DNA of 64,000 nucleotides, taken from an uncultured Eubacteriales bacterium (GTDB lineage Bacteria > Bacillota > Clostridia > Christensenellales > Borkfalkiaceae). The first letter of the stretch is position 1; every line of letters starts with the position of its first letter. This document shows, piece after piece, positions 1 to 64,000 of the stretch. Location of the stretch: contig CAJLRM010000001.1 of NCBI GenBank assembly GCA_905209085.1, positions 328,289 through 392,288 of the forward strand, in the 5' to 3' direction. The notes beneath the pieces are model-generated. The model was given only the letters and a program-made list of their open reading frames with translations. It made no database searches and was not told where the DNA came from. The translations under genes were made by a program, and so were the position numbers.

Positions 1-123
1 CCAGAATTCGATGGTGGTCTTGCCGTCCTTGTTCTTGCCGCCGTCGCCGCCGCAGCCTGCCGCCGCGGCGATTACGAACACCGAACACAGCGAGATCGCT
101 ATCCTTTTTATCGATTTTTTCAT
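1..123 (-). CDS. N-terminal 41 codons of a lipoprotein, probably an extracellular solute-binding protein. Partial; the gene continues beyond the window start.
   Basis: The reverse complement of 1..123 reads MKKSIKRIAISLCSVFVIAAAAGCGGDGGKNKDGKTTIEFW. This is a signal peptide with an AAGC lipobox and a TIEFW start typical of ABC substrate-binding proteins. ATG at 123..121 is preceded by GGAGG. Confidence 0.45.
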   Translation of the reverse strand, partial: MKKSIKRIAISLCSVFVIAAAAGCGGDGGKNKDGKTTIEFW

Positions 124-293
124 TTTATAAATCCTGCCTCCTGTCAGTGATCCGTTCCCCTTCGCGCCTTTTCGCGCAAGGGAGAGAACGGGAAGTCTTT
201 GTAAGCGCGGCTTTTTCAAACCCGCGCACCCTTATGAAGCGAAGCCTTGCCGCCGCGTTTTTTCGGGGTTTTCTTTCCGTCGACGGTCTTTAT

Positions 294-324
294 CCCCCCG
301 CCGCGGAAAAATCCGCGGCGGGGG
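294..324. terminator. GC-rich perfect hairpin (12-bp stem, 6-nt loop) downstream of the 346..2865 gene.
   Basis: CCCCCCGCCGCGG-AAAAAT-CCGCGGCGGGGG. It lies 22 nt after the stop of the minus-strand gene. The U-tract is weak, so this may be a stabilising stem-loop rather than a strong intrinsic terminator. Confidence 0.35.
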
Positions 325-345
325 AAAGAATCTATCCCCGAAATT

Positions 346-2865
346 TTAAATTTCCCGCACCGAAATATCGGTAAGCGCGCCCGACATCGTGTTCGCCCAA
401 ATCACCGCGCAGCCGAGCGTTCCGTTTTGCGCGGAGAGATTCCTGTGCGTGGCCTCGGGACGGCCGTCTATATAGAAATAGACGTTGTACTTGTCGCCCG
501 TCTTTTTCACGTCGATCTTGTAAGCGTGCGTCCCTTGACAATACTGCGCGTATTCCTTTCCATCGCGGAACGCGTACTGATGGCCTTCGCCCGTATAATC
601 GGGATCGTTATCGGGAATAAACTCGTCCGTGACGGGAGCCTGCCAGACAGAGCGCCATTGATATTCTACCCAGCCGAAGCCGTAAATATTGGTGCAATAT
701 CCCCAGAAATCGCCGTCGGGAGAGCCTTCCAAACATACGTCGTACCACCCCCACGGACTGCCCGCCGTTTCATAGGCGCCGAGCGTAAAATGAATTTTCT
801 TGTTCTTTTCATGGAAGTTCAAATCGGTTACTTTGAATTCTATCGTATAATCGCCCGTAAAGTTCAGGTTATCGTAAACGAGTTTTGAAGTTTCGTAATT
901 TGTGGATCCGTTCGCCTTAAAGATGACGGTGTTGTCGCCGTAAATAATCTTATCGAGCTGACCGTTGCCGATATCCAGTTTTTCGTTGTCGTACACCCAG
1001 ATCACGTCGTCCCTGACATTGATTTCCGCCGCGCGGATCGCGTACGTCTTGCCGCTGCCGAACGTCGCCTTCACGAAATACCTGCCCGCCGTCTTCGGCT
1101 TGAAGTAAGTATACGTGACGTTGTTTTCGAGCGTCGTCGTGGTATACGTTTCCATCACATCCGCAGTGACGTCCGTCGCGTCCGTCAGCGTGTCGCCTTT
1201 GAAGATACGGATTTCCGCGGCGTTTGCCGAATCTGCGTAGACGATATGCGCGACGTTGGTGCGCGCTTCCCTGGTATTCTTGGAAACGTCGATATTGGCG
1301 GCGTCCGCGCCGGAAACGGTGAATTCCACGCTCTTTTCTATCTGTTTGCCCGCGCTCGTCGCCGTCATTTTCGCGGCGTATACGCCCGTATCCGTCATCG
1401 TGAACTTAAAGCCGTCTTTGGCGTTGCCCTTGATCTCGGTATTCGTGTCGACGCCGTTTTTATAAATTTTAAGCGTCGCGCCGTTGATCATGTCCGCGTC
1501 GTCCGAGGTGAAGGACGCGTTCAGCGTAATTTCTTTCCCCACCTGATTGAAGGAAGAAAGTCCGACGTTCGTGATGTTGAAATCGGAATATACGTTGATA
1601 TCCGCGCTGACCTTATTGGAAACGTTGCCTTTAAGATCGGTCACTTGGACTTCGACTTTATAGACGCCGCCGCTCGAAAGGGTGAGTTTTCCGTTGCTCG
1701 GCGTGACGTCGTCGCCCGATGGATCGGTCACTTTCCACGCGACCGACGCATACGCGTTGTAAATTTCGTCCGTAACGACGAGTCCGTCTTTAAGATTGAT
1801 CGTGCTGCCCACGCCCTGATCCTCGTAGTCGAGCACGACCTTGGGAGAGGTCTTGTCATCTTCGAGCTGCTTATAGCTCTTGATTCCGATAGAGCCCTGC
1901 ACGTTCATGGATTCCACCCAAACGCCGCCCAAAACGTCCGTGTAATTTCCTTTTACGTTGAGGGAAGTGAAATATTCGCCGTCCCAGGTGATTACGTAAT
2001 AGCCGTGTTTGCTCTCGGAGTTACTGATCACGCGGGTAAAGCCGATTTCGTGCTCCTCTCCGTTCACAAGGGTTTGATATCCGCTCACCGATTTATTGGT
2101 GCTGATCCAGCCCGTGCCCGTCCAATCGTCGCCGCTCGCCGTACCGTTGTCGTCGAAAATCCAGGAGGAAAGCGTGCCGTCCTCTACGTTGAGGGCGATG
2201 TTGTCGTCCCGCTTATTTTCGTCCGTTCTGTCCATGCCGAAATACAGACGCTTGGGCGAACCGCCGCCGACGCCGTCTATTTTCACTTTATAGGCGATCT
2301 CGTAATCGCCCTTGAAAGTGACGCCCGTCGCTCTGTACTGCCCGCTGTCGTTCTCCCCTTCTCCCGTATAAGTATTGTCGAACGTGATGACGGGACTTAA
2401 AGGATCGGTATTGTCGACGGTCACGCCCTTGCCGGCGGAGGCCTTCGGCACGAAGTTCATCGTGCAGTAATCCACCGTGAACACCGCGGTGAAAGGTTTG
2501 CCGTTTTCGTCTTTGATCTCGCCGCCCTTGTCGTCCACAATCGTAATCGTAAAGGTATACAGACCGATTGCGTCCTTGTTTTCGCCCGGGGCAAACATTT
2601 TCGTTTCGGCGTTATACACTTTTTCCGTGACGTCTTTTCCGTCCAGCGTCACTTTGACCGAATACTTCGCGTTCACCACTTCGCCGAGATTTTTCACGAC
2701 CGGATCGATCTTCATCCCGTTGCCGTACAACAGTTCGCTCGTCACGGACGAAGTGTCGATGGAATAATAATCGTTATACTTATTATTATCATCGGTACAC
2801 GCCGCCGCACTCAACGTCAGCACCAGCGATAACGCCGCCGCTAACATCCCTTTTAATTGCTTCAT
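346..2865 (-). CDS. Large surface lipoprotein with tandem Ig-like beta-sandwich domains and a C-terminal concanavalin/LamG-like domain.
   Basis: 839-aa ORF. N-terminus MKQLKGMLAAALSLVLTLSAAAC carries a lipobox. It has repeated T/V/K/D-rich beta-strand segments typical of Big/Ig-like domains. The Trp/Tyr/Gly-rich C-terminal ~180 aa is consistent with a LamG/jelly-roll fold. Confidence 0.6.
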   Translation of the reverse strand: MKQLKGMLAAALSLVLTLSAAACTDDNNKYNDYYSIDTSSVTSELLYGNGMKIDPVVKNLGEVVNAKYSVKVTLDGKDVTEKVYNAETKMFAPGENKDAIGLYTFTITIVDDKGGEIKDENGKPFTAVFTVDYCTMNFVPKASAGKGVTVDNTDPLSPVITFDNTYTGEGENDSGQYRATGVTFKGDYEIAYKVKIDGVGGGSPKRLYFGMDRTDENKRDDNIALNVEDGTLSSWIFDDNGTASGDDWTGTGWISTNKSVSGYQTLVNGEEHEIGFTRVISNSESKHGYYVITWDGEYFTSLNVKGNYTDVLGGVWVESMNVQGSIGIKSYKQLEDDKTSPKVVLDYEDQGVGSTINLKDGLVVTDEIYNAYASVAWKVTDPSGDDVTPSNGKLTLSSGGVYKVEVQVTDLKGNVSNKVSADINVYSDFNITNVGLSSFNQVGKEITLNASFTSDDADMINGATLKIYKNGVDTNTEIKGNAKDGFKFTMTDTGVYAAKMTATSAGKQIEKSVEFTVSGADAANIDVSKNTREARTNVAHIVYADSANAAEIRIFKGDTLTDATDVTADVMETYTTTTLENNVTYTYFKPKTAGRYFVKATFGSGKTYAIRAAEINVRDDVIWVYDNEKLDIGNGQLDKIIYGDNTVIFKANGSTNYETSKLVYDNLNFTGDYTIEFKVTDLNFHEKNKKIHFTLGAYETAGSPWGWYDVCLEGSPDGDFWGYCTNIYGFGWVEYQWRSVWQAPVTDEFIPDNDPDYTGEGHQYAFRDGKEYAQYCQGTHAYKIDVKKTGDKYNVYFYIDGRPEATHRNLSAQNGTLGCAVIWANTMSGALTDISVREI

Positions 2866-2886
2866 ACTTTTTCCTCCTGAAATTTT

Positions 2887-4389
2887 TTATAAATACGTCG
2901 CCACGATACAGTCGAGATACAAACTTTCAAGCCCTCTGAACGTTACGACATTTTTACCTTTTTGGAATTTTACGTTGATTTGGGTAAGCGTAAACAATTC
3001 TTCGTAATGGGTATAAGGCACGGAAAGAGAAATTTCCTCTCCGTTTACGATAGCCTGCGTCTTTATTTTGCCTTTTTTGCCCTGCGCGTTGGAATAACGG
3101 AAAGCGATCACGCCCCTGCCCTCGCGCTTTGCCTTAAATTCGAAGCGGACTTCCGTGCCGTCCGTTCGGAATCCCACGGCTTTCTCCGAAGAAGCGTAGC
3201 TGAAATCCCTGCCTTTTTCGAAAGTTTCGACGAAGCAGGACGACGCCTTCACCGCATCCTCGGCTTCGTATTTTACCTTTTCCGAAACGTCACCCGACGG
3301 AAGATTCACCTCCTCCGTCCACGCGGACAACTCCACTTTCGGAACGTTTCCGTCCCATTCGAGTTTTTGAAGGCGCAGCGTTCTGTCCCAGCCCGCGCCC
3401 GAGTACTTGGCCGCGTGATAAACGATCCAGTCCTCTTTTCCGTCCGGCGACTTCACCACCGAGTTATGCCCCGGGGAAATCACGTCCTTTTCTTTAAGAT
3501 CCGTTTCCATCAGCGGCTTATCGCACTTCGTCCAATGCTCTTTTAAAAGCGGATCCTCCCCCGTCAGCGTGAGATAGGCGATAGAGTAGCCGTCCGAGCC
3601 GGAATAGCCCGCGGAATACATCAGAATCGGCGTGCCGTCCGGCGCAAAGGCGACGCAGGGACCTTCGTTCTGGCTCGCACCAAGCCGCTCCCAATCCTCT
3701 TTCGGCTCGCTGATCAAATACCTGCCCCCGTCGGATGTTTCCCTGACTTTGGTCGGATCCCCCGGTTCGAGTTCGGCGATATAGAGATTCTGCGTCCAAA
3801 AGGCGGTATGTACCCGATTCGGCCACCCCGACCAAATCACGTACTGTCTGCCTTTATAGTCCATAAAAGTGGCGTCTATCGAACGCTTGTCCTCGGGAAG
3901 TTCCAGCTTGACGGGCGGGGCATAGTTCCCGAAAGCGTCCCCGCCTTCGCTCTTCATGATATACGTGCGCCGCGCCCCGTCTATCCCGTCCGGCTCCTCG
4001 AATTCGAGGGGCGCCGCCGTGAACAGCAGATACCAATGCCCCCCGAAAAAGAACATCTCGGGCGCCCAGATCTGTTGGATTCCCAAAGCGCGCACCGGAG
4101 AAACGATCTTGGTCACCTCGGGGTTACTGAAATCCGGAAACAGAGTCGTGAGGCTTTTGGATTTGGTGATCGTAAGCGTCTGTTCCCCGTTCAGCGTTTC
4201 GCAGACCACGTAATAGTACTCATCTCCGCTCTTGTAATACCAAGGGTCGTGTCCCGTGAGATTGACGGGATTATAGAACGTGCCGTTCATTTGCGTTCCT
4301 TTCATGAGTCCGCCGCCTTTGCACCCCGCCGCCCCGAAGCCGAAAAACAAAATCGCGGAAAGCAGAACGCCAAAAATCTTTTTTCTCAT
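2887..4389 (-). CDS. Glycoside hydrolase family 43 lipoprotein (beta-xylosidase/arabinanase-like) with a C-terminal CBM6/35-like carbohydrate-binding module.
   Basis: 500 aa. Lipobox FGAAGC. GH43 five-bladed propeller signatures are present: WAPEMFFFGGHWYLLFTA, GPCVAFAPDGTPILMYS, ISPGHNSVVKSPDGKEDWIVYHA. The C-terminal KYEAEDAV... beta-sandwich module is the CBM. Confidence 0.7.
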   Translation of the reverse strand: MRKKIFGVLLSAILFFGFGAAGCKGGGLMKGTQMNGTFYNPVNLTGHDPWYYKSGDEYYYVVCETLNGEQTLTITKSKSLTTLFPDFSNPEVTKIVSPVRALGIQQIWAPEMFFFGGHWYLLFTAAPLEFEEPDGIDGARRTYIMKSEGGDAFGNYAPPVKLELPEDKRSIDATFMDYKGRQYVIWSGWPNRVHTAFWTQNLYIAELEPGDPTKVRETSDGGRYLISEPKEDWERLGASQNEGPCVAFAPDGTPILMYSAGYSGSDGYSIAYLTLTGEDPLLKEHWTKCDKPLMETDLKEKDVISPGHNSVVKSPDGKEDWIVYHAAKYSGAGWDRTLRLQKLEWDGNVPKVELSAWTEEVNLPSGDVSEKVKYEAEDAVKASSCFVETFEKGRDFSYASSEKAVGFRTDGTEVRFEFKAKREGRGVIAFRYSNAQGKKGKIKTQAIVNGEEISLSVPYTHYEELFTLTQINVKFQKGKNVVTFRGLESLYLDCIVATYL

Positions 4390-4391
4390 TA

Positions 4392-5912
4392 TTATTTATC
4401 CAAAGCGTCCACTACGATGCAGTCGAGCAGAATGTTCTGATCGCATTTGATTTCGATGACGTTGGGGCCGTTGGGTTTCAGGAATAAGTCGCAGAAAAAC
4501 GCGTTGTTGGAGAAGGTGTCGTCATAGGGCGTTTTCGGCGTATACAGCTGATAAGAAGTGCCGTTGACGATCATTTCCACCGTCGTTGCGGAAACCGCCT
4601 GATTGGAATATCTGAGAAGTATCCGATATTGTCCGTTCGCTTTGACGTTTACTTTAAACGTGAGCTTATCCTCCGCGTCCGAAATACGCACCGCTTTGCC
4701 GCCCGACGCAGCCGGAATCGTCCCCTCGCCGTTTTCATAGGTCACCTCCGTAACCGTACAGCTTTCGCCGAGGACGGCGTCCTCCGCTTCGTAACGGATT
4801 CTGTTCGTCTTTTCTCCGGAGGGCATGGGCGCCGCCTCGTTGTAAGAGTAGATCCTTTCCACAACGGGAACGTTTCCATTCCAGGTCATTTTCTGATAGC
4901 GCAGCGTCCTGTCCCAGCCCGCGCCCGAATATTTCGCGGCGTGATAGGCGATCCAATATTCGCTGTCGTCGGGGGACTTCACCACCGAGTTATGTCCCGG
5001 GGAAATCACGTCGTCCTCCGTTTCCATCAGGGGCTTTTCGCCCTTCGTCCAGCTGTCCGGATGGAGCGGGTCCTTCTCCGAGCCTTCGAGCGTGAGATAG
5101 CCGATACAATAGCCGTCGGTGCCGGAATGGGAGCCTGAATACAGCAGCGCGGGATTGCCCTGAGGCGAATAGGTGACGACGGGACCTTCGTTCTGGCTCG
5201 CGCCCAGCTTCTCCCAGTCGTATTCGGGCGTCGAGATCATCACCCGCTTTCCCTCCGTCGTCTTAGCCTTGGTGGGGTCTTTTTCGGCAAGCTCGGCTAT
5301 ATAAAGATCCTGACGATAATCTATGGTATGGTTCTTTTCCGGCCACCCCGCCCAAACGATATACTGTTTGCCGTTATAATCCATAAACGTGGCGTCGATG
5401 GCGCGAAGATCCTCGGGGAGTTTGATTTCCACGACGTTTTCCCATTCGCCGAAGACGTCTTCCCCTTTGCTCTTCAAGCAATACGTCCTTCTGTTGGCGT
5501 CCTTGATCTCGTTGTCGCTGTTGTCGCGCGTAGCGGTGAAATAGATATACCAATGCCCGTCGAAGAAAAAGATCTCGGGCGCCCAGATTTCGACAAGGGA
5601 CATCGCCTTCTGCCGGGCGACCACTTTCGTCCGCGTTTCGTCGCCCGCGTTGGCGGTGAGATTGGTCATCCACGGAGATTTCGTCACGGTGATCTGCGTG
5701 CCCTCGGAGTAGGTGAGATAATAATTTCCGTCATGTTTGTACACCCACGGATCGCCGAGTCCCGATTCCACCCGAAGGGGATTATAAAACGAGTCGTTCA
5801 TCGCCGTGCCGAAAGTAGCGTCGTTTTTCGTCCCCTCGCCGCCGCAGCCCGCGCCCGAAAGACAGAACGCCCCCGCCAGAATCAGGCTCAGCGCCCATTT
5901 AAAATGCTTCAT
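4392..5912 (-). CDS. Glycoside hydrolase family 43 lipoprotein, tandem paralog of 2887..4389, with a C-terminal CBM-like module.
   Basis: 506 aa. Lipobox SGAGC. The same GH43 blocks recur (WAPEIFFFDGHWYIYFTA, GPVVTYSPQGNPALLYS, ISPGHNSVVKSPDDSEYWIAYHA), and the RYEAEDAVL C-terminal module matches the neighbour. Confidence 0.7.
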   Translation of the reverse strand: MKHFKWALSLILAGAFCLSGAGCGGEGTKNDATFGTAMNDSFYNPLRVESGLGDPWVYKHDGNYYLTYSEGTQITVTKSPWMTNLTANAGDETRTKVVARQKAMSLVEIWAPEIFFFDGHWYIYFTATRDNSDNEIKDANRRTYCLKSKGEDVFGEWENVVEIKLPEDLRAIDATFMDYNGKQYIVWAGWPEKNHTIDYRQDLYIAELAEKDPTKAKTTEGKRVMISTPEYDWEKLGASQNEGPVVTYSPQGNPALLYSGSHSGTDGYCIGYLTLEGSEKDPLHPDSWTKGEKPLMETEDDVISPGHNSVVKSPDDSEYWIAYHAAKYSGAGWDRTLRYQKMTWNGNVPVVERIYSYNEAAPMPSGEKTNRIRYEAEDAVLGESCTVTEVTYENGEGTIPAASGGKAVRISDAEDKLTFKVNVKANGQYRILLRYSNQAVSATTVEMIVNGTSYQLYTPKTPYDDTFSNNAFFCDLFLKPNGPNVIEIKCDQNILLDCIVVDALDK

Positions 5913-5938
5913 GTATCCTTTTCCTCCTCGTTCTATTT

Positions 5939-7996
5939 TCAGCTTAAAAATTCAAGCCGTTTGATGATGTGATTTTGGTACTCTATATCGAGCTCGTTGA
6001 AGTAGCCGCTCCATCCCCATACCCGCACGATGAGATTTTTATAATCCTCGGGGTGCTTCTGCGCGTCGAGCAGGCAATCGCGGTTGACCGCGTTCAATTG
6101 CAGCTGATGTCCGCCGCTCTCCACGAACAACTGGACGAGCCGCGCGACTTTTTGCGTCCCCTCGTCGTTGCGGAAAAGGGTGTCGTGAAATTCGAGGGTG
6201 AGCGGACCGCCGTTGCAGATCCTCTCCAAATGAGGTTTGGTGAAAGAGTGAATCACGGAGAGCACGCCGTCGAATTTGATGTTGAGGGAGGGGGAATAAT
6301 TGGCGCTGAAAGGCTCCCCCGCCTTCCTCCCGTCGGGCGTCGCGCCCAGATTTTCGGAAAACCAGATATAATACATGGCGCTGCCCGTACCCGCGCGGAA
6401 AATGCCGCCACGGTCGTTTTTCAGACCGCTCACGCTGTCGGCGAAGCAGTCGGTGAGTTCTATGGCAATATCGTCCACGTAATCGTCGTTGTTGCCCATT
6501 TTGGGGGAGGCAAGGCAGAGGCTACGGATTTTTTCATATCCCGCGAAATTGTTTTCGAGCGCCTTGACAAGCTCCGCCGCGGCAATCTTCTTTTCGTCGA
6601 ACACCAGTTTTTTGACGGCGGCGAGGCTGTCCGCAGCCGTGGAAAGTCCGGCGCCGTGGAAGCCGTAATTGTTGTATTTCGTTCCGTCCGCGATATCTTT
6701 GCCCTCTTTGATGCAGTTCGTCATGAGGAGGGATTGATAAGGGGAAGGCTCGATGAAGATATTTCTCGTATTTTCCGCCATCGCTTCGCAGGAATAGGCG
6801 ATGCCCTTCCTGACTTCCGTCATGAACTCTTCGAAAGTGCCGCATTTTTCTATCTTCGCCCTGACGGCGTCCAGCACCACCTGCGGATAGTTCAGCGCGT
6901 CGATATTGGGGATGTCGTAAGCGACTCCGGGAATGATAAATTCCCAGCACGCCGCCACGACATAGCTGCGCGCGTCCTCCAATTCGTAGCCCATTTTCAC
7001 GAGCGCGGGAATCACCACGTCGTCGTTGGAATACTGCGGGAAACCAAGCCCCTGTTTGGTGAGAAGGGTGCCGTGATAGTACGTTTCAAAAGGCGTGTCC
7101 TTATTGACGCGGATGTTTATTTTCGGATCGATCAGATTCAAAGACAGGGAAGCGTCAAGGCAGATCTCGCTGAGTTCGTTATACACTTCCTTTCCGTCTT
7201 TGCCCGCGCCGCCGAGGACGAGGCTCTGCCCGTTGTCCCCCTGCTGCACGCCGGGATAGAGGTCGGCGTCGAAATTCAGATCTATGAAAAACTCGCTCGT
7301 AAGTTCCAGCGCCTTTTCCCTGTCGAGTTTTCCGCTGTCCATGTCCTTTTTGAAAAAGGGATACATATAGACGTCGAAGCGCCCGAGCGTATTGTGTTTG
7401 TTGCCGTTGAGCCACAAGACGAAATTGAGAAGGCGGAGCATCACCAGCGCTTCGTAATAGCTCTCAGGAGCTTTCGCGGGGACGTTTGCAAGCGCCTCGG
7501 CAAGCTCGGTTATCCCCATCCGCATGGCTTCTTCGCGGTATTTTTTCGCCATCAGCTCCACGGCGTCGATGCACACGTCCATCGCTTTCAACTCTTCGCA
7601 TTTTTCTTCGTCCCCGGCAAATTTTTTCATCTGCCTCCGGATCTGTTCCCGCTTTTTTTGAAAGCCCTGCGTTAAAATCCCCTCGTAATCGCTGGAAATA
7701 TTCCCCACCTGCGCCGAATCGAATATAAAATGCGTGTCGCGGATTTCCTCCGACTCTTGTTTCGTCAAAAGCGCGGGGATTTTTTTGATCGTCCGCATCA
7801 TGCCGATGCGGTCTTCCGGGAAAAGCACCGCTCTTTCCGCCTCCGCCATTTTGAGGAGCCTCGCCGCGCTGCGTAAGGAGAGGTTTTTATGTCCGGCGTA
7901 AAAAGCCTCGGACAAAACGACCTCGTTTTCTCCGCGCAGGTTTCTGTATTCACGCTTTTGCAGCCTTTGATAGACCGCTTTGATCCTGTCGTTCAT
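5939..7996 (-). CDS. Glycyl radical enzyme of the pyruvate formate-lyase superfamily, non-PFL (dehydratase/lyase-like) class.
   Basis: 685 aa. C-terminal glycyl-radical motif IVRVWGWSGYFNELDIEYQNHIIKR fits the RVxG[FYW] consensus. The Cys loop AACWEF is of the GCVE type found in CutC/GDH enzymes rather than the CC pair of PFL. The activase gene is immediately upstream. Confidence 0.7.
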   Translation of the reverse strand: MNDRIKAVYQRLQKREYRNLRGENEVVLSEAFYAGHKNLSLRSAARLLKMAEAERAVLFPEDRIGMMRTIKKIPALLTKQESEEIRDTHFIFDSAQVGNISSDYEGILTQGFQKKREQIRRQMKKFAGDEEKCEELKAMDVCIDAVELMAKKYREEAMRMGITELAEALANVPAKAPESYYEALVMLRLLNFVLWLNGNKHNTLGRFDVYMYPFFKKDMDSGKLDREKALELTSEFFIDLNFDADLYPGVQQGDNGQSLVLGGAGKDGKEVYNELSEICLDASLSLNLIDPKINIRVNKDTPFETYYHGTLLTKQGLGFPQYSNDDVVIPALVKMGYELEDARSYVVAACWEFIIPGVAYDIPNIDALNYPQVVLDAVRAKIEKCGTFEEFMTEVRKGIAYSCEAMAENTRNIFIEPSPYQSLLMTNCIKEGKDIADGTKYNNYGFHGAGLSTAADSLAAVKKLVFDEKKIAAAELVKALENNFAGYEKIRSLCLASPKMGNNDDYVDDIAIELTDCFADSVSGLKNDRGGIFRAGTGSAMYYIWFSENLGATPDGRKAGEPFSANYSPSLNIKFDGVLSVIHSFTKPHLERICNGGPLTLEFHDTLFRNDEGTQKVARLVQLFVESGGHQLQLNAVNRDCLLDAQKHPEDYKNLIVRVWGWSGYFNELDIEYQNHIIKRLEFLS

Positions 7997-8021
7997 TGTA
8001 TATTGCCTCCTTCTTTATCAT

Positions 8022-8870
8022 TCACATCACTTTTACGGGAATCCCCTCTCTTTCGAAAAGGGCCGTGTCGATATGCACTTCCGCTTTTTCGTCGAAAACC
8101 GGTCGATATTCCTTTCCCACCAATTTGTATTTACTGCCCGCCATTTTATTATAGGGGAGCAGTTCCACGCCCGAGGCATTTGAATTTTTCACCCGCTCCG
8201 CGATCGCTTTTAGATTTTCCCCGGTATCCGTCACGCCGGGTATCAAAGGTACGCGCGCCACGAACGGAACGCCGCTGTCGCTTAAAATCTGATAGTTCTT
8301 TAAAATCAGGGTATTGTCGCAGCCCGTATAGCGGACGGCGCCTTCCCTATCCATCACTTTCAGATCATACATCACGTAATCGACGACGGAGAGCACTCTT
8401 TTGAACTTTTCGCTGTCCGCGTAGCCGCACGTCTGAATGGCGGTGTGCACTTTGCCTTTCAAATTCCCGATGACTTCCGCTAAAAAATCTGCGTACAGAA
8501 GGCACTCGCCGCCCGAAAAGGTGACGCCTCCCCCGCATTCGTTGAGATAATCGGCGTTTTTGAGAAGTTTTTTCGTCAGGCGCTCCGCCGTGTAAATTTC
8601 ACCGCTGAAACGGATCAGATTCCGCGGGCACGCCGCGATGCAGCTGCCGCAGAGGATACACTTTTTCCTGTCGGGACACACTCGCTCGCAGGCGCCGCAA
8701 TGCAGACAGCCGTTGGGATTTTTGACGATCTGCACGCGCGGTTCCAGGCCCTCGGGATTGTGGCACCAATTGCACCGCATCGGGCAGCCCTTGAAAAACA
8801 CCGTGGTGCGGATTCCCGGACCGTCATAGACGGAAAATTCCTCGATTGAAAAAACGATACCTTGTTCCAT
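8022..8870 (-). CDS. Glycyl-radical enzyme activating protein (radical SAM), with two extra ferredoxin-like 4Fe-4S motifs.
   Basis: 282 aa. CPMRCNWCHNPE is the CxxxCxxC radical-SAM cluster motif. CLHCGACERVCP and CILCGSCIAACP are the extra clusters typical of dehydratase-class GRE activases. The gene lies 25 nt upstream of the GRE. Confidence 0.85.
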   Translation of the reverse strand: MEQGIVFSIEEFSVYDGPGIRTTVFFKGCPMRCNWCHNPEGLEPRVQIVKNPNGCLHCGACERVCPDRKKCILCGSCIAACPRNLIRFSGEIYTAERLTKKLLKNADYLNECGGGVTFSGGECLLYADFLAEVIGNLKGKVHTAIQTCGYADSEKFKRVLSVVDYVMYDLKVMDREGAVRYTGCDNTLILKNYQILSDSGVPFVARVPLIPGVTDTGENLKAIAERVKNSNASGVELLPYNKMAGSKYKLVGKEYRPVFDEKAEVHIDTALFEREGIPVKVM

Positions 8871-8873
8871 GGC

Positions 8874-10643
8874 TTACTTATACATATTTTCGTCGTTGCG
8901 CTTTGCGATTTCCACGGGATCGAACTTCATCTTGTGGTGTACGTCCATCAGTCCGTTGACTTCCTGTTTCACGTCCGTGAGCTGCGTATAGCAAAAGCCC
9001 GCGAACTCGCACGAAAATACGCCCCTATTTAAATTTTCATATCTTTTCAAAAAGCTTTCCACGCAGTTATCCACCGCGTATCCCCACTTTTCCCCGTCCT
9101 TTTCTTCGCCTAAATTCTTGACGCCGTTGAGCTTTAACGCCACCCCGCCGTACTCGGTCATGATCACGGGTTTGTCCGGGTCCAGCGTTTCTCCGAATCC
9201 CATCAGGCGGCGCGCCATCGGGAACAAGTCGTTGAGTTTGTCCTTCGCGTACTTTTCTCCCCATCCGTCGCCCACGGGCGCATAGTCGTGGATGCTGACG
9301 ATGTCCGTTTCCTCCACTTGTTCCCAGCCGTCGTTGGTGCTGACGAGGCGGGAGGAATCCATTGCCTTGGTGAGGTGGTACATGGTGCGGGCATACTCTT
9401 TCTGCCGCTCGTTCGTCAACAGCTTGCGCACCCCCCAGCTTTCGTTTAAGGGCACCCATACGATGACGGAGGGATGATTGTAGAGCTGTTTGACGAGTTC
9501 GATATACTGCGAAGTGTGCAGGCCGATCTCCCGCAGGTTATACTGATAGGCGCTGGGCATTTCCCCCCAGACGAGAAAGCCGAGCTTATCCGCATAGTAA
9601 TAATAATACGGATCCTCCACCTTTTGATGCTTCCGTCCCCCGTTAAAGCCCATTTTCTTGGCGAGGAGAATGTCCTCTTTCAGGCTTTCCGCGCTCGGCG
9701 GCGTCAAATCCGTTTCCTCCCAATAGCCTTGGTCGAGAACGAGCTTTTGATACAGGGGAATGTTATTGAGGAGGATCTTATCCTTTTCCGCGCTTATTTT
9801 GCGGAAGGCGAAATACGTGTCCACCTCGTCCACCGTTTCGCCGTTTAAGGTAAGTTCCATTTTCAGATCGTAAAGATTGGGACGCTCCACCGACCAGAAG
9901 TGGATCTCGTCGATGCTGTCCTCTTCCTTGATCCAGACGTTGATTCTTTCGTCCCGTTCGGACAGGGAACAATACTGCACCTTTACCCGCTGTCCCTGAT
10001 AGGAAACGGTGAGTTTCACGCCGTCGTAGCGCCCCTGCCCCTCGAAATCCACCGAAATGCAATTGGCGTCGATATTCGGAGTGATGAGGGCGGAGCGGAT
10101 ATGCCCCTCGCCTACTTTTTCCAGCCAGACGCTCTGCCAGATGCCCGAACTCGCCACGTACCAGCAGCGGCTCGGCTCCCTTTTCCAAAACTGCTTGCCG
10201 CGGGGCTGCGACGTGTCGTAACGATCGGTGACTTTTACGGTGAGCACGTTCTCGTCTTGAAGATAGTCTGTCACATCGAAAGAAAAATAGGTATAGCCGT
10301 TGACGTGCCCGCCGACATAGGTCCCGTTCAGCCAAACGTCCGCCTTATAATCGACGGCGTTGAAGCTCAGCAATACCCTGCCCCCCTTCAAAGCGTCCTC
10401 TAACGCAAACGTCCGCCTGTACCACATCACTTCGTGCTGCTCGTCCAGTCCCAGTCCGCTCGCCTTGCTCTGATAAGTAAACGGTACGTTTATCCGCATA
10501 TCGAACGGTTCTTCCCTTTCATAAAATTTTTCGGCTACGCCGCGTTCCTCGTCGTCGAAACAAAATCCCCAGCTTCCGTTGAGATTTTGCCAAAATTTTC
10601 TCTGAAATTGCGGTCTTGGATATTCCGTCCTGGTGAATGCCAT
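8874..10643 (-). CDS. Glycoside hydrolase family 2 enzyme (beta-galactosidase/beta-glucuronidase/mannosidase-like), cytoplasmic.
   Basis: 589 aa. The N-terminus EYPRPQFQRKFWQNLNGSWGF is the hallmark GH2 sugar-binding domain start. There is no signal peptide. Confidence 0.7.
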   Translation of the reverse strand: MAFTRTEYPRPQFQRKFWQNLNGSWGFCFDDEERGVAEKFYEREEPFDMRINVPFTYQSKASGLGLDEQHEVMWYRRTFALEDALKGGRVLLSFNAVDYKADVWLNGTYVGGHVNGYTYFSFDVTDYLQDENVLTVKVTDRYDTSQPRGKQFWKREPSRCWYVASSGIWQSVWLEKVGEGHIRSALITPNIDANCISVDFEGQGRYDGVKLTVSYQGQRVKVQYCSLSERDERINVWIKEEDSIDEIHFWSVERPNLYDLKMELTLNGETVDEVDTYFAFRKISAEKDKILLNNIPLYQKLVLDQGYWEETDLTPPSAESLKEDILLAKKMGFNGGRKHQKVEDPYYYYYADKLGFLVWGEMPSAYQYNLREIGLHTSQYIELVKQLYNHPSVIVWVPLNESWGVRKLLTNERQKEYARTMYHLTKAMDSSRLVSTNDGWEQVEETDIVSIHDYAPVGDGWGEKYAKDKLNDLFPMARRLMGFGETLDPDKPVIMTEYGGVALKLNGVKNLGEEKDGEKWGYAVDNCVESFLKRYENLNRGVFSCEFAGFCYTQLTDVKQEVNGLMDVHHKMKFDPVEIAKRNDENMYK

Positions 10644-10692
10644 AGTCTATAATCCTCTCTGAAATTTTCTTCATCTTTGCTTTTGCAACTTC

Positions 10693-10721
10693 AATATATC
10701 ATTAAAAAAAGAAAGTGTAAA
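10693..10721 (-). promoter_or_regulatory. Putative sigma70-type promoter for the GH2 gene: TTTACA, 17-nt spacer, TATATT on the minus strand.
   Basis: The -35 lies at 10716..10721 and the -10 at 10693..10698. The start codon at 10643 is preceded by GAGAGGA. Confidence 0.35.
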
Positions 10722-10793
10722 TACATAGTCAGAAAATATTTTTATAATCTACCCCCATTTTAGTAAAATCTTGAATATCCCCCCTTGTCCTCC

Positions 10794-10821
10794 TTGACAT
10801 CTATTTTTTTTATGGTATAAT
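10794..10821 (+). promoter_or_regulatory. Near-consensus sigma70 promoter: TTGACA, 16-nt spacer, TATAAT, driving the ArsR-like gene.
   Basis: TTGACA lies at 10794..10799 and TATAAT at 10816..10821. The RBS AGAGGTG sits 7 nt before the ATG at 10842. Confidence 0.55.
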
Positions 10822-10841
10822 AAGAAAAAAGAGGTGAAATC

Positions 10842-11759
10842 ATGCTGAAAATTATACAGCTTACCTTAAAAGAAGAAAATTCTCTTTTGGAGATCGCGCG
10901 CGCCATCTCCTCTCCCAATCGGCTGGAAATCATCAAATCCTTGAATGTGAAGAGCATGAATATCAAGGAGTTAAGCGAACTTTTGAATCAGCCTATTTCT
11001 TCCACCTCCCTCAACGTGGATATTTTAGAAAGCTGCGGACTCATCAAGACGGAAATGCAGTTTTCGCAGCTCGGGCGTTCCCGCCTGTGCTCCCGCTGCT
11101 GCGACGGCATTTCGGTAGATCTGCAAAACGACGATACGGTGCGGGCGGACGAGATAAAAATTTCTCTCCCAATCGGTTCGTATTTCGACTGTCACGTTCG
11201 TCCCGATTGCGGGATTGCAACGGTCACGGGCAATCTCGGCGTAGATACGGAGAATAATTGTTTTTTCAAGCCCGAGCGTTACAAAGCGGAGCTTATCTGG
11301 TTCAGCAGTGGATATCTCGAATACCGAATCGCAAAAAACGAGATCCCGCCCAATGCGAAAAAAATGGAAATTTCTTTCGAAGCCTGTTCGGAAGCGCCCT
11401 TTTACCGCAATGATTTTAAGTCGGACATTACCCTTTGGGTCAACGATATAGAAATCGGCACTTATACTAGCCCCGGAGATTTCGGGGACAGGCGGGGTAG
11501 GCTGAATCCCGAATGGTGGCCCGATTCCATGACGCAATACGGTGTATTGGTCACCTGGAAAATCAACGATAAAGGCTGTATGCTGGGCGCGAACGAAATT
11601 AATTCCAAAACGTTCGCGGACATAAGGCAAAACGAAAAGGATTACCTTTCTATTAAAATCGGCATCAAAGATAATGCCAAATACAAGGGCGGGATCAATT
11701 TATTCGGAAAGAAATTCGGAGATCACAATCAGGATATTGCGGTAAAATTCAGTTGGTAG
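10842..11759 (+). CDS. ArsR/SmtB-family HTH transcriptional regulator with a ~200-aa C-terminal domain of unknown function.
   Basis: 305 aa. The N-terminus LEIARAISSPNRLEIIKSLNVKSMNIKELSELLNQPISSTSLNVDILESCGLIK is an ArsR-type winged helix. The C-terminal beta-rich domain is unrecognised. It is the first gene of the low-GC island and is convergent with the rhs array. Confidence 0.6.
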   Translation: MLKIIQLTLKEENSLLEIARAISSPNRLEIIKSLNVKSMNIKELSELLNQPISSTSLNVDILESCGLIKTEMQFSQLGRSRLCSRCCDGISVDLQNDDTVRADEIKISLPIGSYFDCHVRPDCGIATVTGNLGVDTENNCFFKPERYKAELIWFSSGYLEYRIAKNEIPPNAKKMEISFEACSEAPFYRNDFKSDITLWVNDIEIGTYTSPGDFGDRRGRLNPEWWPDSMTQYGVLVTWKINDKGCMLGANEINSKTFADIRQNEKDYLSIKIGIKDNAKYKGGINLFGKKFGDHNQDIAVKFSW

Positions 11760-11834
11760 AGAACAGAAACGAAGGGATGGCGCTTTTGGGAAAGAGAGGA
11801 GCGCCGGAATTTAATAAAAGAAAAATATCGCGGC

Positions 11835-11868
11835 AAAAAAGAGACTGAATTCAGCCTCTTTTTTATTT
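11835..11868 (+). terminator. Rho-independent terminator of the ArsR-like gene.
   Basis: An imperfect palindrome GAGACTGAATTCAGCCTC is followed by TTTTTATTTCT. Confidence 0.5.
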
Positions 11869-11879
11869 CTATCCCTCTT

Positions 11880-12250
11880 AATTTTAGCTGTCGTAGCGGT
11901 ACGTCGCTATATTTCCGTATTTCGTCAGTGCTCTTCCCCGCTTCCATTCCAATACGTTTCCACGGTATTCTCCCGGGTTTCCCAATGCGTCGTAGCTGCC
12001 CGCGATACTCACTTCCCGACTCGTATTGTTCACCATGTCGTATTCCGTGATACTCACAAGACGGTTTTTGTTCCCGCTTGCATAATGGTAACTCTCCTTC
12101 TTCTCCTACGTCTTCGAACTATTTGCCTGCGTATACACGTCACCAAGGTTTCCGTCCGCGTCGTAGCTGTAATAGTGATTCTTCCCGATAAACCCGTTTT
12201 CTTCCGACACCAAACGATTGATATCGTCATAGTTGTATGTTACGCTCTTA
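11880..12250 (-). pseudogene. Isolated remnant of the Rhs core. It duplicates the segment encoding ...YTQANSSKTWEKKESYHYASGNKNRLVSITEYDMVNN... and has no start or C-terminus.
   Basis: ~90% nucleotide identity to 17215..17458 and 21765..22130 of the main rhs gene. The antisense ORF 12085..12279 mirrors the antisense ORF 21425..22204. Homology stops abruptly at both ends. Confidence 0.6.
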
Positions 12251-12252
12251 TA

Positions 12253-12296
12253 AAAAACAGAAACGACAGTTATTACTGACGTTTCTGTTTTTATTA
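12253..12296. terminator. Bidirectional intrinsic terminator closing the orphan array.
   Basis: AAAACAGAAACG-(14 nt)-CGTTTCTGTTTT, a perfect 12-bp stem flanked by A- and T-runs. Confidence 0.5.
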
Positions 12297-12332
12297 ATTT
12301 ATTTTCTCTGAATCTATATAAATTAATTTTAT

Positions 12333-12803
12333 TTATTTCTTTTCAATAAAATATAAATCAAGTTCTTTTAACCAATCTTGAATAGTTTTGTTAGTTAGTT
12401 CTCCTAAAAACAATGATTCATAAATGTCCTTTTCCCAATTATTATAAGTAACTTGACATAATACTTTTTTTTCTTTGCGATAAATTAATACAGCAATATG
12501 GTTATTCGAAAACACTAAATAATCAGAAAACCTATTTAAATCAAAGTTTTCAATATCTTTTAACATTTGACATTGATATTTATAATATTCTTTACCAATA
12601 TCAAGAAAATTTGTTTCTTTTATATTACAAATATGATATTTTAAATTATATCCTATTTCATAACGAAACGAATCTTGTTGTATAAAGTAATTATGATTTT
12701 TTATTATAATATTTAATCTTACATCATCTTCCGTAAAAAGATTATCAAAGGCCTTTTGAATCGTAAAATAAACATTTTGGGTCAATTTTAAAGATATCTT
12801 CAT
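12333..12803 (-). CDS. Putative immunity protein for the orphan toxin 12807..13982.
   Basis: 156 aa, low GC. It starts 3 nt after the toxin stop, has no signal peptide and no recognised domain. Position and size fit a polymorphic-toxin immunity gene. Confidence 0.5.
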   Translation of the reverse strand: MKISLKLTQNVYFTIQKAFDNLFTEDDVRLNIIIKNHNYFIQQDSFRYEIGYNLKYHICNIKETNFLDIGKEYYKYQCQMLKDIENFDLNRFSDYLVFSNNHIAVLIYRKEKKVLCQVTYNNWEKDIYESLFLGELTNKTIQDWLKELDLYFIEKK

Positions 12804-12806
12804 ATT

Positions 12807-13982
12807 TTACTTCCTAAATCTAAAATACTTTCTCGCGATATTTTTCATTTTCTCGGTCAAATCAGAAAATTTCCTAACATGACCATGATAAAGTGAAACT
12901 TCTTTTCCATCAATTATTTTAATCTGTGTTCTATCTAAAACTACTAATTGATCATTAGAAAAACCGACTCTTCTTGGAGAATCCGATGAAATTAAATAGG
13001 AATTATCCAAAGCAGCTTGCCCATCAATTGGCTTTGGACTTTTAACACTATTTCCTGTCGAAGTATGATATGGGGCATCTTCATACACGCCATGTTCATA
13101 AGTATAACAATTTTTATTATGAACGCAAACACCTGTTCCGACATAATAGGTATGGAAATCTTCTACTTCAAAGTTATACGTCGTCTGCGCATTATCGTAA
13201 TGCTTGCTTTTTACGCTTTCTATTATACCATATCTTCCGTCCCAAAGTAATACTTTATCTCCTTCTTTTAGTTCTTCCGCACTCCTCCATTCCTTCTTTT
13301 CGGGCAAATAATACTTATGTCCACTAGTACTTTCGATCTCTTCTCCGTTCACTTTCACGATTGTCCATTCTTTACTTTCGTTTCGGAAGAGTCTTACTAC
13401 TTCTTTATACGCCTGTTTCCCCGTTTCTTCGTCGTATGCGAGTACTTTATCTCCGACTTCTACCTCCTCGATATTCTTGTACCCGTCCTCCGTCTTTACT
13501 TTTGTTCCCGCTATAAAACATTTTCCTGGATTACATTCCCCGCCTTGGCTGTTCGGGAGTTTTTCTCCTGTCACCCTGTTCTGCGCCGACGTCCGCAGCG
13601 CTTTCTTCCCCGCTACCTTCAATGTCGCCTGCAACGCCTTGAACGCCTGCAATACCGCGATTGCCGACAACACCACGTCCACGACCGCAATCACCACAAA
13701 TAGCAGATTTAGCCAGCTTGGCTCCTTGATAAACGCACGCACCGCCTCTATCAGTCCGTATACCGCCAATCCTAAAAACACTAACGACACTACCAGCCCG
13801 ATAATCGCGCCGATTAAGTGCCCGCTCGGGTCCGCATGATTTACGGGATTATTCAGACAGTAGCTGTATAGATTCTGTCCCCCAATCGTCGTCAGGTATT
13901 CGCCTGATACTACCCCTACATTATCCGCATTGATAAAACGTCTTATCTCCGCGTCATAGTATCGACTCTGCAAATAATACAA
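12807..13982 (-). CDS. Orphan Rhs C-terminal cassette: Rhs core end (DPxGL), TM helix pair, Hint domain, then a ~100-aa toxin (possible HNH/EndoVII-fold nuclease).
   Basis: 391 aa. NPVNHADPSGHL is followed by IGAIIGLVVSLVFLGLAVYGL...VIAVVDVVLSAIAV. The Hint domain runs CFIAGTKVKTEDGYKNIEEVEVGDKVLAYDEETGKQAYKEV ... EDFHTYYVGTGVCVHNKNC. The toxin contains SLYHGHVRKF. The first codon is TTG (Leu in the main gene). In-frame Rhs-core homology continues up to ~14093 with no ATG or RBS. Confidence 0.7.
   Translation of the reverse strand: MYYLQSRYYDAEIRRFINADNVGVVSGEYLTTIGGQNLYSYCLNNPVNHADPSGHLIGAIIGLVVSLVFLGLAVYGLIEAVRAFIKEPSWLNLLFVVIAVVDVVLSAIAVLQAFKALQATLKVAGKKALRTSAQNRVTGEKLPNSQGGECNPGKCFIAGTKVKTEDGYKNIEEVEVGDKVLAYDEETGKQAYKEVVRLFRNESKEWTIVKVNGEEIESTSGHKYYLPEKKEWRSAEELKEGDKVLLWDGRYGIIESVKSKHYDNAQTTYNFEVEDFHTYYVGTGVCVHNKNCYTYEHGVYEDAPYHTSTGNSVKSPKPIDGQAALDNSYLISSDSPRRVGFSNDQLVVLDRTQIKIIDGKEVSLYHGHVRKFSDLTEKMKNIARKYFRFRK
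13385..13735. repeat. Copy 1 of a ~350-bp direct repeat encoding the TM-helix pair plus the Hint N-half.
   Basis: Near-identical to 15180..15530 and 19705..20060. The antisense ORFs 13317..13703, 15115..15501 and 19582..20001 share ...YYFFIRLFPRFFVVCEYFISDFYLLDILVPVLRLYFCSRYK.... Confidence 0.6.
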
Positions 13983-14190
13983 CTTCGTGTCTTCGTCGTA
14001 ATAATAGCCCTTATACCGGAACGGATTGACCCGACCTATATGACTATTATATAACTCTTTCTCCGTGATGTCAATACCCTCTTCGTTATATACAATAATA
14101 AATAAAAGTGTTGCAATATCATAAATATCACAACACTTTTACTTATTAAGTTTTCATTATATGATTTAATTATATTACTGAAGTGTTATT

Positions 14191-14589
14191 TTAATCTTTA
14201 ATTTCACTTAACTCAAAATCTACTGCACTTATCTCTAGAATATTATCTCTTAAGTCAACAATAAAATGTCTAGACTCTTTCATAAAGGATGCATCTTCAT
14301 CATTTTCTTTAAGTGCTTTTTTAAGTTGCATAATCCATTCTGAATTTTCCACCTCAAGAATATGCCTTTGATATATTCCCAACTCAAAGCTTTCTCTAAT
14401 AAGCAAAATATCTTTGTCAAAACAATCAGCCGTTGTTATTTTGAGTGCTTGATATGGTTTGAATACCATTCTATACCGATTTTCATTAACATCATCTAAC
14501 TCTATAACTATCACATTTTCCTCAATCGATATGTGTTCTAAAGGTACATTATTAATTATAAAAGATTTATTAATTATTTTTGCTTTCAT
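14191..14589 (-). CDS. Putative immunity protein for the orphan toxin 14593..15495.
   Basis: 132 aa, acidic, low GC. It starts 3 nt after the toxin stop. Confidence 0.5.
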   Translation of the reverse strand: MKAKIINKSFIINNVPLEHISIEENVIVIELDDVNENRYRMVFKPYQALKITTADCFDKDILLIRESFELGIYQRHILEVENSEWIMQLKKALKENDEDASFMKESRHFIVDLRDNILEISAVDFELSEIKD

Positions 14590-14592
14590 TTT

Positions 14593-15495
14593 TTACCTCA
14601 ATCTTATAGATCTTCCACCATTTATAGTTGTAAACTTCCAAGCCAGTTCTCGTACAATATTGGGTGCTGAAGGGTTTACCCACCTAACATTTATTTGACT
14701 CATACCAGCTTGCTTAAAAGCATAGAGCCTACGATTATCTAGAGTAAAAATTTTTCCGTCCTGTTCAAATACTCTTATAGCGGGAACATCATCTGCTGTA
14801 ATAGAACCATTTTTCAATCCAGTTATCATATCATCCACCGAACGTCCATCACTAAATTTGCGACCGATACTATCTTGTGTGTAATAAATATCATTTGGAT
14901 CAAGTTGGCAAGTATTATGAACCAATACGTCATTTTCGGTGACATAGTAAGTATGGAAGTCTTTTACTTCAAAGTTGTACTTCGTTTCCGCCTTTGCCAG
15001 CTCTTCTTTCTCTATCTTCTCTATCTTTACCTGGCTTCCGTCCGAAAGCGTCAATTTATCTTCTTCCGTTAAATCTTTCGCTTCTACGAATCCTTTTCCC
15101 TCTACATAAAACCGATGCCCTCCCGTACATACGATCTCTTCCCCTTCCACAAATACATGATACCATTCGTCCGTTTTTCCTCGGAAGAGCCTTATTACTT
15201 CTTTATACGCCTGTTTCCCCGTTTCTTCGTCGTATGCGAGTACTTTATCTCCGACTTCTACCTCCTCGATATTCTTGTACCCGTCCTCCGTCTTTACTTT
15301 TGTTCCCGCTATAAAACATTTTCCTGGATTACATTCCCCGCCTTGGCTGTTCGGGAGTTTTTCTCCTGTCACCCTGTTCTGCGCCGACGTCCGCAGCGCT
15401 TTCTTCCCCGCTACCTTCAATGTCGCCTGCAACGCCTTGAACGCCTGCAATACCGCGATTGCCGACAACACCACGTCCACTACCGCGATCACCAC
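14593..15495 (-). CDS. Orphan toxin cassette: TM helix, Hint domain, then a ~105-aa C-terminal toxin of unknown family.
   Basis: 300 aa. Begins MVIAVVDVVLSAIAVLQAFKALQATLKVAGKK with a GTG first codon and no SD. The Hint domain runs CFIAGTKV...DFHTYYVTENDVLVHNTC. The toxin is QLDPNDIYYTQDSIGRKFSDGRSVDDMITGL...FTLDNRRLYAFKQAG. Rhs-frame homology (GLIKAYRAFIKEPSWLNLLF) continues upstream to an in-frame stop at ~15559. Confidence 0.65.
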   Translation of the reverse strand: MVIAVVDVVLSAIAVLQAFKALQATLKVAGKKALRTSAQNRVTGEKLPNSQGGECNPGKCFIAGTKVKTEDGYKNIEEVEVGDKVLAYDEETGKQAYKEVIRLFRGKTDEWYHVFVEGEEIVCTGGHRFYVEGKGFVEAKDLTEEDKLTLSDGSQVKIEKIEKEELAKAETKYNFEVKDFHTYYVTENDVLVHNTCQLDPNDIYYTQDSIGRKFSDGRSVDDMITGLKNGSITADDVPAIRVFEQDGKIFTLDNRRLYAFKQAGMSQINVRWVNPSAPNIVRELAWKFTTINGGRSIRLR

Positions 15496-15530
15496 AAATA
15501 GCAGATTTAGCCAGCTCGGCTCCTTGATAA
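15180..15530. repeat. Copy 2 of the TM/Hint-N direct repeat.
   Basis: See 13385..13735. Confidence 0.6.
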
Positions 15531-15595
15531 ACGCCCTGTAAGCTTTAATTAGCCCAACTTAAAGACTAAATTTAAATTTTTCATTCAAATCAGCC

Positions 15596-15636
15596 AAATC
15601 AAGCGCTGTCATTTCTATTTGACAGCGCTTGATTTT
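15596..15636. terminator. Perfect 14-bp hairpin inside a conserved ~110-bp inter-cassette element (copy 1).
   Basis: ATCAAGCGCTGTCA-TTTCTATTT-TGACAGCGCTTGAT with flanking A/T runs. The whole 15541..15650 element is ~95% identical to 20070..20181. Confidence 0.5.
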
Positions 15637-15650
15637 AAACTCATTCCTCT

Positions 15651-16025
15651 TCAATCAAGATCTTTACAATAGTGGTCATTTAAATCAACAATAGCGCTAC
15701 CCACTTCATTGATTCTGTCCCAAACATTTTCATTCCTTTTTCTCTCCAATAAAGAAAGACATGGCCAACTATCTATAACTAAAGAAAGTGAACTTAACCT
15801 TCTTCTATCTCTTTTTTGTGGAAAATTATCTTCACTTATTTGATTTAACAACTTATTCATTTCAGGAAGCATAAAGTCTTTCACTTCCTTAATTAAGGAA
15901 TTAATATTCCATATTTCTATTGTTTTTTTTGTATGTTTATCAAGTGAATTAAAATAACTTAAAAGTCTTTCTAATTTATTCTTTGTATCAATAACTGCAT
16001 CTTGAAAATTTTGTAATGTATACAT
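15651..16025 (-). CDS. Immunity protein, diverged paralog of 20182..20562, cognate to the orphan toxin 16055..17446.
   Basis: 124 aa. The C-terminal ~30 aa (WPCLSLLERKRNENVWDRINEVGSAIVDLNDHYCKDLD) is almost identical to the C-terminus of the main immunity protein, whereas the N-terminal 90 aa are only ~45% identical. Confidence 0.6.
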   Translation of the reverse strand: MYTLQNFQDAVIDTKNKLERLLSYFNSLDKHTKKTIEIWNINSLIKEVKDFMLPEMNKLLNQISEDNFPQKRDRRRLSSLSLVIDSWPCLSLLERKRNENVWDRINEVGSAIVDLNDHYCKDLD

Positions 16026-16054
16026 CTCCTATCCTCCATCAAAATAATTTTTAT

Positions 16055-17446
16055 TTATAATAACGACTCTAAATTCCAAATATAGAATTGATAGCCACCC
16101 CCTATTTGTCCATTTAAAGGTACTACTTTTCCCTCTATTAACAATGTCCCCTTCTTCAATATAAATTGTGTCATATGCTCAGCCGAATTTGTCGTTGTGT
16201 CCAAAGCCAATGCAGAAATAGGATTACTATATTGATATGGAGTTATCCAATATCCTTTTGGATTGCTTCCACTATAATATCGATAAACTATTATATCTCT
16301 TTTTGCTATGCTTACTGTCGCGTCATCACCAAATCCTTTTAATACTTGTTCATGATACTGTTTTGGCACATATTTGTCAAGATATTCTTGAACAGACATA
16401 TTCACTTTTTGTGTAGAAGAAGTTTTAATAAACTTTTTAGCTTTCGTCACTTTTACAGCAGCCAATAAACCTTTAAAGGCTTTCCATACTGCTATCAATG
16501 ACAAAGCCACGTCTACTACTGCTATTACCAAAAATAGCAAATTCAACCAACTTGGTTCTTTCCAAAACGCTTGACCCGCTTTTATCAGTCCGTATACCGC
16601 CAATCCTAAAAACACTAACGACACTACCAGACCGACAATCGCGCCGATTAAATGCCCGCTCGGGTCCGCATGATTTACGGGATTATTCAGACAGTAGCTA
16701 TATAGATTCTGTCCCCCGAGCGTCGTCAGGTATTCGCCTGATACTACCCCTACGTTATCCGCATTGATAAAACGTCTTATCTCCGCGTCATAGTATCGAC
16801 TCTGCAAGTAGTACAACTTCGTGTCTTCGTCGTAATAATAGCCCTTATATCGGAACGGATTGACCCGACCTATATGACTATTATACATCGTATTCTCTGT
16901 AATGTCAATACCCTCTTCGTTATAGACCCGGCATTTTCCCCACGCGTCGTATTCATATCTCGCCGCGATGCTTCCGTCTTCCTTACATACTCTTACGATA
17001 TTCCCGCTCGTTCCGTATTGGTAATAGTATCTCCCGCTTTCGCTCGTCAGTCCGATGACCTTCTCTCCCGCGTACAGATAGCGATAGTACTTCGTTTCGC
17101 TTCCCTTCGTGATCCGCTCTCCGACTATCTTCCCGCCTACCGTATAATACTGATGCGTCCGTCCGCCTTCCTGCTTCTCCACTCGGATATTATTGCTGTC
17201 GTATCTGTACGTCGCTATGTTCCCGTACTTCGTCAGCACCCTTCCTCTCTTCCATTCCAATACGTTCCCACGGTATTCCCCAGGGTTTCCCAATGCGTCG
17301 TAGCTGCCCGCAATACTCACTTCTCGACTCGTATTGTTCACCATGTCGTATTCCGTGATACTCACAAGACGATTCTTGTTCCCGCTTGCGTAATGATAGC
17401 TTTCCTTCTTCTCCCACGTCTTCGAACTATTTGCCTGCGTATACAC
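16055..17446 (-). CDS. Orphan Rhs core end plus C-terminal toxin. It is a diverged allele of the toxin on the main rhs gene, with DPxGL, a TM pair, then a ~150-aa toxin.
   Basis: 463 aa. From the first codon GTG (Val in the main gene) through ...NPVNHADPSGHLIGAIVGLVVSLVFLGL..KFIKTSSTQKV it is >95% nucleotide-identical to the main gene. The last ~100 codons are only ~70% identical. There is no ATG or RBS. Rhs-frame homology ends 7 codons upstream of the GTG. Confidence 0.7.
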   Translation of the reverse strand: MYTQANSSKTWEKKESYHYASGNKNRLVSITEYDMVNNTSREVSIAGSYDALGNPGEYRGNVLEWKRGRVLTKYGNIATYRYDSNNIRVEKQEGGRTHQYYTVGGKIVGERITKGSETKYYRYLYAGEKVIGLTSESGRYYYQYGTSGNIVRVCKEDGSIAARYEYDAWGKCRVYNEEGIDITENTMYNSHIGRVNPFRYKGYYYDEDTKLYYLQSRYYDAEIRRFINADNVGVVSGEYLTTLGGQNLYSYCLNNPVNHADPSGHLIGAIVGLVVSLVFLGLAVYGLIKAGQAFWKEPSWLNLLFLVIAVVDVALSLIAVWKAFKGLLAAVKVTKAKKFIKTSSTQKVNMSVQEYLDKYVPKQYHEQVLKGFGDDATVSIAKRDIIVYRYYSGSNPKGYWITPYQYSNPISALALDTTTNSAEHMTQFILKKGTLLIEGKVVPLNGQIGGGYQFYIWNLESLL

Positions 17447-17458
17447 GTCCCCAAGGTT
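16300..17458. repeat. ~1.15-kb direct repeat of the Rhs core 3' end (copy in the orphan).
   Basis: >95% identical to 20850..22010. The antisense ORFs 16874..17527 and 21425..22204 are identical for 175 aa. Confidence 0.65.
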
Positions 17459-17506
17459 TCCGTCCGTGTCAATGAATCATATATTAAAAAATGTCACATA
17501 AAAAAT

Positions 17507-17543
17507 AAAAACAGGCTTGTAATATAATTTCAAGCCTGTTTTT
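17507..17543. terminator. Bidirectional intrinsic terminator.
   Basis: AAAAACAGGCTTG-TAATATAATTT-CAAGCCTGTTTTT, a perfect 13-bp stem with T-runs on both strands. It sits between the immunity gene 17644..18144 and the next orphan. Confidence 0.55.
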
Positions 17544-17643
17544 ATGTAAATATTACAAAAATCGCCTTTTATCCAATTTACGCAATAGCCATTTTTATTA
17601 CAAAGAACGCTTTATAATATACTTTACAATAAACAAAAATACT

Positions 17644-26600: not shown

Positions 26601-27055
26601 CAAAGAAGCCGCTTATCCCGTTTGCCGAGCAGCTTCCATTCCACCTTATATCCGTCTTTTTCCAGCGTAAACAGCTTTCCGTTCGTCCGTTTGCCGAATT
26701 TTACCCGAACGTCGCTCTGCCTGTTTTCATAGCCGTCGAAATCGTCTTCTTTTTCAAGGCACGCCGGACAATCGCAAAGAGTATTGTCTATGGCGAGATA
26801 TTTTCCCTCCGTTTCGTCGTAATAGTGCACGGGCTCGGTGAAAATCTGCGCCCGATAGCTGCCGTCGCTCATTCTGAAATGCTTTACGTTCTCCTCGCGC
26901 TTCGCCTCGTCCTCAAAGAGCACGATAGGCGCGTCTTTATTTTTCTTTAAAGCTACTTCGTCGTATACCTGCCCCTCCGATTCTTCAAGAATTTCCTCGG
27001 AAGCAAGTTCTTCGTTTACGTTTTCTTCCATGTTTTTAAATTTAATGGTTCCCAT
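20603..27055 (-). CDS. rhs: RHS-repeat polymorphic toxin, 2150 aa. It has an N-terminal domain without a signal peptide, a DNRLRE-like domain, a CBM-like insert, YD/RHS repeats, an Rhs core ending in DPxGL, a TM helix pair and a ~150-aa C-terminal toxin.
   Basis: - Multiple YD repeats and core hallmarks are present: YDAWG, YYLQSRYYDAEIRRFINAD, NPVNHADPSGHL.
- C-terminal to DPSGHL come two hydrophobic helices and the toxin (...VYRYYGNNNPIGHWVTPNQY...).
- The ATG at 27055 has an AAGGAAAAA RBS.
- GC declines from ~48% at the 5' end to ~33% at the 3' end. Confidence 0.9.
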   Translation of the reverse strand: MGTIKFKNMEENVNEELASEEILEESEGQVYDEVALKKNKDAPIVLFEDEAKREENVKHFRMSDGSYRAQIFTEPVHYYDETEGKYLAIDNTLCDCPACLEKEDDFDGYENRQSDVRVKFGKRTNGKLFTLEKDGYKVEWKLLGKRDKRLLCDALNDSCAFLPNGKQRSAETKLSDEIRYNDIAPGTDLQYILSPKRIKENIIVRERQDSYEYKFELKLKNLNVELSEDGQRLELFIQKIDEESGALGKETIFTIPMPYMFDADGKKSGEVTYELERLSGNKFIFSVIADENWINAEGRAFPVTIDPVIETKQKWDSNFCLSRKVTNQKNNKGEYIIDDSGYNCVGDDGYGMFRSYLKFKLPNFEGRKILEATLSLYQIGFDGNVNNPGYFDIHKVTSNWNENTTFKWDNCPSFDNKIYSRVRYSTKKYNTLKIDITKLAKEWENNPNYGLMMKDSFEQQYCDFFSFHNEKTAEDDSEIPQLTINYVENRCRVSDEYQVNNIKRAGTHMVDLWTGRNRLVHEDAGFEDNERLSLSVSHVYNILDKAASYIKTSRNNYTPDLGVGRGWKLNLQQFLFKINTAANGYTDSIGFLYIDQNGDEIVFSESKKWKAVYDGAGNVTDVVYATEYLDEQGKKLRCFETDGELRIKDDKETTLYFRNNELYKIIDRNGDYILLEKGACDGKISKVSDSTGHWATFAYNSLCCLNKITFSDGKVFSYTYDSFGRLTKIGYPDGSESEFHYGEGADSYSLTSVRDCSGYRLKIGYTNGKATSLKDFASNKEISAAGVTAYTAGDGGVSSYSTYKGVVYEKEGKEIVIKYENNTTKVITENGYADNYQWSDSGFCECIYQTKNELNASANKKYVTDVSKYKNFNLFDTYEVRPLALAKNFLKNGSFEGLSDCLEWVPVDETSANRYYGVSVDGNYSLKIQSSYTQKRQLCQTVYASQLKLSKGEGLLLSGYAKADSLPTSGANTSNGTTQDKYSTFSLLAKLIYTDGTSETTEVNFDPFKTDWQFAVKGIVVNDPSKLQRIEVYIDYSYNNGAAYFDRISLTKGNAVYTKGLPRFYTNRDMKTYDISELVGIEYKDNDHIFHKYESVSVKDRKKNYLDILAMQQNPDLIIIDGEVHDGGAEPKRTMLTFKKEGESEKKYSLFDIEYAASGITEIVNKSGRIRLYKRRDDNVERTEFISDDKASFAMESEYDASGRLIKETDFRGVVKEYTYSNASKYNNVTKEKTHYANGVNKTLIHRQSYTNNEYIRNTYDERGYDEDGSELYTTTNYNASSENLSSVKLPNGQTVQYSYDKTNTYLLGITTSVSVRSTPGGSVRTQTVGVNYSYNLGYLTSIDTGANGVNYEYAYDGFGNALKTYVNGEEVVAVKSYKDSTYSSTDESTYDYEEVVLGNGTAIKEIYNKKGGLICRKIKTQTGTVNGEAVYGEEVESYRVYYKTDEHGEELDEIDQTIDKMPAIDLGTPTDAKKWYYHRYNYKENGEFDYSTLSSSEGGVEYRSELDEGGRVIKEKYTLSGLSLNHSYQYEYEKNGEGEVIPDNRIKEIRMYDKAEGTSAVDTLTLKYDELGRLTKEGLKPETSSSAEYFYESYGYKNRLGKNSCNCTYQEGSTNYLSTIQYRCKNVYGTESADYDKNGNIKKITDANKSVTYSYDDINRLVSEENGFIGKNHYYSYDADGNLGDVYTQANSSKTWEKKESYHYASGNKNRLVSITEYDMVNNTSREVSIAGSYDALGNPGEYRGNVLEWKRGRVLTKYGNIATYRYDSNNIRVEKQEGGRTHQYYTVGGKIVGERITKGSETKYYRYLYAGEKVIGLTSESGRYYYQYGTSGNIVRVCKEDGSIAARYEYDAWGKCRVYNEEGIDITENTMYNSHIGRVNPFRYKGYYYDEDTKLYYLQSRYYDAEIRRFINADNVGIVSSEYLTTIGGQNLYSYCLNNPVNHADPSGHLIGAIIGLVVSLVFLGLAVYGLIKAGQAFWKEPSWLNLLFLVIAVVDVALSLIAVWKAFKGLLAAVKVTKAKKFIKTSSTQKVDMSVQEYLDKYVPKQYHEEVLKGFGDDAVVSMAQKDIKVYRYYGNNNPIGHWVTPNQYANPISALALDSTQNSAEHMATYILKKGTLLIEGKVIPLNGQLGGGYQYYIAILKNALI
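20850..22010. repeat. ~1.15-kb direct repeat of the Rhs core 3' end (copy in the main gene).
   Basis: See 16300..17458. Confidence 0.65.
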
Positions 27056-27073
27056 AATTTTTTTCCTTTTTGA

Positions 27074-28135
27074 TTAATTGTTTTTTAATTTGATTTCCAG
27101 TATCTGCGGCTTATCATAATTGTCGCCCGTAGATACCGCGCTGACGCCTTTTTCCTGCCCGCTCTTTATGACGAACCCGGAATTTCGCGGCTCATGCAGT
27201 CTTAAAATATCCCGTAGGATCTCGCTCACATCCATCCTTTCATAGCGGCGGCTGCGCCTCGCCGTATACAACAAGCGGGAAAAAGCGGTCTTCGTGTTCC
27301 AAGTCGACGCGAAACTGCACCAAGGCGCGTCCATTTTATAGCCGTCCAGCCTGCATTCTCCCCCCCATTTCGGCAAATACAACGTCGCTTCTTTGACCCG
27401 ATAAAAATTCAGATCGGCGAAAAGCGTTGTGTCGAAACGCGAATACAGCCATTGTTCCCCGTATTCTTCGGTATTTCCCAAAAATGCGGCGCCGCCGAAC
27501 GCATTATTTTCGTCGGGAAGTTTCGACGCTACCGTGGTATCGAGCACCAGTTTCGGCGCGTACAGAGCGATCTCGAAAAGAATTTCTGTCGCCGCGGCGC
27601 TTTCCACCGTCATTTCAAAGGCTTTTTCTCCCCTCTTCACCCCGTTTACCCGCAGCGGACAAACGCCGCCGCCCGTTTTCCCTATTATCCCGTTCACGCT
27701 CAAAAATGGAGTAAACTCCTCCCGCATCAGCGCGAAACACCCCGCGCTTTCCCGAACGGTTCTTTCCGAACTCGTTTCCAGCGAAAATTTCGTCTTGCTT
27801 TTACCGCAGACGACCGCGATTCCGTTAAACGTCGGCTCTATCGATACGTCGTCCGCAAACGCAATCTCGGCGCTGCCGTAATCGTTGCAAAGGATGACGT
27901 TTTCCTCTGTGGCGGCAATTTCGGCATTGATTCCCTGAAAACGATAGCGCCCGTTTTCTTTCCGCCATTTCGGCAACAGGAGCTTCCCTTCTTTCGAATA
28001 TACGGGCACGCTGCAATAATACGCCGTGATCCCGTCCTCTTCCTTTACGAGCACCCGATAGGGATTCGTGTTTCTCTTTTCTATTTTTAAATTTTCCTCA
28101 CCGCGAATGCGGCGGATCTCCCTTAAAATGTCCAT
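27074..28135 (-). CDS. Hypothetical cytoplasmic protein, paralogous to residues ~50-480 of the downstream Rhs protein, including its DNRLRE-like domain.
   Basis: 353 aa. EDGITAYYCSVPVYSKEGKLLL resembles Rhs SDGSYRAQIFTEPVHYYDETEGKYLAI. WLYSRFDTTLFADLNFYRVKEATLYLPKW resembles Rhs GMFRSYLKFKLPNFEGRKILEATLSLYQ. Its stop lies 18 nt before the rhs ATG. Confidence 0.5.
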   Translation of the reverse strand: MDILREIRRIRGEENLKIEKRNTNPYRVLVKEEDGITAYYCSVPVYSKEGKLLLPKWRKENGRYRFQGINAEIAATEENVILCNDYGSAEIAFADDVSIEPTFNGIAVVCGKSKTKFSLETSSERTVRESAGCFALMREEFTPFLSVNGIIGKTGGGVCPLRVNGVKRGEKAFEMTVESAAATEILFEIALYAPKLVLDTTVASKLPDENNAFGGAAFLGNTEEYGEQWLYSRFDTTLFADLNFYRVKEATLYLPKWGGECRLDGYKMDAPWCSFASTWNTKTAFSRLLYTARRSRRYERMDVSEILRDILRLHEPRNSGFVIKSGQEKGVSAVSTGDNYDKPQILEIKLKNN

Positions 28136-28148
28136 ATTCTTCTCACGC

Positions 28149-28715
28149 TTATCGGCCGTCTTCCCCTTCCAAAGTCAAAGCGACGATGTGCATCAACATA
28201 TTGTCGGGAAAAACAATCTCCCGCACCCGCTCTTGTTTTTCGAGGCTGCAAACGCAGTGATGAAAATAGAAAGGGTGCTTCACCGCGCCCGAGGAGAGAA
28301 AAATTTTCGCGGTACGGACGGCGCTGTACTGAAACATAAAATGCGTGAAAATATCCGCATCCCAGCCATGCGACCAATCGGGCACGGCAACGCGCACCGT
28401 TTCTTCGCCGCCGTCCCCGCAGACGACGGTGAAATTTTCGCAGGTATCTCCCCAATGCGAAAATCCGATAAAATGCAGTTTTTTCGCTTCCGCATCCGCT
28501 TTTACTCTCTGCCTGTCGCACAAGACGTTGTCGAAATTTGAATCCGCGAATCGAAATTCCACCCCGTCGATCGTTTCCTCGCCCCGCAGAGAAAAATTCG
28601 CCTGTAAAATGCAGATATTTTCCAGTCCGTACTCCTCCTCGGTCGGGGGCAGGGAAGCGTACACCAATTTGTGATTGAGCCACGGCGAAAGATCGACCCT
28701 TTCAAATCTTTTCAT
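28149..28715 (-). CDS. Hypothetical 189-aa protein (MKRFERVDLSPWLNHKLVY...), translationally coupled to the upstream BtrH-like gene.
   Basis: The internal ATG at 28715 overlaps the upstream TGA as ATGA. The N-terminal 146 codons of the long ORF 28149..29153 overlap that upstream gene, so the internal start is taken. It is Cys/His/Trp-rich (FIGFSHWGDTCENFTVVCGDGGEE) with no recognised family. Confidence 0.5.
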   Translation of the reverse strand: MKRFERVDLSPWLNHKLVYASLPPTEEEYGLENICILQANFSLRGEETIDGVEFRFADSNFDNVLCDRQRVKADAEAKKLHFIGFSHWGDTCENFTVVCGDGGEETVRVAVPDWSHGWDADIFTHFMFQYSAVRTAKIFLSSGAVKHPFYFHHCVCSLEKQERVREIVFPDNMLMHIVALTLEGEDGR

Positions 28716-29650
28716 GCGCACGCCTCCCACAGACAGTCGTAGACTTTCTCTTCCGTTTCCTTTACGGAATCTATCTTTCTCAGAATTCCGTCCCTCCGCG
28801 TGACGGCGAAAGAAAAATTTTCCTGACGCCACATTTTCCACAGCAGGGAAAGGAGATTCGAATAGCCGCTTATCAGAAAGTCCAGCAGGGCGCTCTTTTC
28901 TTTGCTCTGCGAAAACGCCCGCGTTTCGGAAAGACAATAGAGGGAGGTTCTCATGCTTTGCAGATAATCCGTTATCTTCTCCGATTTTTCTTGCAGTTCT
29001 TTTAGGTCGGAAAGAAACATTCTTTTCAGTTCGCCAAGATTCTTTTCCGAGCTTTTTCTCGACGAAAGCAGCCTGTTCAAATCCATTTGCGACCATAGAC
29101 CGAGGGCACCTTTTTGAACTTTCGCCTTGCGTAAAACGCGGCAGGAAAACCACTTTTCGGGATGACGCTTCCGATACATCCCGTTTGCATACAAGAGATT
29201 ATCCAGAGAAATTACTTTCTCCCGAAATTCGTAACTTCCCCTGTAAGCGTGATCCACCACGTTCGCTTCCCGCGTTTTCAGATCGTAGCCGTAACAAAGG
29301 AGAAAGTGCAGTTCATGCCGTATGCCGAACATTTCGGGGCGGCTTTCGAGATAAAAGCAGTCCACCCCGACGATGACCGGCATTCCCTTATCGATCCGCC
29401 TCTTCAACGCTCTCTTAGAGATATTGCGCGATTTGCAGCGATAGCCCGCCGTCCTTTCAAACTCCCGCGCGCCAAGAATCCCCCCTTCGTCCGCCGAAAA
29501 TCCTTCTTTGGCAAAGACCATTGCGTTTAAAAGGAAGAGTTCCCGATCGACGCCTAAGGCGGACAGTCCCGCGATTAACTGATGATAATAGCAGCTTTTC
29601 AGCCAAAATTTGTTGAACGGTTTTACGCCCTCTATTTTATTTTTTATCAT
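28712..29650 (-). CDS. Papain-like / BtrH-N-like Cys-His enzyme, a putative ACP-dependent acyl- or peptidyl-transferase (paralog 2).
   Basis: 312 aa. It has an N-terminal Cys in FWLKSCYYHQLIAGL and a His in RHELHFLLCYGYDL. The same Cys...His spacing occurs in the paralog 31353..32168. The C-terminal half is a helical K/E-rich region. The 5' end overlaps the stop of ACP-1 by 14 nt. Confidence 0.45.
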   Translation of the reverse strand: MIKNKIEGVKPFNKFWLKSCYYHQLIAGLSALGVDRELFLLNAMVFAKEGFSADEGGILGAREFERTAGYRCKSRNISKRALKRRIDKGMPVIVGVDCFYLESRPEMFGIRHELHFLLCYGYDLKTREANVVDHAYRGSYEFREKVISLDNLLYANGMYRKRHPEKWFSCRVLRKAKVQKGALGLWSQMDLNRLLSSRKSSEKNLGELKRMFLSDLKELQEKSEKITDYLQSMRTSLYCLSETRAFSQSKEKSALLDFLISGYSNLLSLLWKMWRQENFSFAVTRRDGILRKIDSVKETEEKVYDCLWEACA

Positions 29651-29873
29651 CCGCTTTTTCCTCCGCCGCCTTTATGACGTCCGCCACCGTGTTCCAAGCT
29701 CCCATATCCAATTCGTCGAGTTCGAATTCGATTTGAAATTCCTCCTCTATCGCCACCAAGACGGCGACGAAGGAAAGACTGTCCAAACTCAACGCCTTTA
29801 ATTCGCTCTCGGGGGAAACGGCTTCTTCCAGGGCACAGCCTTTTTGAATGATGCTTATAATTTTTTCTTTCAT
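29637..29873 (-). CDS. Acyl carrier protein (ACP-1).
   Basis: 78 aa from the internal ATG at 29873 (MKEKIISIIQKGCALEEAVSPESELKALSLDSLSFVAVLVAIEEEF...). LDSLS is the phosphopantetheine attachment serine motif. Its ATG overlaps the ligase stop as ATGA. Confidence 0.7.
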   Translation of the reverse strand: MKEKIISIIQKGCALEEAVSPESELKALSLDSLSFVAVLVAIEEEFQIEFELDELDMGAWNTVADVIKAAEEKADDKK

Positions 29874-31126
29874 CGCCGTATCTTCTTTCCGCTGGCAGTC
29901 GTTTCCAGCTTCTCCACCTTTTTTATTCTGTTCGGCACGAGATACGGGGGCAGGTTGCGGACGAGATAAGTCCACAGCCATTCGGGCGGGATGCTGCCCT
30001 CGTATTTAAGACAGATCATCTCTCCCATATGTTCCTCCCTTTCGCCGTACACCACGCAATCGTGCACCCCCGCGCATTTCTTCGCCTCGATCTCTATTTC
30101 CTGCGGAAAAATATTGACGCCCGCGCGGATGATCATGTCGTCCTTTCTGCCGTCGATATAGTAATAGCCCTCCTCGTCCGTATGCGCCATATCCCCCGTA
30201 TACAGCCAGCCGCGGCGGATCTTTTCTTTCGTGCGCGCCTCGTCGAGATAGTATCCTTTCATCACGCACGGGGATTTCAACAACAGTTCCCCCTTCTCGA
30301 TCTTCATTTTCACCGCCCCGATAGGTTTCCCCACGCTTCCCGCCTTTTTCACGAACTCTTCGGGGAGCAGGGCGCTCGCGCGCGGACTGTGCTCGGTAAG
30401 GCCGTAGACGTTGTAAAACGCCGTTTGCGGCAGAGCCTCGGAAAGCTGACGCGCGGCGGCTTCCGTCAGTCTTTCGCCGCTGACTGCGGCGGTCTTGACG
30501 GGCAGCGGCTTCCCCTTGACGCTCCTGACGAGCGCCGCGTACAGGGTGGGCGTCGCGCAGAATACGTCTATTTCCTTTTCCGAGAGAAAGTTAGCCAGCC
30601 TCGCGGGCATAAACGACTCCTCGTAAAAATAGATCGTCAGTCCGCTGACGAGTCCGTACAAAAGCTCCCCCGTCAGCACCGCGATATGCACCAAGGGGCG
30701 CGCGATACAGATGCTCTTCATGCCTTCCAGACGAAAATAGGAGGCAATGTATTCGAGATTGGCAACGATATTTTTGTCCGTCAGCACCACGCCCTTAGGA
30801 GTGCCCGTCGTTCCGCTCGTGAACATGACAAACGCGGTGTCGTCGCTTACCTGTCCCGCGTCTTTTACCGTTTCGCAGATATAGTTATACTGTTTCAAGC
30901 CGTAATCCAAAGAAACGGGAACGGCGGCGGCGCCCCCGGCAAGGCATTTTAAAATCGCGAGCGCCTGTTCCTCTCTCGTCCCTCCCTTACAAACTTGCAG
31001 TCTTTTTTCTCCCACCGCATTGTTCCCCCACGAGAGCAGTTCGCCGTAAGTGATTCCCGAATCCGCAAACGCGACGCGCTCCGAATACGGCTTGATTTTT
31101 TCTCTCAGATACTCCCAAAGTTTCAT
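29870..31126 (-). CDS. AMP-dependent synthetase/ligase (ANL superfamily), probably loading the adjacent ACPs in a DltA/DltC-like arrangement.
   Basis: 418 aa. Motifs: MFTSGTTGTPKGVVL (AMP-binding), YGLTE, GWLYTGDMA, GRKDDMIIRAGVNIFPQEIE. It sits between two ACP genes with ATGA overlaps on both sides. Confidence 0.8.
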   Translation of the reverse strand: MKLWEYLREKIKPYSERVAFADSGITYGELLSWGNNAVGEKRLQVCKGGTREEQALAILKCLAGGAAAVPVSLDYGLKQYNYICETVKDAGQVSDDTAFVMFTSGTTGTPKGVVLTDKNIVANLEYIASYFRLEGMKSICIARPLVHIAVLTGELLYGLVSGLTIYFYEESFMPARLANFLSEKEIDVFCATPTLYAALVRSVKGKPLPVKTAAVSGERLTEAAARQLSEALPQTAFYNVYGLTEHSPRASALLPEEFVKKAGSVGKPIGAVKMKIEKGELLLKSPCVMKGYYLDEARTKEKIRRGWLYTGDMAHTDEEGYYYIDGRKDDMIIRAGVNIFPQEIEIEAKKCAGVHDCVVYGEREEHMGEMICLKYEGSIPPEWLWTYLVRNLPPYLVPNRIKKVEKLETTASGKKIRR

Positions 31127-31356
31127 AAATATTTCTCCGTCAACAAGGTCAAATCCTTCAAAGTCAGCAGTTTCTCGGGCTGCAAGTCATCCTCGTCGAA
31201 AGAAAAGGAATACGCCTCTTCTATCGACGCGATGAGAAGCACCAAAGACAAACTGTCCAGTCCGTTCTCTTTCAGCGTTACGGTTTCCGTCAGCTGAGCG
31301 CCCGTCGTTTCCCGCGCCAGATCGACGATCTTCTTTTCGATCTCTTCTCTATTCAT
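31123..31356 (-). CDS. Acyl carrier protein (ACP-2).
   Basis: 77 aa from the internal ATG at 31356 (MNREEIEKKIVDLARETTGAQLTETVTLKENGLDSLSLVLLIASIEE...). It has ATGA overlaps with both neighbours. The upstream 178 codons of the long ORF are antisense-GC artefact. Confidence 0.7.
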   Translation of the reverse strand: MNREEIEKKIVDLARETTGAQLTETVTLKENGLDSLSLVLLIASIEEAYSFSFDEDDLQPEKLLTLKDLTLLTEKYL

Positions 31357-32168
31357 TTCATCGCCTCCGCAATCTTTTTTTCGTATTCCGTTATTTCCTT
31401 TAATTCCTCTTTGAACGCGTCCGCTCGTCTTTCCCCTTTCAGCCGCCGCAGACGGACGTAAAAGTAGAGCTTGTCCAAAAGCAAGATCTCCGCTTTCAAT
31501 AGCCCCGCGATTTTTTCCGAGCCGGAAAAATATTTTTCCAGCCGTTTTCTCGTCACTCGCAGGACTCCCAACGCGCCTTCGAGTTTTTCCGATTCCCGCG
31601 GCGGACAAACAGAGGAAAACGTCTGAGTTCGGATCTTTTTTTCGCAGTCGCTCTCCGTATCCGCGCGCCCGTTTCGAAAAGCGTACGTACAAACGGCGTT
31701 GCCCGAAACTTCCTTCAACCTTTCTTCCGTAAACCGCCCTTCGGAGAGGGGATATTGATTGAGCCAGCAAAGAGAGCCGTCCACGCAGATATAATGATCC
31801 TCCCGCCAGGCTTTGCGCTTGTACTCCGCAAAGAAGGCTTCGTTCACGTGCATCAGGCAGAGATCCTCCTCCCTTTGGTTTTTCAGACATTCCGCCAATT
31901 TCTCCCGCGATCCGGGCACGCCCATCGGAAAGACGGAATAGACGTGCGCGGCGATCCCCGCTTTTTCCGCGGTTTCCTGAATGCGGGGCACCCCTTCGTA
32001 CGCCTCGTACTTTGCCCCTTGCGCAAAGTCGTCAAACACCTGCCCTATCGGAACAAAGGATTCTCCGTACAGTTTGGATACGTCGAAACGCTTTGCCAGC
32101 CACGCCAAAAAATAGCTTTCCACACACGACAGAGCGAGCGCTTCCGTAATTTCCCGTTTAGTGATCAT
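31353..32168 (-). CDS. Papain-like / BtrH-N-like Cys-His enzyme (paralog 1).
   Basis: 271 aa. Cys in ALSCVESYFLAWLAK and His in REDHYICVDGSL, aligning with the paralog 28712..29650. It overlaps the NTase stop by 11 nt. Confidence 0.45.
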   Translation of the reverse strand: MITKREITEALALSCVESYFLAWLAKRFDVSKLYGESFVPIGQVFDDFAQGAKYEAYEGVPRIQETAEKAGIAAHVYSVFPMGVPGSREKLAECLKNQREEDLCLMHVNEAFFAEYKRKAWREDHYICVDGSLCWLNQYPLSEGRFTEERLKEVSGNAVCTYAFRNGRADTESDCEKKIRTQTFSSVCPPRESEKLEGALGVLRVTRKRLEKYFSGSEKIAGLLKAEILLLDKLYFYVRLRRLKGERRADAFKEELKEITEYEKKIAEAMK

Positions 32169-33222
32169 CCTCTTTTCTCTCCTTCAAAAAACGCAGAGGG
32201 TCCAAGCTGCAAATTCGCGTCCGCTCGTCCGCCGTCCAAAGCAAGCGCTTTTTCCCCTCATAATCGATCACTTCGGGCTGTCTTTCCCCGTATTCCTCCG
32301 CGGCCGATTTCAGTTCTTCGTCTTCAAAAATGCGCCCCGTTTGCCCGAGCACCGTACCGATTTCTTTCTGTACGCCGTACTTGAAGGCGAGTTTCTTCAA
32401 ATCGCCCTTGTCGAAGGAGTCCTTTTTCCATAGATAGTAGATGTCCGCAAGTTTATAAAGATCGAGATCTTTTCTCCGCTCCGCCATAAAGTACAGACAG
32501 CTTTCCTTGTACTGATGCAAAATGAGGTGCAGAAAAAACATTTCCTCGTTCGCCACGTACATGGGCACCTTGCCCGCGTATTCTTTGCGCGTCGCTATCA
32601 TCTCCGAAAGCAGAGAGTCCCTCTCTCCCGGCACGTTTCCGAGCGAAAAATTGATGTCCGCCTCTATGAAAGGGAGTTCGGGATTGCCCGTCGTCTTCAA
32701 AAAGGGCGCCGTTTCTCCGCGGTTCATGCGGCGTTTCAGAATTTCCAGACGCGGGAAAGGCTTGATCTTTTTCTCCCCCGGCGCATACCTGCCCTGTATA
32801 AATCCCAGCTTTTTCAATGAATTTTCCACCGCGGTGATACCGTCTTGCTCGACGAGAATATCGATGTCGTTGGAAATTCTCTCTCCGTCCTCATAGATAG
32901 CGCTCTCCTCTTCGGCAACGTTGCACAGCACGCTGCCTTTCAGCAAAATGTGCTCCGCGCCGTCCGCCGCCAGCGCTCGGGAAATCTCCCCGATCGCCGC
33001 GCGCATCGACTGCGTGCGCCGAATTTGCCTCTCGAACGTTTCCGAAAGGAACTTCTCTATTTTTGACGGCAGCTCTATTCGACTCTTTTTCGCCCGGTTG
33101 TAAAATAGCCCCGCGATCTTATGGCAGCAGAGGAAGCCTGTCGTTTCATACCAATCGGTCACCGTTTTGGGATTTTCCCCTTTGAGAACGGACACCACGT
33201 AGTGCAGACTGTTTTCCGTCAT
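32158..33222 (-). CDS. Pol-beta-type nucleotidyltransferase-fold protein (uncharacterised NTase family).
   Basis: 354 aa from the internal ATG at 33222 (MTENSLHYVV...). The motif LLKGSVLCNVAEEESAIYEDGERISNDIDILV fits the hG[GS]...[DE]h[DE]h NTase signature. Its ATG overlaps the kinase stop as ATGA. The 167 upstream codons of the long ORF overlap the kinase gene. Confidence 0.5.
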   Translation of the reverse strand: MTENSLHYVVSVLKGENPKTVTDWYETTGFLCCHKIAGLFYNRAKKSRIELPSKIEKFLSETFERQIRRTQSMRAAIGEISRALAADGAEHILLKGSVLCNVAEEESAIYEDGERISNDIDILVEQDGITAVENSLKKLGFIQGRYAPGEKKIKPFPRLEILKRRMNRGETAPFLKTTGNPELPFIEADINFSLGNVPGERDSLLSEMIATRKEYAGKVPMYVANEEMFFLHLILHQYKESCLYFMAERRKDLDLYKLADIYYLWKKDSFDKGDLKKLAFKYGVQKEIGTVLGQTGRIFEDEELKSAAEEYGERQPEVIDYEGKKRLLWTADERTRICSLDPLRFLKERKEDDH

Positions 33223-33863
33223 TTCGATTCCTCCCGCAAAAGCTCCCTTTCTACGACGGCAAAAGCCTTTTCGGGCTCCCCCTCGGTATCGAGCACGACA
33301 AATCCTTCCCCTTTCGCCATTCCCAGAAATTCCCCCGCGACTCTCAAAAGCAGAGGCTCGTCGAGATGACGATCGCATTCGTCGGGGCGGCTCTTTATCC
33401 GCTCTATCGCCATCAGGGGGTTCGCGTAGGCCAAAAACGCGAGGTCGGGTTTTAAAAGGTGTTTTGCCGCTTCGTAAAACCATTTTTCGTCCCTGTATCC
33501 GCGCGCCAGCATATTTGCCAGCGAAGTGTAGATGTATCTGTCGCAGATCACCGTCTTGCCCGCTTTTAAAGCGGGTTCGATCACCTCGAAGCCGTGCTGC
33601 ATCCTGTCCGACATCGTTAAAAGCTGTACGGCGCGATAGTTGATATCCTCGTGCTTGCAGCAATACATCATCTTTTGAAAGAGTTTGGTCTTTCTCGACA
33701 AATCGGTAGGCTGTTTCACGCACAGGACGCTTCCGATGCCGTTTTTCTCTTCGAGATATTTTTCCGTCAGCGAGATCATCGTCGTTTTTCCCGCGCCGTC
33801 TGTGCCTTCAAAGACGATCAGTTTTCCTTTATACGGATTTTTTCTCAGTTTCAGCGTTTTCAT
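33219..33863 (-). CDS. dTMP-kinase-like P-loop (d)NMP kinase.
   Basis: 214 aa. IVFEGTDGAGKTT is the P-loop and a DRY motif is present. The overall length and order match the thymidylate kinase family. Confidence 0.65.
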   Translation of the reverse strand: MKTLKLRKNPYKGKLIVFEGTDGAGKTTMISLTEKYLEEKNGIGSVLCVKQPTDLSRKTKLFQKMMYCCKHEDINYRAVQLLTMSDRMQHGFEVIEPALKAGKTVICDRYIYTSLANMLARGYRDEKWFYEAAKHLLKPDLAFLAYANPLMAIERIKSRPDECDRHLDEPLLLRVAGEFLGMAKGEGFVVLDTEGEPEKAFAVVERELLREESK

Positions 33864-34401
33864 CTTTTTTTCCTCTCAATACGATTTTTTCTTTTTCCGC
33901 ATCCTCTGCATTTTCCGGCTGCGGCAAAGCCGGGGACGCGAGTTCTTTTTTCTCTTCTTCCGTCGTCCCTGCCGTGGGCGCCTCGTTTTGGGGATTTTCC
34001 CCTTCCGGCTCCTTATCGGCGAACTCTTTGATTTTTTCGAGAAGCTTTTTGTTTGCTTCGATTTCCGGCTCGGTGAGCATCTTCTCCTTTGCGGGAAACA
34101 ATTTTTCCCAAAAGGCGTACAGCGCCAGGCTGAGGCTGCTGGACGATACCCAGAGCGTTACGAACGGCTTGTCTATGCCCGTTTTGCCATAGACCGCCCG
34201 CAAATAGACAAACGTCAGCAGCAACCCGACGACAACGGGCAAAAACACTAAAAACCGCGTCGCTTTCCTTCCGTTTTCCCGCTTTTTCGCCCAGGCCTTG
34301 ATCGGCATTTTTATCAAGCCCGTAAACAGGTTGATCGCAAGCGCAAGAATCGTCGCTTCCAGTCCGTACTCGGTGATCAACTGTAAAATTTTCTCCTCCA
34401 T
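33829..34401 (-). CDS. Small membrane protein with a long acidic/lysine-rich disordered C-terminal tail.
   Basis: 190 aa. It has two or three N-terminal TM helices (ATILALAINLFTGLI, FLVFLPVVVGLLLTFVYL). The C-terminus EPEGENPQNEAPTAGTTEEEKKELASPALPQPENAEDAEKEK is low-complexity. Confidence 0.5.
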   Translation of the reverse strand: MEEKILQLITEYGLEATILALAINLFTGLIKMPIKAWAKKRENGRKATRFLVFLPVVVGLLLTFVYLRAVYGKTGIDKPFVTLWVSSSSLSLALYAFWEKLFPAKEKMLTEPEIEANKKLLEKIKEFADKEPEGENPQNEAPTAGTTEEEKKELASPALPQPENAEDAEKEKIVLRGKKDENAETEKKSV

Positions 34402-34419
34402 TCCTTTTCTCCTCCCCTT

Positions 34420-35670
34420 TTATTCGTAGATGGACCGTATATTTTTCTCGTCCAGCTTCTCCGCCAATCGGACGTTTTCTCTGCCCGCCCGCTCCACCGT
34501 TTCCCGATAGGCGCGCACCTCGTTGTTGCAGACGATCCCCGCGGAAGCGTCCGCAAATATGCCGCAGTCGGGCGTGTTGCGGAGGATATTTTCCGCGATG
34601 ACGTTTCCCTGCACGTTCTCCCCCACCGCGTAAATCCCGCACCCGCTTCGACATTCTTCGGGCGTCATCAGGATTTCCATGATATTTCCGTGGATGACGC
34701 AGTCTTTCGCGCCGTGCTCTATCAGACGCGCATTGCGGCTGGTGGAGGTGATGATATTTCCTCCGATGCTGCTGTTATCCCCGTAGCTCCTTACGCTTCT
34801 GCCGCAGATGGTGTGCGTCGCCAGAATTTTATTGGAGGAGATGCGCGCATACTCGCCCCTGTTTTCCAATCCCACGCTCATGCCCGCCCATTCCCCGACG
34901 ATGTTGTTCGCGCTGATGATAGAATACAGTCCTTCGTTTATGAATCCGAACGCGTGCGCCTCTTCCGTATGTTTGCCGACATTGTGCGTCCCGTTCGCCT
35001 TGACGTTATTTCCGACAAAGCGCCCGAAACGCCCGTTGGTATACACGCCCACCGCGCGCTGCCTCTCGCCGTCGCCGCGGTTTATCGCGTAAATAAAGGT
35101 GTTCTGCAACGAGATGCTGTTGGCGAGATTGTTGTAAAGACCGTACACCGCGCATTCCTTGGGATACTCCTCGGCAGCGCACTCCGCCTTGATATAGCAG
35201 TCGTTCACCACGAGGTTGTCCGCCCGCGTTTCCATATGCGTGTCGAGATTGCCGTTGTTGTAGATCCCCGCTATGCCGAGTTGTTTCTCCGCGTATATCT
35301 CTATGCGGCAATTTTCCACTTTCAAACCGTATGCCGTATTGTAAATCCCGAAAAACTGTCTTTTCGCAGCGGCGGGATTTTGAATATGCACGCGGATCGT
35401 CATATTTCTCATACATACGTTTCGCGCGGTGGGCTGAATGAAAAACAAGCTCCAATCGCTCCCCGTGCTGTCCTCGATTTCCGCATCGATCTCCGCGTCG
35501 CTGCCGTCGATCACGATGTCCGAACGGCAAATATTGATCAGGCTGTTTAAACACATCTTTCCCAATAGAAAGCAGTTGCTTTTTACTCCCCTGATCTCCA
35601 TTCTGCCTGTAAGTCGGATCTCTTTGCCGTTCTCCGTTTCATTGATGCGCTTTTCCAATTCTTTATTCAT
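34420..35670 (-). CDS. Cytoplasmic right-handed parallel beta-helix repeat protein (pectate-lyase/NosD-like fold). First gene of the coupled operon.
   Basis: 416 aa from the ATG at 35670, with an AAGGAGA RBS 6 nt upstream. There are many ~22-aa repeats of the form NxxIxxNxIxG (e.g. CVIHGNIMEIL, GNVIAENILRN). There is no signal peptide. Confidence 0.6.
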   Translation of the reverse strand: MNKELEKRINETENGKEIRLTGRMEIRGVKSNCFLLGKMCLNSLINICRSDIVIDGSDAEIDAEIEDSTGSDWSLFFIQPTARNVCMRNMTIRVHIQNPAAAKRQFFGIYNTAYGLKVENCRIEIYAEKQLGIAGIYNNGNLDTHMETRADNLVVNDCYIKAECAAEEYPKECAVYGLYNNLANSISLQNTFIYAINRGDGERQRAVGVYTNGRFGRFVGNNVKANGTHNVGKHTEEAHAFGFINEGLYSIISANNIVGEWAGMSVGLENRGEYARISSNKILATHTICGRSVRSYGDNSSIGGNIITSTSRNARLIEHGAKDCVIHGNIMEILMTPEECRSGCGIYAVGENVQGNVIAENILRNTPDCGIFADASAGIVCNNEVRAYRETVERAGRENVRLAEKLDEKNIRSIYE

Positions 35671-35755
35671 CTTTTTCTCCTTCGACAAAAATGTTATGTA
35701 TGACTTCTTATTTTCGCCGTTGTTTTTATTTGTTTCTGTATTCGGCGGCTTGCCG

Positions 35756-36085
35756 TCAATTCCCGCAGTCGGGGCGCGCAAATTGTCTGATGATCGTCTG
35801 CATCTGCTCTCGTTCCATACCTGCCAGTCCTCCCGCTATCTTTTCGAGAAATTCTTTTTGCTCGCGTTTGAGATATTGTCGCCCCAGATAATACCCCTCC
35901 GCCACGTATACGCCGCCGTAGACGCCCGTCTTCGTATAGATCGGGTAAGATAAGGAAAGCTCCTGAATGTCCCGGCGCACGGTCGATTCGTTGACCGAGA
36001 ACTCGAACGCCAGATTTTCCACTTTTTCATAACGTCTTTCACAGAGTGTTTCGAGGATTCTCTGCCGCCTCTCCAAGGCTTTCAC
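35756..36085 (-). CDS. Small DeoR-type HTH DNA-binding protein.
   Basis: 109 aa. RQRILETLCERRYEKVENLAFEFSVNESTVRRDIQEL matches the DeoR N-terminal HTH. There is no effector domain. Confidence 0.55.
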   Translation of the reverse strand: MKALERRQRILETLCERRYEKVENLAFEFSVNESTVRRDIQELSLSYPIYTKTGVYGGVYVAEGYYLGRQYLKREQKEFLEKIAGGLAGMEREQMQTIIRQFARPDCGN

Positions 36086-36368
36086 TTATCTCACCCCCTT
36101 TGCCGTCCTTGATGGCTCTATTTTCTCAATCCTTCCGTGCAGTTTTTGCACGGAACAAAAAACTTTTTTCGATTTTTTACGAAAAATAAAAAACGCCTCG
36201 ACGAAACAGTATCTTTCAAAAAGAATACTGCTCGCCAAGACGCTTTTCGCCTTGCTCTGACACGCTATGCGTGTTTTACGAACACTTGCCCGCAATCTAT
36301 GGACAAACGGATTTACCCGCGCGCTGTTTCAGCGCGACCGCCGTGTGGACTGCAAACGCTCTATTATT

Positions 36369-36575
36369 TTATTGTGTGATCACCTTGATGTCCATTTCTC
36401 TTTTCTTGCGCAGCTTACTGAAAATGACGACCCCGCATCTCGGACACGTTTGACGCATCACCCCGTCGTTGTCCTTATATCCCCTCACCTTCACCCCGCA
36501 ATTCGGACAATACATCTGCGCGGCGCTTCCTTCCCTCGGCTCCATCTCTTTTCCTTCCTCTTCCTCCCCTTTCAA
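36369..36575 (-). CDS. Small zinc-ribbon protein.
   Basis: 68 aa. CPNCG...(15)...CPRCG forms a four-Cys ribbon. The acidic N-terminus may be extended, and the true start could be a later Met. Confidence 0.4.
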   Translation of the reverse strand: MKGEEEEGKEMEPREGSAAQMYCPNCGVKVRGYKDNDGVMRQTCPRCGVVIFSKLRKKREMDIKVITQ

Positions 36576-36578
36576 AAT

Positions 36579-36608
36579 CCGAACATATGTTCGGATTTTA
36601 TTTTATTA
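36579..36608. promoter_or_regulatory. Perfect 12+12 palindrome, a candidate operator or terminator.
   Basis: AAAATCCGAACA-TA-TGTTCGGATTTT, immediately 5' of the zinc-ribbon ORF. Confidence 0.35.
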
Positions 36609-37133
36609 TACTTCCTTTTTTTTACAATGTCAAGCGAATACGCCCTATCGTTTTGTGAAAATTTCTTCTTGTCTTTTCAATGGAATCGGACTGTCCGAAA
36701 AGAGCCGTAACTATTTTTTTCTCCTGGACAGGATAGTTTTTTCTCAGCCTTCTTACAACCGTTCTTTTTCTGACAAGAAACTTTTTAAAAGGGCAAGACA
36801 AAATTTTCCGCTTTCTATTTTCTATTTTTAGTAAGGAAACGCCGCCGCTTTGTTCTTCGTCGAATTTTTCAAAAATCGATAAAACCTTCGTTCTTTTTGG
36901 ATTTTTCGCTATTTATTCTCGTTCCACGGGAAACGAGAATAAAATTTATAGATTTTCAGCGGAAATTTTTTAGCTTCCGGCAAATAAACTCCCGGATTCT
37001 CTTCCTTTTCCATCCTCCTTGGATAGGCGGAACGGAAGCGGCAATTCCTTGGAAAGAAAAATCCGAGGGCTTCAAATAATACGCGCTCCCCGGATTTTCC
37101 TATTAATAAAGGCTACGGGCTTCCCTACGCGAT

Positions 37134-37433
37134 TTATCTATCCGATATTCTTGTCAGGCGGAACGCCGAAAGGAGGCTCATCACAAAAAAGATTCCCAGC
37201 AAAAAGAGTAAATATCTGCCCTGAAACTCCGTCATCGCTTTAAAGCCAAGCGTCGCGGGAAAGACATAGCTTATATACTGTAAAAATCGAGGCAGCAAAG
37301 AGGAGGGAAACATGATTCCCGAAAGCATAATCGAGGGTAAAAACATTAATTGAGAGAGCATCACAAGTGTTGTCTGCGTCTTTCGCATCAGTCCGAAAAC
37401 GCAGCCGATACTCATAAACAGGGCGAGCGACAC
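37134..37433 (-). pseudogene. C-terminal fragment of an ABC-2-type transporter permease.
   Basis: 99 aa of TM helices (LMFLPSIMLSGIMFPSSLLPRFLQYISYVFPATLGFKAMTEF) with no N-terminal part. No ATPase partner is present. Confidence 0.4.
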
Positions 37434-37676
37434 AAAGTACGGCGGCAGATTGCGAGGCAGCGAGGCGTGAAAAGCAAAAGGCGCGACAGCAAAGACAGTG
37501 ACGCTCGTGACCGATTTTCAACAATTTTTTTATAATTATAAAATCCCCCCGCAATTTCCTGTTTCAAAAGGCCGAAAAGGGAAAACTTCCGCGTCTAACC
37601 TCCCGATTTTATTCGTTTTGTTTTTTCTCCCCGCTTCGTTCTTTGCTTTTGTTTCCCTCTCTCCCACAAAGACCGC

Positions 37677-37704
37677 AAAAAAGCCCCGAATTCCCGGGGC
37701 TTTT
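37677..37704 (-). terminator. Intrinsic terminator downstream of the RpiB-like gene.
   Basis: The minus strand reads GGAAAAGCCCCGGGAATTCGGGGCTTTTTTGCGG, a GC stem followed by a U-tract. Confidence 0.55.
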
Positions 37705-37716
37705 CCTTCTCTTGTC

Positions 37717-38310
37717 CTATTTCTTTTCCCCGCTTCCTTCCTCCGGCTTTACCTCTAACCTCAGCTCATAATCCCCCAAGTGTTTCAGCTTGAATCCGTT
37801 TTTCTTATACGACTCATACTCGAACGCTTCCAGCTCGTCTATCGCGAGCTTATGAAATTCATAAAAGTTATGCCACCACTCATACCCCGTCCCAAGCTCC
37901 GCGTTCAAATAAGCGTCCGCTATCTCGCAGCCCATCTGCGGCGCCACGTAAAACGCACCCATCGCCAATACGTTCACTCCGTTGCCCGTGATCGCGCGCA
38001 GCGCCGCGGGAACGCTCTCTACCACTCCGCTCATCACGTGCGGGCATTTACTTGCCGCAATGTGGATTCCCATTCCCGTTCCGCAAAACAACAGCGCGCG
38101 CTCAAATTCGCCTTCGCTGATCTGCGCTCCCACACGCAGTCCTACGCGGTGAAACATATTTTCCGTATCGGCGGGATCGCTTTCGCTCGTAACTCCCAGG
38201 TCCGTGATCTTCCATCCCTTCCCTTTCAGGTGCTCTACCACCGCTTCTTTCAACGGATATCCCGCAAAGTCCGCTCCCACCACCAAATACTTATCCTTGA
38301 TTCTTTTCAT
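37717..38310 (-). CDS. RpiB/LacA/LacB-family sugar-phosphate isomerase.
   Basis: 197 aa. LLFCGTGMGIHIAASK is the family signature. It carries a C-terminal ~45-aa extension. Confidence 0.75.
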   Translation of the reverse strand: MKRIKDKYLVVGADFAGYPLKEAVVEHLKGKGWKITDLGVTSESDPADTENMFHRVGLRVGAQISEGEFERALLFCGTGMGIHIAASKCPHVMSGVVESVPAALRAITGNGVNVLAMGAFYVAPQMGCEIADAYLNAELGTGYEWWHNFYEFHKLAIDELEAFEYESYKKNGFKLKHLGDYELRLEVKPEEGSGEKK

Positions 38311-40412
38311 TTTTCCCTTCTCCTTCCCTTTTTACTCGCTCCCTCTTCTTTTCCGTCCTCGTATCTCTCCGGAAGCTTGATATCCTTTCGCTCTTCCTGC
38401 ACTTGTTCGCGCCTTTCTTCTACGCCCTGTGAAAAATTTTTATCCGAAAGCGTGAGGTCTTTGAGATACACCTTCACCCGCTCCTGCGCGCGGAATACAA
38501 ACTCCGCCTCCACCACCTTGCGCCTCTCCTCTTTACTCAGTCTTACGGGCGAGCCGTCCCCTTTTTTGCCTTTTCCCAGTTCGATCGCATATTCCTCGAA
38601 CCTCGGGCCCAGCGTCACGGCGTTCGGCGATTCTTTCCCTCTCCGCAAATCCAGGCGGTATATCTCGCCCTCCGCGGTTCTCACCACCACGCCCAGAAAT
38701 GTCACCCTGCCTTCTCCTTTCAGACGCACGTTCCAGTATTGATAATCCCCAAGATGATTTTTATGACCCGCCAGGCACAACGACGGCGAGATGCCGAAAA
38801 AGTAATACTCCTCCGCCGTCGGACTCGACGTACAGCACAACGACTCGCCTTCCAACCCTATCTCCGTTTCCGCTCCGTCGTAGATCTCGCCCTGTTTCCA
38901 CACCGGCACTTTCCGACACGTGCCCGCCTCCCAACCGAAATTGTTTTCATAGACCCTCAGCGCTCCGTTCACCGTATACGCCGGCGGAAAACAATATTTC
39001 CCGTTTACCGCTTCCACTTCGCTCCGATACGGCAGCAGCGGCAATCCCTCTTCCGTCTTCGCGTTGCAAAAATCCTGATACTGCATAAACCCGTACGTCA
39101 GCTTGTGCGCCTCTTTTACGTCCCGGCTCCTTACCCGTATCTCCTCCCCGTTCGTCACCTCTCCTGCCGCCGGATAATATTTCCCGTTTTTGCCCGCCAG
39201 CGTAAACCCGTTCACCTTTCCCACCTTCATCCCTTTCCCAGCTTCTTGAATCCGACAGATCGCCTCCCCCTTTTCATACCTCACTTCCGCTATCTGCGGA
39301 TACCTCGTCACACGACCCTCCAACGCGTCCCCGATACGCTTTGCGATCGGCGCTTTATTGACCGGGTGAATCGGATGATAATACATCCCGCCGTCCCCCT
39401 TGCGCCAACGCGGCTCTATGTCGTAAATAGGCACCGTCGTCACCTTTCCGCTCTCTTCCTGCAACTCCGTCAGCGCTTCGTTTATGTACAGATACCCGTA
39501 CTTATCCCCGTACGGATAATATTCCGACGCGATATGCACCGCCACAAACCGCTCCGCTTTGAATCGCTCCACATATTCTCGCCAAAGAATTTTCAGCTCC
39601 CGTAAAAAGAACCGGCCGAACTCGAAATCATACGCCGAGCTTTCCCCCAGATACCATACGATTCCCTTGAATCTAAGCCCTTCCAGCGGCGCGATTTTCT
39701 CGTTCCACACCCCGGACAGCTGCGTGTAGTTTCGACTCCCTGCACGGTTGTACTCCTCCGCGCTCGTATATCTGCCCACGCGCTTTAAAAATTCCACCAG
39801 CTCTTCGTCCGCTTCCACGCTTTCTCGCCTCAGGTACGCTTCCACGCTCAGTCCGCCCATCGCCGTCTGCACAAAGCCTATCGGCACGCCGCTTCTTTCC
39901 CACAACAGCGTCCCAGTCTGCACGCACAGCGCCGATATTCCGCTCAGTTTCGCCCCGCCGCGACTCCACTCGTACTCCCACGCCAAATCCTCCTGCGGAT
40001 ACGCGGGACGGGTGATTTCTTCCCCGGCTCCCACCGCCTTTTCTTCCAGATTCAAAACCGATACGTCCGCCTTCTCCGCACGCTCCTGCCACACTTCTGC
40101 ATCCTCCACCGCAGACAGGCTATACGACATATTCGACTGACCCAGCGCCAGATATACGTCCCCGAATCGCAACCGCACACCGATCTCTTCCACTCCGCTC
40201 GCCGCACTAAGCTCAAAATATCCCCCCGTTTCCTCTACCGCTTTAAACTCCGCTAGGAAACGACCGCCTGTTGCTTTCACCCTTTTCGTTTCCCGATACC
40301 CCTCCCCGCTAAGCGTGCAGAGTATCTCCCCTTCCCCATATCCTTTCACCGTCACCGGCTCCCCTCTTTGCAGCACCGCGCCCTCTTTCAGGTATCTCAA
40401 AAATCTCAACAT
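38307..40412 (-). CDS. Sialate O-acetylesterase-like (SGNH/DUF303) carbohydrate esterase with a C-terminal beta-sandwich and a K/E-rich tail.
   Basis: 701 aa from the internal ATG at 40412, with a GGAGAAGGAG RBS. GDVYLALGQSNM is the characteristic motif. The long ORF's N-terminal 53 codons overlap the upstream gene. Confidence 0.6.
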   Translation of the reverse strand: MLRFLRYLKEGAVLQRGEPVTVKGYGEGEILCTLSGEGYRETKRVKATGGRFLAEFKAVEETGGYFELSAASGVEEIGVRLRFGDVYLALGQSNMSYSLSAVEDAEVWQERAEKADVSVLNLEEKAVGAGEEITRPAYPQEDLAWEYEWSRGGAKLSGISALCVQTGTLLWERSGVPIGFVQTAMGGLSVEAYLRRESVEADEELVEFLKRVGRYTSAEEYNRAGSRNYTQLSGVWNEKIAPLEGLRFKGIVWYLGESSAYDFEFGRFFLRELKILWREYVERFKAERFVAVHIASEYYPYGDKYGYLYINEALTELQEESGKVTTVPIYDIEPRWRKGDGGMYYHPIHPVNKAPIAKRIGDALEGRVTRYPQIAEVRYEKGEAICRIQEAGKGMKVGKVNGFTLAGKNGKYYPAAGEVTNGEEIRVRSRDVKEAHKLTYGFMQYQDFCNAKTEEGLPLLPYRSEVEAVNGKYCFPPAYTVNGALRVYENNFGWEAGTCRKVPVWKQGEIYDGAETEIGLEGESLCCTSSPTAEEYYFFGISPSLCLAGHKNHLGDYQYWNVRLKGEGRVTFLGVVVRTAEGEIYRLDLRRGKESPNAVTLGPRFEEYAIELGKGKKGDGSPVRLSKEERRKVVEAEFVFRAQERVKVYLKDLTLSDKNFSQGVEERREQVQEERKDIKLPERYEDGKEEGASKKGRRREK

Positions 40413-40437
40413 CTCTCTTCTCCTTCTCCCGCTCTCT

Positions 40438-42498
40438 TTATCTCTTTGCGCCGACCAGGTATTTATCCAGCACATAACAGGCGACCGCCGACCAGCCGTG
40501 ACAAAGGCTGCCCGCGTCGTTGAAATCGGCTTCGCCGCGCTCCGTTTCCCAATAGGACGTCGCGCCCGCATAGAGCATCTTTCCGAAAATTTCCGCTACG
40601 TTTTCCACGCACCATTTACAATCCTTTTCCGCCTTCACGATCGCGTCGTATTGCATGGGTAAAGCGGCGAGCGTCATTTCCACCGCCTTCCCCTTCGGGG
40701 ATTTGAGGACTGCGCAGAGCCGCCCGGCGCGGTTTGCGTCCAAGTCGCAGGCGAGAAGCGTCGCCGCCTGCATATAGGCGTGATAGCCGTACAGCGTTCC
40801 GTCCGACGCTTTATAAGAGGCGTACATCTCTTTTTCGGGATTGTAAAAAGCGTTTAAGCTGTCTTTCAGCGACGCGGAATATTTCTGCGTTTCCGCCGCC
40901 TGCGCGTCCTTTCCGAAACGCTTTTCGAGCGCGGCGAGCTTATCCGCCGCTATGGATACGAGCGCCGTCAAAATGCCGTCGTGCGCTTTCGGAATTTCCT
41001 CCGTGCGGTTGAAATTCCCGCCGTCCAGACCGTCCGACCATTCGTGAAAATTCCAATAGCAGGGCTCCGTAAAGACCGACACCCCGTTTTCAAAGCTTCT
41101 TTCGTGAAAGATCCCGAGTATTTTTTCCGCTTTCGGGAGCATTTCGCCCACGAATTTTTCGTCGTAATCGGCTTCGGCGTTTTCGCAGACCGCGATTATC
41201 CAATAGGCGCTGAAAGAGGGAATGGTGATGTTCGCGCGCGCGGGAGCGCAAAGCTGCAAAAGTCCGTCGTTTCGCAGCGTATCTGCAAACAGGCGCAATG
41301 ACGCCCGCGGAAATTCGTATTCCTCGAAAACGCCGTACCCGAACAGCATTTGATTGCGCGAATCCATGCCGTACAGGGCTTGTTCCCGCCAGGGACAATC
41401 CTCGTAATGCTCGTGTGCGCAGAGTTCGAGCGTGCGCCTGCCCGTTTCGTAAATTTTATTCAGCAGTCTGTCCCCGAATTCTTTTTCGATCCTCTTAAAG
41501 GGATAGAGCGCCTCGCGCACCGACAGACGGACGAGTTCCGCGCTCCCGTTTTCGATATACAGACAGAGATAACGGCAACCGACGCGGTACAGGTATTCGT
41601 CGAGAGCGTTTTCCCCCTCGGCAAAAAACAGCTCGCAGGCAAAATTCCTGCCTTCTCGCTCCGTGCGGACGCGCAGATCGGCAAGATGCTCCCCCCAGCC
41701 TATGATCCCGCGGCAGGCTCTGTTCGTCCTGACGCAGAGAGAAAGATAGCCGCTCGTTTCCTTTTTGAGGTCCGCGATGAGAAAAATCCCGTCCCCGCCC
41801 TGCGATTTTGCGGCAAAACGGACGGGACGGCACGCGCCCGCCGCCTTTATTCTGTCCTGCCCCGTCATCTCGGCAAAGCGCAGCGTGGACATCCAGGCGT
41901 TTTGCATCTTGGCGGCAGCCGTTCCCCCGACACGGTACTTAAAAACGCCCTGCGCGACGATTTCCCACGGCAAAGGCGCGGAGATCCGCAATCTTTCGAT
42001 CGGTCTTTTTTCGTCGATAAATTTGTCTAAAACGGCGCGGCACGGCTTCCAGTCCTCGCCAAAAGCGGTAAAGTCATATTTCCATCCGTATCCCAGCTGC
42101 GGGGTGATTTTGTCCCCGACGGAATACTTCGCCGCAGCCCTGCCCCATGTATTTTCATCGGAACACGCGATACTGACGCCGTCGATCATCACCTCGAAAG
42201 AGATAAACGCCGCCATTGTCCGGGCGACGGAAAAATCCTCGCCCATATGCGCGGCGACGACGTACAGCTCGTTGTTTCCCGATTTCAGAAAGGGCGCGAG
42301 ATCGATCTCGTCCACCCTCTTTTTGTCGGGAATATCCGCGTACTGCGCATTGGCGACGAACGCTCCGTTCAAATAGGCGGCGTATTTATAGTCCGCTCCG
42401 ATTTTGAGGAGCGCATTCTTTCCCTTCCCGTCGTAAAAAAATTCTTTTTTGAACTCGGAAAACCCTCGTTCTTCCCCTTGCGTCCAAATCCGTTTCAT
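40438..42498 (-). CDS. (alpha/alpha)6-barrel glycoside hydrolase, alpha-L-rhamnosidase (GH78)-like.
   Basis: 686 aa with no signal peptide. It has an N-terminal beta-sandwich (KIGADYKYAAYLNGAFVANAQY). The C-terminal six-hairpin region carries ATSYWETE...GSLCHGWSAVACYVL. Confidence 0.45.
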   Translation of the reverse strand: MKRIWTQGEERGFSEFKKEFFYDGKGKNALLKIGADYKYAAYLNGAFVANAQYADIPDKKRVDEIDLAPFLKSGNNELYVVAAHMGEDFSVARTMAAFISFEVMIDGVSIACSDENTWGRAAAKYSVGDKITPQLGYGWKYDFTAFGEDWKPCRAVLDKFIDEKRPIERLRISAPLPWEIVAQGVFKYRVGGTAAAKMQNAWMSTLRFAEMTGQDRIKAAGACRPVRFAAKSQGGDGIFLIADLKKETSGYLSLCVRTNRACRGIIGWGEHLADLRVRTEREGRNFACELFFAEGENALDEYLYRVGCRYLCLYIENGSAELVRLSVREALYPFKRIEKEFGDRLLNKIYETGRRTLELCAHEHYEDCPWREQALYGMDSRNQMLFGYGVFEEYEFPRASLRLFADTLRNDGLLQLCAPARANITIPSFSAYWIIAVCENAEADYDEKFVGEMLPKAEKILGIFHERSFENGVSVFTEPCYWNFHEWSDGLDGGNFNRTEEIPKAHDGILTALVSIAADKLAALEKRFGKDAQAAETQKYSASLKDSLNAFYNPEKEMYASYKASDGTLYGYHAYMQAATLLACDLDANRAGRLCAVLKSPKGKAVEMTLAALPMQYDAIVKAEKDCKWCVENVAEIFGKMLYAGATSYWETERGEADFNDAGSLCHGWSAVACYVLDKYLVGAKR

Positions 42499-42529
42499 CG
42501 TTATTCCTTCCCTGTCCCGCGATTTTTTC

Positions 42530-44386
42530 CTAACGTTCGTTCCCGCTTTCCGTATAAATGCCGCTCTTTTCGCTGGCTACGATGCCGTCGGTGATCATAT
42601 TGACGAAAAAGCCGTCCGCATAGGGCTGAAAGCGGAGTTCCCTGCGATTGAAAAATTCCTTTCTTTCGGCGTCCGCCGCCGCGATCTCCTCTTCGGGCTT
42701 GCCTTCGATTTTCAGGATCAGCACGTCGATGAGCTTTAAGATATTGTCCGCGGCAAAGCGCAGGATCTCCATGCTTTCCGCCTGCACGGGCAGAAGGTCT
42801 GAAACGTCGGGAAAGTTTTTCAACGTTTCCGTCAGGAATATTTTTGCCTCTTTGAAACCGGGCAAAGCCGAAGCCGCGTCCGTTTCCTCTTTCATATATT
42901 TAAAGCTGACCGTGCGTTCCACTTCCTCGTAAAAATGACGCGCAAAATCTTCATACTTCCCGAAAGCGCTCGCATAATAATCTTCCCGGATCTCTTTAAA
43001 AGCCGCGTTTTCGTCCGAGAGCACCCGCCCCATCAGATAGAACGCGAAGCCGTTGGGATAAAAGGCGCGCTGTATCTGACAGCTTAAAAATCCGTTCAGA
43101 CCGATGGCGGCGAGAGAGCGGATATCCTCGTACAGCACCTTTGCGATCGTTTCCCCGCCGAAATCCCGATTGATGTCCCACATCAGGTGATAGTCGAAAT
43201 CGAAGCTGTCCCCTGTAAAGACTTTTTTCCAGCCCGCGAGAAAAGCGAGATATTCCGCCGCGTCGTTGGGATAGACCATTTCGTTGCGCTTATACTCCAA
43301 AAGAGGACGGGTACGCCAATCCCCCGAAACGTCGAACGCAGCCGTATAGCTTCGGAAAATGGGCGCGAACATGAGGATAAAACGATCGGGATTCAGGAGG
43401 CGCTGTTCGAGGGGAGGCCAATACAGTTCGAGATAGACGAGAAAGACGATTTTTACGTTCAAACGTCTTTCCGTCAGCAGTCTGTCGATCTCGTTGAGGA
43501 TCATCACGTACCAATCGGACATCCGTTTTTTGGCGCATTCCCCGCACTCGCAGGCGTTGTTGAAATCGTCCGCCAGCCAGAAATGCAAAACGTCTATTTC
43601 GGGATGATTTTCCGCGTATTCCGCCACCGTTTCCGCCAGCAGTTTCCGCGCCGCAGGATTGGAATAGCAGAGGTGCGTGTTCAAGGGCTTTCCCTTAAAA
43701 AACTGACGTTTGCCGCCCACTTCCGCGAGCAAACCGCGCTTTTTTTCGGACAGAACTTCCCGGCTTGTGTACCAGCCGTTGCAGTCGATGCCGAGGCACG
43801 CGGGCGTCCAGCCGTGCCCGACGGAATGATAGAGAAGGGAACGTTTTTTCAGCGCTTCCACGATGATGCCGATATAATTTTTCGCCGTTTCCTCGTCGAT
43901 CTTTTCGGGAGTCAGCAAAGGATTGCCGAGATGTTCGTACCAACGGCTGAAAAACTCGTAAGAGGTGCTGAATTGGGTGAAATAGCCGTTAAATCCCGCC
44001 TTAGCCGCCCAATCGATGAGTTCCAGCACGTTTTCCAGACTCACCGCGCCTTCGATGGTGATTCCGCGATGGCGCTGCGAGGGTTCAAAGACGCAGCAAG
44101 CGCTTATTTCCCCTATCTTTTTATGCGGAATGTACTCTCCGTTTTTCCCGGGCCGCAAAAAGCGGCAGCCGCAGCGGCGAAGCAGCTCGTATACGCCCAG
44201 CAGAAGCGCCCGAGGGCAGTTCGCCTTGATCTCTCCGCGTCCCGCGGACACCGAAATCTCGCATCTCTCGCGGAAAATATCCTCGTCCCGCCCCGCGGTC
44301 AAAGCGATGCATCCGCTCTCCCCCGTCATGAAGACAAGGTATCTGTTCAGTTCCTCTTTGGCAAATTCAATCGTTTTATGTATCAT
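42530..44386 (-). CDS. Cytoplasmic TIM-barrel hydrolase-like protein of uncertain family (DUF4838/GH20-related-like).
   Basis: 618 aa. Motifs AGFNGYFTQF, HSVGHGWT and LHFWLADDFNNACECGECAKKR, with no signal peptide. The family assignment is tentative. Confidence 0.35.
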   Translation of the reverse strand: MIHKTIEFAKEELNRYLVFMTGESGCIALTAGRDEDIFRERCEISVSAGRGEIKANCPRALLLGVYELLRRCGCRFLRPGKNGEYIPHKKIGEISACCVFEPSQRHRGITIEGAVSLENVLELIDWAAKAGFNGYFTQFSTSYEFFSRWYEHLGNPLLTPEKIDEETAKNYIGIIVEALKKRSLLYHSVGHGWTPACLGIDCNGWYTSREVLSEKKRGLLAEVGGKRQFFKGKPLNTHLCYSNPAARKLLAETVAEYAENHPEIDVLHFWLADDFNNACECGECAKKRMSDWYVMILNEIDRLLTERRLNVKIVFLVYLELYWPPLEQRLLNPDRFILMFAPIFRSYTAAFDVSGDWRTRPLLEYKRNEMVYPNDAAEYLAFLAGWKKVFTGDSFDFDYHLMWDINRDFGGETIAKVLYEDIRSLAAIGLNGFLSCQIQRAFYPNGFAFYLMGRVLSDENAAFKEIREDYYASAFGKYEDFARHFYEEVERTVSFKYMKEETDAASALPGFKEAKIFLTETLKNFPDVSDLLPVQAESMEILRFAADNILKLIDVLILKIEGKPEEEIAAADAERKEFFNRRELRFQPYADGFFVNMITDGIVASEKSGIYTESGNER

Positions 44387-44401
44387 ATCGTTTCTTTACT
44401 T

Positions 44402-45658
44402 TTATAGCATATCGTCGAACACGCCGAGAATTCCCGCGTTGATGGCGCCCATGACGGTGGCGTTTGCCGCCAGATCCGAAAAGACGATGGGGTATTCTCC
44501 CGTGAATTTTGAAATATAGTCGAGGTATTCGTTCCCGAACCCGATCACCGAACCCGTCAGCACGATCTTTTCCACGTCGAGGAGGTCGGACAAAGAAGAG
44601 GCGAACGTGGCGATGACGCGGGCGGCGGAATGGATCACCCGCACCACCAGTTCGTCTTTTTGTCTGTACGCCTCCAAAAGTTCCGTGATGGTGACGTCGT
44701 CCCACGAAAGCCCTTTTTCCCGGATCCAATCCTGCAAAACGCTCTTTTTTCCCAGGGAAAGCTCCCGCTTGACGATCGCTAAGGAACTGAAAAGCGAGGT
44801 GACGTCGTAATAGTTTCCGTAACCGAGATTCCCGTAATTGTCCTCTTCGGAGAGAAACATATTCATTTTGAAATAGCCGATCTCGCCCGCGAAACCGTGC
44901 GTCCCTTCGTACACCTTGCCGTCGATGAGCAAAGCGGCGCCCACGCCGACGTCCACGTGAAGCATCAGGGCGTTTTCCACATCCTTCAATACGTCGCCGT
45001 ACATTTTTTCGCCCAAAAGAGCCAGATTGATGTCGTTTTTCACGATGACCATGCAACCGAACTCCTGTTCGAAAATCGTTTGCAGGGAAATATTCCCAAG
45101 TTCCCGGAAACGGGGATTGAGAATGAATTTTCCGCTCTCCTTATCGATCTTGCCGGGGGAAGCGATGGCGATGCAGCAAAGCGTCCGTCCCTTTACGTTC
45201 TCGTCGTCCATCAATTGACGGATCACTTCGAGGAGGCGCGCGATGTCTTCTTTATGAAAGCAAACTCTGTCCAGCGTGCGTTTTGCGAGGATGTTGCTCC
45301 CGAAATCCGCGGCGCTGAACGAGATCTGCCAGCGGGACAAGTCCACCGCGATCACGTATCCGAAATCCGCGTTGATGGACAGATTGATCCCGCCGCGTCC
45401 CTTTGCGTCGCTCTCCCGATATACGATATTCTGTTCTATGAGATCGTCCACGATTTTCGCTATCGCCGTATTGCTGAGTTTGAGTTCCCGCGCGAGGTCG
45501 GAATAGCTCTGCGTCTTTTTTCGCAACAAATCGATGATGCTCTTTTTGTTTTTTCTTCTTAAATACGATTGATTTCTCACCTGCATATCACTTCCCATCC
45601 TTTTCGTCTTATCGATTTTTCTTAACTTTATTTTACCCCGCTTCGATTTAATAGTCAA
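44402..45658 (-). CDS. ROK-family transcriptional regulator (N-terminal wHTH plus sugar-kinase-like domain).
   Basis: 418 aa. The HTH is SYSDLARELKLSNTAIAKIVDDLIEQNIV. The ROK signature LMLHVDVGVGAALLIDGKVYEGTHGFAGEIGY is present. The true start may be a later Met (MGSDMQ or MQVRN). Confidence 0.75.
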   Translation of the reverse strand: MTIKSKRGKIKLRKIDKTKRMGSDMQVRNQSYLRRKNKKSIIDLLRKKTQSYSDLARELKLSNTAIAKIVDDLIEQNIVYRESDAKGRGGINLSINADFGYVIAVDLSRWQISFSAADFGSNILAKRTLDRVCFHKEDIARLLEVIRQLMDDENVKGRTLCCIAIASPGKIDKESGKFILNPRFRELGNISLQTIFEQEFGCMVIVKNDINLALLGEKMYGDVLKDVENALMLHVDVGVGAALLIDGKVYEGTHGFAGEIGYFKMNMFLSEEDNYGNLGYGNYYDVTSLFSSLAIVKRELSLGKKSVLQDWIREKGLSWDDVTITELLEAYRQKDELVVRVIHSAARVIATFASSLSDLLDVEKIVLTGSVIGFGNEYLDYISKFTGEYPIVFSDLAANATVMGAINAGILGVFDDML

Positions 45659-45739
45659 CTAAAAACGGACCGTTTCCCGTTTATAGAAACGTTTGGAAAT
45701 CAAACGGTTTTTTTCAGCCGATCGATAAGGCAAAGGAAT

Positions 45740-46972
45740 CTACTCCCGCTTCTTTAACGCAAAGCCGACCGCCAGCAATGCAAGAGCCGAAAACGTCCCC
45801 GCGCCCGCCAGGCTTTTGCAGCCGCCGCCCCCGCCCGACGAATCCCGCGCCTTTGCGACGAGATAGGAAACGGGTGCGGAAAGGTCGCTGTCCAGGGCCT
45901 CGAAGGTATCCTCCGAGAGCGCCTTGACGGAAAAGATATGTTCGCCCTCGCTCAATTCCTCTTCGACCTGATAGCTGCTCTTATTGGAGGTCTTTACGGA
46001 TTTTCCGTCGAGATATACGGTATAGAGATTGGCGCCCGCGATCTTTTCCCAGCGCAACGTCTTGCTTGCCTCGTCCCATACGAGCACGGGCGCGGGCAGT
46101 TTTTCGATGACGGGCGGCAGCTGCGTATCCGCTACGCTGACGTAAAAATCGTCCACCAAAATATCCGCCGTACAGCAGTCGAGGCTCAAAAAGCCGAAAT
46201 AATCGAACGAATTGACCTCGAAGCTGCAATCCGCCACCTGCACCCCGTCGAGATACATCCGATAGCGATTATTTTCCGCTTCGAGTTTGTATTCCATCCA
46301 GGGAGTGTCTTCGCCCGCGACCGCATTGGGCACAGCGTAGGACCGAGCGCTGAACGTCAGCTTTTCGCCGAACATTTCCCCGAACGCCGCGTCGGAAAAA
46401 TCGTTGGTCGTGCCGCCGTTGAATACGGCGTACGTATGCGGGGAAACCTCCGTGTTTTGCGTATACCTCTGTACGGTGAAGAGCAGATTGTTCGTCCCGA
46501 GATAGTGCGCCTCCGCCTTTTTTCGGAAGGAAATTCCCACCCAGCCGCGCTCCGCCGCCTTTTCCGTCAAAAATTTCAGCCGAAACCCCGCCGTGAAATT
46601 TTTTACCCGATAATCCCCGCCCGGACCGATATGGAAATAGGAATTCATCGCCACCGAAGCGTTGTCGAGATGGAGAACTTTGTTCCCGCTTTCTCCGTTT
46701 TCGTATTCTATTTTGCCCACTCCCTTCAAGTGCGCGTCGATTCCCTGTTCCTCGCCGCCGTTTAAAACGTTATTCGACCATTTCTCCGCAAACGCGGCGT
46801 CCGTTTCGATAAACGCGCCGTCCGCGGCGTAGGATTCGAAGTCGTCGGAAAAGCCGGGCAGCGCCGCGCGCTCCTCCGCATAGGCCGCTTTTGAAGAGAA
46901 CGGGCTCAGCGATATACAGAGAGCCAGAAGTCCGCCTACGAGCGAAAATGTCTTTTTCATCTTTCTATTCAT
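45740..46972 (-). CDS. Secreted LamG/concanavalin-like plus FN3-like protein with a C-terminal Gly/Cys linker, TM helix and basic tail.
   Basis: ~410 aa from Met38 (MNRKMKKTFSLVGGLLALCISLSPFSSKAAYA is the signal peptide). The C-terminus is SSGGGGGCKSLAGAGTFSALALLAVGFALKKRE. Confidence 0.55.
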   Translation of the reverse strand: MNRKMKKTFSLVGGLLALCISLSPFSSKAAYAEERAALPGFSDDFESYAADGAFIETDAAFAEKWSNNVLNGGEEQGIDAHLKGVGKIEYENGESGNKVLHLDNASVAMNSYFHIGPGGDYRVKNFTAGFRLKFLTEKAAERGWVGISFRKKAEAHYLGTNNLLFTVQRYTQNTEVSPHTYAVFNGGTTNDFSDAAFGEMFGEKLTFSARSYAVPNAVAGEDTPWMEYKLEAENNRYRMYLDGVQVADCSFEVNSFDYFGFLSLDCCTADILVDDFYVSVADTQLPPVIEKLPAPVLVWDEASKTLRWEKIAGANLYTVYLDGKSVKTSNKSSYQVEEELSEGEHIFSVKALSEDTFEALDSDLSAPVSYLVAKARDSSGGGGGCKSLAGAGTFSALALLAVGFALKKRE

Positions 46973-47218
46973 GAACCTCCCGTCACAAAACGAAAATACT
47001 TTCCCGCCCCTTGCGTCCTTCCTTTTGACGTCACCGCTTTGCGGAAAAGGCAAGGGGGGATATAAATGGTGAAAATCGCGCAAAAATACGGTTGAAACCG
47101 CACGACAAAATCTTTAAAGCGGACGATCGACGCCGTTCTCTTCTTTTGTAAAAAAGCTCTTGTCCGAAACTCGCCGAATATCGCCCTTCCGCCTCGCGGG
47201 GACAAACTTTTCTCCGCT

Positions 47219-48688
47219 TTACCCGACGACCACCAGCACCGCTTCCCCCGCGCCGAGGCTTACGGACAGACTTTCGCCCGCAAAGTCCTTTTTGCCGCCG
47301 CCGTCGACGGCGTAGCCGCTCACTTTCCCGTTAAAATTTAGGGTGATCTCGTCCGCCGCCGCACACCCTTGAATCGTATCGTCCGCAACGGCGTTGTTCA
47401 CGACGTAAAGAGCCGTTTTGCCGTCGTAGTCGAAACATCCGACGAGGGCGTGATTGGAAGAAACGGACGAAAGTTCTTTGAACGTCCCTCCGAGAAGATC
47501 CCCTTCGGGGATGCTCATGCGCTCCTCTCCCCGATTGAGCTGAGGCATGACTCCTTTTACGATGACGCCTTCGCTCTTCGCGCACATCAGTACTTCGTCC
47601 ACCGCCGCGATCATCTCGTTTGCCAGCTTCACGCGGCCGTACATTTCCGTCTTATTTCCCTCTGCGTCGAACATGGAGCCGACGAAATCCCCCTGCGGAT
47701 TGACGCCGCAGAAATACTGAATCCCCTTCGCGCCGTAAGCGAGGCAGGTATTGACGTTCCACAAAAGATCCGCCTGCGTCGGGAGCCGCTGACCGTCCGC
47801 GAACGAACAGGTCTGCACATACACCCAGAAAGGAATGTTCGCTTTTAACGCCGCCGTGCGGATGAGGGACATATTTTCAAAATATCCGTTCATGAGAGCG
47901 GGAAAAGAGCCTTGAATGGGATAAAAGTCGTAAGAGAGCACCTGAGGCTCGAAAATTTCCATATAGTCCCGCAAATATTGCTCATAGGTGTACGACTCCA
48001 CGGGCAACGTGTCTTCGGAAGTATAGGAACGGAACCAAAGCTGCTTTTCGTTCGCATACGTCGGAAACAGATTGACGTGATAGAGCTTTTCGGAAGTATC
48101 CTTTAAAACGTTTTCGAAGATCGAGCGCGAGGAGGCGAGATTTTCGTACATCGTTCTGCCAGGTTCGTCCGAGAGCATGATGCCCGCGAAATTCTCGTGA
48201 TGCATGACCGTGGCGAGCGCGCTGCGGACGTTGCTCTCCGATTTGACATTGTCCGCGCCCGAGTACGCGAGCAGATACGCCAGATCGTAATCGTAACAAA
48301 AATCGAGCGCCGTCGCCACGTCCGCCTGATTCAACGTGACGTAATCGGTAAGCCCCATCATCGTGTTGACGCCCGCCTCCGCGTACGCTTTAAAAATTTC
48401 CTCGTCGGTGAGAAAATTCTTTTCGTAGCCGTATTTTGCGGGAGGGATGGAATTGTACGCCCCCACGGGCATGGTCTTATAATCGTGCTGGGGAAACCAA
48501 TACGAGCCGTACGTGCCGTAATCGATCGTCCCCCCTTGCGCCGAGGAGCTGTCGGACAAAGAATTTCCGGGCGAGGAATCGGCGGACGAGCTTTCCGCGC
48601 TGTCGGACGGCGCCGCGCACGCCGCCGAGAAAAGCAGCAGCGCGGACAAAAACGCCGACGCGGCGATATAAAATTTCTTTTTCATCAT
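47219..48688 (-). CDS. Lipoprotein, putative TIM-barrel glycoside hydrolase with a C-terminal beta-sandwich. Paralog of 55065..56501.
   Basis: 489 aa from the ATG at 48688 (MMKKKFYIAASAFLSALLLFSAACAAP; RBS AGGAAAG). It shares GIQYFCG and terminal beta-domain features with the paralog. The 81 upstream codons of the long ORF are artefact. Confidence 0.5.
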   Translation of the reverse strand: MMKKKFYIAASAFLSALLLFSAACAAPSDSAESSSADSSPGNSLSDSSSAQGGTIDYGTYGSYWFPQHDYKTMPVGAYNSIPPAKYGYEKNFLTDEEIFKAYAEAGVNTMMGLTDYVTLNQADVATALDFCYDYDLAYLLAYSGADNVKSESNVRSALATVMHHENFAGIMLSDEPGRTMYENLASSRSIFENVLKDTSEKLYHVNLFPTYANEKQLWFRSYTSEDTLPVESYTYEQYLRDYMEIFEPQVLSYDFYPIQGSFPALMNGYFENMSLIRTAALKANIPFWVYVQTCSFADGQRLPTQADLLWNVNTCLAYGAKGIQYFCGVNPQGDFVGSMFDAEGNKTEMYGRVKLANEMIAAVDEVLMCAKSEGVIVKGVMPQLNRGEERMSIPEGDLLGGTFKELSSVSSNHALVGCFDYDGKTALYVVNNAVADDTIQGCAAADEITLNFNGKVSGYAVDGGGKKDFAGESLSVSLGAGEAVLVVVG

Positions 48689-48723
48689 TTCTTTCCTGTT
48701 CCTTTTATTCGTAAAACCGCGCG

Positions 48724-49590
48724 TTATCCCTTGATGCCGCCGATCGTCGTATTGTTCATGATCGTCTTTTGGAAAATGCTGAAAATGACGAGGACGGGAA
48801 TCATGGAAAAGATCACCGCGGCAAAAACCTGGGGAAGATTGTTCTTGTTCTGATCGGAAATCCGCTGTAAGCCGTAAGCGATGGTCGCTTTTTCGGGCAT
48901 ATACATATAGACGGTGAAATAGTCGTTCCAATACCCGATCGCGGAAAGAATGCCCAGGGAAACGAGCACGGGCACCGCCATGGGAATCATGATGGTGAAA
49001 TAGATTCGGAAATGTCCCGCGCCGTCGATCTGCGCCGCTTCCGCATACGTCCAGGACAAATTTTTATAAAAGCCGTACATGATGAGAAAATACGAGCCGA
49101 ATCCGCCGCAGGCAAAAATGAAATATCCCGTATACGTATTGATCAGTCCGACAGAATTATACATTTTATACGTGGAAGCCATGGATCCCATCGTCGGAAT
49201 CATCATGATGATCACCGCGAAGGAATAGAACGCGTCCCTGCCTTTAAACTCGTACTTCGTCACCACATAGGCGGTGGCGGAGCAGGACATCAGGGAAAGA
49301 AAAGTGGCTCCCACCGTCATAAAAAGGCTGTTGAAATACATCATCGGGACGGATACGCGGTCCGCGGAAAGCGTAAAGCTGTTTTTCCAGTTTTCCAGCG
49401 TCCATACCTTGGGCAAGCCGTTGATATTTAAAAAGAAGTCCTTTCTCGTCTTGAAAGAGTTTAAAAGGCACCACAAAAACGGAAACAACAAAGATACGGC
49501 ATACAAGGCGAAAATAGCGAAAACCACCCACATGACGATGGAATCTTTTTTCGTCTTATGTACTCTATTCATTCTCATATACACCCTCAA
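48724..49590 (-). CDS. Carbohydrate ABC transporter permease (LplC/UgpE-like).
   Basis: 288 aa with six TM helices and an EAA-loop region (YAEAAQIDGAGHFRIYFTIMIP). Confidence 0.8.
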   Translation of the reverse strand: MRVYMRMNRVHKTKKDSIVMWVVFAIFALYAVSLLFPFLWCLLNSFKTRKDFFLNINGLPKVWTLENWKNSFTLSADRVSVPMMYFNSLFMTVGATFLSLMSCSATAYVVTKYEFKGRDAFYSFAVIIMMIPTMGSMASTYKMYNSVGLINTYTGYFIFACGGFGSYFLIMYGFYKNLSWTYAEAAQIDGAGHFRIYFTIMIPMAVPVLVSLGILSAIGYWNDYFTVYMYMPEKATIAYGLQRISDQNKNNLPQVFAAVIFSMIPVLVIFSIFQKTIMNNTTIGGIKG

Positions 49591-49592
49591 AG

Positions 49593-49615
49593 AGCTTTTG
49601 AGGAAAGGGGAGAGG
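49593..49615 (-). promoter_or_regulatory. Intercistronic stem-loop between the 938-aa gene and the permease gene.
   Basis: GGAAAGGGGA-GAGGC-TCCCCTTTC. There is no U-tract, so it is a likely mRNA-processing or stability element. Confidence 0.35.
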
Positions 49616-49665
49616 CTCCCCTTTCTTAAAAACTCACATACGATTTCTTGCCGTGCTTTTACAAT

Positions 49666-52482
49666 TTACTTTCTGCGTTTTTTCGAGAACAGAAGCGCCG
49701 CTGCGCCTGCCGCCGCGATCAAGGCGCCGCCGCCCATGGCGCTGCCGCAGCCGCTTTCCGTACCCGACGAGCCGGAAGTATTCTCCGAACTCTCCTTCGT
49801 TGAAGAATCCCCGCTGTCGCTCGCGGAATCGCCGCCCGACGAAAGGACGTAGTCCACCGAGTTTCTGGACGCGATATGCGCCGCCGTGTCCGAAGGGTTC
49901 GCAGTTACCGTCACTTTATACGTGCCGTCCGCCGTCAGAGAGGAGAGGTCGATCTCCGTGGCAGTCACGTTCTTTTCCAGCACCGTATCGCTGCCGAGTT
50001 TCACCGTCACGTCATAGCTCGCCGCGCCGTCCACCGCTTTCCAGGTGACTTTTTTCGCCGAAGGATTCGCCGTCAGTTCCGGTTTTTCGAGCGGCGTGGG
50101 CAGAGGGTCGTTCGCCATGTCGGCGGGAGCCACGTCCGCGACGAAATCCGCGGTGAGAGCCTTTTCCGAAGCCGCAAACGTCAGGACGTCCCGGCGGGAA
50201 ACGGGCGTAACCGCAAAATTGTCCATTTCGAAATAGGCGGGAGAATCGGTGGCGATGCCGAGATAGCCTTCCGTGTCCGCCGCGTTAAATTCGAGGACCT
50301 TTATGTATTCGCCTTTGACGGCGCCCGTCGCGGCGTCCACTTCCGCCAGAAAGAGCGCCACTTTGTTGTTCACGCAGACGAGCTTGACTCGCGTGGTCTT
50401 GTTGTACATACTGTAAATATTTCCCGCGTTGTCGGGATCGGGATCGTACCACGCCGCCACGTTGTTATCGGGCTTGCTTGCGTCGTACCCGCCGTTGTAA
50501 TTGGGAATAGAAGTCGCGGTGGGGGAAGTCGTCGCTTTGAGTTTGGACAAAGCTACCGTGGGGCATTTACAGGTCGCAGCCATAGCCAAGGGCGCAATGA
50601 TCGTTTCGTTGTTGCCGTAAAAATCGATGGCGGCGAGTCCTTCGTTGATGCCGATCGCATACACGGTGCTGTCCGTGATGGAGAGTCCGCCCTCTTTCAT
50701 GCCGAACACGAGATAGGCGGCGGAAGGTCTGTTGCCGCTCAGAACGAGCGCGCCCCTCTGCTGTACGGGGACGGAAATATAATCGAACTGCATCACGAAA
50801 TCCGCGTACTTCTTCGTGGTGAGCAGGCGGGTGCCCGTCGAGGTGCCGTAGAATCCCAATTTGCCGTTTTCCGCGGTGACGCCCGTCAGATCGTGCGAAG
50901 TAGAGTCCGTCTTGATCATGTGCGTTTCGGGAGCGATGTTGGAAGCGAACTGGAATTTGTCGCTGCTGATATAGTTCCCCGTAAAGTTGCTGGTCACCGT
51001 TTCCGCGCCCTCTTCGTTGTCCTTGAATTGGTAGCCCGTCATCGTCAGGTTATCTTTGAGCATATAGCTCAAATTGCCTTCGCCTTTGTGCGTAACGGCG
51101 AAAAATCCGTCGGGATCGAAATTTTCGAGAAGGATCTTTTCGTTTTCCCCGACGACGATTTCGAGGTCGGCGCCCTTTCCCGTAAACGTCACGGGGATCG
51201 CCGCCGCGCGTTCGCCGATCGCCCCGTCCGCCACTTCCACTTCGGCAAACAGCGCGGAAGACGCCTCTTCTTTATCCACCTTCTCTCCGCCGAACATCAC
51301 CTTGCCGTCTTTGACGGTAAAATAGAAATAACTGTGCGCGCCCGTCAGGGAACGGCTGTTTTCATAGCCGAATCCGAATCCGACCTTCTGCCCCGCGGCA
51401 AGTTCTTTGAGAATGACCTGCGCCTTCATTTCGAGATTGGTCGCCAGGCCCTTATCCGTTTGCAGAGCCGCCCGCGTGACGATTCCCGTGCCCGCGGCGG
51501 GATTGGTGATATTGAGTCCGCTCGCCTCTCTCGGCGTGCGTTCCAATCCCCTGGCGATGAAACAGTCCGCCGCTGCCGCCGCGTCTTTCTCCGTGATCAC
51601 TTTGCTCGCGTCGTCCATATCGGTGGTGAAAATCGTATCCGTCTTGGTCGTTTCCCCTTCCTGATAGGAAGCGGTGAGCGTCGCGCCGTCCACGACCAGC
51701 CCGTTCGCATAGCGCACATACGCATTGGCGAAAAAGTCGGAAGTGCCGTCGTAAGGCGCCCAATTGGATACCACGGAGGTGACCTCCGTCCATCTGTCCC
51801 ACTCGGAGAAAAATCCGTTGATGAGCTTTACGTCCACCCAGTCGTTCTCGTTCACCGTCATCTCCATGCGGAAATAGGTATTGCCGTACGCCGTGATATT
51901 GTTTTTAAAGGTGCCGGCAGACCAGGAATACGCCTCCCAGCCGAGCTCTCCCCCGAGGGGAATATCCTTTCCCGCTCCGCCGTTATAGAAAAGCTGAGGC
52001 ATCGGGTCGTCCGCCGTCGCGGACGCTCTTTCCCCCGCCACCGAAGAGATACCGTTATTGCCGCCCGTCAGGACAAAGCCGTAGGTGTGGCTTTCGGAAA
52101 GAGATTTCGCTCCGGGGACCAGCTTGAATTGCAGATTATCGCTTTCGAGTCCCACAAATTTATACGTGAGCGTCACCTTTACGCCCTCTTTCGCCATCGT
52201 CGCCTTGGGCACGGGCGTGCCCACCAGCATTTCCTGCCATTCGCCGTTGTTATAATTGACGGCGTAATCGGTCGCTTCCGCCGCCACGTATGCGTCGGCG
52301 TCCCCTTCCGCCTGTTCGAGGACTTTAAAGTTCGTGAGGTTGATCTCGTTCTTCGACGTAATCAAACCGTCGCCCGCAGGCTTGCTTTCCACCGTCCCCG
52401 CGCTTGCGAGAATCGTGCCGGTACCCAGCGATCCCGCCAGCAGCACCGCCGCCAGCAGCGTCAGAAATTTTTTGTTTCTCAT
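49666..52482 (-). CDS. 938-aa secreted multi-domain surface protein (several LamG/concanavalin-like domains plus FN3-like) with a C-terminal Gly/Ser/Cys linker, TM helix and basic tail.
   Basis: The signal peptide is MRNKKFLTLLAAVLLAGSLGTGTILASA. The C-terminus is SGSSGTESGCGSAMGGGALIAAAGAAALLFSKKRRK. The gene is inserted between the two ABC permease genes. Confidence 0.6.
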   Translation of the reverse strand: MRNKKFLTLLAAVLLAGSLGTGTILASAGTVESKPAGDGLITSKNEINLTNFKVLEQAEGDADAYVAAEATDYAVNYNNGEWQEMLVGTPVPKATMAKEGVKVTLTYKFVGLESDNLQFKLVPGAKSLSESHTYGFVLTGGNNGISSVAGERASATADDPMPQLFYNGGAGKDIPLGGELGWEAYSWSAGTFKNNITAYGNTYFRMEMTVNENDWVDVKLINGFFSEWDRWTEVTSVVSNWAPYDGTSDFFANAYVRYANGLVVDGATLTASYQEGETTKTDTIFTTDMDDASKVITEKDAAAAADCFIARGLERTPREASGLNITNPAAGTGIVTRAALQTDKGLATNLEMKAQVILKELAAGQKVGFGFGYENSRSLTGAHSYFYFTVKDGKVMFGGEKVDKEEASSALFAEVEVADGAIGERAAAIPVTFTGKGADLEIVVGENEKILLENFDPDGFFAVTHKGEGNLSYMLKDNLTMTGYQFKDNEEGAETVTSNFTGNYISSDKFQFASNIAPETHMIKTDSTSHDLTGVTAENGKLGFYGTSTGTRLLTTKKYADFVMQFDYISVPVQQRGALVLSGNRPSAAYLVFGMKEGGLSITDSTVYAIGINEGLAAIDFYGNNETIIAPLAMAATCKCPTVALSKLKATTSPTATSIPNYNGGYDASKPDNNVAAWYDPDPDNAGNIYSMYNKTTRVKLVCVNNKVALFLAEVDAATGAVKGEYIKVLEFNAADTEGYLGIATDSPAYFEMDNFAVTPVSRRDVLTFAASEKALTADFVADVAPADMANDPLPTPLEKPELTANPSAKKVTWKAVDGAASYDVTVKLGSDTVLEKNVTATEIDLSSLTADGTYKVTVTANPSDTAAHIASRNSVDYVLSSGGDSASDSGDSSTKESSENTSGSSGTESGCGSAMGGGALIAAAGAAALLFSKKRRK

Positions 52483-52525
52483 CTTGTTTCTCCTTTCATT
52501 TTATACGGGTCGCACCCGTTTTCTT

Positions 52526-53479
52526 TTAATATTCATAGACGGGGAACGCCTTATCGAGCACTTTCCGCACGATCAGCACGATAGGAGTCCCGATCAATGC
52601 GCACAAAACGCCGATAGACGCGCCCATAGCCATCTGCGGCGTGCCGTTGTCCCGCACATTGGTTACGATGTATAGAGCGATCGTATACCCCTTGGCGGAC
52701 GCCGCCGCGTCGCCCAGCAGCAGTTTGGGCTGCAAAAAGTAGCTGAAAATAACCGCCGTCCCCATCAGAAGCAGCGTCGCCAGCGTCGATCCGATCAGGG
52801 GAATCACCACGTACCAAAGCTCCCCCATCAGTCCGAGTCCGTCCAGTTTCCCCGCTTCGAGCACCTCGGCGGGGATACGCGCCATCGCCCCCGACATGAG
52901 AACGATGTTGCCGCCTATGCCCGACCATAAGCCGTAGAAAAGGATCGTCCACCACGCCGTCTTGGGATCGGCAAAATACCCGTCGAACGGAACGAGCTTT
53001 TCCAGTCCCAGATTGGCGAACAGTTCGGGAATAAAGTTGTTCAGCATATAGGAATAGGAAAGCGTGAGGACGGTGACCGAAATGATGGACGGCAGGAAAA
53101 AGATCACTTTATAGAGATTATTGAGAGGGATCTTTTTATACAGCATATACGCGCAGAAAAGAGAGATCGGCAGGATGACAAAATCGTTCCATAAAAAGAC
53201 GGTAAACGAGTTCCATACCGCGCGCGGCAGTACGCTGTTCGGCTTTACGAAAGCCGTATACAACTCCTTATAATTGGCAAACCCCGCCCATTTCCATTCG
53301 CCCGACAGCATATCGAAACGCTTGAAGGACAGCAGAATCGAGTCGAAGTTGACAAAGAGCCAGAATACGCAGAAATGCAAAACGGGAATCGCCATCAGCG
53401 TGATCATAAACGCGATTTCGTTCGCGCTCTTTTTTCTGCGTTTTCCGAGAACGCAGCGTTTATTTTTCGTTTGCTCCAT
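52526..53479 (-). CDS. Carbohydrate ABC transporter permease (LplB/MalF-like).
   Basis: 317 aa. It has TM helices and a long N-terminal helix typical of LplB-type permeases. Confidence 0.8.
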   Translation of the reverse strand: MEQTKNKRCVLGKRRKKSANEIAFMITLMAIPVLHFCVFWLFVNFDSILLSFKRFDMLSGEWKWAGFANYKELYTAFVKPNSVLPRAVWNSFTVFLWNDFVILPISLFCAYMLYKKIPLNNLYKVIFFLPSIISVTVLTLSYSYMLNNFIPELFANLGLEKLVPFDGYFADPKTAWWTILFYGLWSGIGGNIVLMSGAMARIPAEVLEAGKLDGLGLMGELWYVVIPLIGSTLATLLLMGTAVIFSYFLQPKLLLGDAAASAKGYTIALYIVTNVRDNGTPQMAMGASIGVLCALIGTPIVLIVRKVLDKAFPVYEY

Positions 53480-53495
53480 ACTTACTCCTTTTCCG

Positions 53496-53523
53496 TCCGG
53501 CTCCGCGGCGCCGCGGAGCCGGA
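53496..53523 (-). promoter_or_regulatory. Perfect GC-rich 13-bp palindromic stem-loop between the SBP and permease genes.
   Basis: TCCGGCTCCGCGG-CG-CCGCGGAGCCGGA with no U-tract. It is the classic intra-operon stabiliser position after an SBP gene. Confidence 0.45.
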
Positions 53524-53543
53524 CTTACCAAGCGGCGTCCTTC

Positions 53544-55022
53544 TCAGTTCACCCAGGTATCCCAGGCGCCCTTGACGCCCGCGTATTCCGCCGCGCACCA
53601 GCTGTCCGCCGTCACGCCGGGATAATTGATGAGAAGATTGACATACGGATCGCCCGCGTTGAATTTGCGCACTTTGAGTCCCGTCCAAAGAGGGCTTCTC
53701 GAATCCTCGAACCACGTGGTGGAATTTTTCCAGATGTCGATACAGGACTGCTGGAAGGAATTGAGGGAGATCGACTCCACATCGTACTCGAAAGGCATGG
53801 GCGTGCCGCAGATCTCCGTATACAATCTAAGCATATCGTCCCGGCACACATAGGCGAGAAACGCCTTGGCGCCCTCTTTGTTCTTCGCTTTATTGGGAAC
53901 GGCGACAAAGCTGGGCTGACCGCTGTAATTGTAAGAGATATACTCGCCCTTCTCGTCCTTTAACGCGTTGTCCATATAAGGGACGGGCATCATGCGGATC
54001 TCGTCCTCGATGTCCTCGCCCGACTCGTTTTGAATCCAGCTGCCGTTGGGGATCATGGCAGCCATGCCCGCGCCGAACGCCTGCTGCGCCTGATAATGAT
54101 CGTAAGAGCCGGACATTCTCGCAATGTATTTTTCTTTATTTTTGACGATCAGATCCTCAAACGTTTGGAGCATCGTCAACTTACCGTAAGAAGGGCTGCT
54201 AAGCTTATCGCTGTTGAAAAGTTCGGGGCTGTCGAACTGCATGAGTTCGTTCATCTTTTCCTCGCCCGATACTTGCAGCCACCAATTCGTACCGATGAAA
54301 TCCCAATAGCCCCCGCTGACCTTTCCCGGATAGACGAAAGGCGCGATTTTGCCGTTCGTATCCGCCACGATCCGGTCGCAGAGCGCTTTCAGTTCCGTCA
54401 CCGTTTCGGGGACTTCCCATTCGTATTCGTCGAACATGGTCTTATTGTAGACGAGTCCCGTCACAGAGGTGGCGCTTGGGAAAATGTAATAGTGCAGATT
54501 GTTTTGGTTGTATGCCTGGCCGTACGTCTTCCAGGAACCCGTTATCTTTTCGAGAATCGTCTTTTCCTCGCCCGGGATCTTCGTGTTATACAGCTCGTCG
54601 AGATTTTCAAGCTGATCCAAAGACGCATAGCTTTGCCAAGGCGAAGCCAGTAAGTAATAAATATCGTCGAGATTGCTGCCCGCTTCCAATTTCGAGCTCA
54701 TCGCCGTGGTCGCCTGGGCGTCTATCGTCAGTACGATATAATACTCCTTTCCCTCGTCCGCTTCCAGGAAATGCCGCGACAGCTGACGGATCCATTCGCT
54801 GCCGTTGCCTTCCGAATAGGTGATCTTGATGGGAGTCTTGCCCTCCTTGGTATCCAAATACATCTCGCCCTTCTTGCTGTCGAAAACGACGTCGCCGTAA
54901 GCGCCCGACGAATCGGAAGGGCCTTTCGAGTCGTTTTCGCGGCTGCCGCAGCCCGCCGCAAAGCTCGCGCCGAAAATCGTGACCGCCGAAAGACATACCG
55001 CCAAAAGTTTGTTCAATTTCAT
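53544..55022 (-). CDS. ABC transporter extracellular solute-binding lipoprotein (LplA-like, family 1 SBP).
   Basis: 492 aa. The lipobox is MKLNKLLAVCLSAVTIFGASFAAGCGS. The length and composition match sugar-binding proteins. Confidence 0.75.
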   Translation of the reverse strand: MKLNKLLAVCLSAVTIFGASFAAGCGSRENDSKGPSDSSGAYGDVVFDSKKGEMYLDTKEGKTPIKITYSEGNGSEWIRQLSRHFLEADEGKEYYIVLTIDAQATTAMSSKLEAGSNLDDIYYLLASPWQSYASLDQLENLDELYNTKIPGEEKTILEKITGSWKTYGQAYNQNNLHYYIFPSATSVTGLVYNKTMFDEYEWEVPETVTELKALCDRIVADTNGKIAPFVYPGKVSGGYWDFIGTNWWLQVSGEEKMNELMQFDSPELFNSDKLSSPSYGKLTMLQTFEDLIVKNKEKYIARMSGSYDHYQAQQAFGAGMAAMIPNGSWIQNESGEDIEDEIRMMPVPYMDNALKDEKGEYISYNYSGQPSFVAVPNKAKNKEGAKAFLAYVCRDDMLRLYTEICGTPMPFEYDVESISLNSFQQSCIDIWKNSTTWFEDSRSPLWTGLKVRKFNAGDPYVNLLINYPGVTADSWCAAEYAGVKGAWDTWVN

Positions 55023-55064
55023 CTTTGTTTTCCTCCAAAAAATATACTCGATCGGAACTAACCG

Positions 55065-56501
55065 TCAATAGGGAATCACGAAACACCCTTCCCCGCTTTT
55101 TAAACTCAGCGTCAATTTGCCGTCCTTGACGGGACGAACGGATTTTACGCCGTTGAGGACGACGATGGCGTTATGTACGCTCTCCACCGTCAGCGTCACC
55201 TCGTTGTCCAGTTTTCTGCCCGGATCGGTAAAATTGACGACCATATAGCCTTCCCGCGCGTCCTTATCTTCGAACACGCCCACGAGCACGTCCTCCGTGC
55301 CCTCCACTTTCTTCACCGTCTTGGCGCTCTCCATGCGCTGCACGCGCTCGAAATTGCCCTCGCCGCCGTCTTCGCTGGACGTCATCACGCCTTTCCACGT
55401 AAAGTTTTTGTAATAGGGCATCATCGCTTGGAGATAGCCGTTCGCCGTCTTTACGTAATCGAACGTCGCGGTCTTTTGATAATCGCGGTCGAGCAGGGCG
55501 TCGTTTCCGAAATATCCCGCGCCGTCGTAAGGAGGCGGACAAGTGAAGCAGAACCACTGGATCCCGTCGCCGCCGTAGGCGAGGAAGCTATAAGCCTGGA
55601 ACGCCGCGTCCCCTATGCTTTCCAAAGGTCTGTTATTGCCGAAAGAAATGCTTTGCAGGAAGGTCCACATCTTCCTGTTCTCCCCCTCTTCGTCCAGCGC
55701 TTTTCTGACCATTTCCATATTTTGGAGGAAGCTGCCTTCCAGAAAATAATCGCGGGACTTTTTCAAAGGGTAATGATCGTAACTCAAATAAGGCGTTTTA
55801 ACTTTTTCGAGGTACTGCGCGATATACGTTTCGTAACTGATGGGCGTTGCCCCGCCGAGCTGCGCGCCCCCCGCGATGACGGGAAACAGATTGACGTAAT
55901 AGCACAGATCGGGCGCCGCCTGCGTAAAGATTTTTTGCGCAAAGCCGTGCTGATCGAATTTATCCGCCGCAGGCTCGTCGCCGATAAAACAGCCGTAAAA
56001 AGCATCGGCGTATTCGTATTCGACGTACGGCTTCAAATAGTTTTTCACTTTTTCGACGGCCTGTTCCTCGGTGTCTACGCCCGATTCGACGAGCGTCTTT
56101 GCCTTCGAGAGGTAGTCGTTGAGCGCGGGAATGCTGATCAGCTGCTTGATTCCCACCTCGTGCGCCGCTTTCAGACATTTCTTGTTATAGGTTTCCGTTC
56201 CCCATAACATATACTCATAGCCGGGAAAGGCAATCGTGATGCCCGATTCGGCGATCCATTGGTATTTTTCCAGAAATTCCTCATCCGTCAGAGTTGTGAC
56301 TTTTCCCGTTTTATTCCCCCAGTCGTCGTATTCGGTGATTTTGTCGGATACCCCTACCCACATACCGATATCCAAAAGTTCCTTGGAATCGTATACGGGT
56401 TCCGACGCGGGCGTCCCGGAGTCCTTTCCTTCCGATCCGCTGCAAGCGCCTGCGGAAAACATCAGCGCCCCTGCAAGCATACACACAAATAATTTCTTCA
56501 T
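55065..56501 (-). CDS. Lipoprotein, putative TIM-barrel glycoside hydrolase. Paralog of 47219..48688.
   Basis: 478 aa. The signal/lipobox is MKKLFVCMLAGALMFSAGAC. It shares GIQWFCF with the paralog and has a C-terminal beta-sandwich ending ...GCFVIPY. Confidence 0.5.
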   Translation of the reverse strand: MKKLFVCMLAGALMFSAGACSGSEGKDSGTPASEPVYDSKELLDIGMWVGVSDKITEYDDWGNKTGKVTTLTDEEFLEKYQWIAESGITIAFPGYEYMLWGTETYNKKCLKAAHEVGIKQLISIPALNDYLSKAKTLVESGVDTEEQAVEKVKNYLKPYVEYEYADAFYGCFIGDEPAADKFDQHGFAQKIFTQAAPDLCYYVNLFPVIAGGAQLGGATPISYETYIAQYLEKVKTPYLSYDHYPLKKSRDYFLEGSFLQNMEMVRKALDEEGENRKMWTFLQSISFGNNRPLESIGDAAFQAYSFLAYGGDGIQWFCFTCPPPYDGAGYFGNDALLDRDYQKTATFDYVKTANGYLQAMMPYYKNFTWKGVMTSSEDGGEGNFERVQRMESAKTVKKVEGTEDVLVGVFEDKDAREGYMVVNFTDPGRKLDNEVTLTVESVHNAIVVLNGVKSVRPVKDGKLTLSLKSGEGCFVIPY

Positions 56502-56604
56502 AACACCTCCAAAATTAATCTTTGTTTATATTTTTGGTCTTACAACAGTTTTTCTCAATTAAAAAATTTTTTTTCAAAGAGTCGTTTTCCTTTAAAGCGG
56601 TTTT

Positions 56605-56633
56605 ATTGTATCATATATTTTTCGCCTTGTCAA
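56605..56633 (-). promoter_or_regulatory. Strong sigma70-like promoter for the 55065..56501 gene (TTGACA, 17 nt, TACAAT on the minus strand).
   Basis: The -35 lies at 56628..56633 and the -10 at 56605..56610. It is ~95 nt upstream of the ATG, which has a GGAGGTG RBS. Confidence 0.45.
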
Positions 56634-57159
56634 TACTAAAATTAAAAAAAGTTTTATATATTTTCCTATTTTTTTCATTTTTTAGCTTTTAACTTTTTAT
56701 AAACCGCGTTTAATATAAACTTTCTTAAAATAAAGAAAGTGTAATTTTATTCTTGTCAATCAGATATATAGGAAACTCATCCGCCGTACATTTTACGTTT
56801 TCTTTCTTCCCTCTCGGGCATGGTACAAGGCACAAAAAAACTTCCCGGAGAAATTCCGAGAAGTTTTTAGTGAAGTTGTCGAAAATCGGTAGGTCTACTT
56901 TCTTTAATTTATTTTTCAAAAAAGTCTATAATCAATCCATATGCTACTACAACAAAAATAGTAAGGACAGTCGTTATGGCGATTCCTATCATATCCCGCG
57001 CTCTTACAGAGGAAAAATTTAAGAATGGTTACGTCCCCGCTTTTAAAATACGTTTAAAGCCGTTTAGAAAGCTGGTAGAGCCCTTCCGAGTCATGGATCG
57101 GCAAGGAAGGCTTACAAACAATTTTTCGCGCGCTGAGGCGCAATTTTAAGCCTTGCGCA

Positions 57160-57200
57160 AGTCAAAGAAAAATCGGGAAATCCTTTGCGGAGTTTCCCGA
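57160..57200 (-). terminator. Intrinsic terminator downstream of the SGNH hydrolase gene.
   Basis: On the minus strand, CGGGAAA...TTTCCCG is followed by ATTTTTCTTTG. Confidence 0.45.
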
Positions 57201-57217
57201 TTTTCCGGCCGTTCGAT

Positions 57218-57832
57218 TCAGCCGATATAGTTTTCCAGCCCGCTCTCCGTATAAAAAGCGGAACGAAGAGAAAGCTTGGTGTTGAAGGCAAGAATTCCGA
57301 CGTCGCACTTGCCCGCGATTCCGTAACCCGCAAGGTCATCGATCGTAAACACGACTTCGCCGTTTACGGAAAGGAACAAAGAACCTTGATATTTGAGGAC
57401 GGAAAGCCCGCAGAATTCGCCGTTCGAATAGGAAATCTCGCAGGTGCTTTCCACGCTTTGGCTCCAATTCCACGTATTGTTGTCTTCGTACTTCACGTAT
57501 CCCACCGTATTGGCGGAAAGATTGTCGTAGCCGCTGACGTAGAAGAACAACGTCGAAGAGGCGGAGGACACGACGATTCCGAACTTGGGATAAGGGTCGG
57601 CGTTATACACCGTTTCCGCGCAGAGCTGCGTTTCGGCATAGAATTCCTCGCTTCCGCAGCCTTGGAAATAGGTATACTGATCGTATACGCCGTCGAGCAC
57701 AGTAACGCCGTCGGGCGTTTCTTTTACGGCCGCCGAGGAGAAATACATAGAACCGTCCCCGAACGAAGCGGAAGAGCCTCCCGCCAAATCCAAAGCCTGC
57801 CGCATAAGAGCGGAAAGAGCATTATATCCCAT
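57218..57832 (-). CDS. C-terminal portion (beta-sandwich domain) of a frameshifted SGNH hydrolase gene.
   Basis: The 204-aa ORF has no signal peptide of its own. Reading the upstream gene in the +1 frame from ~57930 gives ...DGVHLNQMGYNALSALMRQ.... This is the SGNH block V with the catalytic Asp/His, and it joins directly into this ORF. Confidence 0.5.
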   Translation of the reverse strand: MGYNALSALMRQALDLAGGSSASFGDGSMYFSSAAVKETPDGVTVLDGVYDQYTYFQGCGSEEFYAETQLCAETVYNADPYPKFGIVVSSASSTLFFYVSGYDNLSANTVGYVKYEDNNTWNWSQSVESTCEISYSNGEFCGLSVLKYQGSLFLSVNGEVVFTIDDLAGYGIAGKCDVGILAFNTKLSLRSAFYTESGLENYIG

Positions 57833-57872
57833 TTGATTGAGATGAACGCCGTCCGGCGCGGCGAAGCCCTTT

Positions 57873-59078
57873 TTAAGCCGCCCATTCTCCGACAGCCTGC
57901 CCGCGGCGTCTATGGCCGTCCAAGTCCTTCGAGCCGGCCGTCTGCTTGACGAGCGCGTTGATCCGCGCGATTTTTTCCGCGTTCGAGCCGTCGGACGCGC
58001 CCGCCAGCGTCACGACGTACAGCTTCGCACCCGGCATCGCCGAGGAGAGGCTGTCGGCCGTAAGCCCGATTTCTTCGGCGATCTTTTCGGCGCTCTGTCC
58101 CGCGGCGGAACCGTTCACTTCGTCCATGCCCGCGTACAAGACTATCTTTTTCGGATTGTATTCCGCCAAAGCCTGCGCCCGTCCCCGCCAGTCCGAAATC
58201 TTCGTTCCCGACGACGCCATATTCATAATGCCTTTTTTGCCTACGTCCGAAGCGTAGGTGCGCCAGTAGGCCGTATCCAGCTGCGAATCCCCCAGGAAGA
58301 GAACGTCCGCTTCCTTTTTGAAGTCGGTCATGTAGCCCTTGTTTTCGTCCACCCTTATAAAAGAGGAGGCGTTGCTCCAATTACAGCCGCTTTCCTTAAA
58401 GGGCGTCCATACGCTGTCCGCGTAGTCGTGCGTGTTGCGCATCGCGGGGCAGACGTATAAATTGTTCTTCCCCTCTGCCGCCGTCACGCCGAACAGCTCG
58501 TAGCTTAAAAATACGCTGTTTTTATAGCCGTAATCGGTATATTCGTAGGAATATCTGAAATTCCAGCCGTTGACGCACAGGAGTTCGAGCGCATAATCCT
58601 CGCCCAGCCGATCGGCCGACACCGCCCTCTGCATGACCGTATTGCCGTCAGCCGTGATCAGAAAGTGCAGCGTGTTTCCCGCGTTCCAGCCCGTCCCCGC
58701 GTCGTATTCCAATCCGATCAGATATTCCACGTTGTCGTTGAATCCGCTCGAATAGAAAATGTCCGTTTTGATATCGTCGTCCTTTACGTAGGCGTCGAGC
58801 ATGACGCCCTCCTCCGAATAGGAAGCGTCAAAATACGCGGTGGCCGTATTAAAACGATTGGACGAAGCGAGCGAGATCGCCCTGTCGGGGATCTCGGCCT
58901 CGGGCGGAGTCGTTTCGGAGGAAAGGGAGGAGGACTCCGATTGCACCGAATCGGACGAGAACGCCCCCGAGGAAGACCCCGACGAATTTTTATTTACGCC
59001 GACAGCGCAGGACCCGAGCGCGAACGACGTGAAAATTACGGAAAGAACAGCCGCCGTTATCGCAGTACATCTTTTCAT
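57873..59078 (-). CDS. SGNH/GDSL hydrolase lipoprotein (N-terminal part). The gene appears interrupted by a single-nucleotide frameshift near 57925..57935.
   Basis: 401 aa. The lipobox is FALGSC. Block I is VLFLGDSQLD. The catalytic His block (DGVHLN) is only recovered in the +1 frame continuing into 57218..57832. Confidence 0.55.
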   Translation of the reverse strand: MKRCTAITAAVLSVIFTSFALGSCAVGVNKNSSGSSSGAFSSDSVQSESSSLSSETTPPEAEIPDRAISLASSNRFNTATAYFDASYSEEGVMLDAYVKDDDIKTDIFYSSGFNDNVEYLIGLEYDAGTGWNAGNTLHFLITADGNTVMQRAVSADRLGEDYALELLCVNGWNFRYSYEYTDYGYKNSVFLSYELFGVTAAEGKNNLYVCPAMRNTHDYADSVWTPFKESGCNWSNASSFIRVDENKGYMTDFKKEADVLFLGDSQLDTAYWRTYASDVGKKGIMNMASSGTKISDWRGRAQALAEYNPKKIVLYAGMDEVNGSAAGQSAEKIAEEIGLTADSLSSAMPGAKLYVVTLAGASDGSNAEKIARINALVKQTAGSKDLDGHRRRGQAVGEWAA

Positions 59079-59087
59079 AATGACCTC

Positions 59088-61934
59088 CTAAAACTGTCCG
59101 AGGATCTTGTAGGATCCGCCCGGTATCGTGAGCTTCAAACCTTTTCCCGCGCCTTCGACAGCTTTCCCCGTAAGCATATCCACAAACGCGCCGCCAAAGC
59201 CCGTGCCCGAAAGATCCACTTCGATCTGCTTCTCGGACGCCGAATAGTTGAATACGACCACCGCCCTCGTGCCGCCGCGCCTATCCGCCTTGCAGTAAGC
59301 GTAATATACGGAATCGTCGTTCGTGGGCACGCGATAACGCATACCGCCCGCGTTAAACGCGGCGTAGCTGTTTTGCAGGGTAAAGAGCTCGAAAACGGAA
59401 TCTCTAAGGTCTGCGGACCAGTCTTTTTCGATGATGTCCTGACCGACGAACGCGCTCGTTCCCGAGTGCAGGAAAGCCATGTGCCCGCTAGTGGTGAGAA
59501 GCGCCGCTTCCGCCTTCCGCTTATAGTCCTCCACGTTTTCGTATTTTTGCTCGAACGAAAGAGGCGCAATGGCGGAGCCGCCCAAGGAAACGACGTTATC
59601 CCTCCCCGATTTGATGAAATCGTCCACCGTCGAGGCGTTGCAGTCGGTCACGGCGTCGATGCCCAAACTCCACGCGCCGCCGCCCCAGCCTCCCATATTG
59701 TAGTTTTGAACGGCCGTATAATGATAGGAATAAATATAGTTCGAATCCCCCGTACCCTCGGGCAGGATCATGATGTTGCGCGCGTTGAGCGGCTTTGTGA
59801 TGCACTCGTACGTGACCTCGGAGGGATTTTCCGAGCCGAAATAGTAGGCGGGCGGCGCGTCCAGCGCGACTCCGTCAAAACCGAAGTCCGCCCAGTACGT
59901 CACATATTTTTTGGACTCGCGCTGCCAGGCGGCGCCGTTGAAATTGTAGTTGGGAATTTGTCCGTTCTCTTCCCAAAATCCGTAATAATAGGCGTTGGCC
60001 GTATCGCTCCAAAACCACTTCGTCAGATCGGGACAATTTTCGCTGAACAAAAACCAGTCGCGCTCCTCCGACTTGATATGGTTGGCGTAATCGAGGCAGG
60101 CTTTGCGGAAAAATTCAGCGGTGCTGCGCGCGTAGCCCACGTTGCCGAACATAAACGCGTACATACCCAAAGAGTGCGCCTTATCCAAAAAGGCGTTCCA
60201 GTCGTCCAGCGTACCGTTCACGGGGTCGGCGTTGTAATTGTCCGTAGCGCCCAATCCCGACCAACTATCCCCCACGCCCTCGTACGGCTGATGAATTTCG
60301 ATCACTTTAAAGCCGTTCGCGCGGTAATATTCGAGTTTCTCCGTCATTTCGGCGATGGACACCTTCTGTTCCTTAGGATAGTAACGCACCACGCCCGATT
60401 CGCGCAGCCACCAGCTTTCGGGCACGGCTTCGCCGAAGCCGAATATCTGGAACTGGTTGCTGTTGGCCCATCCGCTGTCGATAACCGTCAGCTTTACGTA
60501 TCGGAACATTTTTTCCTCTGCCGTGGCCGCTTCAAACGTCTGTCCCTGCGCATAGGAGCCTTCTCCGTTATAGAGCGCCGTCCACGCGCTTCCGTCCGCG
60601 GAGGCTTCGATTTTAAATTGATAGCTGCCGGGGTCCTGAAACCTTTGAACGACCTTTTCCACGCGGCAGACGTTGCCGAGATCGATTTGCAGCCAATGCG
60701 CGCCGTCGTACGTTTCCGCGCACCAGAACTGGTTTTTTCCGTCCTCGTGCTCGGGATTGGTCGTGCATTTCAGCGCGTTGAATCCCTCGTTGGAATAATC
60801 GGACACGGCGCCCTTTAAGCCCTGCGCCAGGTCCTTGACGAGCGGCACCCCGAACAGCTTTGCCGCGTCGCTTTTCTTCATCTTTACGAACTTGCACACG
60901 GTCCCGACGGAAGCGGGATTCGCCTTAGTCCAGGCGCTGCCGTCGTCGGACACGAACACCTCCTCTCCCTGAACGGAGTCCACGTAAGCGCCGTAGGGGA
61001 AGAAATACACGAGGCTTCCGTCCTCGGCCTTGCCTTCGGCAGCCTGCCCGCAGGCGGGGGAAGCGAGGTCCTTAAAGCCGTTGACCTTCATCTCCGTGAG
61101 ATTGGCCCAGCCGGGTCCGGAATACACCTTAAACTCTACGGACGAGTAGAGTCCGTCCGTTTCGAAACAAAAATACGTGCCCCTCCGCGCAGCGCGCTCG
61201 GCGAGAGTCGTCTTTCCGTCCGCGCCCTCGGCCGTAACCTCGAATTCATAGGAACCGTAGTCCTGCAAATACACTTCCACGCTCTTCACGCTGCATTTGT
61301 ATTCCCAGCGGACGCCGCAGTATTGGGGAAAGTTGCCGTCGTTGGCGCAGTAATAGCTGCCCGTATCCCCGTCAAAGGCCTTCTCGTGTTCGAAGCCCGC
61401 CGCCCAGCTGCCGCTGTATCCCTTCATGCCGAGGGCTATGTTCGTGCCCTGCGACAATGGCGCGCTGTCCACGGTAAATTCGCAGCTCGTAAATGCGGAA
61501 GCGTTCTCCGAGCCGTAAAATTCGATTTTTACGAAACGGTAAAACCCGTTCGCCGAGTCGGCGAACATTTTTCCGGGTGCGCCCGACTTATAATCGGCAA
61601 TCGTCACCCACTCGCCCTCCCCCGCCGCGCCGTAAACGGCAAAGCTCCAAACGTCGGAGGTCAAAAATATCTGCTTATAGCCCGTTACGCCGCGAAGCTC
61701 GCCGAGATCGCAGACGAGGGCGGGAAGGACGTCGTTTTTGTCCGCCTCCCAGTAAGTTTCCGTATTTCCGTCGGCCGCGTTTTCCGCGCCGTGCCCCTCC
61801 GTTTCGGAGGTAGCCGAGGCGGAATAGGACGGCTTTGCTTTTTCAAGCGCCGAGATACGCACGGGCGGCGCCTGCCAGACCAGCATGGCCGTCAATAAAA
61901 AGGCTAAAATGATCTTCATACCAAACGATTTCAT
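59088..61934 (-). CDS. Secreted protein with three F5/8-type-C (discoidin) domains and a C-terminal GH13 alpha-amylase-like TIM barrel with degenerate catalytic motifs.
   Basis: ~948 aa from the ATG at 61934 (MKSFGMKIILAFLLTAMLVWQAPPVRISA; RBS GGAGG). Discoidin motifs include NAADGNTETYWEA. The GH13-like region DPVNGTLDDWNAFLDKAHSLGMYAFMF...YWADFGFDGVALDAPP ends in a beta-domain (AVVVFNYSASEKQIEVDLSG). Region I/IV His residues are not evident. The 98 upstream codons of the long ORF are artefact. Confidence 0.5.
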   Translation of the reverse strand: MKSFGMKIILAFLLTAMLVWQAPPVRISALEKAKPSYSASATSETEGHGAENAADGNTETYWEADKNDVLPALVCDLGELRGVTGYKQIFLTSDVWSFAVYGAAGEGEWVTIADYKSGAPGKMFADSANGFYRFVKIEFYGSENASAFTSCEFTVDSAPLSQGTNIALGMKGYSGSWAAGFEHEKAFDGDTGSYYCANDGNFPQYCGVRWEYKCSVKSVEVYLQDYGSYEFEVTAEGADGKTTLAERAARRGTYFCFETDGLYSSVEFKVYSGPGWANLTEMKVNGFKDLASPACGQAAEGKAEDGSLVYFFPYGAYVDSVQGEEVFVSDDGSAWTKANPASVGTVCKFVKMKKSDAAKLFGVPLVKDLAQGLKGAVSDYSNEGFNALKCTTNPEHEDGKNQFWCAETYDGAHWLQIDLGNVCRVEKVVQRFQDPGSYQFKIEASADGSAWTALYNGEGSYAQGQTFEAATAEEKMFRYVKLTVIDSGWANSNQFQIFGFGEAVPESWWLRESGVVRYYPKEQKVSIAEMTEKLEYYRANGFKVIEIHQPYEGVGDSWSGLGATDNYNADPVNGTLDDWNAFLDKAHSLGMYAFMFGNVGYARSTAEFFRKACLDYANHIKSEERDWFLFSENCPDLTKWFWSDTANAYYYGFWEENGQIPNYNFNGAAWQRESKKYVTYWADFGFDGVALDAPPAYYFGSENPSEVTYECITKPLNARNIMILPEGTGDSNYIYSYHYTAVQNYNMGGWGGGAWSLGIDAVTDCNASTVDDFIKSGRDNVVSLGGSAIAPLSFEQKYENVEDYKRKAEAALLTTSGHMAFLHSGTSAFVGQDIIEKDWSADLRDSVFELFTLQNSYAAFNAGGMRYRVPTNDDSVYYAYCKADRRGGTRAVVVFNYSASEKQIEVDLSGTGFGGAFVDMLTGKAVEGAGKGLKLTIPGGSYKILGQF

Positions 61935-61936
61935 AC

Positions 61937-64000: not shown

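Follow-up and report, generated by a model that had tools for sequence, protein, structure and literature searches.

The window analyzed here, a 64,000-nt stretch of contig CAJLRM010000001.1 from an uncultured Eubacteriales bacterium, carries an Rhs polymorphic toxin locus of the Gram-positive type (WapA-like and DNRLRE/CBM96-bearing). A full-length rhs gene is followed on the minus strand by five 5'-truncated orphan cassettes, each with a small downstream ORF, and then by a naked Rhs-core remnant. Judged from sequence comparisons, the locus very probably serves as a weapon in interbacterial competition with a store of exchangeable warheads. Warfare loci of this kind are already well known, and what is added here is the detailed documentation.

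Organization of the locus

The original prediction was of an Rhs polymorphic-toxin locus that carries, in a low-GC island, an array of orphan toxins and immunity genes whose cassettes recombination can exchange. It was supported by the presence of the array in an independent assembly and by variation between strains. Its ORF coordinates were exact (20603..27055 for the full-length gene and 19129..20031, 18165..18743, 16055..17446, 14593..15495, and 12807..13982 for the orphans), and a small ORF was present 3' of all six modules. These and all features below are on the minus strand. The low-GC island was also recovered, but its flanks, thought to be at about 58%, measured 49-56% within about 10 kb. 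Along rhs, the proposed GC gradient turned out to be a step, with the body of the gene flat at 40-47% and an abrupt fall to 31% at the toxin.

The full-length Rhs protein and its upstream partner

The rhs gene (20603..27055) encodes a protein of 2150 aa with matches to RHS_repeat (E 1.3e-24) and, at aa 1852-1951, to Rhs_assc_core (E 3.4e-19). An N-terminal region is followed in order by a DNRLRE/CBM96 domain, the YD-repeat shell, the Rhs-associated core, a PxxxxDPSGH motif (DPSGH at aa 1947), a transmembrane (TM) hairpin, and the toxin domain CT-A. The DNRLRE/CBM96 domain is of a carbohydrate-binding type (25604..26053, aa ~335-484; NCBIfam DNRLRE_dom E 7.9e-23, Pfam CBM96 E 3.3e-13) and its region is swapped between strains: aa 301-500 are only 20-38% identical to the orthologue in the related locus L073, to which most of the remaining shell is 94-100% identical. 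The two-helix TM hairpin, a pre-toxin module located directly 3' of DPSGH (21020..21202), was recognized by its hydrophobicity and forms the sole two hydrophobic peaks of the protein (aa ~1956-1969 and ~1992-2008). A diverged version of it stands ahead of the TNT toxin in L073 and L159. In Tse6, a TM segment is likewise associated with the toxin. The Rhs core motif is diverged (RYYDAEIRRF...ADNVG against RYYDPxxGRF...DPxG), which counts against the reading of the locus as a weapon.

Upstream of rhs, with its stop codon 19 nt ahead of the rhs start codon, is the gene of a leaderless accessory protein of 353 aa (27074..28135). The match of its weak DNRLRE-like domain (aa 199-337; NCBIfam DNRLRE_dom E 4.5e-6) is below the cut-off. 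The same gene pair is present in L073 and in the distant locus L015 (29% identity), and the exact accessory protein was found on 156 contigs.

WapA-type Rhs proteins (Bacillus subtilis WapA; Streptococcus suis WapA-CT1, PMC12704120) share with this locus the YD-repeat shell, the Rhs-associated core, the polymorphic C-terminal toxin, the downstream immunity gene, and truncated orphan copies further downstream, and S. suis WapA-CT1 also has a DNRLRE domain in its N-terminal part (PMC12704120). Unlike in WapA, a Sec signal peptide is absent from both the main Rhs (its N-terminus is not hydrophobic, maximum KD -0.05) and the upstream partner. The locus further differs by having no LysM repeats, no DUF6531 match, a partner encoded by a separate gene, and a TM hairpin that separates the toxin from the cleavage motif. 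A scan of upstream ORFs revealed neither a sortase nor a SecF-like gene.

The main toxin and its diverged allele

Family comparison assigns CT-A (20606..20950) to a divergent subfamily of NAD(P)+ glycohydrolase domains of the Tse6/Tne2/TNT type. A profile search recovered 210 relatives, while close homologues numbered only two among 5.8 billion proteins. Pfam TNT is matched by 36 of the 39 aligned relatives, and CT-A of the window itself scores 19.3 bits, below the 27-bit cut-off. R40, Y41, and Q104 are kept in 38-39 of the 39 aligned sequences, and the nearest structural matches are the antibacterial effectors Tse6, Tne2, and Serratia Rhs1. An earlier hint at ADP-ribosyltransferases was right about the fold superfamily and wrong about the specific family, which is that of the Tse6/TNT NADases. 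From the proposed R...S/T-T...E triad, only the Arg is conserved: the S-T pair falls into a gap-rich insertion, the Glu occurs in 20 of the 39 relatives, and the third invariant position is taken by the Gln of GGGxQ. The Arg-Tyr pair and this Gln are common to CT-A and the Tse6/Tne2/TNT and Serratia Rhs NADases (PDB 4ZV4, 6B12, 4QLP, 6XTD; PMC10539506), and the Serratia effectors are also carried on an Rhs protein (PMC10539506). CT-A differs from the Tse6/TNT enzymes in its divergence and in the putative immunity protein that follows it: immA (20182..20562, 126 aa), identified by its position and a GGAGG ribosome-binding site, has no Pfam match and belongs to no known family.

Orphan 3 (16055..17470) consists of the Rhs core from aa 1679, the TM hairpin, and a toxin, CT-A', and is 92.7% identical to 20630-22021 of the main gene, with which it has a 524-nt exact tract in common. 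CT-A' and CT-A are 76% identical in amino acids with a dN/dS of 0.15 over the toxin, so the orphan 3 toxin is a diverged allele of the main toxin and the six modules represent five toxin families. This allelic relationship had been overlooked. The immunity paralogue immA' (15651..16025, 124 aa) has co-diverged with its toxin (58% aa identity to immA, dN/dS 0.40) and lies directly 3' of a 2149-aa Rhs in L160. Also overlooked was the largest repeat, a 2.3-kb segmental duplication (15181-17470 and 19717-22021, 88.9% identity). It is a mosaic, with flanks that are 100% identical against 57-80% over toxin and immunity gene, and with dS values of 0.11-0.16 in the flanks, 1.18 in the toxin, and 0.75 in the immunity gene. 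The toxin and immunity segment (dS about 1.2) is an old divergent allele between near-identical flanks.

The HINT cassettes and the core remnant

The other four orphans carry a PT-HINT domain, which scores 89-92 bits in orphans 1, 4, and 5 and 51 bits in the truncated orphan 2 (cut-off 27.7 bits). PT-HINT cassettes described previously (Zhang et al. 2012, PMC3482391) similarly have the HINT autoprotease directly upstream of a variable toxin and occur as standalone modules with immunity genes; here, by contrast, they stand behind a TM hairpin that is the same as in the non-HINT tip. The array has four HINT copies, whereas among 152 related Rhs loci 8 had a copy, and at most one each; L157, however, is another array with at least four. 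All recovered homologues of CT-B to CT-E are C-termini of PT-HINT or Rhs proteins.

Orphan 1 (19129..20070; PT-HINT 89.2 bits) has a 5'-truncated TM hairpin, with homology beginning mid-hairpin after an in-frame stop, followed by PT-HINT and CT-B. CT-B appears to be DUF4160-like, a borderline assignment: it scores 22.2 bits (cut-off 23), and five of six members of its family match DUF4160. In Dickeya, DUF4160 and DUF2442 form a toxin-antitoxin pair (PMC12065111). The putative immunity protein immB (18914..19117, 67 aa) is backed by L156, where an ORF 61% identical to it lies directly 3' of a CT-B homologue (78%).

In orphan 2 (18165..18842), PT-HINT is without its N-terminal block (positions 60-137 only; no Cys1 and no TM) and is joined to CT-C. 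The cassette is 97.6% identical to 14914-15250. No family assignment was obtained for CT-C, for which two homologues were found; one of them (P0003) is 100% identical and part of a complete 307-aa TM-HINT protein. Position, a ribosome-binding site, and a hairpin with a T-run point to immC (17644..18144, 166 aa), without a family match, as the putative immunity protein.

Orphan 4 (14593..15536) combines a 5'-truncated TM hairpin and PT-HINT with CT-D, which has a ParB/sulfiredoxin fold and an invariant LDNRRL motif (N64-R65-R66). The motif matches the Tox-ParBL1 signature given in PMC3482391, where ParB-fold toxins are listed with HINT and RHS partners. The putative immunity protein immD (14191..14589, 132 aa) has homologues with 44% and 36% identity in L153/L154 and L155, where they follow CT-D homologues.

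Orphan 5 (12807..14093) retains the Rhs core end from aa ~1860 (88% identical to main 21051-21478), followed by the TM hairpin, PT-HINT (91.8 bits), and CT-E. CT-E belongs to the family of the CdiA-CT of Cupriavidus taiwanensis (PDB 5T87; E 4.4e-7), with likeness over 66 residues including PxDGQxxLxNS and YHGHVR; however, CT-E sits on an Rhs/PT-HINT scaffold in a Firmicute and 5T87 on a CdiA filament in a proteobacterium. HNH-type nucleases had been suspected from two His-rich motifs, and neither reading was supported: GGEVNHKTPHAHINW sits inside the DUF4160-like domain of CT-B, and SLYHGHVRKF aligns to the CdiA-CT of 5T87. The putative immunity protein immE (12333..12803, 156 aa) is paralleled in L157 by an ORF with 39% identity after a CT-E homologue (62%). 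Homologues of immB, immD, and immE thus adjoin homologous toxins in unrelated genomes (L153-L157). In total, tool-based searches gave a clear family or fold for three of the five toxin families and a borderline one for a fourth, none of which had been considered confidently assignable.

The core remnant at the distal end of the island (11881..12249) is equivalent to aa 1650-1772 and 92.7% identical to main 21740..22108. Its reading frame is broken and covered by two short ORFs only. Every strain examined has it, with an extension into a complete CT-A' orphan in L161.

Repeats and variation between strains

The arrangement resembles the enterobacterial rhs orphan arrays of E. coli, Salmonella, and Dickeya (PMC3150448, PMC3967940), in which 5'-truncated rhs-CT/rhsI modules with common core homology follow the full gene and recombination joins the main gene to an orphan toxin; the natural variants L160 and L161 are the counterparts here. 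In contrast to those arrays, the host is Gram-positive and has no T6SS, core homology has been lost from three of the five orphans, which are PT-HINT cassettes, and the core in the window has no elevated GC content compared with the genome. At least two core-end copies were found in 65 of the 152 related Rhs loci, with a maximum of seven.

The predicted recombination through the repeats needs narrowing. The homologous DNA for it is present in orphan 3, orphan 5 (74 nt of exact identity with the expressed gene), and the remnant (58 nt), but not in orphans 1, 2, and 4, which have at most 13 nt in common with the expressed gene and find their matches only among themselves and in orphan 5. Therefore, these three cannot be swapped in directly in this strain and may be relics, as is also suggested for orphan 2 by its missing HINT N-terminal block. 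The supposed 110-bp hairpin repeat family dissolved into separate terminator-like hairpins, one each after immA (20127..20166), immA' (15596..15635), immC (17505..17545, stem with T-run), immD (14096..14148), and immE (12253..12292); immB is also followed by a predicted stem-loop. Similarity is confined to the hairpins of immA and immA', as these two lie within one repeat unit.

Strains of the same species carry different full-length tips at the same chromosomal site. In L160, the full-length Rhs matches the main protein at 99.8% identity over its first 1900 aa and orphan 3 at 100% over its last 200 aa; the segment 22021..17470 (4551 nt) is absent, which fits deletion and insertion alike. L073 and L159 have a canonical TNT tip on the full-length gene, with the switch at aa ~1950. 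In L161, the orphan 5 cassette forms the end of an Rhs-core ORF at least 942 aa long; this contig, which contains a 7.7-kb internal repeat, may be an assembly loop. L075 shows an odd immA-to-immC junction and may be chimeric. Other strains have Rhs cores that end in the orphan 3 or the orphan 5 toxin, so that at least these two are used as toxins.

Proposed function and alternative explanations

The mechanism that we propose leans on established knowledge of the Rhs, Tc-toxin, Tse6, and HINT families. The shell would enclose the toxin, which the aspartyl-protease motif of the core would cleave free inside. The CBM-like domain would bind the surface of the producer or target cell, and the TM hairpin would help the toxin to cross the target-cell membrane. 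Toxin release from the HINT cassettes would occur by Asn cyclisation at the ...VHN junction. CT-A would deplete NAD(P)+ in cells without immA, and the small ORFs would act as cognate immunity proteins. The expressed tip would be replaced by homologous recombination through the core-end repeat, whereby the intervening cassettes are deleted, or a new tip is imported and the old one pushed downstream. The orphans lack a start codon of their own; continued expression of immunity would be ensured by the perfect predicted promoter in each core-end copy, together with the ribosome-binding sites in front of the immunity genes.

A possible, though clearly less likely, main role is that of an immunity island, in which the orphan toxins are decaying relics, selection keeps the immunity genes against toxins of neighbouring strains, and tip switching is rare and incidental. 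The lack of homology between orphans 1, 2, and 4 and the expressed gene and the truncated HINT of orphan 2 would fit this. None of the orphans has its own start codon, but immA, immB, immC, and immA', which are spaced from their toxins, have good ribosome-binding sites; promoter-like sites lie upstream of immunity genes, and exact copies of immD and immE were found on 68 and 96 contigs, respectively. On the other hand, all five orphan toxin frames are intact, and the dN/dS of CT-A' and the fusion of the orphan 3 and 5 toxins to Rhs cores elsewhere argue against decay. The immunity and weapon roles are compatible with each other.

We consider it unlikely that the modules act like toxin-antitoxin systems inside the producer, with a core-end promoter driving an internal toxin fragment and its immunity gene and thereby stabilizing the locus or modulating growth. 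A perfect predicted sigma-70 promoter (TTGACA-17-TATAAT, 12/12 matches) lies in the core-end coding sequence at 21431..21459, with copies at 16880..16908 and 14046..14074, the latter in orphan 5 having a diverged spacer and intact hexamers. All core-end copies in L073, L074, and L075 retain it, and the orphan homology starts 17-19 nt upstream of the -35 hexamer. In Salmonella rhs, internal promoters and non-ATG starts have been shown by experiment (PMC7043789). However, the hexamers coincide with conserved codons, and strong promoters were not enriched in the core ends of 230 distant Rhs copies relative to controls. Moreover, a convincing ribosome-binding site or start codon is missing downstream of the predicted transcription start, and Rhs core residues and the TM hairpin would make up the N-terminus of the product.

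TNT-type NADases also kill eukaryotic cells, and the bacterium is found in human gut metagenome assemblies; still, a Tc-toxin-like, host-directed Rhs of the TccC type is highly improbable, as no TcA/TcB-like partner occurs in the scanned parts of the window, the co-varying small ORF downstream of every toxin is typical of self-protection against an antibacterial toxin, and the structurally closest proteins are antibacterial effectors.

Least credible is an assembly artefact, that is, repeats and orphans made of collapsed or duplicated reads of a mixed population: short-read contigs often break at the locus (L073 stops 490 nt past the gene) and the junctions in L161 and L075 are suspicious, but the repeat copies within the window are 72-98% and never 100% identical, thus differing by 2-28%, other assemblies contain single orphan proteins at 99-100% identity, the distal array and the same flank are common to L159, L160, L162, and L163 at 99-100%, and a 378-kb contig obtained from a different sample, L158, aligns collinearly to window positions 22803..2333 with 99.9% identity over 20,471 nt, which reproduces the array in an independent metagenome assembly.

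Architecture of the Locus

The Rhs polymorphic-toxin locus proved to be genuine and well formed, and it includes an orphan array. The main rhs gene (20603..27055, minus strand) encodes a 2150-aa protein ending in the toxin CT-A and is followed by five cassettes, orphans 1–5, with the toxins CT-B, CT-C, CT-A', CT-D, and CT-E, respectively. Behind each toxin lies a small ORF (immA, immB, immC, immA', immD, or immE), and a naked piece of Rhs core forms a remnant. The original prediction was exact as to the positions of the six minus-strand ORFs, of the small ORF behind each of them, and of the remnant. The orphans are 5'-truncated copies, each followed by its putative immunity gene; no ribosome-binding site or start codon was found at any of the five, and all begin at homology breakpoints.

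Self-comparison of the window revealed three core-end copies (13666-14093, 16500-16927, and 21051-21478) with 88-90% identity and four copies of the TM/HINT repeat with 72-98% mutual identity, and the remnant at 11881-12249 matched 21740-22108 with 92.7% identity. It also uncovered a previously unnoticed segmental duplication of 2.3 kb, in which 15181-17470 corresponds to 19717-22021 with 88.9% identity. The duplicated unit comprises the core 3' end, the TM hairpin, toxin A, immunity A, a hairpin, and the first ~350 nt of the next HINT orphan. The 110-bp hairpin element that had been proposed as a further repeat family dissolved into unrelated terminator-like hairpins, among which only the pair inside the duplication are alike. 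Such stem-loops follow immA, immA', immC, immD, and immE, and the fold shows one after immB as well; a T-run is present after four. The base composition also differed from the earlier description: the flanks have a GC content of 49-56% rather than 58%, and the rhs gene shows no gradient, its body being flat at 40-47% before a step to 31% at the toxin.

That the array is an assembly artefact can be ruled out, since the repeat copies have diverged from each other and a 378-kb contig from another sample (L158) is collinear with the window from 22803 to 2333, with 99.9% identity over 20,471 nt. The low-GC island is bordered on one side by an ArsR-like gene and then a GH2/glycyl-radical-enzyme cluster, and on the other by a small carrier-protein/AMP-ligase cluster. 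This flanking context was identical in every strain recovered, and the flank proteins are present in MAGs labelled Clostridia or Firmicutes bacterium.

The Main Rhs Protein and Its Partner

The main protein contains the YD/RHS repeats of an Rhs shell (Pfam RHS_repeat, E 1.3e-24; TIGR01643 YD_repeat_2x, E 2.7e-13) and an Rhs-associated core at aa 1852-1951 (TIGR03696, E 3.4e-19). The core ends in the PxxxxDPxG[LH] motif with a variable C-terminus beyond it. This predicted cleavage motif reads NPVNHADPSGH (aa 1941-1951, D at 1947), and in comparison with the orthologue on contig L073 the identity drops from 96-100% to 22-44% at aa ~1950. By direct reading, the upstream core motif RYYDPxxGRF...DPxG has diverged to RYYDAEIRRF...ADNVG. 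The only two hydrophobic segments of the protein (aa ~1956-1969 and ~1992-2008) follow DPSGH as a TM hairpin, after which comes the 115-aa toxin.

Near the N-terminus, a DNRLRE/CBM96 domain was recognized at aa ~335-484 (E 7.9e-23 for DNRLRE and 3.3e-13 for CBM96). In the NCBIfam scan, DNRLRE was absent from the result for the full 2150-aa protein and scored 81 bits with a 220-aa segment alone; long repetitive proteins may thus conceal domains in such profile scans. The main Rhs showed neither LysM nor any other wall anchor. Hydropathy analysis gave no Sec signal peptide, the maximal 19-residue Kyte-Doolittle mean being -0.05 in the first 70 aa, and the ORF cannot be extended upstream. Directly upstream of rhs lies an ORF for a leaderless 353-aa partner protein (27074..28135, minus strand), likewise without a hydrophobic N-terminus. 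It has a weak DNRLRE-like domain, its stop codon lies 19 nt before rhs, and it is paired with rhs both on L073 and in the distant Rhs locus L015.

The main Rhs most closely resembles S. suis WapA, where a DNRLRE domain and orphans are likewise present (PMC12704120). On the export feature, however, the window protein falls outside the definition of WapA because it has no Sec signal. The absence of a signal peptide raises the question of how such 240-kDa proteins exit a Gram-positive cell. The 190-aa protein encoded at 33829..34401 (minus strand), with two predicted TM helices, was considered as a phage-type holin, but it matched nothing in 50,697 phage records or in Pfam. A 41%-identical homologue is located immediately upstream of the Rhs gene in another distant locus (L005, 9492-9938), and the protein might serve in the export of Rhs proteins that have no leader.

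An exact database look-up of the main Rhs protein sequence returned no record. No close copy of rhs was found in species-representative genomes, where the best matches had 27-48% identity and came from Clostridia/Bacilli MAGs of gut and rumen. Similarly, when every toxin and immunity protein and the TM module were compared by tblastn with 72 GTDB-representative Rhs loci, there was no match except for the partner protein in L015.

CT-A and CT-A' as Predicted NAD(P)+ Glycohydrolases

CT-A and CT-A' share 76% aa identity. Close homologues of CT-A are rare, with only two among 5.8 billion proteins, and a profile search of 1.84 billion representatives yielded 210 relatives, located C-terminally in varied proteins. 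Single-sequence PDB searches with CT-A, CT-B, CT-C, and CT-D returned only chance-level matches. With a CT-A profile, the top match in PDB was a TNT-domain NADase (E 0.035). CT-A of the window itself scored 19.3 bits against Pfam TNT (E 1.6e-3; cut-off 27 bits), and matches to TNT (PF14021 clan) were obtained for 36 of the 39 aligned relatives, at best with an E-value of 1.9e-10. R40, Y41, and Q104, the last within GGGxQ, are conserved in 38-39 of the 39 sequences. CT-A has both the fold and the active-site residues (the Arg and the Gln of GGGxQ) of a TNT/Tse6 NAD(P)+ glycohydrolase. Judged by these features, CT-A and CT-A' are predicted NAD(P)+ glycohydrolase toxins of a divergent subfamily.

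The earlier hint at an ADP-ribosyltransferase was right as to the superfamily and wrong as to the family, which is that of the TNT/Tse6 NADases. The R-S-E triad on which it was based is not a conserved feature: the S-T column (LDSTQ) is a gap in 30 of the 39 sequences, and the Glu (LLIEGK) occurs in 20 of the 39 relatives.

Toxins and HINT Domains of the Orphans

Orphans 1, 4, and 5 contain complete PT-HINT domains (PF07591; 89.2, 91.6, and 91.8 bits, respectively, with a cut-off of 27.7), which start at CFIAGT and end at VHN followed by x-Cys, and therefore have the N-terminal Cys and C-terminal His-Asn of such domains. Orphan 2 matched only profile positions 60-137, i.e., the C-terminal half.

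CT-D has about 30 homologues, every one of which forms the C-terminus of a PT-HINT or Rhs protein, and the LDNRRL motif is invariant. CT-D had no match in Pfam or among PDB sequences, also when a profile was compared with the latter. It displays the marks of a ParB/sulfiredoxin-fold toxin (ParB fold, [ST] plus [NT][RT][RT]) and agrees with the Tox-ParBL1 signature, defined as [ST] and [NT][RT][RT] by Zhang et al. 2012 (PMC3482391). CT-E aligned with the CdiA-CT of Cupriavidus taiwanensis (PDB 5T87) with an E-value of 4.4e-7. CT-B scored 22.2 bits against DUF4160 (PF13711; cut-off 23, E 1.6e-4), and five out of six members of the CT-B family matched this profile at E-values up to 0.05; DUF4160/DUF2442 pairs have been presented as toxin-antitoxin candidates (PMC12065111). 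For CT-C only two homologues were found, one of them 100% identical and within a complete 307-aa TM-HINT protein.

CT-B and CT-E had been read as HNH-type nucleases on account of their His-rich motifs. This assignment could not be upheld, as no HNH family in Pfam matched these two or any other of the toxins at E-values up to 1. On the sequence level, the motif of CT-B falls inside the DUF4160 match and that of CT-E aligns with YHGHVR of the CdiA-CT in 5T87.

Putative Immunity Genes

No credible Pfam family was found for any of the small ORFs. In unrelated genomes, the toxin/small-ORF pairs CT-B/immB, CT-D/immD, and CT-E/immE are nevertheless conserved as pairs. A CT-B homologue (78% identity) is accompanied by an immB homologue (61%) on L156, CT-D homologues (62% and 51%) by immD homologues (44% and 36%) on L153/L154 and L155, respectively, and a CT-E homologue (62%) by an immE homologue (39%) on L157. 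In the window, immA and immA' have diverged alongside their toxins, to 58% aa identity. Taken together, the pairing suggests that the small downstream ORFs are the cognate immunity genes.

Cassette Exchange and Strain Variation

The original prediction had envisaged that the repeats allow recombinational swapping of the expressed toxin. For orphans 3 and 5 and the remnant this is backed by DNA homology: they alone share exact tracts with the expressed gene (524, 74, and 58 nt, respectively) and have 88-93% core homology. It does not extend to orphans 1, 2, and 4, which have at most 13 nt in common with the expressed gene; their matches are confined to one another and orphan 5, as they have kept the TM/HINT homology alone. 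The 2.3-kb duplication is a mosaic, in which flanks of 100% identity give way to 57-80% over the catalytic part of the toxin and the immunity gene, followed by 90-100%. Here dS was 0.11-0.16 in the flanks, 1.18 in the toxin, and 0.75 in the immunity gene, and dN/dS was 0.15 for the toxin and 0.40 for the immunity gene. These values therefore point to old, selectively maintained alleles between recently homogenised or exchanged flanks.

By exact look-up of immE, the locus was found at the same chromosomal site in several samples, and the variation among related strains that had been proposed as a check was indeed present. The full-length gene at this one site ends in any of three tips, each with a small ORF downstream: the window and L158 have CT-A, L160 has CT-A', and L073 and L159 have TNT. 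The Rhs protein of L160 (2149 aa) has 99.8% identity over the first 1900 aa and ends in 200 aa that are 100% identical to orphan 3, with immA' directly behind it. L160 lacks the 4551 nt found at 22021..17470 in the window, as a result of either a deletion in L160 or an insertion in the window. In L159 and L073/L074, the switch occurs at aa ~1950 and the tip consists of a diverged TM hairpin and a canonical TNT toxin, followed by an 87-aa ORF. Next in L159 comes an untruncated core-end/TM/HINT/CT-D cassette of 420 aa; orphan 4, which is truncated in the window, is thus complete elsewhere.

A further contig, L161, contains an Rhs-core ORF that is at least 942 aa long and whose end is 98.5% identical to the orphan-5 cassette (CT-E), and the "naked" remnant runs on into a CT-A' orphan. 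In these sequence variants, orphans 3 (L160) and 5 (L161) correspond to expressed tips, a position that orphan toxins would reach by recombination. The L161 results need caution, as this 13.9-kb contig (ERZ28563987 scaffold_3682) contains a 7.7-kb unit ~1.8 times in tandem, through genuine amplification or a loop in the assembly. The unit comprises Rhs-core/HINT/CT-E, immE, a core fragment with CT-A', immA', a HINT orphan with another toxin, and two small ORFs. On L075, an immA fragment (1-263, 100% identical to window 20280-20542) is joined directly to the 3' end of immC (from 261-2378, window 17749), and beyond the junction come orphan 3, a 195-aa ORF that the window lacks, and a further fragment of Rhs core; L075 represents either another variant of the array or a chimera.

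The N-terminal part of the protein varies as well, with the DNRLRE/CBM96 domain forming a second hypervariable module. The main Rhs is 94-100% identical to that of L073 over most of its length, while the DNRLRE/CBM96 region (aa 301-500; domain at 25604..26053, minus strand) shows 20-38% identity. Two shell stretches, aa 1051-1150 (24,0xx-23,6xx) and aa 1451-1600 (22,7xx-22,2xx), are 60-80% identical, which suggests internal mosaic recombination in the shell. L159 combines the DNRLRE allele of the window with the TNT tip, and L073 has the other allele with the same tip; therefore, the putative binding module and the toxin reassort independently.

Putative Promoters Embedded in the Core Ends

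Each core-end copy contains a perfect match to the sigma-70 promoter consensus, TTGACA-17-TATAAT (21459..21431, 16908..16880, and 14074..14046, minus strand). In the orphan-5 copy both hexamers are intact and the spacer has diverged. The promoter is kept in all core-end copies of L073, L074, and L075, and the homology of the orphans begins 17-19 nt upstream of it. The hexamers coincide with conserved codons. With its promoter and terminator, the core-end cassette looks like a transcription unit as far as the sequence goes; internal promoters in Salmonella rhs have been shown experimentally (PMC7043789). As a general Rhs feature the core-end promoter was rejected, because 230 distant core ends scored like 182 control windows, without enrichment. 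Weaker sites matching 11/12 positions were seen inside CT-A (20903..20931) and CT-A' (16352..16380), ~300 nt upstream of the immunity genes.

Related Arrays, Proposed Mechanism, and Implications

At least two core-end copies were present in 65 out of 152 related Rhs loci, with a maximum of seven, and orphan arrays are therefore common in this Rhs family. HINT cassettes were rarer, with one each in eight of the 152 loci in comparison to four in the window. L157 has an array of at least four PT-HINT cassettes, and on L156 (GCA_965646285.1) more than 15 small ORFs, among them a PT-HINT/CT-B orphan, lie on the same strand behind a gene for a 1675-aa DUF6531-Rhs-TNT protein. Long HINT-cassette arrays therefore exist elsewhere.

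The anatomy of the locus, its toxins, the small-ORF pairing, the swap homology, and the strain variants come from the data, whereas the steps from encapsulation to NAD(P)+ depletion we infer from Rhs, Tc-toxin, Tse6, and HINT biology. The YD shell would encapsulate the toxin, autoproteolysis would take place at the core motif, and the TM hairpin could aid membrane passage. HINT cassettes would release their toxin at VHN, and NAD(P)+ would be depleted in targets without immunity.

A bolder and rather unlikely reading is that the locus represents a distinct leaderless Clostridial Rhs weapon class with three separately exchangeable modules and non-Sec export together with the 353-aa partner. The CBM96/DNRLRE domain, which reassorts between strains independently of the toxin, would then bind surfaces, and the post-cleavage TM hairpin would take the toxin across the target membrane. 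The cassettes would be self-contained transcription units, opened by the core-end promoter and closed by the terminator, so that immunity would be expressed wherever a cassette lands. Export would proceed by an unrecognised non-Sec route involving the conserved partner.

Since both orphan arrays of rhs and PT-HINT cassettes belong to the textbook knowledge of polymorphic toxins, the locus itself is unsurprising. Its value lies in being a clean natural example in an uncultured commensal of human gut metagenomes: at one chromosomal site, different toxins are expressed by different strains, two of these toxins are silent orphans of the present strain, and variation of the putative binding domain is independent of that of the toxin. 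Such a locus is relevant to mutual exclusion among strains of one gut species. The divergent NADase subfamily, the ParB-fold toxin with its immunity family, and CT-C, which was assigned to no family, are candidates for biochemistry.

Some minor features lie at or beyond the island borders. Dips in GC content outside the island were seen at 36001-37000 (42%) and 56001-57000 (40%), and a 478-aa ORF at 55065..56501 had no Pfam match. The rhs pair is immediately preceded by a cluster (28712..33723, minus strand) with genes for a BtrH_N/peptidase-C39-like protein, an AMP-binding enzyme, a PP-binding carrier protein, and an NTP_transf_5 protein, which resembles a small biosynthetic set dependent on the carrier protein. 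A 305-aa protein with an ArsR-type HTH and a 230-aa C-terminal part (10842..11759, plus strand) marks the distal border of the low-GC island and is conserved in all strains; its gene is preceded by a promoter sequence that matches the consensus perfectly and has a TG extension (10794..10821, plus strand).

Follow-up and report, generated by a model that had tools for sequence, protein, structure and literature searches.

An Rhs polymorphic-toxin locus with an array of orphan toxin-immunity cassettes in a human-gut Bacillota bacterium

Rhs genes accompanied by displaced toxin fragments are known from Salmonella, where recombination activates an rhs orphan (PMC3967940). In Salmonella Typhimurium, an internal promoter, P2, is found in the 3' end of the core of both main and orphan rhs genes (Starsta 2020, PMC7043789), and the C-terminal regions of both have been reported to act in the manner of a type II toxin-antitoxin system (PMC7043789). 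For polymorphic toxins, a cassette-recombination model has been proposed (Zhang et al. 2012, PMC3482391). The locus described here, which occupies 11.9-27 kb of the window (the whole stretch of 64,000 nucleotides that was analysed), encodes Rhs polymorphic toxins and comes from a Bacillota bacterium of the human gut. It belongs to an already known kind, the Rhs orphan cassettes, and toxin swapping is a known route of Rhs diversification.

The locus consists of a main rhs gene on the minus strand, with five truncated toxin cassettes and a single core remnant downstream of it (Table 1). We consider it likely that the best overall explanation is a single expressed full-length rhs gene with an array of displaced 3' cassettes. 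In the main protein, a core ending in PVNHADPSGH is followed by a two-helix transmembrane (TM) pre-toxin segment and then by the toxin. RHS_repeat (PF05593, E=1.3e-24) is the only Pfam family in its 2150 residues; TIGR01643 repeats were also found, so multiple RHS/YD repeats are present, and NCBIfam places Rhs_assc_core (TIGR03696) at residues 1852-1951. The end of the core fits the motif PxxxxDPxG[LH], and the C-terminal region beyond it is variable, differing among strains. The genes upstream are of unknown function or BtrH_N/C39-like, and no PAAR, VgrG or T6SS context was found at the locus. An exact-sequence look-up of the main protein returned no record, a scan of GTDB genomes with the 3' end of the core gave a best match of 59% identity and no close isolate array, and an Rfam scan of 11.0-28.5 kb gave zero matches. 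The toxin and immunity domains had no real match to a Pfam or PADLOC family.

The orphan cassettes lie 3' of the full-length gene and in the same orientation, each with its own small RBS-bearing gene after it, and a terminator hairpin is predicted 3' of every immunity gene. Three cassettes, which we call C, D and E, each extend the rhs frame upstream, adjoin the terminator hairpin of the preceding cassette and are followed by an immunity gene of the ATG/GGAG type. The toxin allele of orphan C and the main toxin are related, and the immunity gene of C is a paralogue of the one belonging to the main toxin. PT-HINT domains (PF07591) scoring above the gathering score were found in D (E=8e-26, 91.3 bits) and E (E=7e-26, 91.5 bits) and are absent from the main protein and C. 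NCBIfam detects Rhs_assc_core in C and partially in E (model positions 13-76), but not in D. The orphan at 18165 is truncated within its HINT domain. By its sequence, the remnant at the far end of the array is the stump of a sixth cassette; in another strain (contig L012), the equivalent fragment runs on into a complete C-type cassette.

Table 1. Coordinates of the annotated features in the window
Feature	Position	Strand	Remarks
Main rhs, YD-repeat polymorphic toxin, 2150 aa	20603..27055	-	ATG + SD
Presumed immunity gene of main toxin, 126 aa	20182..20562	-	ATG, GGAGG SD, -10.5 kcal/mol
Orphan C: 272 codons of core 3' end, TM segment, toxin allele	16055..17470	-	no start or SD
Immunity gene of C, 124 aa	15651..16025	-	ATG, GGAGG SD, -9.5
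Orphan D: partial TM pre-toxin segment, PT-HINT, toxin	14593..15558	-	lacks core fragment, start, SD and consensus promoter
Immunity gene of D, 132 aa	14191..14589	-	ATG, GAGG SD, -7.5
Orphan E: 92 codons of core 3' end, TM segment, PT-HINT, toxin	12807..14093	-	no start or SD
Immunity gene of E, 156 aa	12333..12803	-	ATG, AGGAAG SD, -5.5
Remnant rhs core fragment	11881..12249	-	~93% identical to main 22108->21740
Perfect TTGACA-17-TATAAT, main gene codons GIDITENTMYN	21431..21459	-	~260 nt upstream of PxxxxDPxG
Perfect TTGACA-17-TATAAT, orphan C	16880..16908	-	consensus 12/12
Perfect TTGACA-17-TATAAT, E core fragment	14046..14074	-	predicted transcription start near 14039
Promoter-like TTGACA-17-TATCAT (11/12), toxin C	16352..16380	-	conserved/variable border
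Terminator-like hairpin + U tract, after 166-aa immunity gene, upstream of C	17505..17545	-	z=-4.4
Terminator-like hairpin, after C immunity gene, upstream of D	15596..15635	-	z=-6.8; twin 20127-20166
Terminator-like hairpin + U tract, after D immunity gene	14096..14148	-	z=-6.5; adjoins E 5' end
Terminator-like hairpin + U tract, after E immunity gene	12253..12292	-	z=-7.9

Translation signals and extent of the cassettes

An earlier sequence-only reading of this DNA had assigned the main gene an ATG at 27055 with a ribosome-binding site, and had held that the orphans open on TTG or GTG without a Shine-Dalgarno (SD) sequence. Both statements were borne out. The SD of the main gene is AAAGGAAAAA, with an anti-SD duplex energy of -6.2 kcal/mol. 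The minus-strand ORF list gives TTG for 12807..13982, GTG for 14593..15495, 16055..17446 and 19129..20031, and ATG for 20603..27055. Anti-SD energies at the orphan ORF starts were -1.8 (13982), -3.4 (15495), -5.7 (17446) and -2.6 (20031), and no GGAGG-like core at proper spacing was found at any of the four. The six small downstream genes all begin with ATG, with anti-SD energies of -5.5 to -10.5 kcal/mol. Altogether, a non-ATG start without an SD was seen in all five orphans, and ATG with an SD in every one of the seven bona fide genes at this locus.

In-frame ATGs are present within the orphans, but those upstream of a toxin domain lack a usable SD. When internal starts were scanned to include CTG, ATT, ATC and ATA, none in the orphans was convincing; a weak candidate, GGAG-10 nt-ATC, lies 105 nt downstream of the predicted transcription start and is conserved in three of three copies. 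The toxin parts of C, D and E lack a translation-initiation site and do not count as independent genes. Each immunity gene has the ATG and SD of an ordinary gene. The warning in the earlier reading that annotating the orphans as independent genes is likely wrong was apt, since gene callers in public collections do predict proteins of 300, 388 and 463 aa from them. These products should be treated as fragments and flagged as rhs C-terminal cassettes, and the small downstream genes as real.

The claim that Rhs core homology continues in frame upstream of the orphan starts held for C and E and failed for D. In C, homology reaches 17470 (main 22021), eight codons above the GTG where seven had been claimed, and the stop said to end it is there as an in-frame TGA (17479-17477). 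For E, DNA homology to the main gene does reach 14093 (main 21478) as proposed, but it does not end at an in-frame stop, the nearest lying ~15 codons upstream of the boundary. The D frame runs 21 codons further up, to 15558, directly below an in-frame TAA (15561-15559), and here, as in the orphan at 19129, the upstream codons encode the TM pre-toxin segment that follows PVNHADPSGH, not Rhs core.

The cassettes differ accordingly in their similarity to the main gene. Orphan C is 92.7% identical to main 22021->20630 (1392 nt), including an identical tract of 524 nt, and E is 88% identical to main 21478->21051 (428 nt). The D, 19129 and 18165 orphans are truncated past the core and have no usable DNA homology to the resident main gene; over the TM region, D matches it at 71 of 106 nt (67%), with no BLAST match. 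Comparison of main and C gave dN/dS values of 0.05 in the core and 0.17 in the toxin, from which the orphans are judged intact and under purifying selection. Main and C also form a mosaic of perfectly identical tracts, which indicates ongoing exchange between them.

Natural variants and recruitment of the cassettes

The sequence-only reading had envisaged strains in which an orphan toxin has replaced the main one, and we looked for these among gut-metagenome contigs with the same flanking genes as the window. We found the orphan C toxin as the main toxin in six contigs (L003/L100, L096, L097, L099, L103 and L104), which come from different samples and include two NCBI assemblies. Their rhs genes encode 2149-2153 aa, the last 100 aa are 100/100 identical to orphan C, and the 124-aa immunity gene of C lies directly 3' of the full-length rhs. 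This arrangement is commoner than that of the window. One contig (L006) has orphan D, at 99.4% amino acid identity, joined to an rhs core of at least 1321 aa. Conversely, the main toxin of the window is a 464-aa orphan in L099 and L007. The same toxin thus stands at the main position in some strains and at the orphan position in others, in both directions, although such comparisons have no direction of their own and do not distinguish insertion and displacement from deletion and activation. In L096, the equivalent of the core stump has recombined with the C core fragment, and C, D and E are deleted. Since the locus is rich in repeats and the contigs were assembled from metagenomes, some of the joins may be chimeras; the caution is strongest for L006, a lone short contig, and for L012, which looks tandem. 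Toxin switching in a human-gut Firmicute is clearly recorded here in natural variation.

These variants suggest a mechanism in which RecA-type recombination would join the main gene, at its 3' core or its pre-toxin segment, to the counterpart of that segment in a cassette, either within the genome or after uptake of DNA from a sibling strain. A stored toxin and the immunity gene that goes with it would thereby end up behind the protein's delivery part. Orphan C would be immediately recruitable via its 524-nt identical tract, and E could be recruited via its 428 nt at 88% identity. Because D matches the resident main gene only over the TM segment, at 67% identity, it has too little similarity for direct homologous recombination in this genome. 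Having lost its core fragment, D would be stranded here unless a HINT-type main gene were present; in contig L002, it occurs with a 426-nt core fragment. The cassettes therefore differ in their readiness for recruitment, with C ready, E possible and D stranded. The earlier proposal that the orphans are stored alleles used via recombination is supported by the sibling fusions for C and D, but for D not by recombination with the resident main gene.

Alternatively, the toxin fragments could be relics of C-terminal displacement with no future use, the immunity genes alone being maintained as an acquired-defence array, in which case the recombinant arrangements in other strains would be ancestral states and not activations. 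Orphan E is disrupted in L003 by a nonsense codon and in L006 by a 289-nt deletion, with its immunity gene intact in both, as such a reading would predict. The truncation of the 18165 orphan within its HINT domain, the missing core homology of D and the core stump left at the end of the array point the same way, and since C is at the main position in more contigs than show the window arrangement, it may simply have been displaced recently. Against this, C, D and E remain complete to the end of their toxin domains and are 99-100% identical to the versions found in main genes, the mosaic of identical tracts between main and C points to exchange that is ongoing, and the same toxins occupy main or orphan position depending on the strain, in both directions. 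We think it unlikely that the toxin fragments are mere relics. The exact sequences of the E and D immunity proteins occur in 151 and 92 collection blocks, respectively. A homologue search with the E toxin domain for full-length carriers returned five short matches only and was uninformative.

Predicted promoters and transcription units

The earlier reading had also described the orphans as promoter-less, which did not stand for C and E: each retains a perfect predicted sigma-70/sigmaA consensus, as does the main gene (promoters and terminators were called here as consensus matches). A perfect site is expected by chance with P=0.007 per 17-kb sense strand, with at least one site in 0.7% of shuffles. 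Across 128 kb (both strands), there are five 12/12 sites, and the two outside the rhs copies are intergenic and upstream of genes. Both hexamers are invariant in 60 copies representing 13 distinct sequence contexts, with variation in the spacer and flanks. The -35 lies 8-14 nt downstream of the point at which each of three independent orphan junctions begins. In E, the junction with non-homologous DNA is 14 nt upstream of the -35, and the third junction comes from L094, one of only five extra contigs returned by a metagenome pattern scan for the promoter. The 11/12 promoter-like site within toxin C has a twin in the main gene at 20903-20931, and immediately downstream of it main/C identity drops from ~100% to ~70%.

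The core ends of distant Firmicute Rhs proteins were not enriched for promoter-like sites (score at least 11 in 3/32, against 6/109 upstream-core windows), which makes the promoter lineage-specific. The 11/12 matches in distant Rhs sit in another conserved motif, LDxNG..V.KY. Conserved YD-repeat motifs can give accidental 11/12 promoter matches; like the missing enrichment, this weighs against our best explanation.

A perfect internal promoter is present in two of the three cassettes (C and E), which are therefore probably not silent at the level of transcription. The sigmaA-type promoter within the core fragment of C, E and the main gene would make such cassettes promoter-to-terminator transcription units. 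Cassette transcription would likely keep the orphan immunity gene expressed, shielding the cell from sibling strains that deploy the corresponding toxin. The embedded promoter and the coincident 5' ends of the cassettes suggest that expression of orphan immunity is built into the cassette. We put forward tentatively, as a real possibility, a broader reading in which the cassettes are autonomous modular transcription units, each opening at a fixed point 8-14 nt ahead of a perfect, coding-embedded sigmaA promoter and closing with a terminator of its own, constitutively transcribed for immunity and possibly for a low level of toxin; the core stub would then be both an expression signal and a recombination handle. 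Neither orphan D nor the 19129 orphan has a promoter comparable to that of C and E. This absence counts against our best explanation.

It is also conceivable that the orphans are expressed independently, from the internal promoter and a weak or non-canonical start, with the cytoplasmic toxin and its immunity protein acting as a type II toxin-antitoxin-like module. The perfect promoter in main, C and E, the intact frames under purifying selection, the weak start candidate conserved in all three copies and the Salmonella precedent, which uses P2 and a CTG start (PMC7043789), would all fit. We nevertheless consider this quite improbable. From the predicted start site to any of the toxin domains, no ATG, GTG or TTG is preceded by a usable SD, the sole conserved candidate is an ATC at long spacing, D lacks such a promoter, and the product would begin within the core or the TM segment. 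The knock-out of E in two strains that keep its immunity gene fits a dispensable toxin and not an addictive one. Translation of the toxin from the predicted internal-promoter transcript is not supported by the signals in the DNA. That the orphans are genuine genes in their own right, translated from the GTG and TTG codons of the ORF list as automatic annotation would have it, is very improbable. The frames are long and open and public callers predict products from them, but these codons lack an SD and are simply the first permitted ones beyond the stop with which the junction closes; in addition, the frame homologous to rhs extends upstream of each, and the products would have no export or delivery part.

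Comparison with known Rhs and immunity loci

The array described here resembles the Rhs orphans of Enterobacteria (Poole 2011, PMC3150448; Koskiniemi 2014, PMC3967940) in that both are 5'-truncated, follow a full-length rhs on the same strand, have neither translation-initiation nor export signals and are each followed by a cognate immunity gene. In both, orphans are used, or here would be used, via homologous recombination with the conserved 3' end of the main gene's core. It differs in its Gram-positive-type gut Bacillota host, in which no PAAR, VgrG or T6SS context was found at the locus, and in its array of five cassettes and a stump. A two-helix TM segment, mostly with PT-HINT as well, lies between the core end and the toxin, and these segments may serve as additional recombination substrates. 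The D, 19129 and 18165 orphans are, moreover, truncated beyond the core.

Like Salmonella P2 (PMC7043789), the predicted promoter lies in the 3' end of the core, upstream of PxxxxDPxG, in main and orphan copies, and could transcribe the toxin and immunity genes apart from the full-length gene. Its position is non-homologous, ~20 codons upstream of the P2-bearing YYDxxTxLYY motif, and distant relatives lack the site. The predicted promoter here is a perfect consensus, and our sequence scan found no counterpart of the CTG/RBS translation start. If the cassettes are autonomous units, they would be a Gram-positive, independently evolved counterpart of P2.

Polymorphic toxin loci as surveyed previously (PMC3482391) share the toxin-immunity order, the cassette arrays 3' of a constant gene body, the combination of RHS repeats with a HINT peptidase in Firmicutes and diversification by recombination at the 3' tip. 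That survey catalogues architectures and makes no mention of promoters inside cassettes or of cassettes with a fixed 5' end. Finally, the orphan immunity arrays of gut bacteria (e.g. PMC12247911, PMC5361080) likewise keep immunity genes without an active cognate toxin, are presumed to confer resistance to the toxins of siblings and were built by sequential displacement. Those arrays are T6SS-linked and found in Bacteroidales or Vibrio, whereas here the toxin fragments remain mostly intact beside their immunity genes.

Layout of the rhs locus

In an ORF map of the window, all relevant genes of the rhs locus lie on the minus strand. The main protein contains RHS/YD repeats and an RHS repeat-associated core domain (Pfam, NCBIfam). 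Its core ends in PVNHADPSGH, followed by a two-helix hydrophobic segment and then the toxin, and Pfam detected no PAAR, LXG or other trafficking domain in it. Orphans A, B, D and E, which are 5'-truncated toxin cassettes, carry a PT-HINT domain (Pfam, E about 1e-25). Orphan B (18165-18842, minus strand) enters PT-HINT at model positions 21-137, is missing the N-terminal Cys block, and could be recruited only via HINT homology with another HINT-type cassette.

Features of the rhs locus (window coordinates); perfect promoters are TTGACA-17-TATAAT sites from a consensus scan
Feature	Position	Strand	Remark
main rhs	27055→20603	-	2150 aa
small gene after main rhs	20562→20182	-	126 aa
orphan A	~20094→19129	-	
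small ORF after orphan A	19117→18914	-	67 aa
orphan B	18836→18165	-	start inside HINT domain
small gene after orphan B	18144→17644	-	166 aa
orphan C	17470→16055	-	
small gene after orphan C	16025→15651	-	124 aa
orphan D	15558→14593	-	
small gene after orphan D	14589→14191	-	132 aa
orphan E	14093→12807	-	
small gene after orphan E	12803→12333	-	156 aa
core stump	12249→11881	-	rhs core fragment after last immunity gene; ~93% identical to main 22108→21740
perfect promoter in main	21459→21431	-	
perfect promoter in C	16908→16880	-	
perfect promoter in E	14074→14046	-	

The G+C content is 24-34% in the toxin and immunity modules (12300-20600), 45-50% in the rhs core, about 50% in the flanking glycoside-hydrolase and glycyl-radical genes and about 50-56% over the flanking metabolic genes; the low values are consistent with horizontally circulating cassettes. 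A 2.3-kb segment is duplicated (15181-17470 and 19717-22021, 89% identity), each copy comprising the core 3' end, toxin, immunity gene and terminator and reaching 380 nt into the HINT-type orphan that follows. D and A therefore owe their truncated 5' ends to one and the same, older event. On the plus strand, three near-identical antisense ORFs of 128-139 aa (13317-13703, 15115-15501 and 19582-20001) mirror the repeated TM/HINT coding sequence, and gene callers sometimes call such an ORF in place of the orphan, for example in contigs L004 and L013. Upstream of main rhs (27074-29650, minus strand), a 353-aa ORF of no assigned function ends 19 nt before the gene, preceded by a 186-aa ORF and a BtrH_N/peptidase-C39-like protein.

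Translation starts, putative internal promoters and terminators

The sequence-only reading described the orphans as promoter-less stored alleles without ATG or Shine-Dalgarno (SD) signals. Its account of the starts was borne out: the first codons permitted to an ORF caller are TTG (13982) and GTG (15495, 17446 and 20031), with anti-SD pairing of -1.8 to -5.7 kcal/mol and no GGAGG-like core. The corresponding value for main rhs is -6.2 kcal/mol, and the six small downstream genes all begin with ATG behind GGAGG/GAGG-type sites (-5.5 to -10.5 kcal/mol). Checking each ATG, GTG and TTG codon of the orphan frames revealed no credible initiation site upstream of any orphan toxin domain. Nor was a counterpart of the Salmonella-type CTG/RBS internal start found, the sole conserved candidate being GGAG, 10 nt and ATC. 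The sequence thus shows orphan toxins that lack initiation signals and immunity genes that possess them, with terminator-like hairpins bracketing the cassettes.

An rhs-like frame does continue above these mechanical starts, as claimed: by 8 codons in C (to 17470; TGA at 17479-17477), 21 in D (to 15558, immediately under a TAA) and 37 in E (to 14093). That this homology ends at an in-frame stop is correct for D and incorrect for E, where the stop lies 15 codons past the homology boundary. The sequence upstream of the GTG in D, labelled Rhs core, is in fact the post-core TM segment; C contains the whole TIGR03696 domain (NCBIfam), E part of it and D none.

The term promoter-less fails for C and E, since the sense-strand consensus scan placed a perfect TTGACA-17-TATAAT inside each; orphans D and A contain nothing comparable. 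Only five perfect sites occur on both strands of the 64-kb window, and dinucleotide shuffling of the 17-kb sense strand (1000 replicates) yielded one or more in just 0.7% of cases. The two non-rhs sites (TTGACA-N16/17-TATAAT) are intergenic and lie just upstream of genes, at 10794-10821 (plus strand, before an ArsR-like ORF at 10842) and 36605-36633 (minus strand, ahead of a GGAGG/ATG near 36544). Both hexamers of the rhs site are invariant in 60 copies, which represent 13 different sequence contexts, and the spacer (ENTM vs EKEL codons) and flanks vary. A second promoter-like site (11/12; 20931→20903 and 16380→16352) is located where main/C identity falls from ~100% to ~70%.

At three orphan junctions, homology starts 8-14 nt upstream of the -35 hexamer. 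The sequences beyond are unrelated to one another and are the terminators of immunity genes encoding 132, 87 and 120 aa. Downstream of every immunity gene lies a strong hairpin and U tract (z -3.1 to -7.9). With a putative promoter in the core fragment and a hairpin after the immunity gene, cassettes of the C and E type therefore resemble units that run from promoter to terminator. The putative internal promoter would transcribe the cassette, allowing the immunity gene to be made independently of the main operon, and the toxin part of the transcript would be barely translated, if at all. Less probably, the orphans could be expressed internally in a TA-like manner; this reading would draw on the same promoters, and has to contend with the start-codon scan.

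Toxin alleles at main and orphan positions

Variant contigs were found by exact-sequence look-ups of three immunity proteins; they share flanking genes and differ in their cassette arrays. All near-identical contigs came from human-gut metagenomes, and the relatives found in genome collections were all MAGs of Bacillota or Mollicutes, none above 59% identity. A caveat is that the variants were assembled from short metagenomic reads and that the locus is repetitive. Strains with an orphan toxin at the main position, which the sequence-only reading had proposed to look for, were found for both C and D.

C is the main toxin in six contigs from different samples (L003/L100, L096, L097 [GCA_027494455.1], L099 [GCA_041334705.1], L103 and L104), an arrangement replicated many times. 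There, the 124-aa gene comes directly after a full-length rhs of 2149-2153 aa, whose C-terminal 100 residues are those of orphan C (100/100, against 72/99 for the window's main toxin). L003 corresponds to the window with the 4551-bp segment 22021..17470 missing. Reciprocally, L099 carries the window's main toxin (100/100) as an orphan of 464 aa that follows the 166-aa gene and shares the mechanical start "VYTQANSS" with the window's orphan C; in L007 this toxin likewise holds an orphan position. In L006, on a single 5.8-kb contig, the rhs core runs into D in one open frame of at least 1321 aa (96.6% identity to the main protein; 99.4% within the 320 residues of D), with the 132-aa gene next. 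L002 and L091 have 426 nt of core attached to D, which is called there as 420 aa. The comparison shows the same toxin alleles at main and orphan positions in different strains, and the variants fit the established Rhs/CDI orphan model (PMC3150448, PMC3967940, PMC3482391), in keeping with the stored-allele reading.

Other arrays differ further. L096 has lost C, D and E via recombination of C's core fragment with the terminal stump (11881-12249); in L012, a core fragment like this stump runs on into a complete C-type cassette. A 7.7-kb block (E-imm156-C-imm124-303aa-212aa-167aa-942aa, immunity genes named by length) is repeated in L012/L102 (ERZ28563987 scaffold_3682), either as a real large tandem duplication or as an assembly artefact of repeats. 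L002 (1831-8331) joins the same rhs core to a C-terminal TNT domain (tuberculosis necrotizing toxin-like NADase) accompanied by an immunity gene of 87 aa, a cassette absent from the window.

The orphan toxins might also be pure relics, with selection acting on immunity only. Orphan E has a nonsense codon in L003 (10497-11783) and a 289-nt internal deletion in L006 (4467-5564), and in both the 156-aa immunity gene next to it shows 100% conservation despite this damage, so the toxin part can be lost while in orphan position. Within the window, main and C form a mosaic of identical tracts (524, 168 and 53 nt) between diverged stretches, a pattern of exchange, and their dN/dS is 0.05 for the core and 0.17 for the toxin, at dS of 0.11 and 0.93, respectively. 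These low ratios indicate that C is a functional allele and not a decaying copy. That the orphans are genuine independent genes is very improbable and fits poorly with their lack of start signals.

Recruitability and comparison with known systems

Under the stored-allele reading, switching would proceed through homologous recombination within core or pre-toxin sequence. C shares the 524-nt identical tract with main, and E shares 428 nt at 88% (longest identical run 74 nt). BLAST detected no DNA homology of orphans D and A to the main gene, and their TM segment matches it at 71/106 nt in runs of at most 8 nt; simple homologous recombination therefore cannot join D to the main gene of this genome. 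D and A are 85-97% identical to E over 360-600 nt of TM and HINT sequence, and recruitment of D would need a HINT-type main gene or a move to another strain.

Orphan cassettes are a familiar feature of polymorphic toxins such as Rhs and CdiA; new here is a well-documented gut-Firmicute case with TM and PT-HINT pre-toxin modules. The putative embedded promoter and its coincidence with cassette boundaries are a modestly new detail that merits direct test. The site was not present in the distant Firmicute Rhs genes compared. In Salmonella Typhimurium, the P2 promoter lies in the conserved core 3' end of main and orphan rhs, was mapped by 5'-RACE and was active in all conditions tested (PMC7043789). 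The site described here is ~20 codons upstream of the P2-equivalent motif, and is therefore analogous to P2 rather than homologous.

Follow-up and report, generated by a model that had tools for sequence, protein, structure and literature searches.

The Synerg-CTERM/MrtS system of Synergistales (TIGR04564, NF040589), described by Haft (2023; doi 10.1101/2023.06.07.544157), and the MYXO-CTERM/MrtX system of Myxococcota (TIGR03901, TIGR03382 "GC_trans_RRR") are the nearest described relatives of the protein tail reported here. In a Synerg-CTERM signal, one invariant Cys closes a Gly/Ser-rich cluster; a Leu-rich membrane helix with an invariant Pro follows without a spacer, and basic residues cluster at the extreme C terminus. 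The hosts are diderms with a dedicated T2SS. MYXO-CTERM joins a G-C motif, often GCGC, to a membrane helix and an Arg-rich cluster, and many unrelated surface proteins per genome carry it. MrtX, a CPBP protease, cuts this signal Cys-dependently, and an "Lgt-like" lipidating enzyme has been postulated, though not identified (PMC11980579). In Haloarchaea, the PGF-CTERM/archaeosortase A system lets a single-membrane cell swap the C-terminal helix of its surface glycoprotein for a covalent lipid. Classical lipoproteins, the substrates of Lgt and LspA, carry the lipobox [LVI][ASTVI][GAS]C, in which small residues surround a Cys on the outer side of the membrane. In the eukaryotic CAAX pathway, a prenyltransferase places a lipid on a C-terminal Cys, and the CPBP-family protease Rce1 then cuts just after it.

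How glycans are bound and harvested by gut Clostridia is decided by their surface proteins, and the way in which the carriers of the tail described here are attached to the cell is uncatalogued. We found this tail on two proteins encoded in a 64-kb stretch of DNA (the window), and we judge it to be a novel form, found in monoderm Clostridia, of the myxosortase-type sorting signals that contain a Cys.

Two tailed proteins of a sugar-uptake locus

Genes A and B are interleaved with the genes of a sugar ABC transporter:

44402..45586, minus strand: ROK-family regulator/kinase, downstream of A
45740..46972, minus strand: gene A, 410-aa secreted protein (ORF and translation)
45743..45850, minus strand: tail of A, residues 375-410 (ARDSSGGGGG-C-KS, hydrophobic helix, KKRE)
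45818..45820, minus strand: Cys385 codon of A, the invariant column C385 in the family alignment of 32 homologues
47219..48688, minus strand: 489-aa lipoprotein of unknown family, between permease and A
48724..49578, minus strand: second ABC permease, downstream of B (Pfam scan)
49666..52482, minus strand: gene B, 938-aa secreted protein (ORF and translation)
49669..49779, minus strand: tail of B, residues 902-938 (TSGSSGTESG-C-GS, hydrophobic helix, KKRRK)
49747..49749, minus strand: Cys912 codon of B, the invariant column C912 in the family alignment of 17 homologues
52526..53479, minus strand: ABC permease, upstream of B (Pfam scan)
53544..55022, minus strand: solute-binding lipoprotein of the sugar ABC transporter, N-terminal lipobox FAAG-C-GS

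A and B are surface glycan-binding proteins of this locus. Protein A consists of a signal peptide, a ConA-like/CBM66-like lectin domain, an FN3-like domain, a Gly/Ser linker, and the Cys tail. Its 410-aa form starts at MNRKMKK and is called identically on 23 public contigs; the TTG at 47083, at which the ORF list starts the gene, is an upstream extension. The structure model of A (pLDDT 85), from which, together with fold matches, the fold was assigned, shows a ConA-like/CBM66-like jelly roll and an FN3-like domain, from which a disordered linker leads to a terminal helix, with residues 380-395 of the tail disordered and residues 395-409 helical. In protein B, a signal peptide is followed by tandem LamG-like domains, FN3, an acidic Ser/Gly linker, and the Cys tail, and its structure model contains tandem LamG/LNS-like domains and FN3. 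The first-pass annotation had called both proteins LamG-rich, which agrees with the ConA-like/CBM66-like model of A and the tandem LamG/LNS-like model of B.

The ORF translations end ...ARDSSGGGGGCKSLAGAGTFSALALLAVGFALKKRE in A and ...TSGSSGTESGCGSAMGGGALIAAAGAAALLFSKKRRK in B, exactly as first quoted. The tripartite layout read from these ends, with a Gly/Ser linker, G-C-[GK]-S, a single hydrophobic helix, and a Lys/Arg tail, is borne out in both proteins, and, as had also been observed, neither tail contains LPXTG. The Cys precedes the Lys/Arg cluster by 21 residues in A and in B, which is the modal spacing of the tails, and the two ends score 29.3 and 33.0 bits, respectively, against the tail profile. 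As read from these and related sequences, the module consists of a charged or Gly/Ser linker, G-C-[GKN]-[SG], ~21 small or hydrophobic residues predicted to form one membrane helix, and a Lys/Arg cluster, with the stop codon 4-7 residues beyond. Within the window such a tail ends only two ORFs, A and B. Because these proteins are distantly related over the FN3 region and the C-terminal end (E=0.001), the two are not fully independent.

Conservation, spread and nearest family models of the tail

Full-length homologues of both families, down to 34% identity, retain the Cys in 63 of 63 cases and the preceding Gly in 61 of 63, while the mean column identity of the tail is only 25% and the linker around the Cys varies freely. 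The spacing from Cys to basic residues is 19-26 residues across the 63. G384 of A and G911 of B are each at least 90% conserved in the respective family alignments, and all 19 homologues of B have the tail Cys, as G-C in 18 and S-C in 1. The possibility that orthologs would lack the Cys, raised when the tail was first noticed, is thus contradicted by its invariance.

Nor is the tail confined to A and B, as had likewise been considered. Searching 1.84 billion protein representatives with the tail profile returned 767 clusters at E<=0.001. Of the 150 best matches, 147 reach to within 5 residues of the C terminus, and G-C is present in every one of the 147 database tails that were parsed. Carriers of at least 250 aa (n=59) fall into 31 unrelated passenger groups by single linkage; their Pfam content ranges over Flg_new, Big_2, Big_3, and CBM26 to no Pfam domain at all, and, of 60 full-length carriers, 50 begin with a signal-peptide-like sequence. 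In an independent DNA test, a tail pattern that required no stop codon gave 60 matching stretches; at 40 loci the pattern lay in frame, in an ORF ending 0-3 residues past the profile match. The named carriers come from Clostridia. Many carriers lie in sugar-utilization loci beside ABC transporters, with up to three carriers per 20-kb locus, and NCBI names the carriers "hypothetical protein" or after their repeats. Judged by sequence, hundreds of secreted proteins from gut and rumen Clostridia, otherwise unrelated to one another, have this module in common. A recognizable tail offers a means of annotating hundreds of surface proteins of largely uncultured Clostridia.

As of June 2026, neither Pfam nor NCBIfam has a model that covers the tail; Synerg-CTERM and MYXO-CTERM come nearest, both below cut-off. 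Synerg-CTERM (TIGR04564) is the top NCBIfam match of the A tail, at 13.6 bits against a cut-off of 22.5, so that the early comparison with Cys-containing tripartite signals holds, albeit below threshold; the B tail does not match this model, and it is not among the best 25 most-matched families for 57 tails. The MYXO-CTERM models TIGR03901 and TIGR03382 match 6 and 8 of the 57 tails weakly (best E 1.2e-4 and 9.6e-3, respectively), and neither matches A or B. Two other signals were rejected. LPXTG_anchor (TIGR01167) matches 27 of the 57 weakly, over the helix and basic end only (positions 16-34 of 34), and the pentapeptide is missing; GlyGly-CTERM, the rhombosortase signal (TIGR03501), matches 3 of 57, also weakly, and there is no GlyGly motif.

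The tail resembles Synerg-CTERM in its Gly/Ser-rich cluster with one invariant Cys and in the helix and terminal basic cluster that follow. However, it has no conserved Pro column, its Cys leads into G-S and a Gly-rich stretch, its basic cluster is Lys-rich, its hosts are monoderm, and, in two tail loci, the candidate protease gene comes paired with that of an Lgt paralogue. MYXO-CTERM shares with the tail the G-C motif, helix, and basic cluster and the many unrelated carriers; GCGS, with its one Cys, stands here in place of the frequent GCGC, the basic end is Lys- rather than Arg-rich, and in Clostridia the pathway would include no outer membrane or T2SS step. The outcome that we propose below is the one reached by PGF-CTERM, although nothing relates the two systems in motif (PGF, in a signal without Cys), enzyme family (archaeosortase, a Cys protease), or lipid chemistry. 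The tail shares with classical lipoproteins a Cys among small residues at the outer membrane face, and G at −1 and at +1 is also common at the lipoprotein Cys sites of tail loci. Here, however, the topology is inverted, with the helix after the Cys, and there is no hydrophobic −3/−2 lipobox residue; an Lgt-family enzyme is implicated in both cases, divergent here, and a CPBP would take the place of LspA. The CAAX pathway parallels our proposal in its order of C-terminal Cys lipidation and CPBP-family cleavage, but it works in the cytosol, on a signal of 4 residues and with a prenyl lipid, whereas the tail is an extracytoplasmic signal of ~35 residues with a membrane helix and, putatively, an Lgt-type enzyme.

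Candidate enzymes near tail genes

Consistent with the first-pass annotation, Pfam scans of the 32 large ORFs and Lgt and CPBP profiles run over all ORFs identified no processing enzyme in the window. Neither an Lgt paralogue nor a CPBP gene occurs there or in 20 orthologous loci, and the enzyme link to the source genome is therefore one of analogy. Elsewhere, a divergent Lgt-family transferase gene lies within 5 kb of a tail gene in 4 of ~44 non-redundant tail loci, compared with ~0.17 expected, and in 2 of these 4 it overlaps the gene of a CPBP/Rce1-type intramembrane protease; about 40 of the 44 have no Lgt or CPBP neighbor. In one locus, L039 (also L075 and L081), the order is tail protein, Lgt paralogue, CPBP, with the last two genes overlapping by 8 nt. 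L056 encodes an orthologous target (42.5% identity) with the Lgt paralogue 28 nt after it, where the locus sequence ends. In L092 the CPBP and Lgt-paralogue genes overlap, and their operon diverges from the genes of three tail proteins; in L040 the Lgt paralogue is 3.5 kb downstream of the tail gene. Since L039 and L056 are orthologous cassettes, these loci represent only three independent architectures. A gene of the CAAX-protease family, one of several partner classes that had been suggested, is found beside tail genes of other genomes at two independent loci, together with the Lgt paralogue, while exosortase, archaeosortase, and rhombosortase gained no support. Lgt-paralogue genes that overlap CPBP genes within tail-protein operons provide a concrete candidate for the lipidation step, and the compactness of the three-gene cassette makes the lipidation question directly testable.

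The four Lgt paralogues match PF01790 at E values of 1e-31 to 1e-42 and hence belong to the wider Lgt family. They are not canonical Lgt: they score 63-89 bits against the TIGR00544 cut-off of 118.9, GR[IL]GC[LF][FLM]AGCC[YH]G replaces GRxGNFxNxExxG, and the equivalents of N146 and E151 are Cys. The variant motif is also found on IMG/VR contigs that have no tail gene in the vicinity. The CPBPs near tail genes have intact EExxxR, FxxxH, and HxxxN/D motifs. The top NCBIfam matches of the L092 CPBP are MrtS, MrtJ, MrtZ, and Mrt_core, with MrtS best (E 1.7e-11); its scores of 44.6 against 130 (MrtS), 22.4 against 75 (MrtJ), and 17.6 against 100 (Mrt_core, NF040914) mark it as related to the myxosortase family and not a member. 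The L039 CPBP matches none of Mrt_core, MrtS, MrtJ, MrtX, and MrtP. Among the Pfam families of 122 tail-gene neighbors, 99 in all, the 25 most frequent include no sortase or rhomboid family. Finally, the targets that share an operon with these enzymes in L056 and L039 begin with an ordinary signal peptide free of Cys, which leaves the tail Cys as their only lipobox-like Cys.

A proposed C-terminal lipid anchor and its alternatives

On balance, we favor the reading that the tail is a sorting signal in which the Cys would be S-lipidated and the helix then removed, leaving a C-terminal lipid anchor. As predicted from sequence topology, the N-terminal signal peptide would export the protein until the tail helix stops transfer with the Lys/Arg cluster inside the cell, which would place the Cys at the outer membrane face. 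There, the divergent Lgt-family transferase would put a lipid on the Cys thiol, an Mrt-like CPBP (Rce1-type) intramembrane glutamic protease would cut on the C-terminal side of the Cys, and, with the helix lost, the lipid would hold the protein. The enzymes would be housekeeping ones, encoded elsewhere in the genome. Against this, exchanging a helix for a lipid would not obviously relocate the protein in a monoderm cell, and, as CPBP proteins act in N-terminal lipoprotein N-acylation too, the enzyme pair may instead serve ordinary lipoproteins. More tentatively, and at somewhat less than even odds, gut Clostridia may possess a widespread, undescribed C-terminal lipid-anchoring pathway, in which a dedicated Lgt paralogue lipidates the G-C-G-S Cys in inverted topology and a partner CPBP removes the helix. 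If so, this would be the first C-terminal lipid-anchoring system of this type in monoderm bacteria, and the Lgt paralogue would represent the enzyme class for the lipidation step that myxosortase-type sorting still lacks.

Alternatively, the tail could be a plain, uncleaved C-terminal membrane anchor whose G-C-G-S does something else at the membrane surface: it could be S-acylated without proteolysis, take part in helix packing, or make a thiol contact with wall polymers or a partner. A helix and a positive-inside cluster suffice for anchoring, and the window and most tail loci have no enzyme neighbor. An invariant G-C whose distance to the basic cluster stays fixed throughout 31 unrelated passenger groups, however, far exceeds what an anchor needs, the Lgt-paralogue and CPBP genes share operons with tail genes, and the small-residue, Gly-rich start of the helix seems typical of intramembrane-protease substrates. 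We regard a plain anchor as the less likely reading.

Less probable still is a sorting signal for another enzyme class, be it a non-LPXTG sortase, a rhombosortase, an exosortase/archaeosortase-like enzyme, or a new family. The Lgt-CPBP pairs could then serve ordinary lipoproteins instead: the genomes are lipoprotein-rich, and the CPBP protein LnsB acts in N-terminal lipoprotein N-acylation in Staphylococcus aureus (PMC7387801), so that the pairs would belong to N-terminal lipoprotein maturation, as does LnsAB. The weak LPXTG_anchor and GlyGly-CTERM matches point the same way but span only the helix and basic end, with LPXTG-like and GlyGly motifs absent; moreover, no sortase or rhomboid appears among those 25 most frequent neighbor families, and the Cys-free signal peptides of the L056 and L039 targets leave the tail Cys as the only lipobox-like one.

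That the tails are merely alike by chance or composition, with no shared function, is in effect already refuted: although they are short and compositionally biased, and A and B share their FN3 and C-terminal kinship, the Cys is invariant among the homologues, the profile finds its hundreds of clusters with almost strictly terminal matches, and tails score 16.6-52 bits (all but one at least 21) compared with at most 11.4 bits for all other ORFs in 534 kb.

The cysteine tail of proteins A and B

Genes A and B encode lectin-domain surface proteins that both end in a G-C-[GKN]-[SG] motif, one membrane helix and a Lys/Arg cluster at the extreme C terminus. The genes and the codons of their tail cysteines lie in the window as follows.

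45740-46972, minus strand: gene A, 410 aa, starting MNRKMKK
45818-45820, minus strand: Cys385 of A, the tail cysteine
49666-52482, minus strand: gene B, 938 aa
49747-49749, minus strand: Cys912 of B, the tail cysteine

A 447-aa ORF for A, running from a TTG at 47083, was rejected as an upstream extension; 23 public contigs call the 410-aa form. The translated C termini, ...ARDSSGGGGG-C-KSLAGAGTFSALALLAVGFALKKRE for A and ...TSGSSGTESG-C-GSAMGGGALIAAAGAAALLFSKKRRK for B, agree with those quoted in the first-pass annotation, and in both proteins the basic cluster lies exactly 21 residues after the cysteine. Besides A and B, no window ORF was found to have such an end, and neither protein contains LPXTG, as the annotation had stated. 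Its description of the two as LamG-rich is also fair. The model of A (mean pLDDT 85) consists of a ConA-like jelly roll, with CBM66, galectins and GH16 as best matches, followed by an FN3-like domain, a disordered stretch at residues 380-395 and a terminal helix at 395-409. For B the model shows jelly rolls in tandem, for which laminin LG, neurexin LNS and BT3469 are the best matches, then an FN3 domain and a disordered end. Similarity between A and B is faint (E=0.001) and limited to the last lectin strands and the FN3 domain.

Both genes are members of a minus-strand sugar-utilization operon, in the order solute-binding lipoprotein, ABC permease, B, ABC permease, 489-aa lipoprotein, A, ROK protein, DUF4838 protein, rhamnosidase-like glycoside hydrolase and SASA esterase. 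Candidatus Scatosoma, Pumilibacter muris and uncultured Clostridia show this arrangement again, in 20 loci altogether; P. muris CLA-AA-M08 (L017) has orthologues of both A and B. The position of B between two sugar transporter permease genes (49666-53479) is kept in about 20 related loci (L001-L022) of different Clostridia. The 489-aa lipoprotein (47219-48688) and a second one of 478 aa (55065-56501) are conserved in the operon and have no Pfam match; they may represent new glycan-binding or hydrolase families. The window holds no Lgt-family or CPBP (Rce1-type intramembrane protease) gene, and Pfam found no sortase, rhomboid or exosortase among the 32 large window ORFs scanned, which bears out the earlier statement that no processing enzyme is encoded there.

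Conservation and spread of the tail

The first-pass annotation had allowed that the cysteine might vary among orthologues. This is rejected by the homologues of A (n=48, down to 34% identity) and B (n=19, down to 40% identity): the tail cysteine is kept in 63/63 full-length sequences, and all four tailless homologues are truncated or frameshifted. Glycine precedes the cysteine in 61 of the 63, the +1 residue is G, K, N, S or F, the +2 residue is S, G or A, and the spacing from cysteine to basic cluster is 19-26 residues. Around the motif, both the preceding linker and the following helix are freely variable (25% mean column identity), and the cysteine is the sole invariant column of the tail alignment.

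In an initial test on related DNA (534 kb), a profile built from 57 tails gave true tails scores of 16.6-52 bits (at least 21 for all but one) and all other ORFs at most 11.4 bits. Against 1.84 billion representative proteins it returned 767 clusters at E≤0.001. In 147 of the best 150 the end of the match was no more than 5 residues from the C terminus, and all 147 parsable tails contained G-C. The consensus reads [E/K][E/K]K[K/G]-G-C-G-S-[S/V]-[I/V]-G, then 21-23 residues, then KKK[K/E][E/D]. Because the profile itself selected these top matches, their uniformity is partly circular, and an independent DNA-level test was therefore run with a degenerate, hand-built pattern, K-x-G-C-G-S-x-[IV]-(17 codons)-K-K-[KR], which did not require a stop codon. 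Sixty metagenome stretches fitted it; the pattern was in frame in 40 loci (34 non-redundant), where the ORF ended 0-3 residues past the profile match. The 59 carriers of at least 250 aa fall into 31 unrelated passenger groups, so that the tail is far from confined to A and B, the other outcome the annotation had envisaged. Pfam domains of the carriers are Flg_new, Big_2, Big_3, CBM26 or none, and 50 of 60 full-length carriers have a signal-peptide-like N terminus. A locus can hold several carriers, as do the loci L092 and L096 with three each, and many lie, like A and B, in glycan-utilization loci adjoining ABC transporters. The few that are named appear as "hypothetical protein [Clostridiales bacterium]" or "InlB B-repeat-containing protein [Clostridia bacterium]". 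With the tail alignment as query, a word-indexed protein search gave only 12 very short proteins, uninformative on carrier diversity. On these data the tail is very probably a genuine C-terminal module that is conserved and widely distributed.

Scans against Pfam and NCBIfam (release 20, June 2026) gave no model that matched the tail at its cut-off. The best match for the tail of A was Synerg-CTERM (13.6 bits, cut-off 22.5) and that for the tail of B scanned alone was GVDTG_CTERM (16.8, cut-off 29); full-length B gave no match, and consensus-like carriers likewise gave nothing above cut-off. The commonest weak matches of the 57 tails were LPXTG_anchor, restricted to the helix and basic end, the C termini of MYXO-CTERM proteins, and the MYXO-CTERM models, with TIGR03382 (GC_trans_RRR) weakly matching 8/57 and TIGR03901 6/57. 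Haft's survey describes four cysteine-containing signals, MYXO-CTERM of Myxococcota, JDVT-CTERM found sporadically in Proteobacteria, Synerg-CTERM of Synergistales and CGP-CTERM of Thermococcales, none of them in Bacillota (doi 10.1101/2023.06.07.544157), and our full-text literature searches found no description of a Clostridial cysteine tail. The comparison with cysteine-containing tripartite signals drawn in the first-pass annotation holds: the tail belongs to the class of cysteine-containing tripartite sorting signals and to none of the four described families.

Candidate processing enzymes at other loci

Screening of multi-pass membrane ORFs near tail genes yielded four loci of interest. 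In L039 (near-identical to L081 and 93% identical to L075) one strand carries a tail protein gene, 57 nt, a gene for an Lgt-family protein (PF01790, E 2e-31) and a third gene, which begins inside the end of the Lgt-family gene with an overlap of 8 nt and encodes a CPBP/Rce1-like protease (PF02517, E 2e-15). In L056, from a genome of different G+C content, the tail protein is orthologous to that of L039 (42.5% identity) and an Lgt-family gene, cut by the locus end, begins 28 nt past the tail gene. In L092 (31% G+C) the CPBP gene overlaps the Lgt-family gene by 26 nt in the reverse of the L039 order, and the two share an operon divergent from the run of three tail proteins. In L040/L080 a gene for a YugP-like Zn peptidase separates the tail gene from an Lgt-family gene 3.5 kb downstream. 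L040 was considered as a second full cassette and rejected, the intervening membrane protein being this peptidase (HExxH, PF04298) and not a CPBP. The tightly packed L092 operon (142-5500) encodes a LacI regulator, a DUF4874/DUF4832 hydrolase, the CPBP, the Lgt paralogue and an esterase; given this single operon, the candidate processing enzymes appear to be coregulated with a glycan-utilization locus.

An Lgt-family gene thus lies within 5 kb at 4 of about 44 non-redundant tail loci, in three independent architectures. If a genome has one or two lgt genes, chance would give about 0.17 such loci, and in this post hoc test the Poisson probability of three or more is about 7e-4. Among 122 tail-gene neighbors Pfam revealed no dominant family; in the matches listed (the 25 most frequent of 99 families) LGT, with two members, was the only recurrent membrane enzyme, and sortase and rhomboid were absent. 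The profile lent no support to processing by a sortase, rhomboid or exosortase.

The four Lgt homologues share 34-42% pairwise identity and score 63-89 bits on TIGR00544, against a cut-off of 118.9. They retain the YGxxRFxxExxR region, whereas the canonical GRxGNFxNxExxG motif is replaced by GR[IL]GC[LF][FLM]AGCC[YH]G, so that the positions of E. coli N146 and E151 are cysteines. Both CPBPs retain EExxxR, FxxxH and HxxxN/D. The best NCBIfam match of the L092 CPBP is MrtS, the Synerg-CTERM protease (E 1.7e-11; 44.6 bits, cut-off 130), followed by MrtJ, MrtZ and Mrt_core; the L039 CPBP matched none of the four. A tblastn search of plasmids with the L039 proteins found no match to the Lgt paralogue; for the CPBP it gave only generic CPBPs from megaplasmids of Clostridium. 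The variant Lgt motif also occurs on four IMG/VR contigs, of which two are giant-virus MAGs. Neither a tail gene nor a CPBP lies near it there, so that by itself the motif does not single out the tail system. The giant-virus genes (L100, 9749-10453; L101, 9671-10435) encode small Lgt-like membrane proteins with GRIGCFFAGCC.

The signal peptide and the positive-inside rule indicate an N-out, C-in topology, which places the tail cysteine at the outer face of the membrane. There, an Lgt-type transferase would attach lipid to the cysteine and an Mrt-like CPBP would then cleave distal to it and remove the helix, leaving a C-terminal lipid anchor; the same two-step model has been proposed for MYXO-CTERM. 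The signal peptides of the operon-linked tail proteins in L056 and L039 are cysteine free, so that their only lipobox-like cysteine is that of the tail. At N-terminal lipoprotein sites in these loci glycine is the commonest or near-commonest residue at −1 and +1, a modest likeness to G-C-G-S that may lend weak support to lipidation. In S. aureus the substrates of LnsB, a CPBP protein, are N-terminal lipoproteins (PMC7387801), so the Lgt-paralogue and CPBP pair could instead serve another pathway. Most tail loci have no Lgt-family or CPBP neighbor, as is expected of a housekeeping system. Processing by the Lgt-paralogue and CPBP pair, enzymes whose genes are known from other loci and not from the window's genome, is the best-supported explanation, and one we favor slightly.

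Other features of the window

Two further regions of the window contain the following features.

5939-7996: glycyl-radical enzyme (PFL-like and Gly_radical)
8022-8870: radical-SAM activase of the glycyl-radical enzyme
12807-13982, minus strand: PT-HINT pretoxin cassette
20603-27055, minus strand: RHS-repeat protein, 2150 aa

The last two lie in a low-G+C island (12000-27055; 0.35-0.39, against at least 0.52 around it), which resembles a polymorphic-toxin locus, orphan toxin modules included, that was gained by horizontal transfer. The genes around the glycyl-radical enzyme and its activase (5939-8870) are of the GH43, GH2 and CBM35 families. This setting points to an anaerobic lyase or dehydratase that acts on sugar derivatives as part of glycan use. 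At 29870-33723, genes for an AMP-binding enzyme, a PP-binding carrier protein and an NTP_transf_5 nucleotidyltransferase form a small cluster, which may serve modification of a D-alanylation-like or small-peptide kind.
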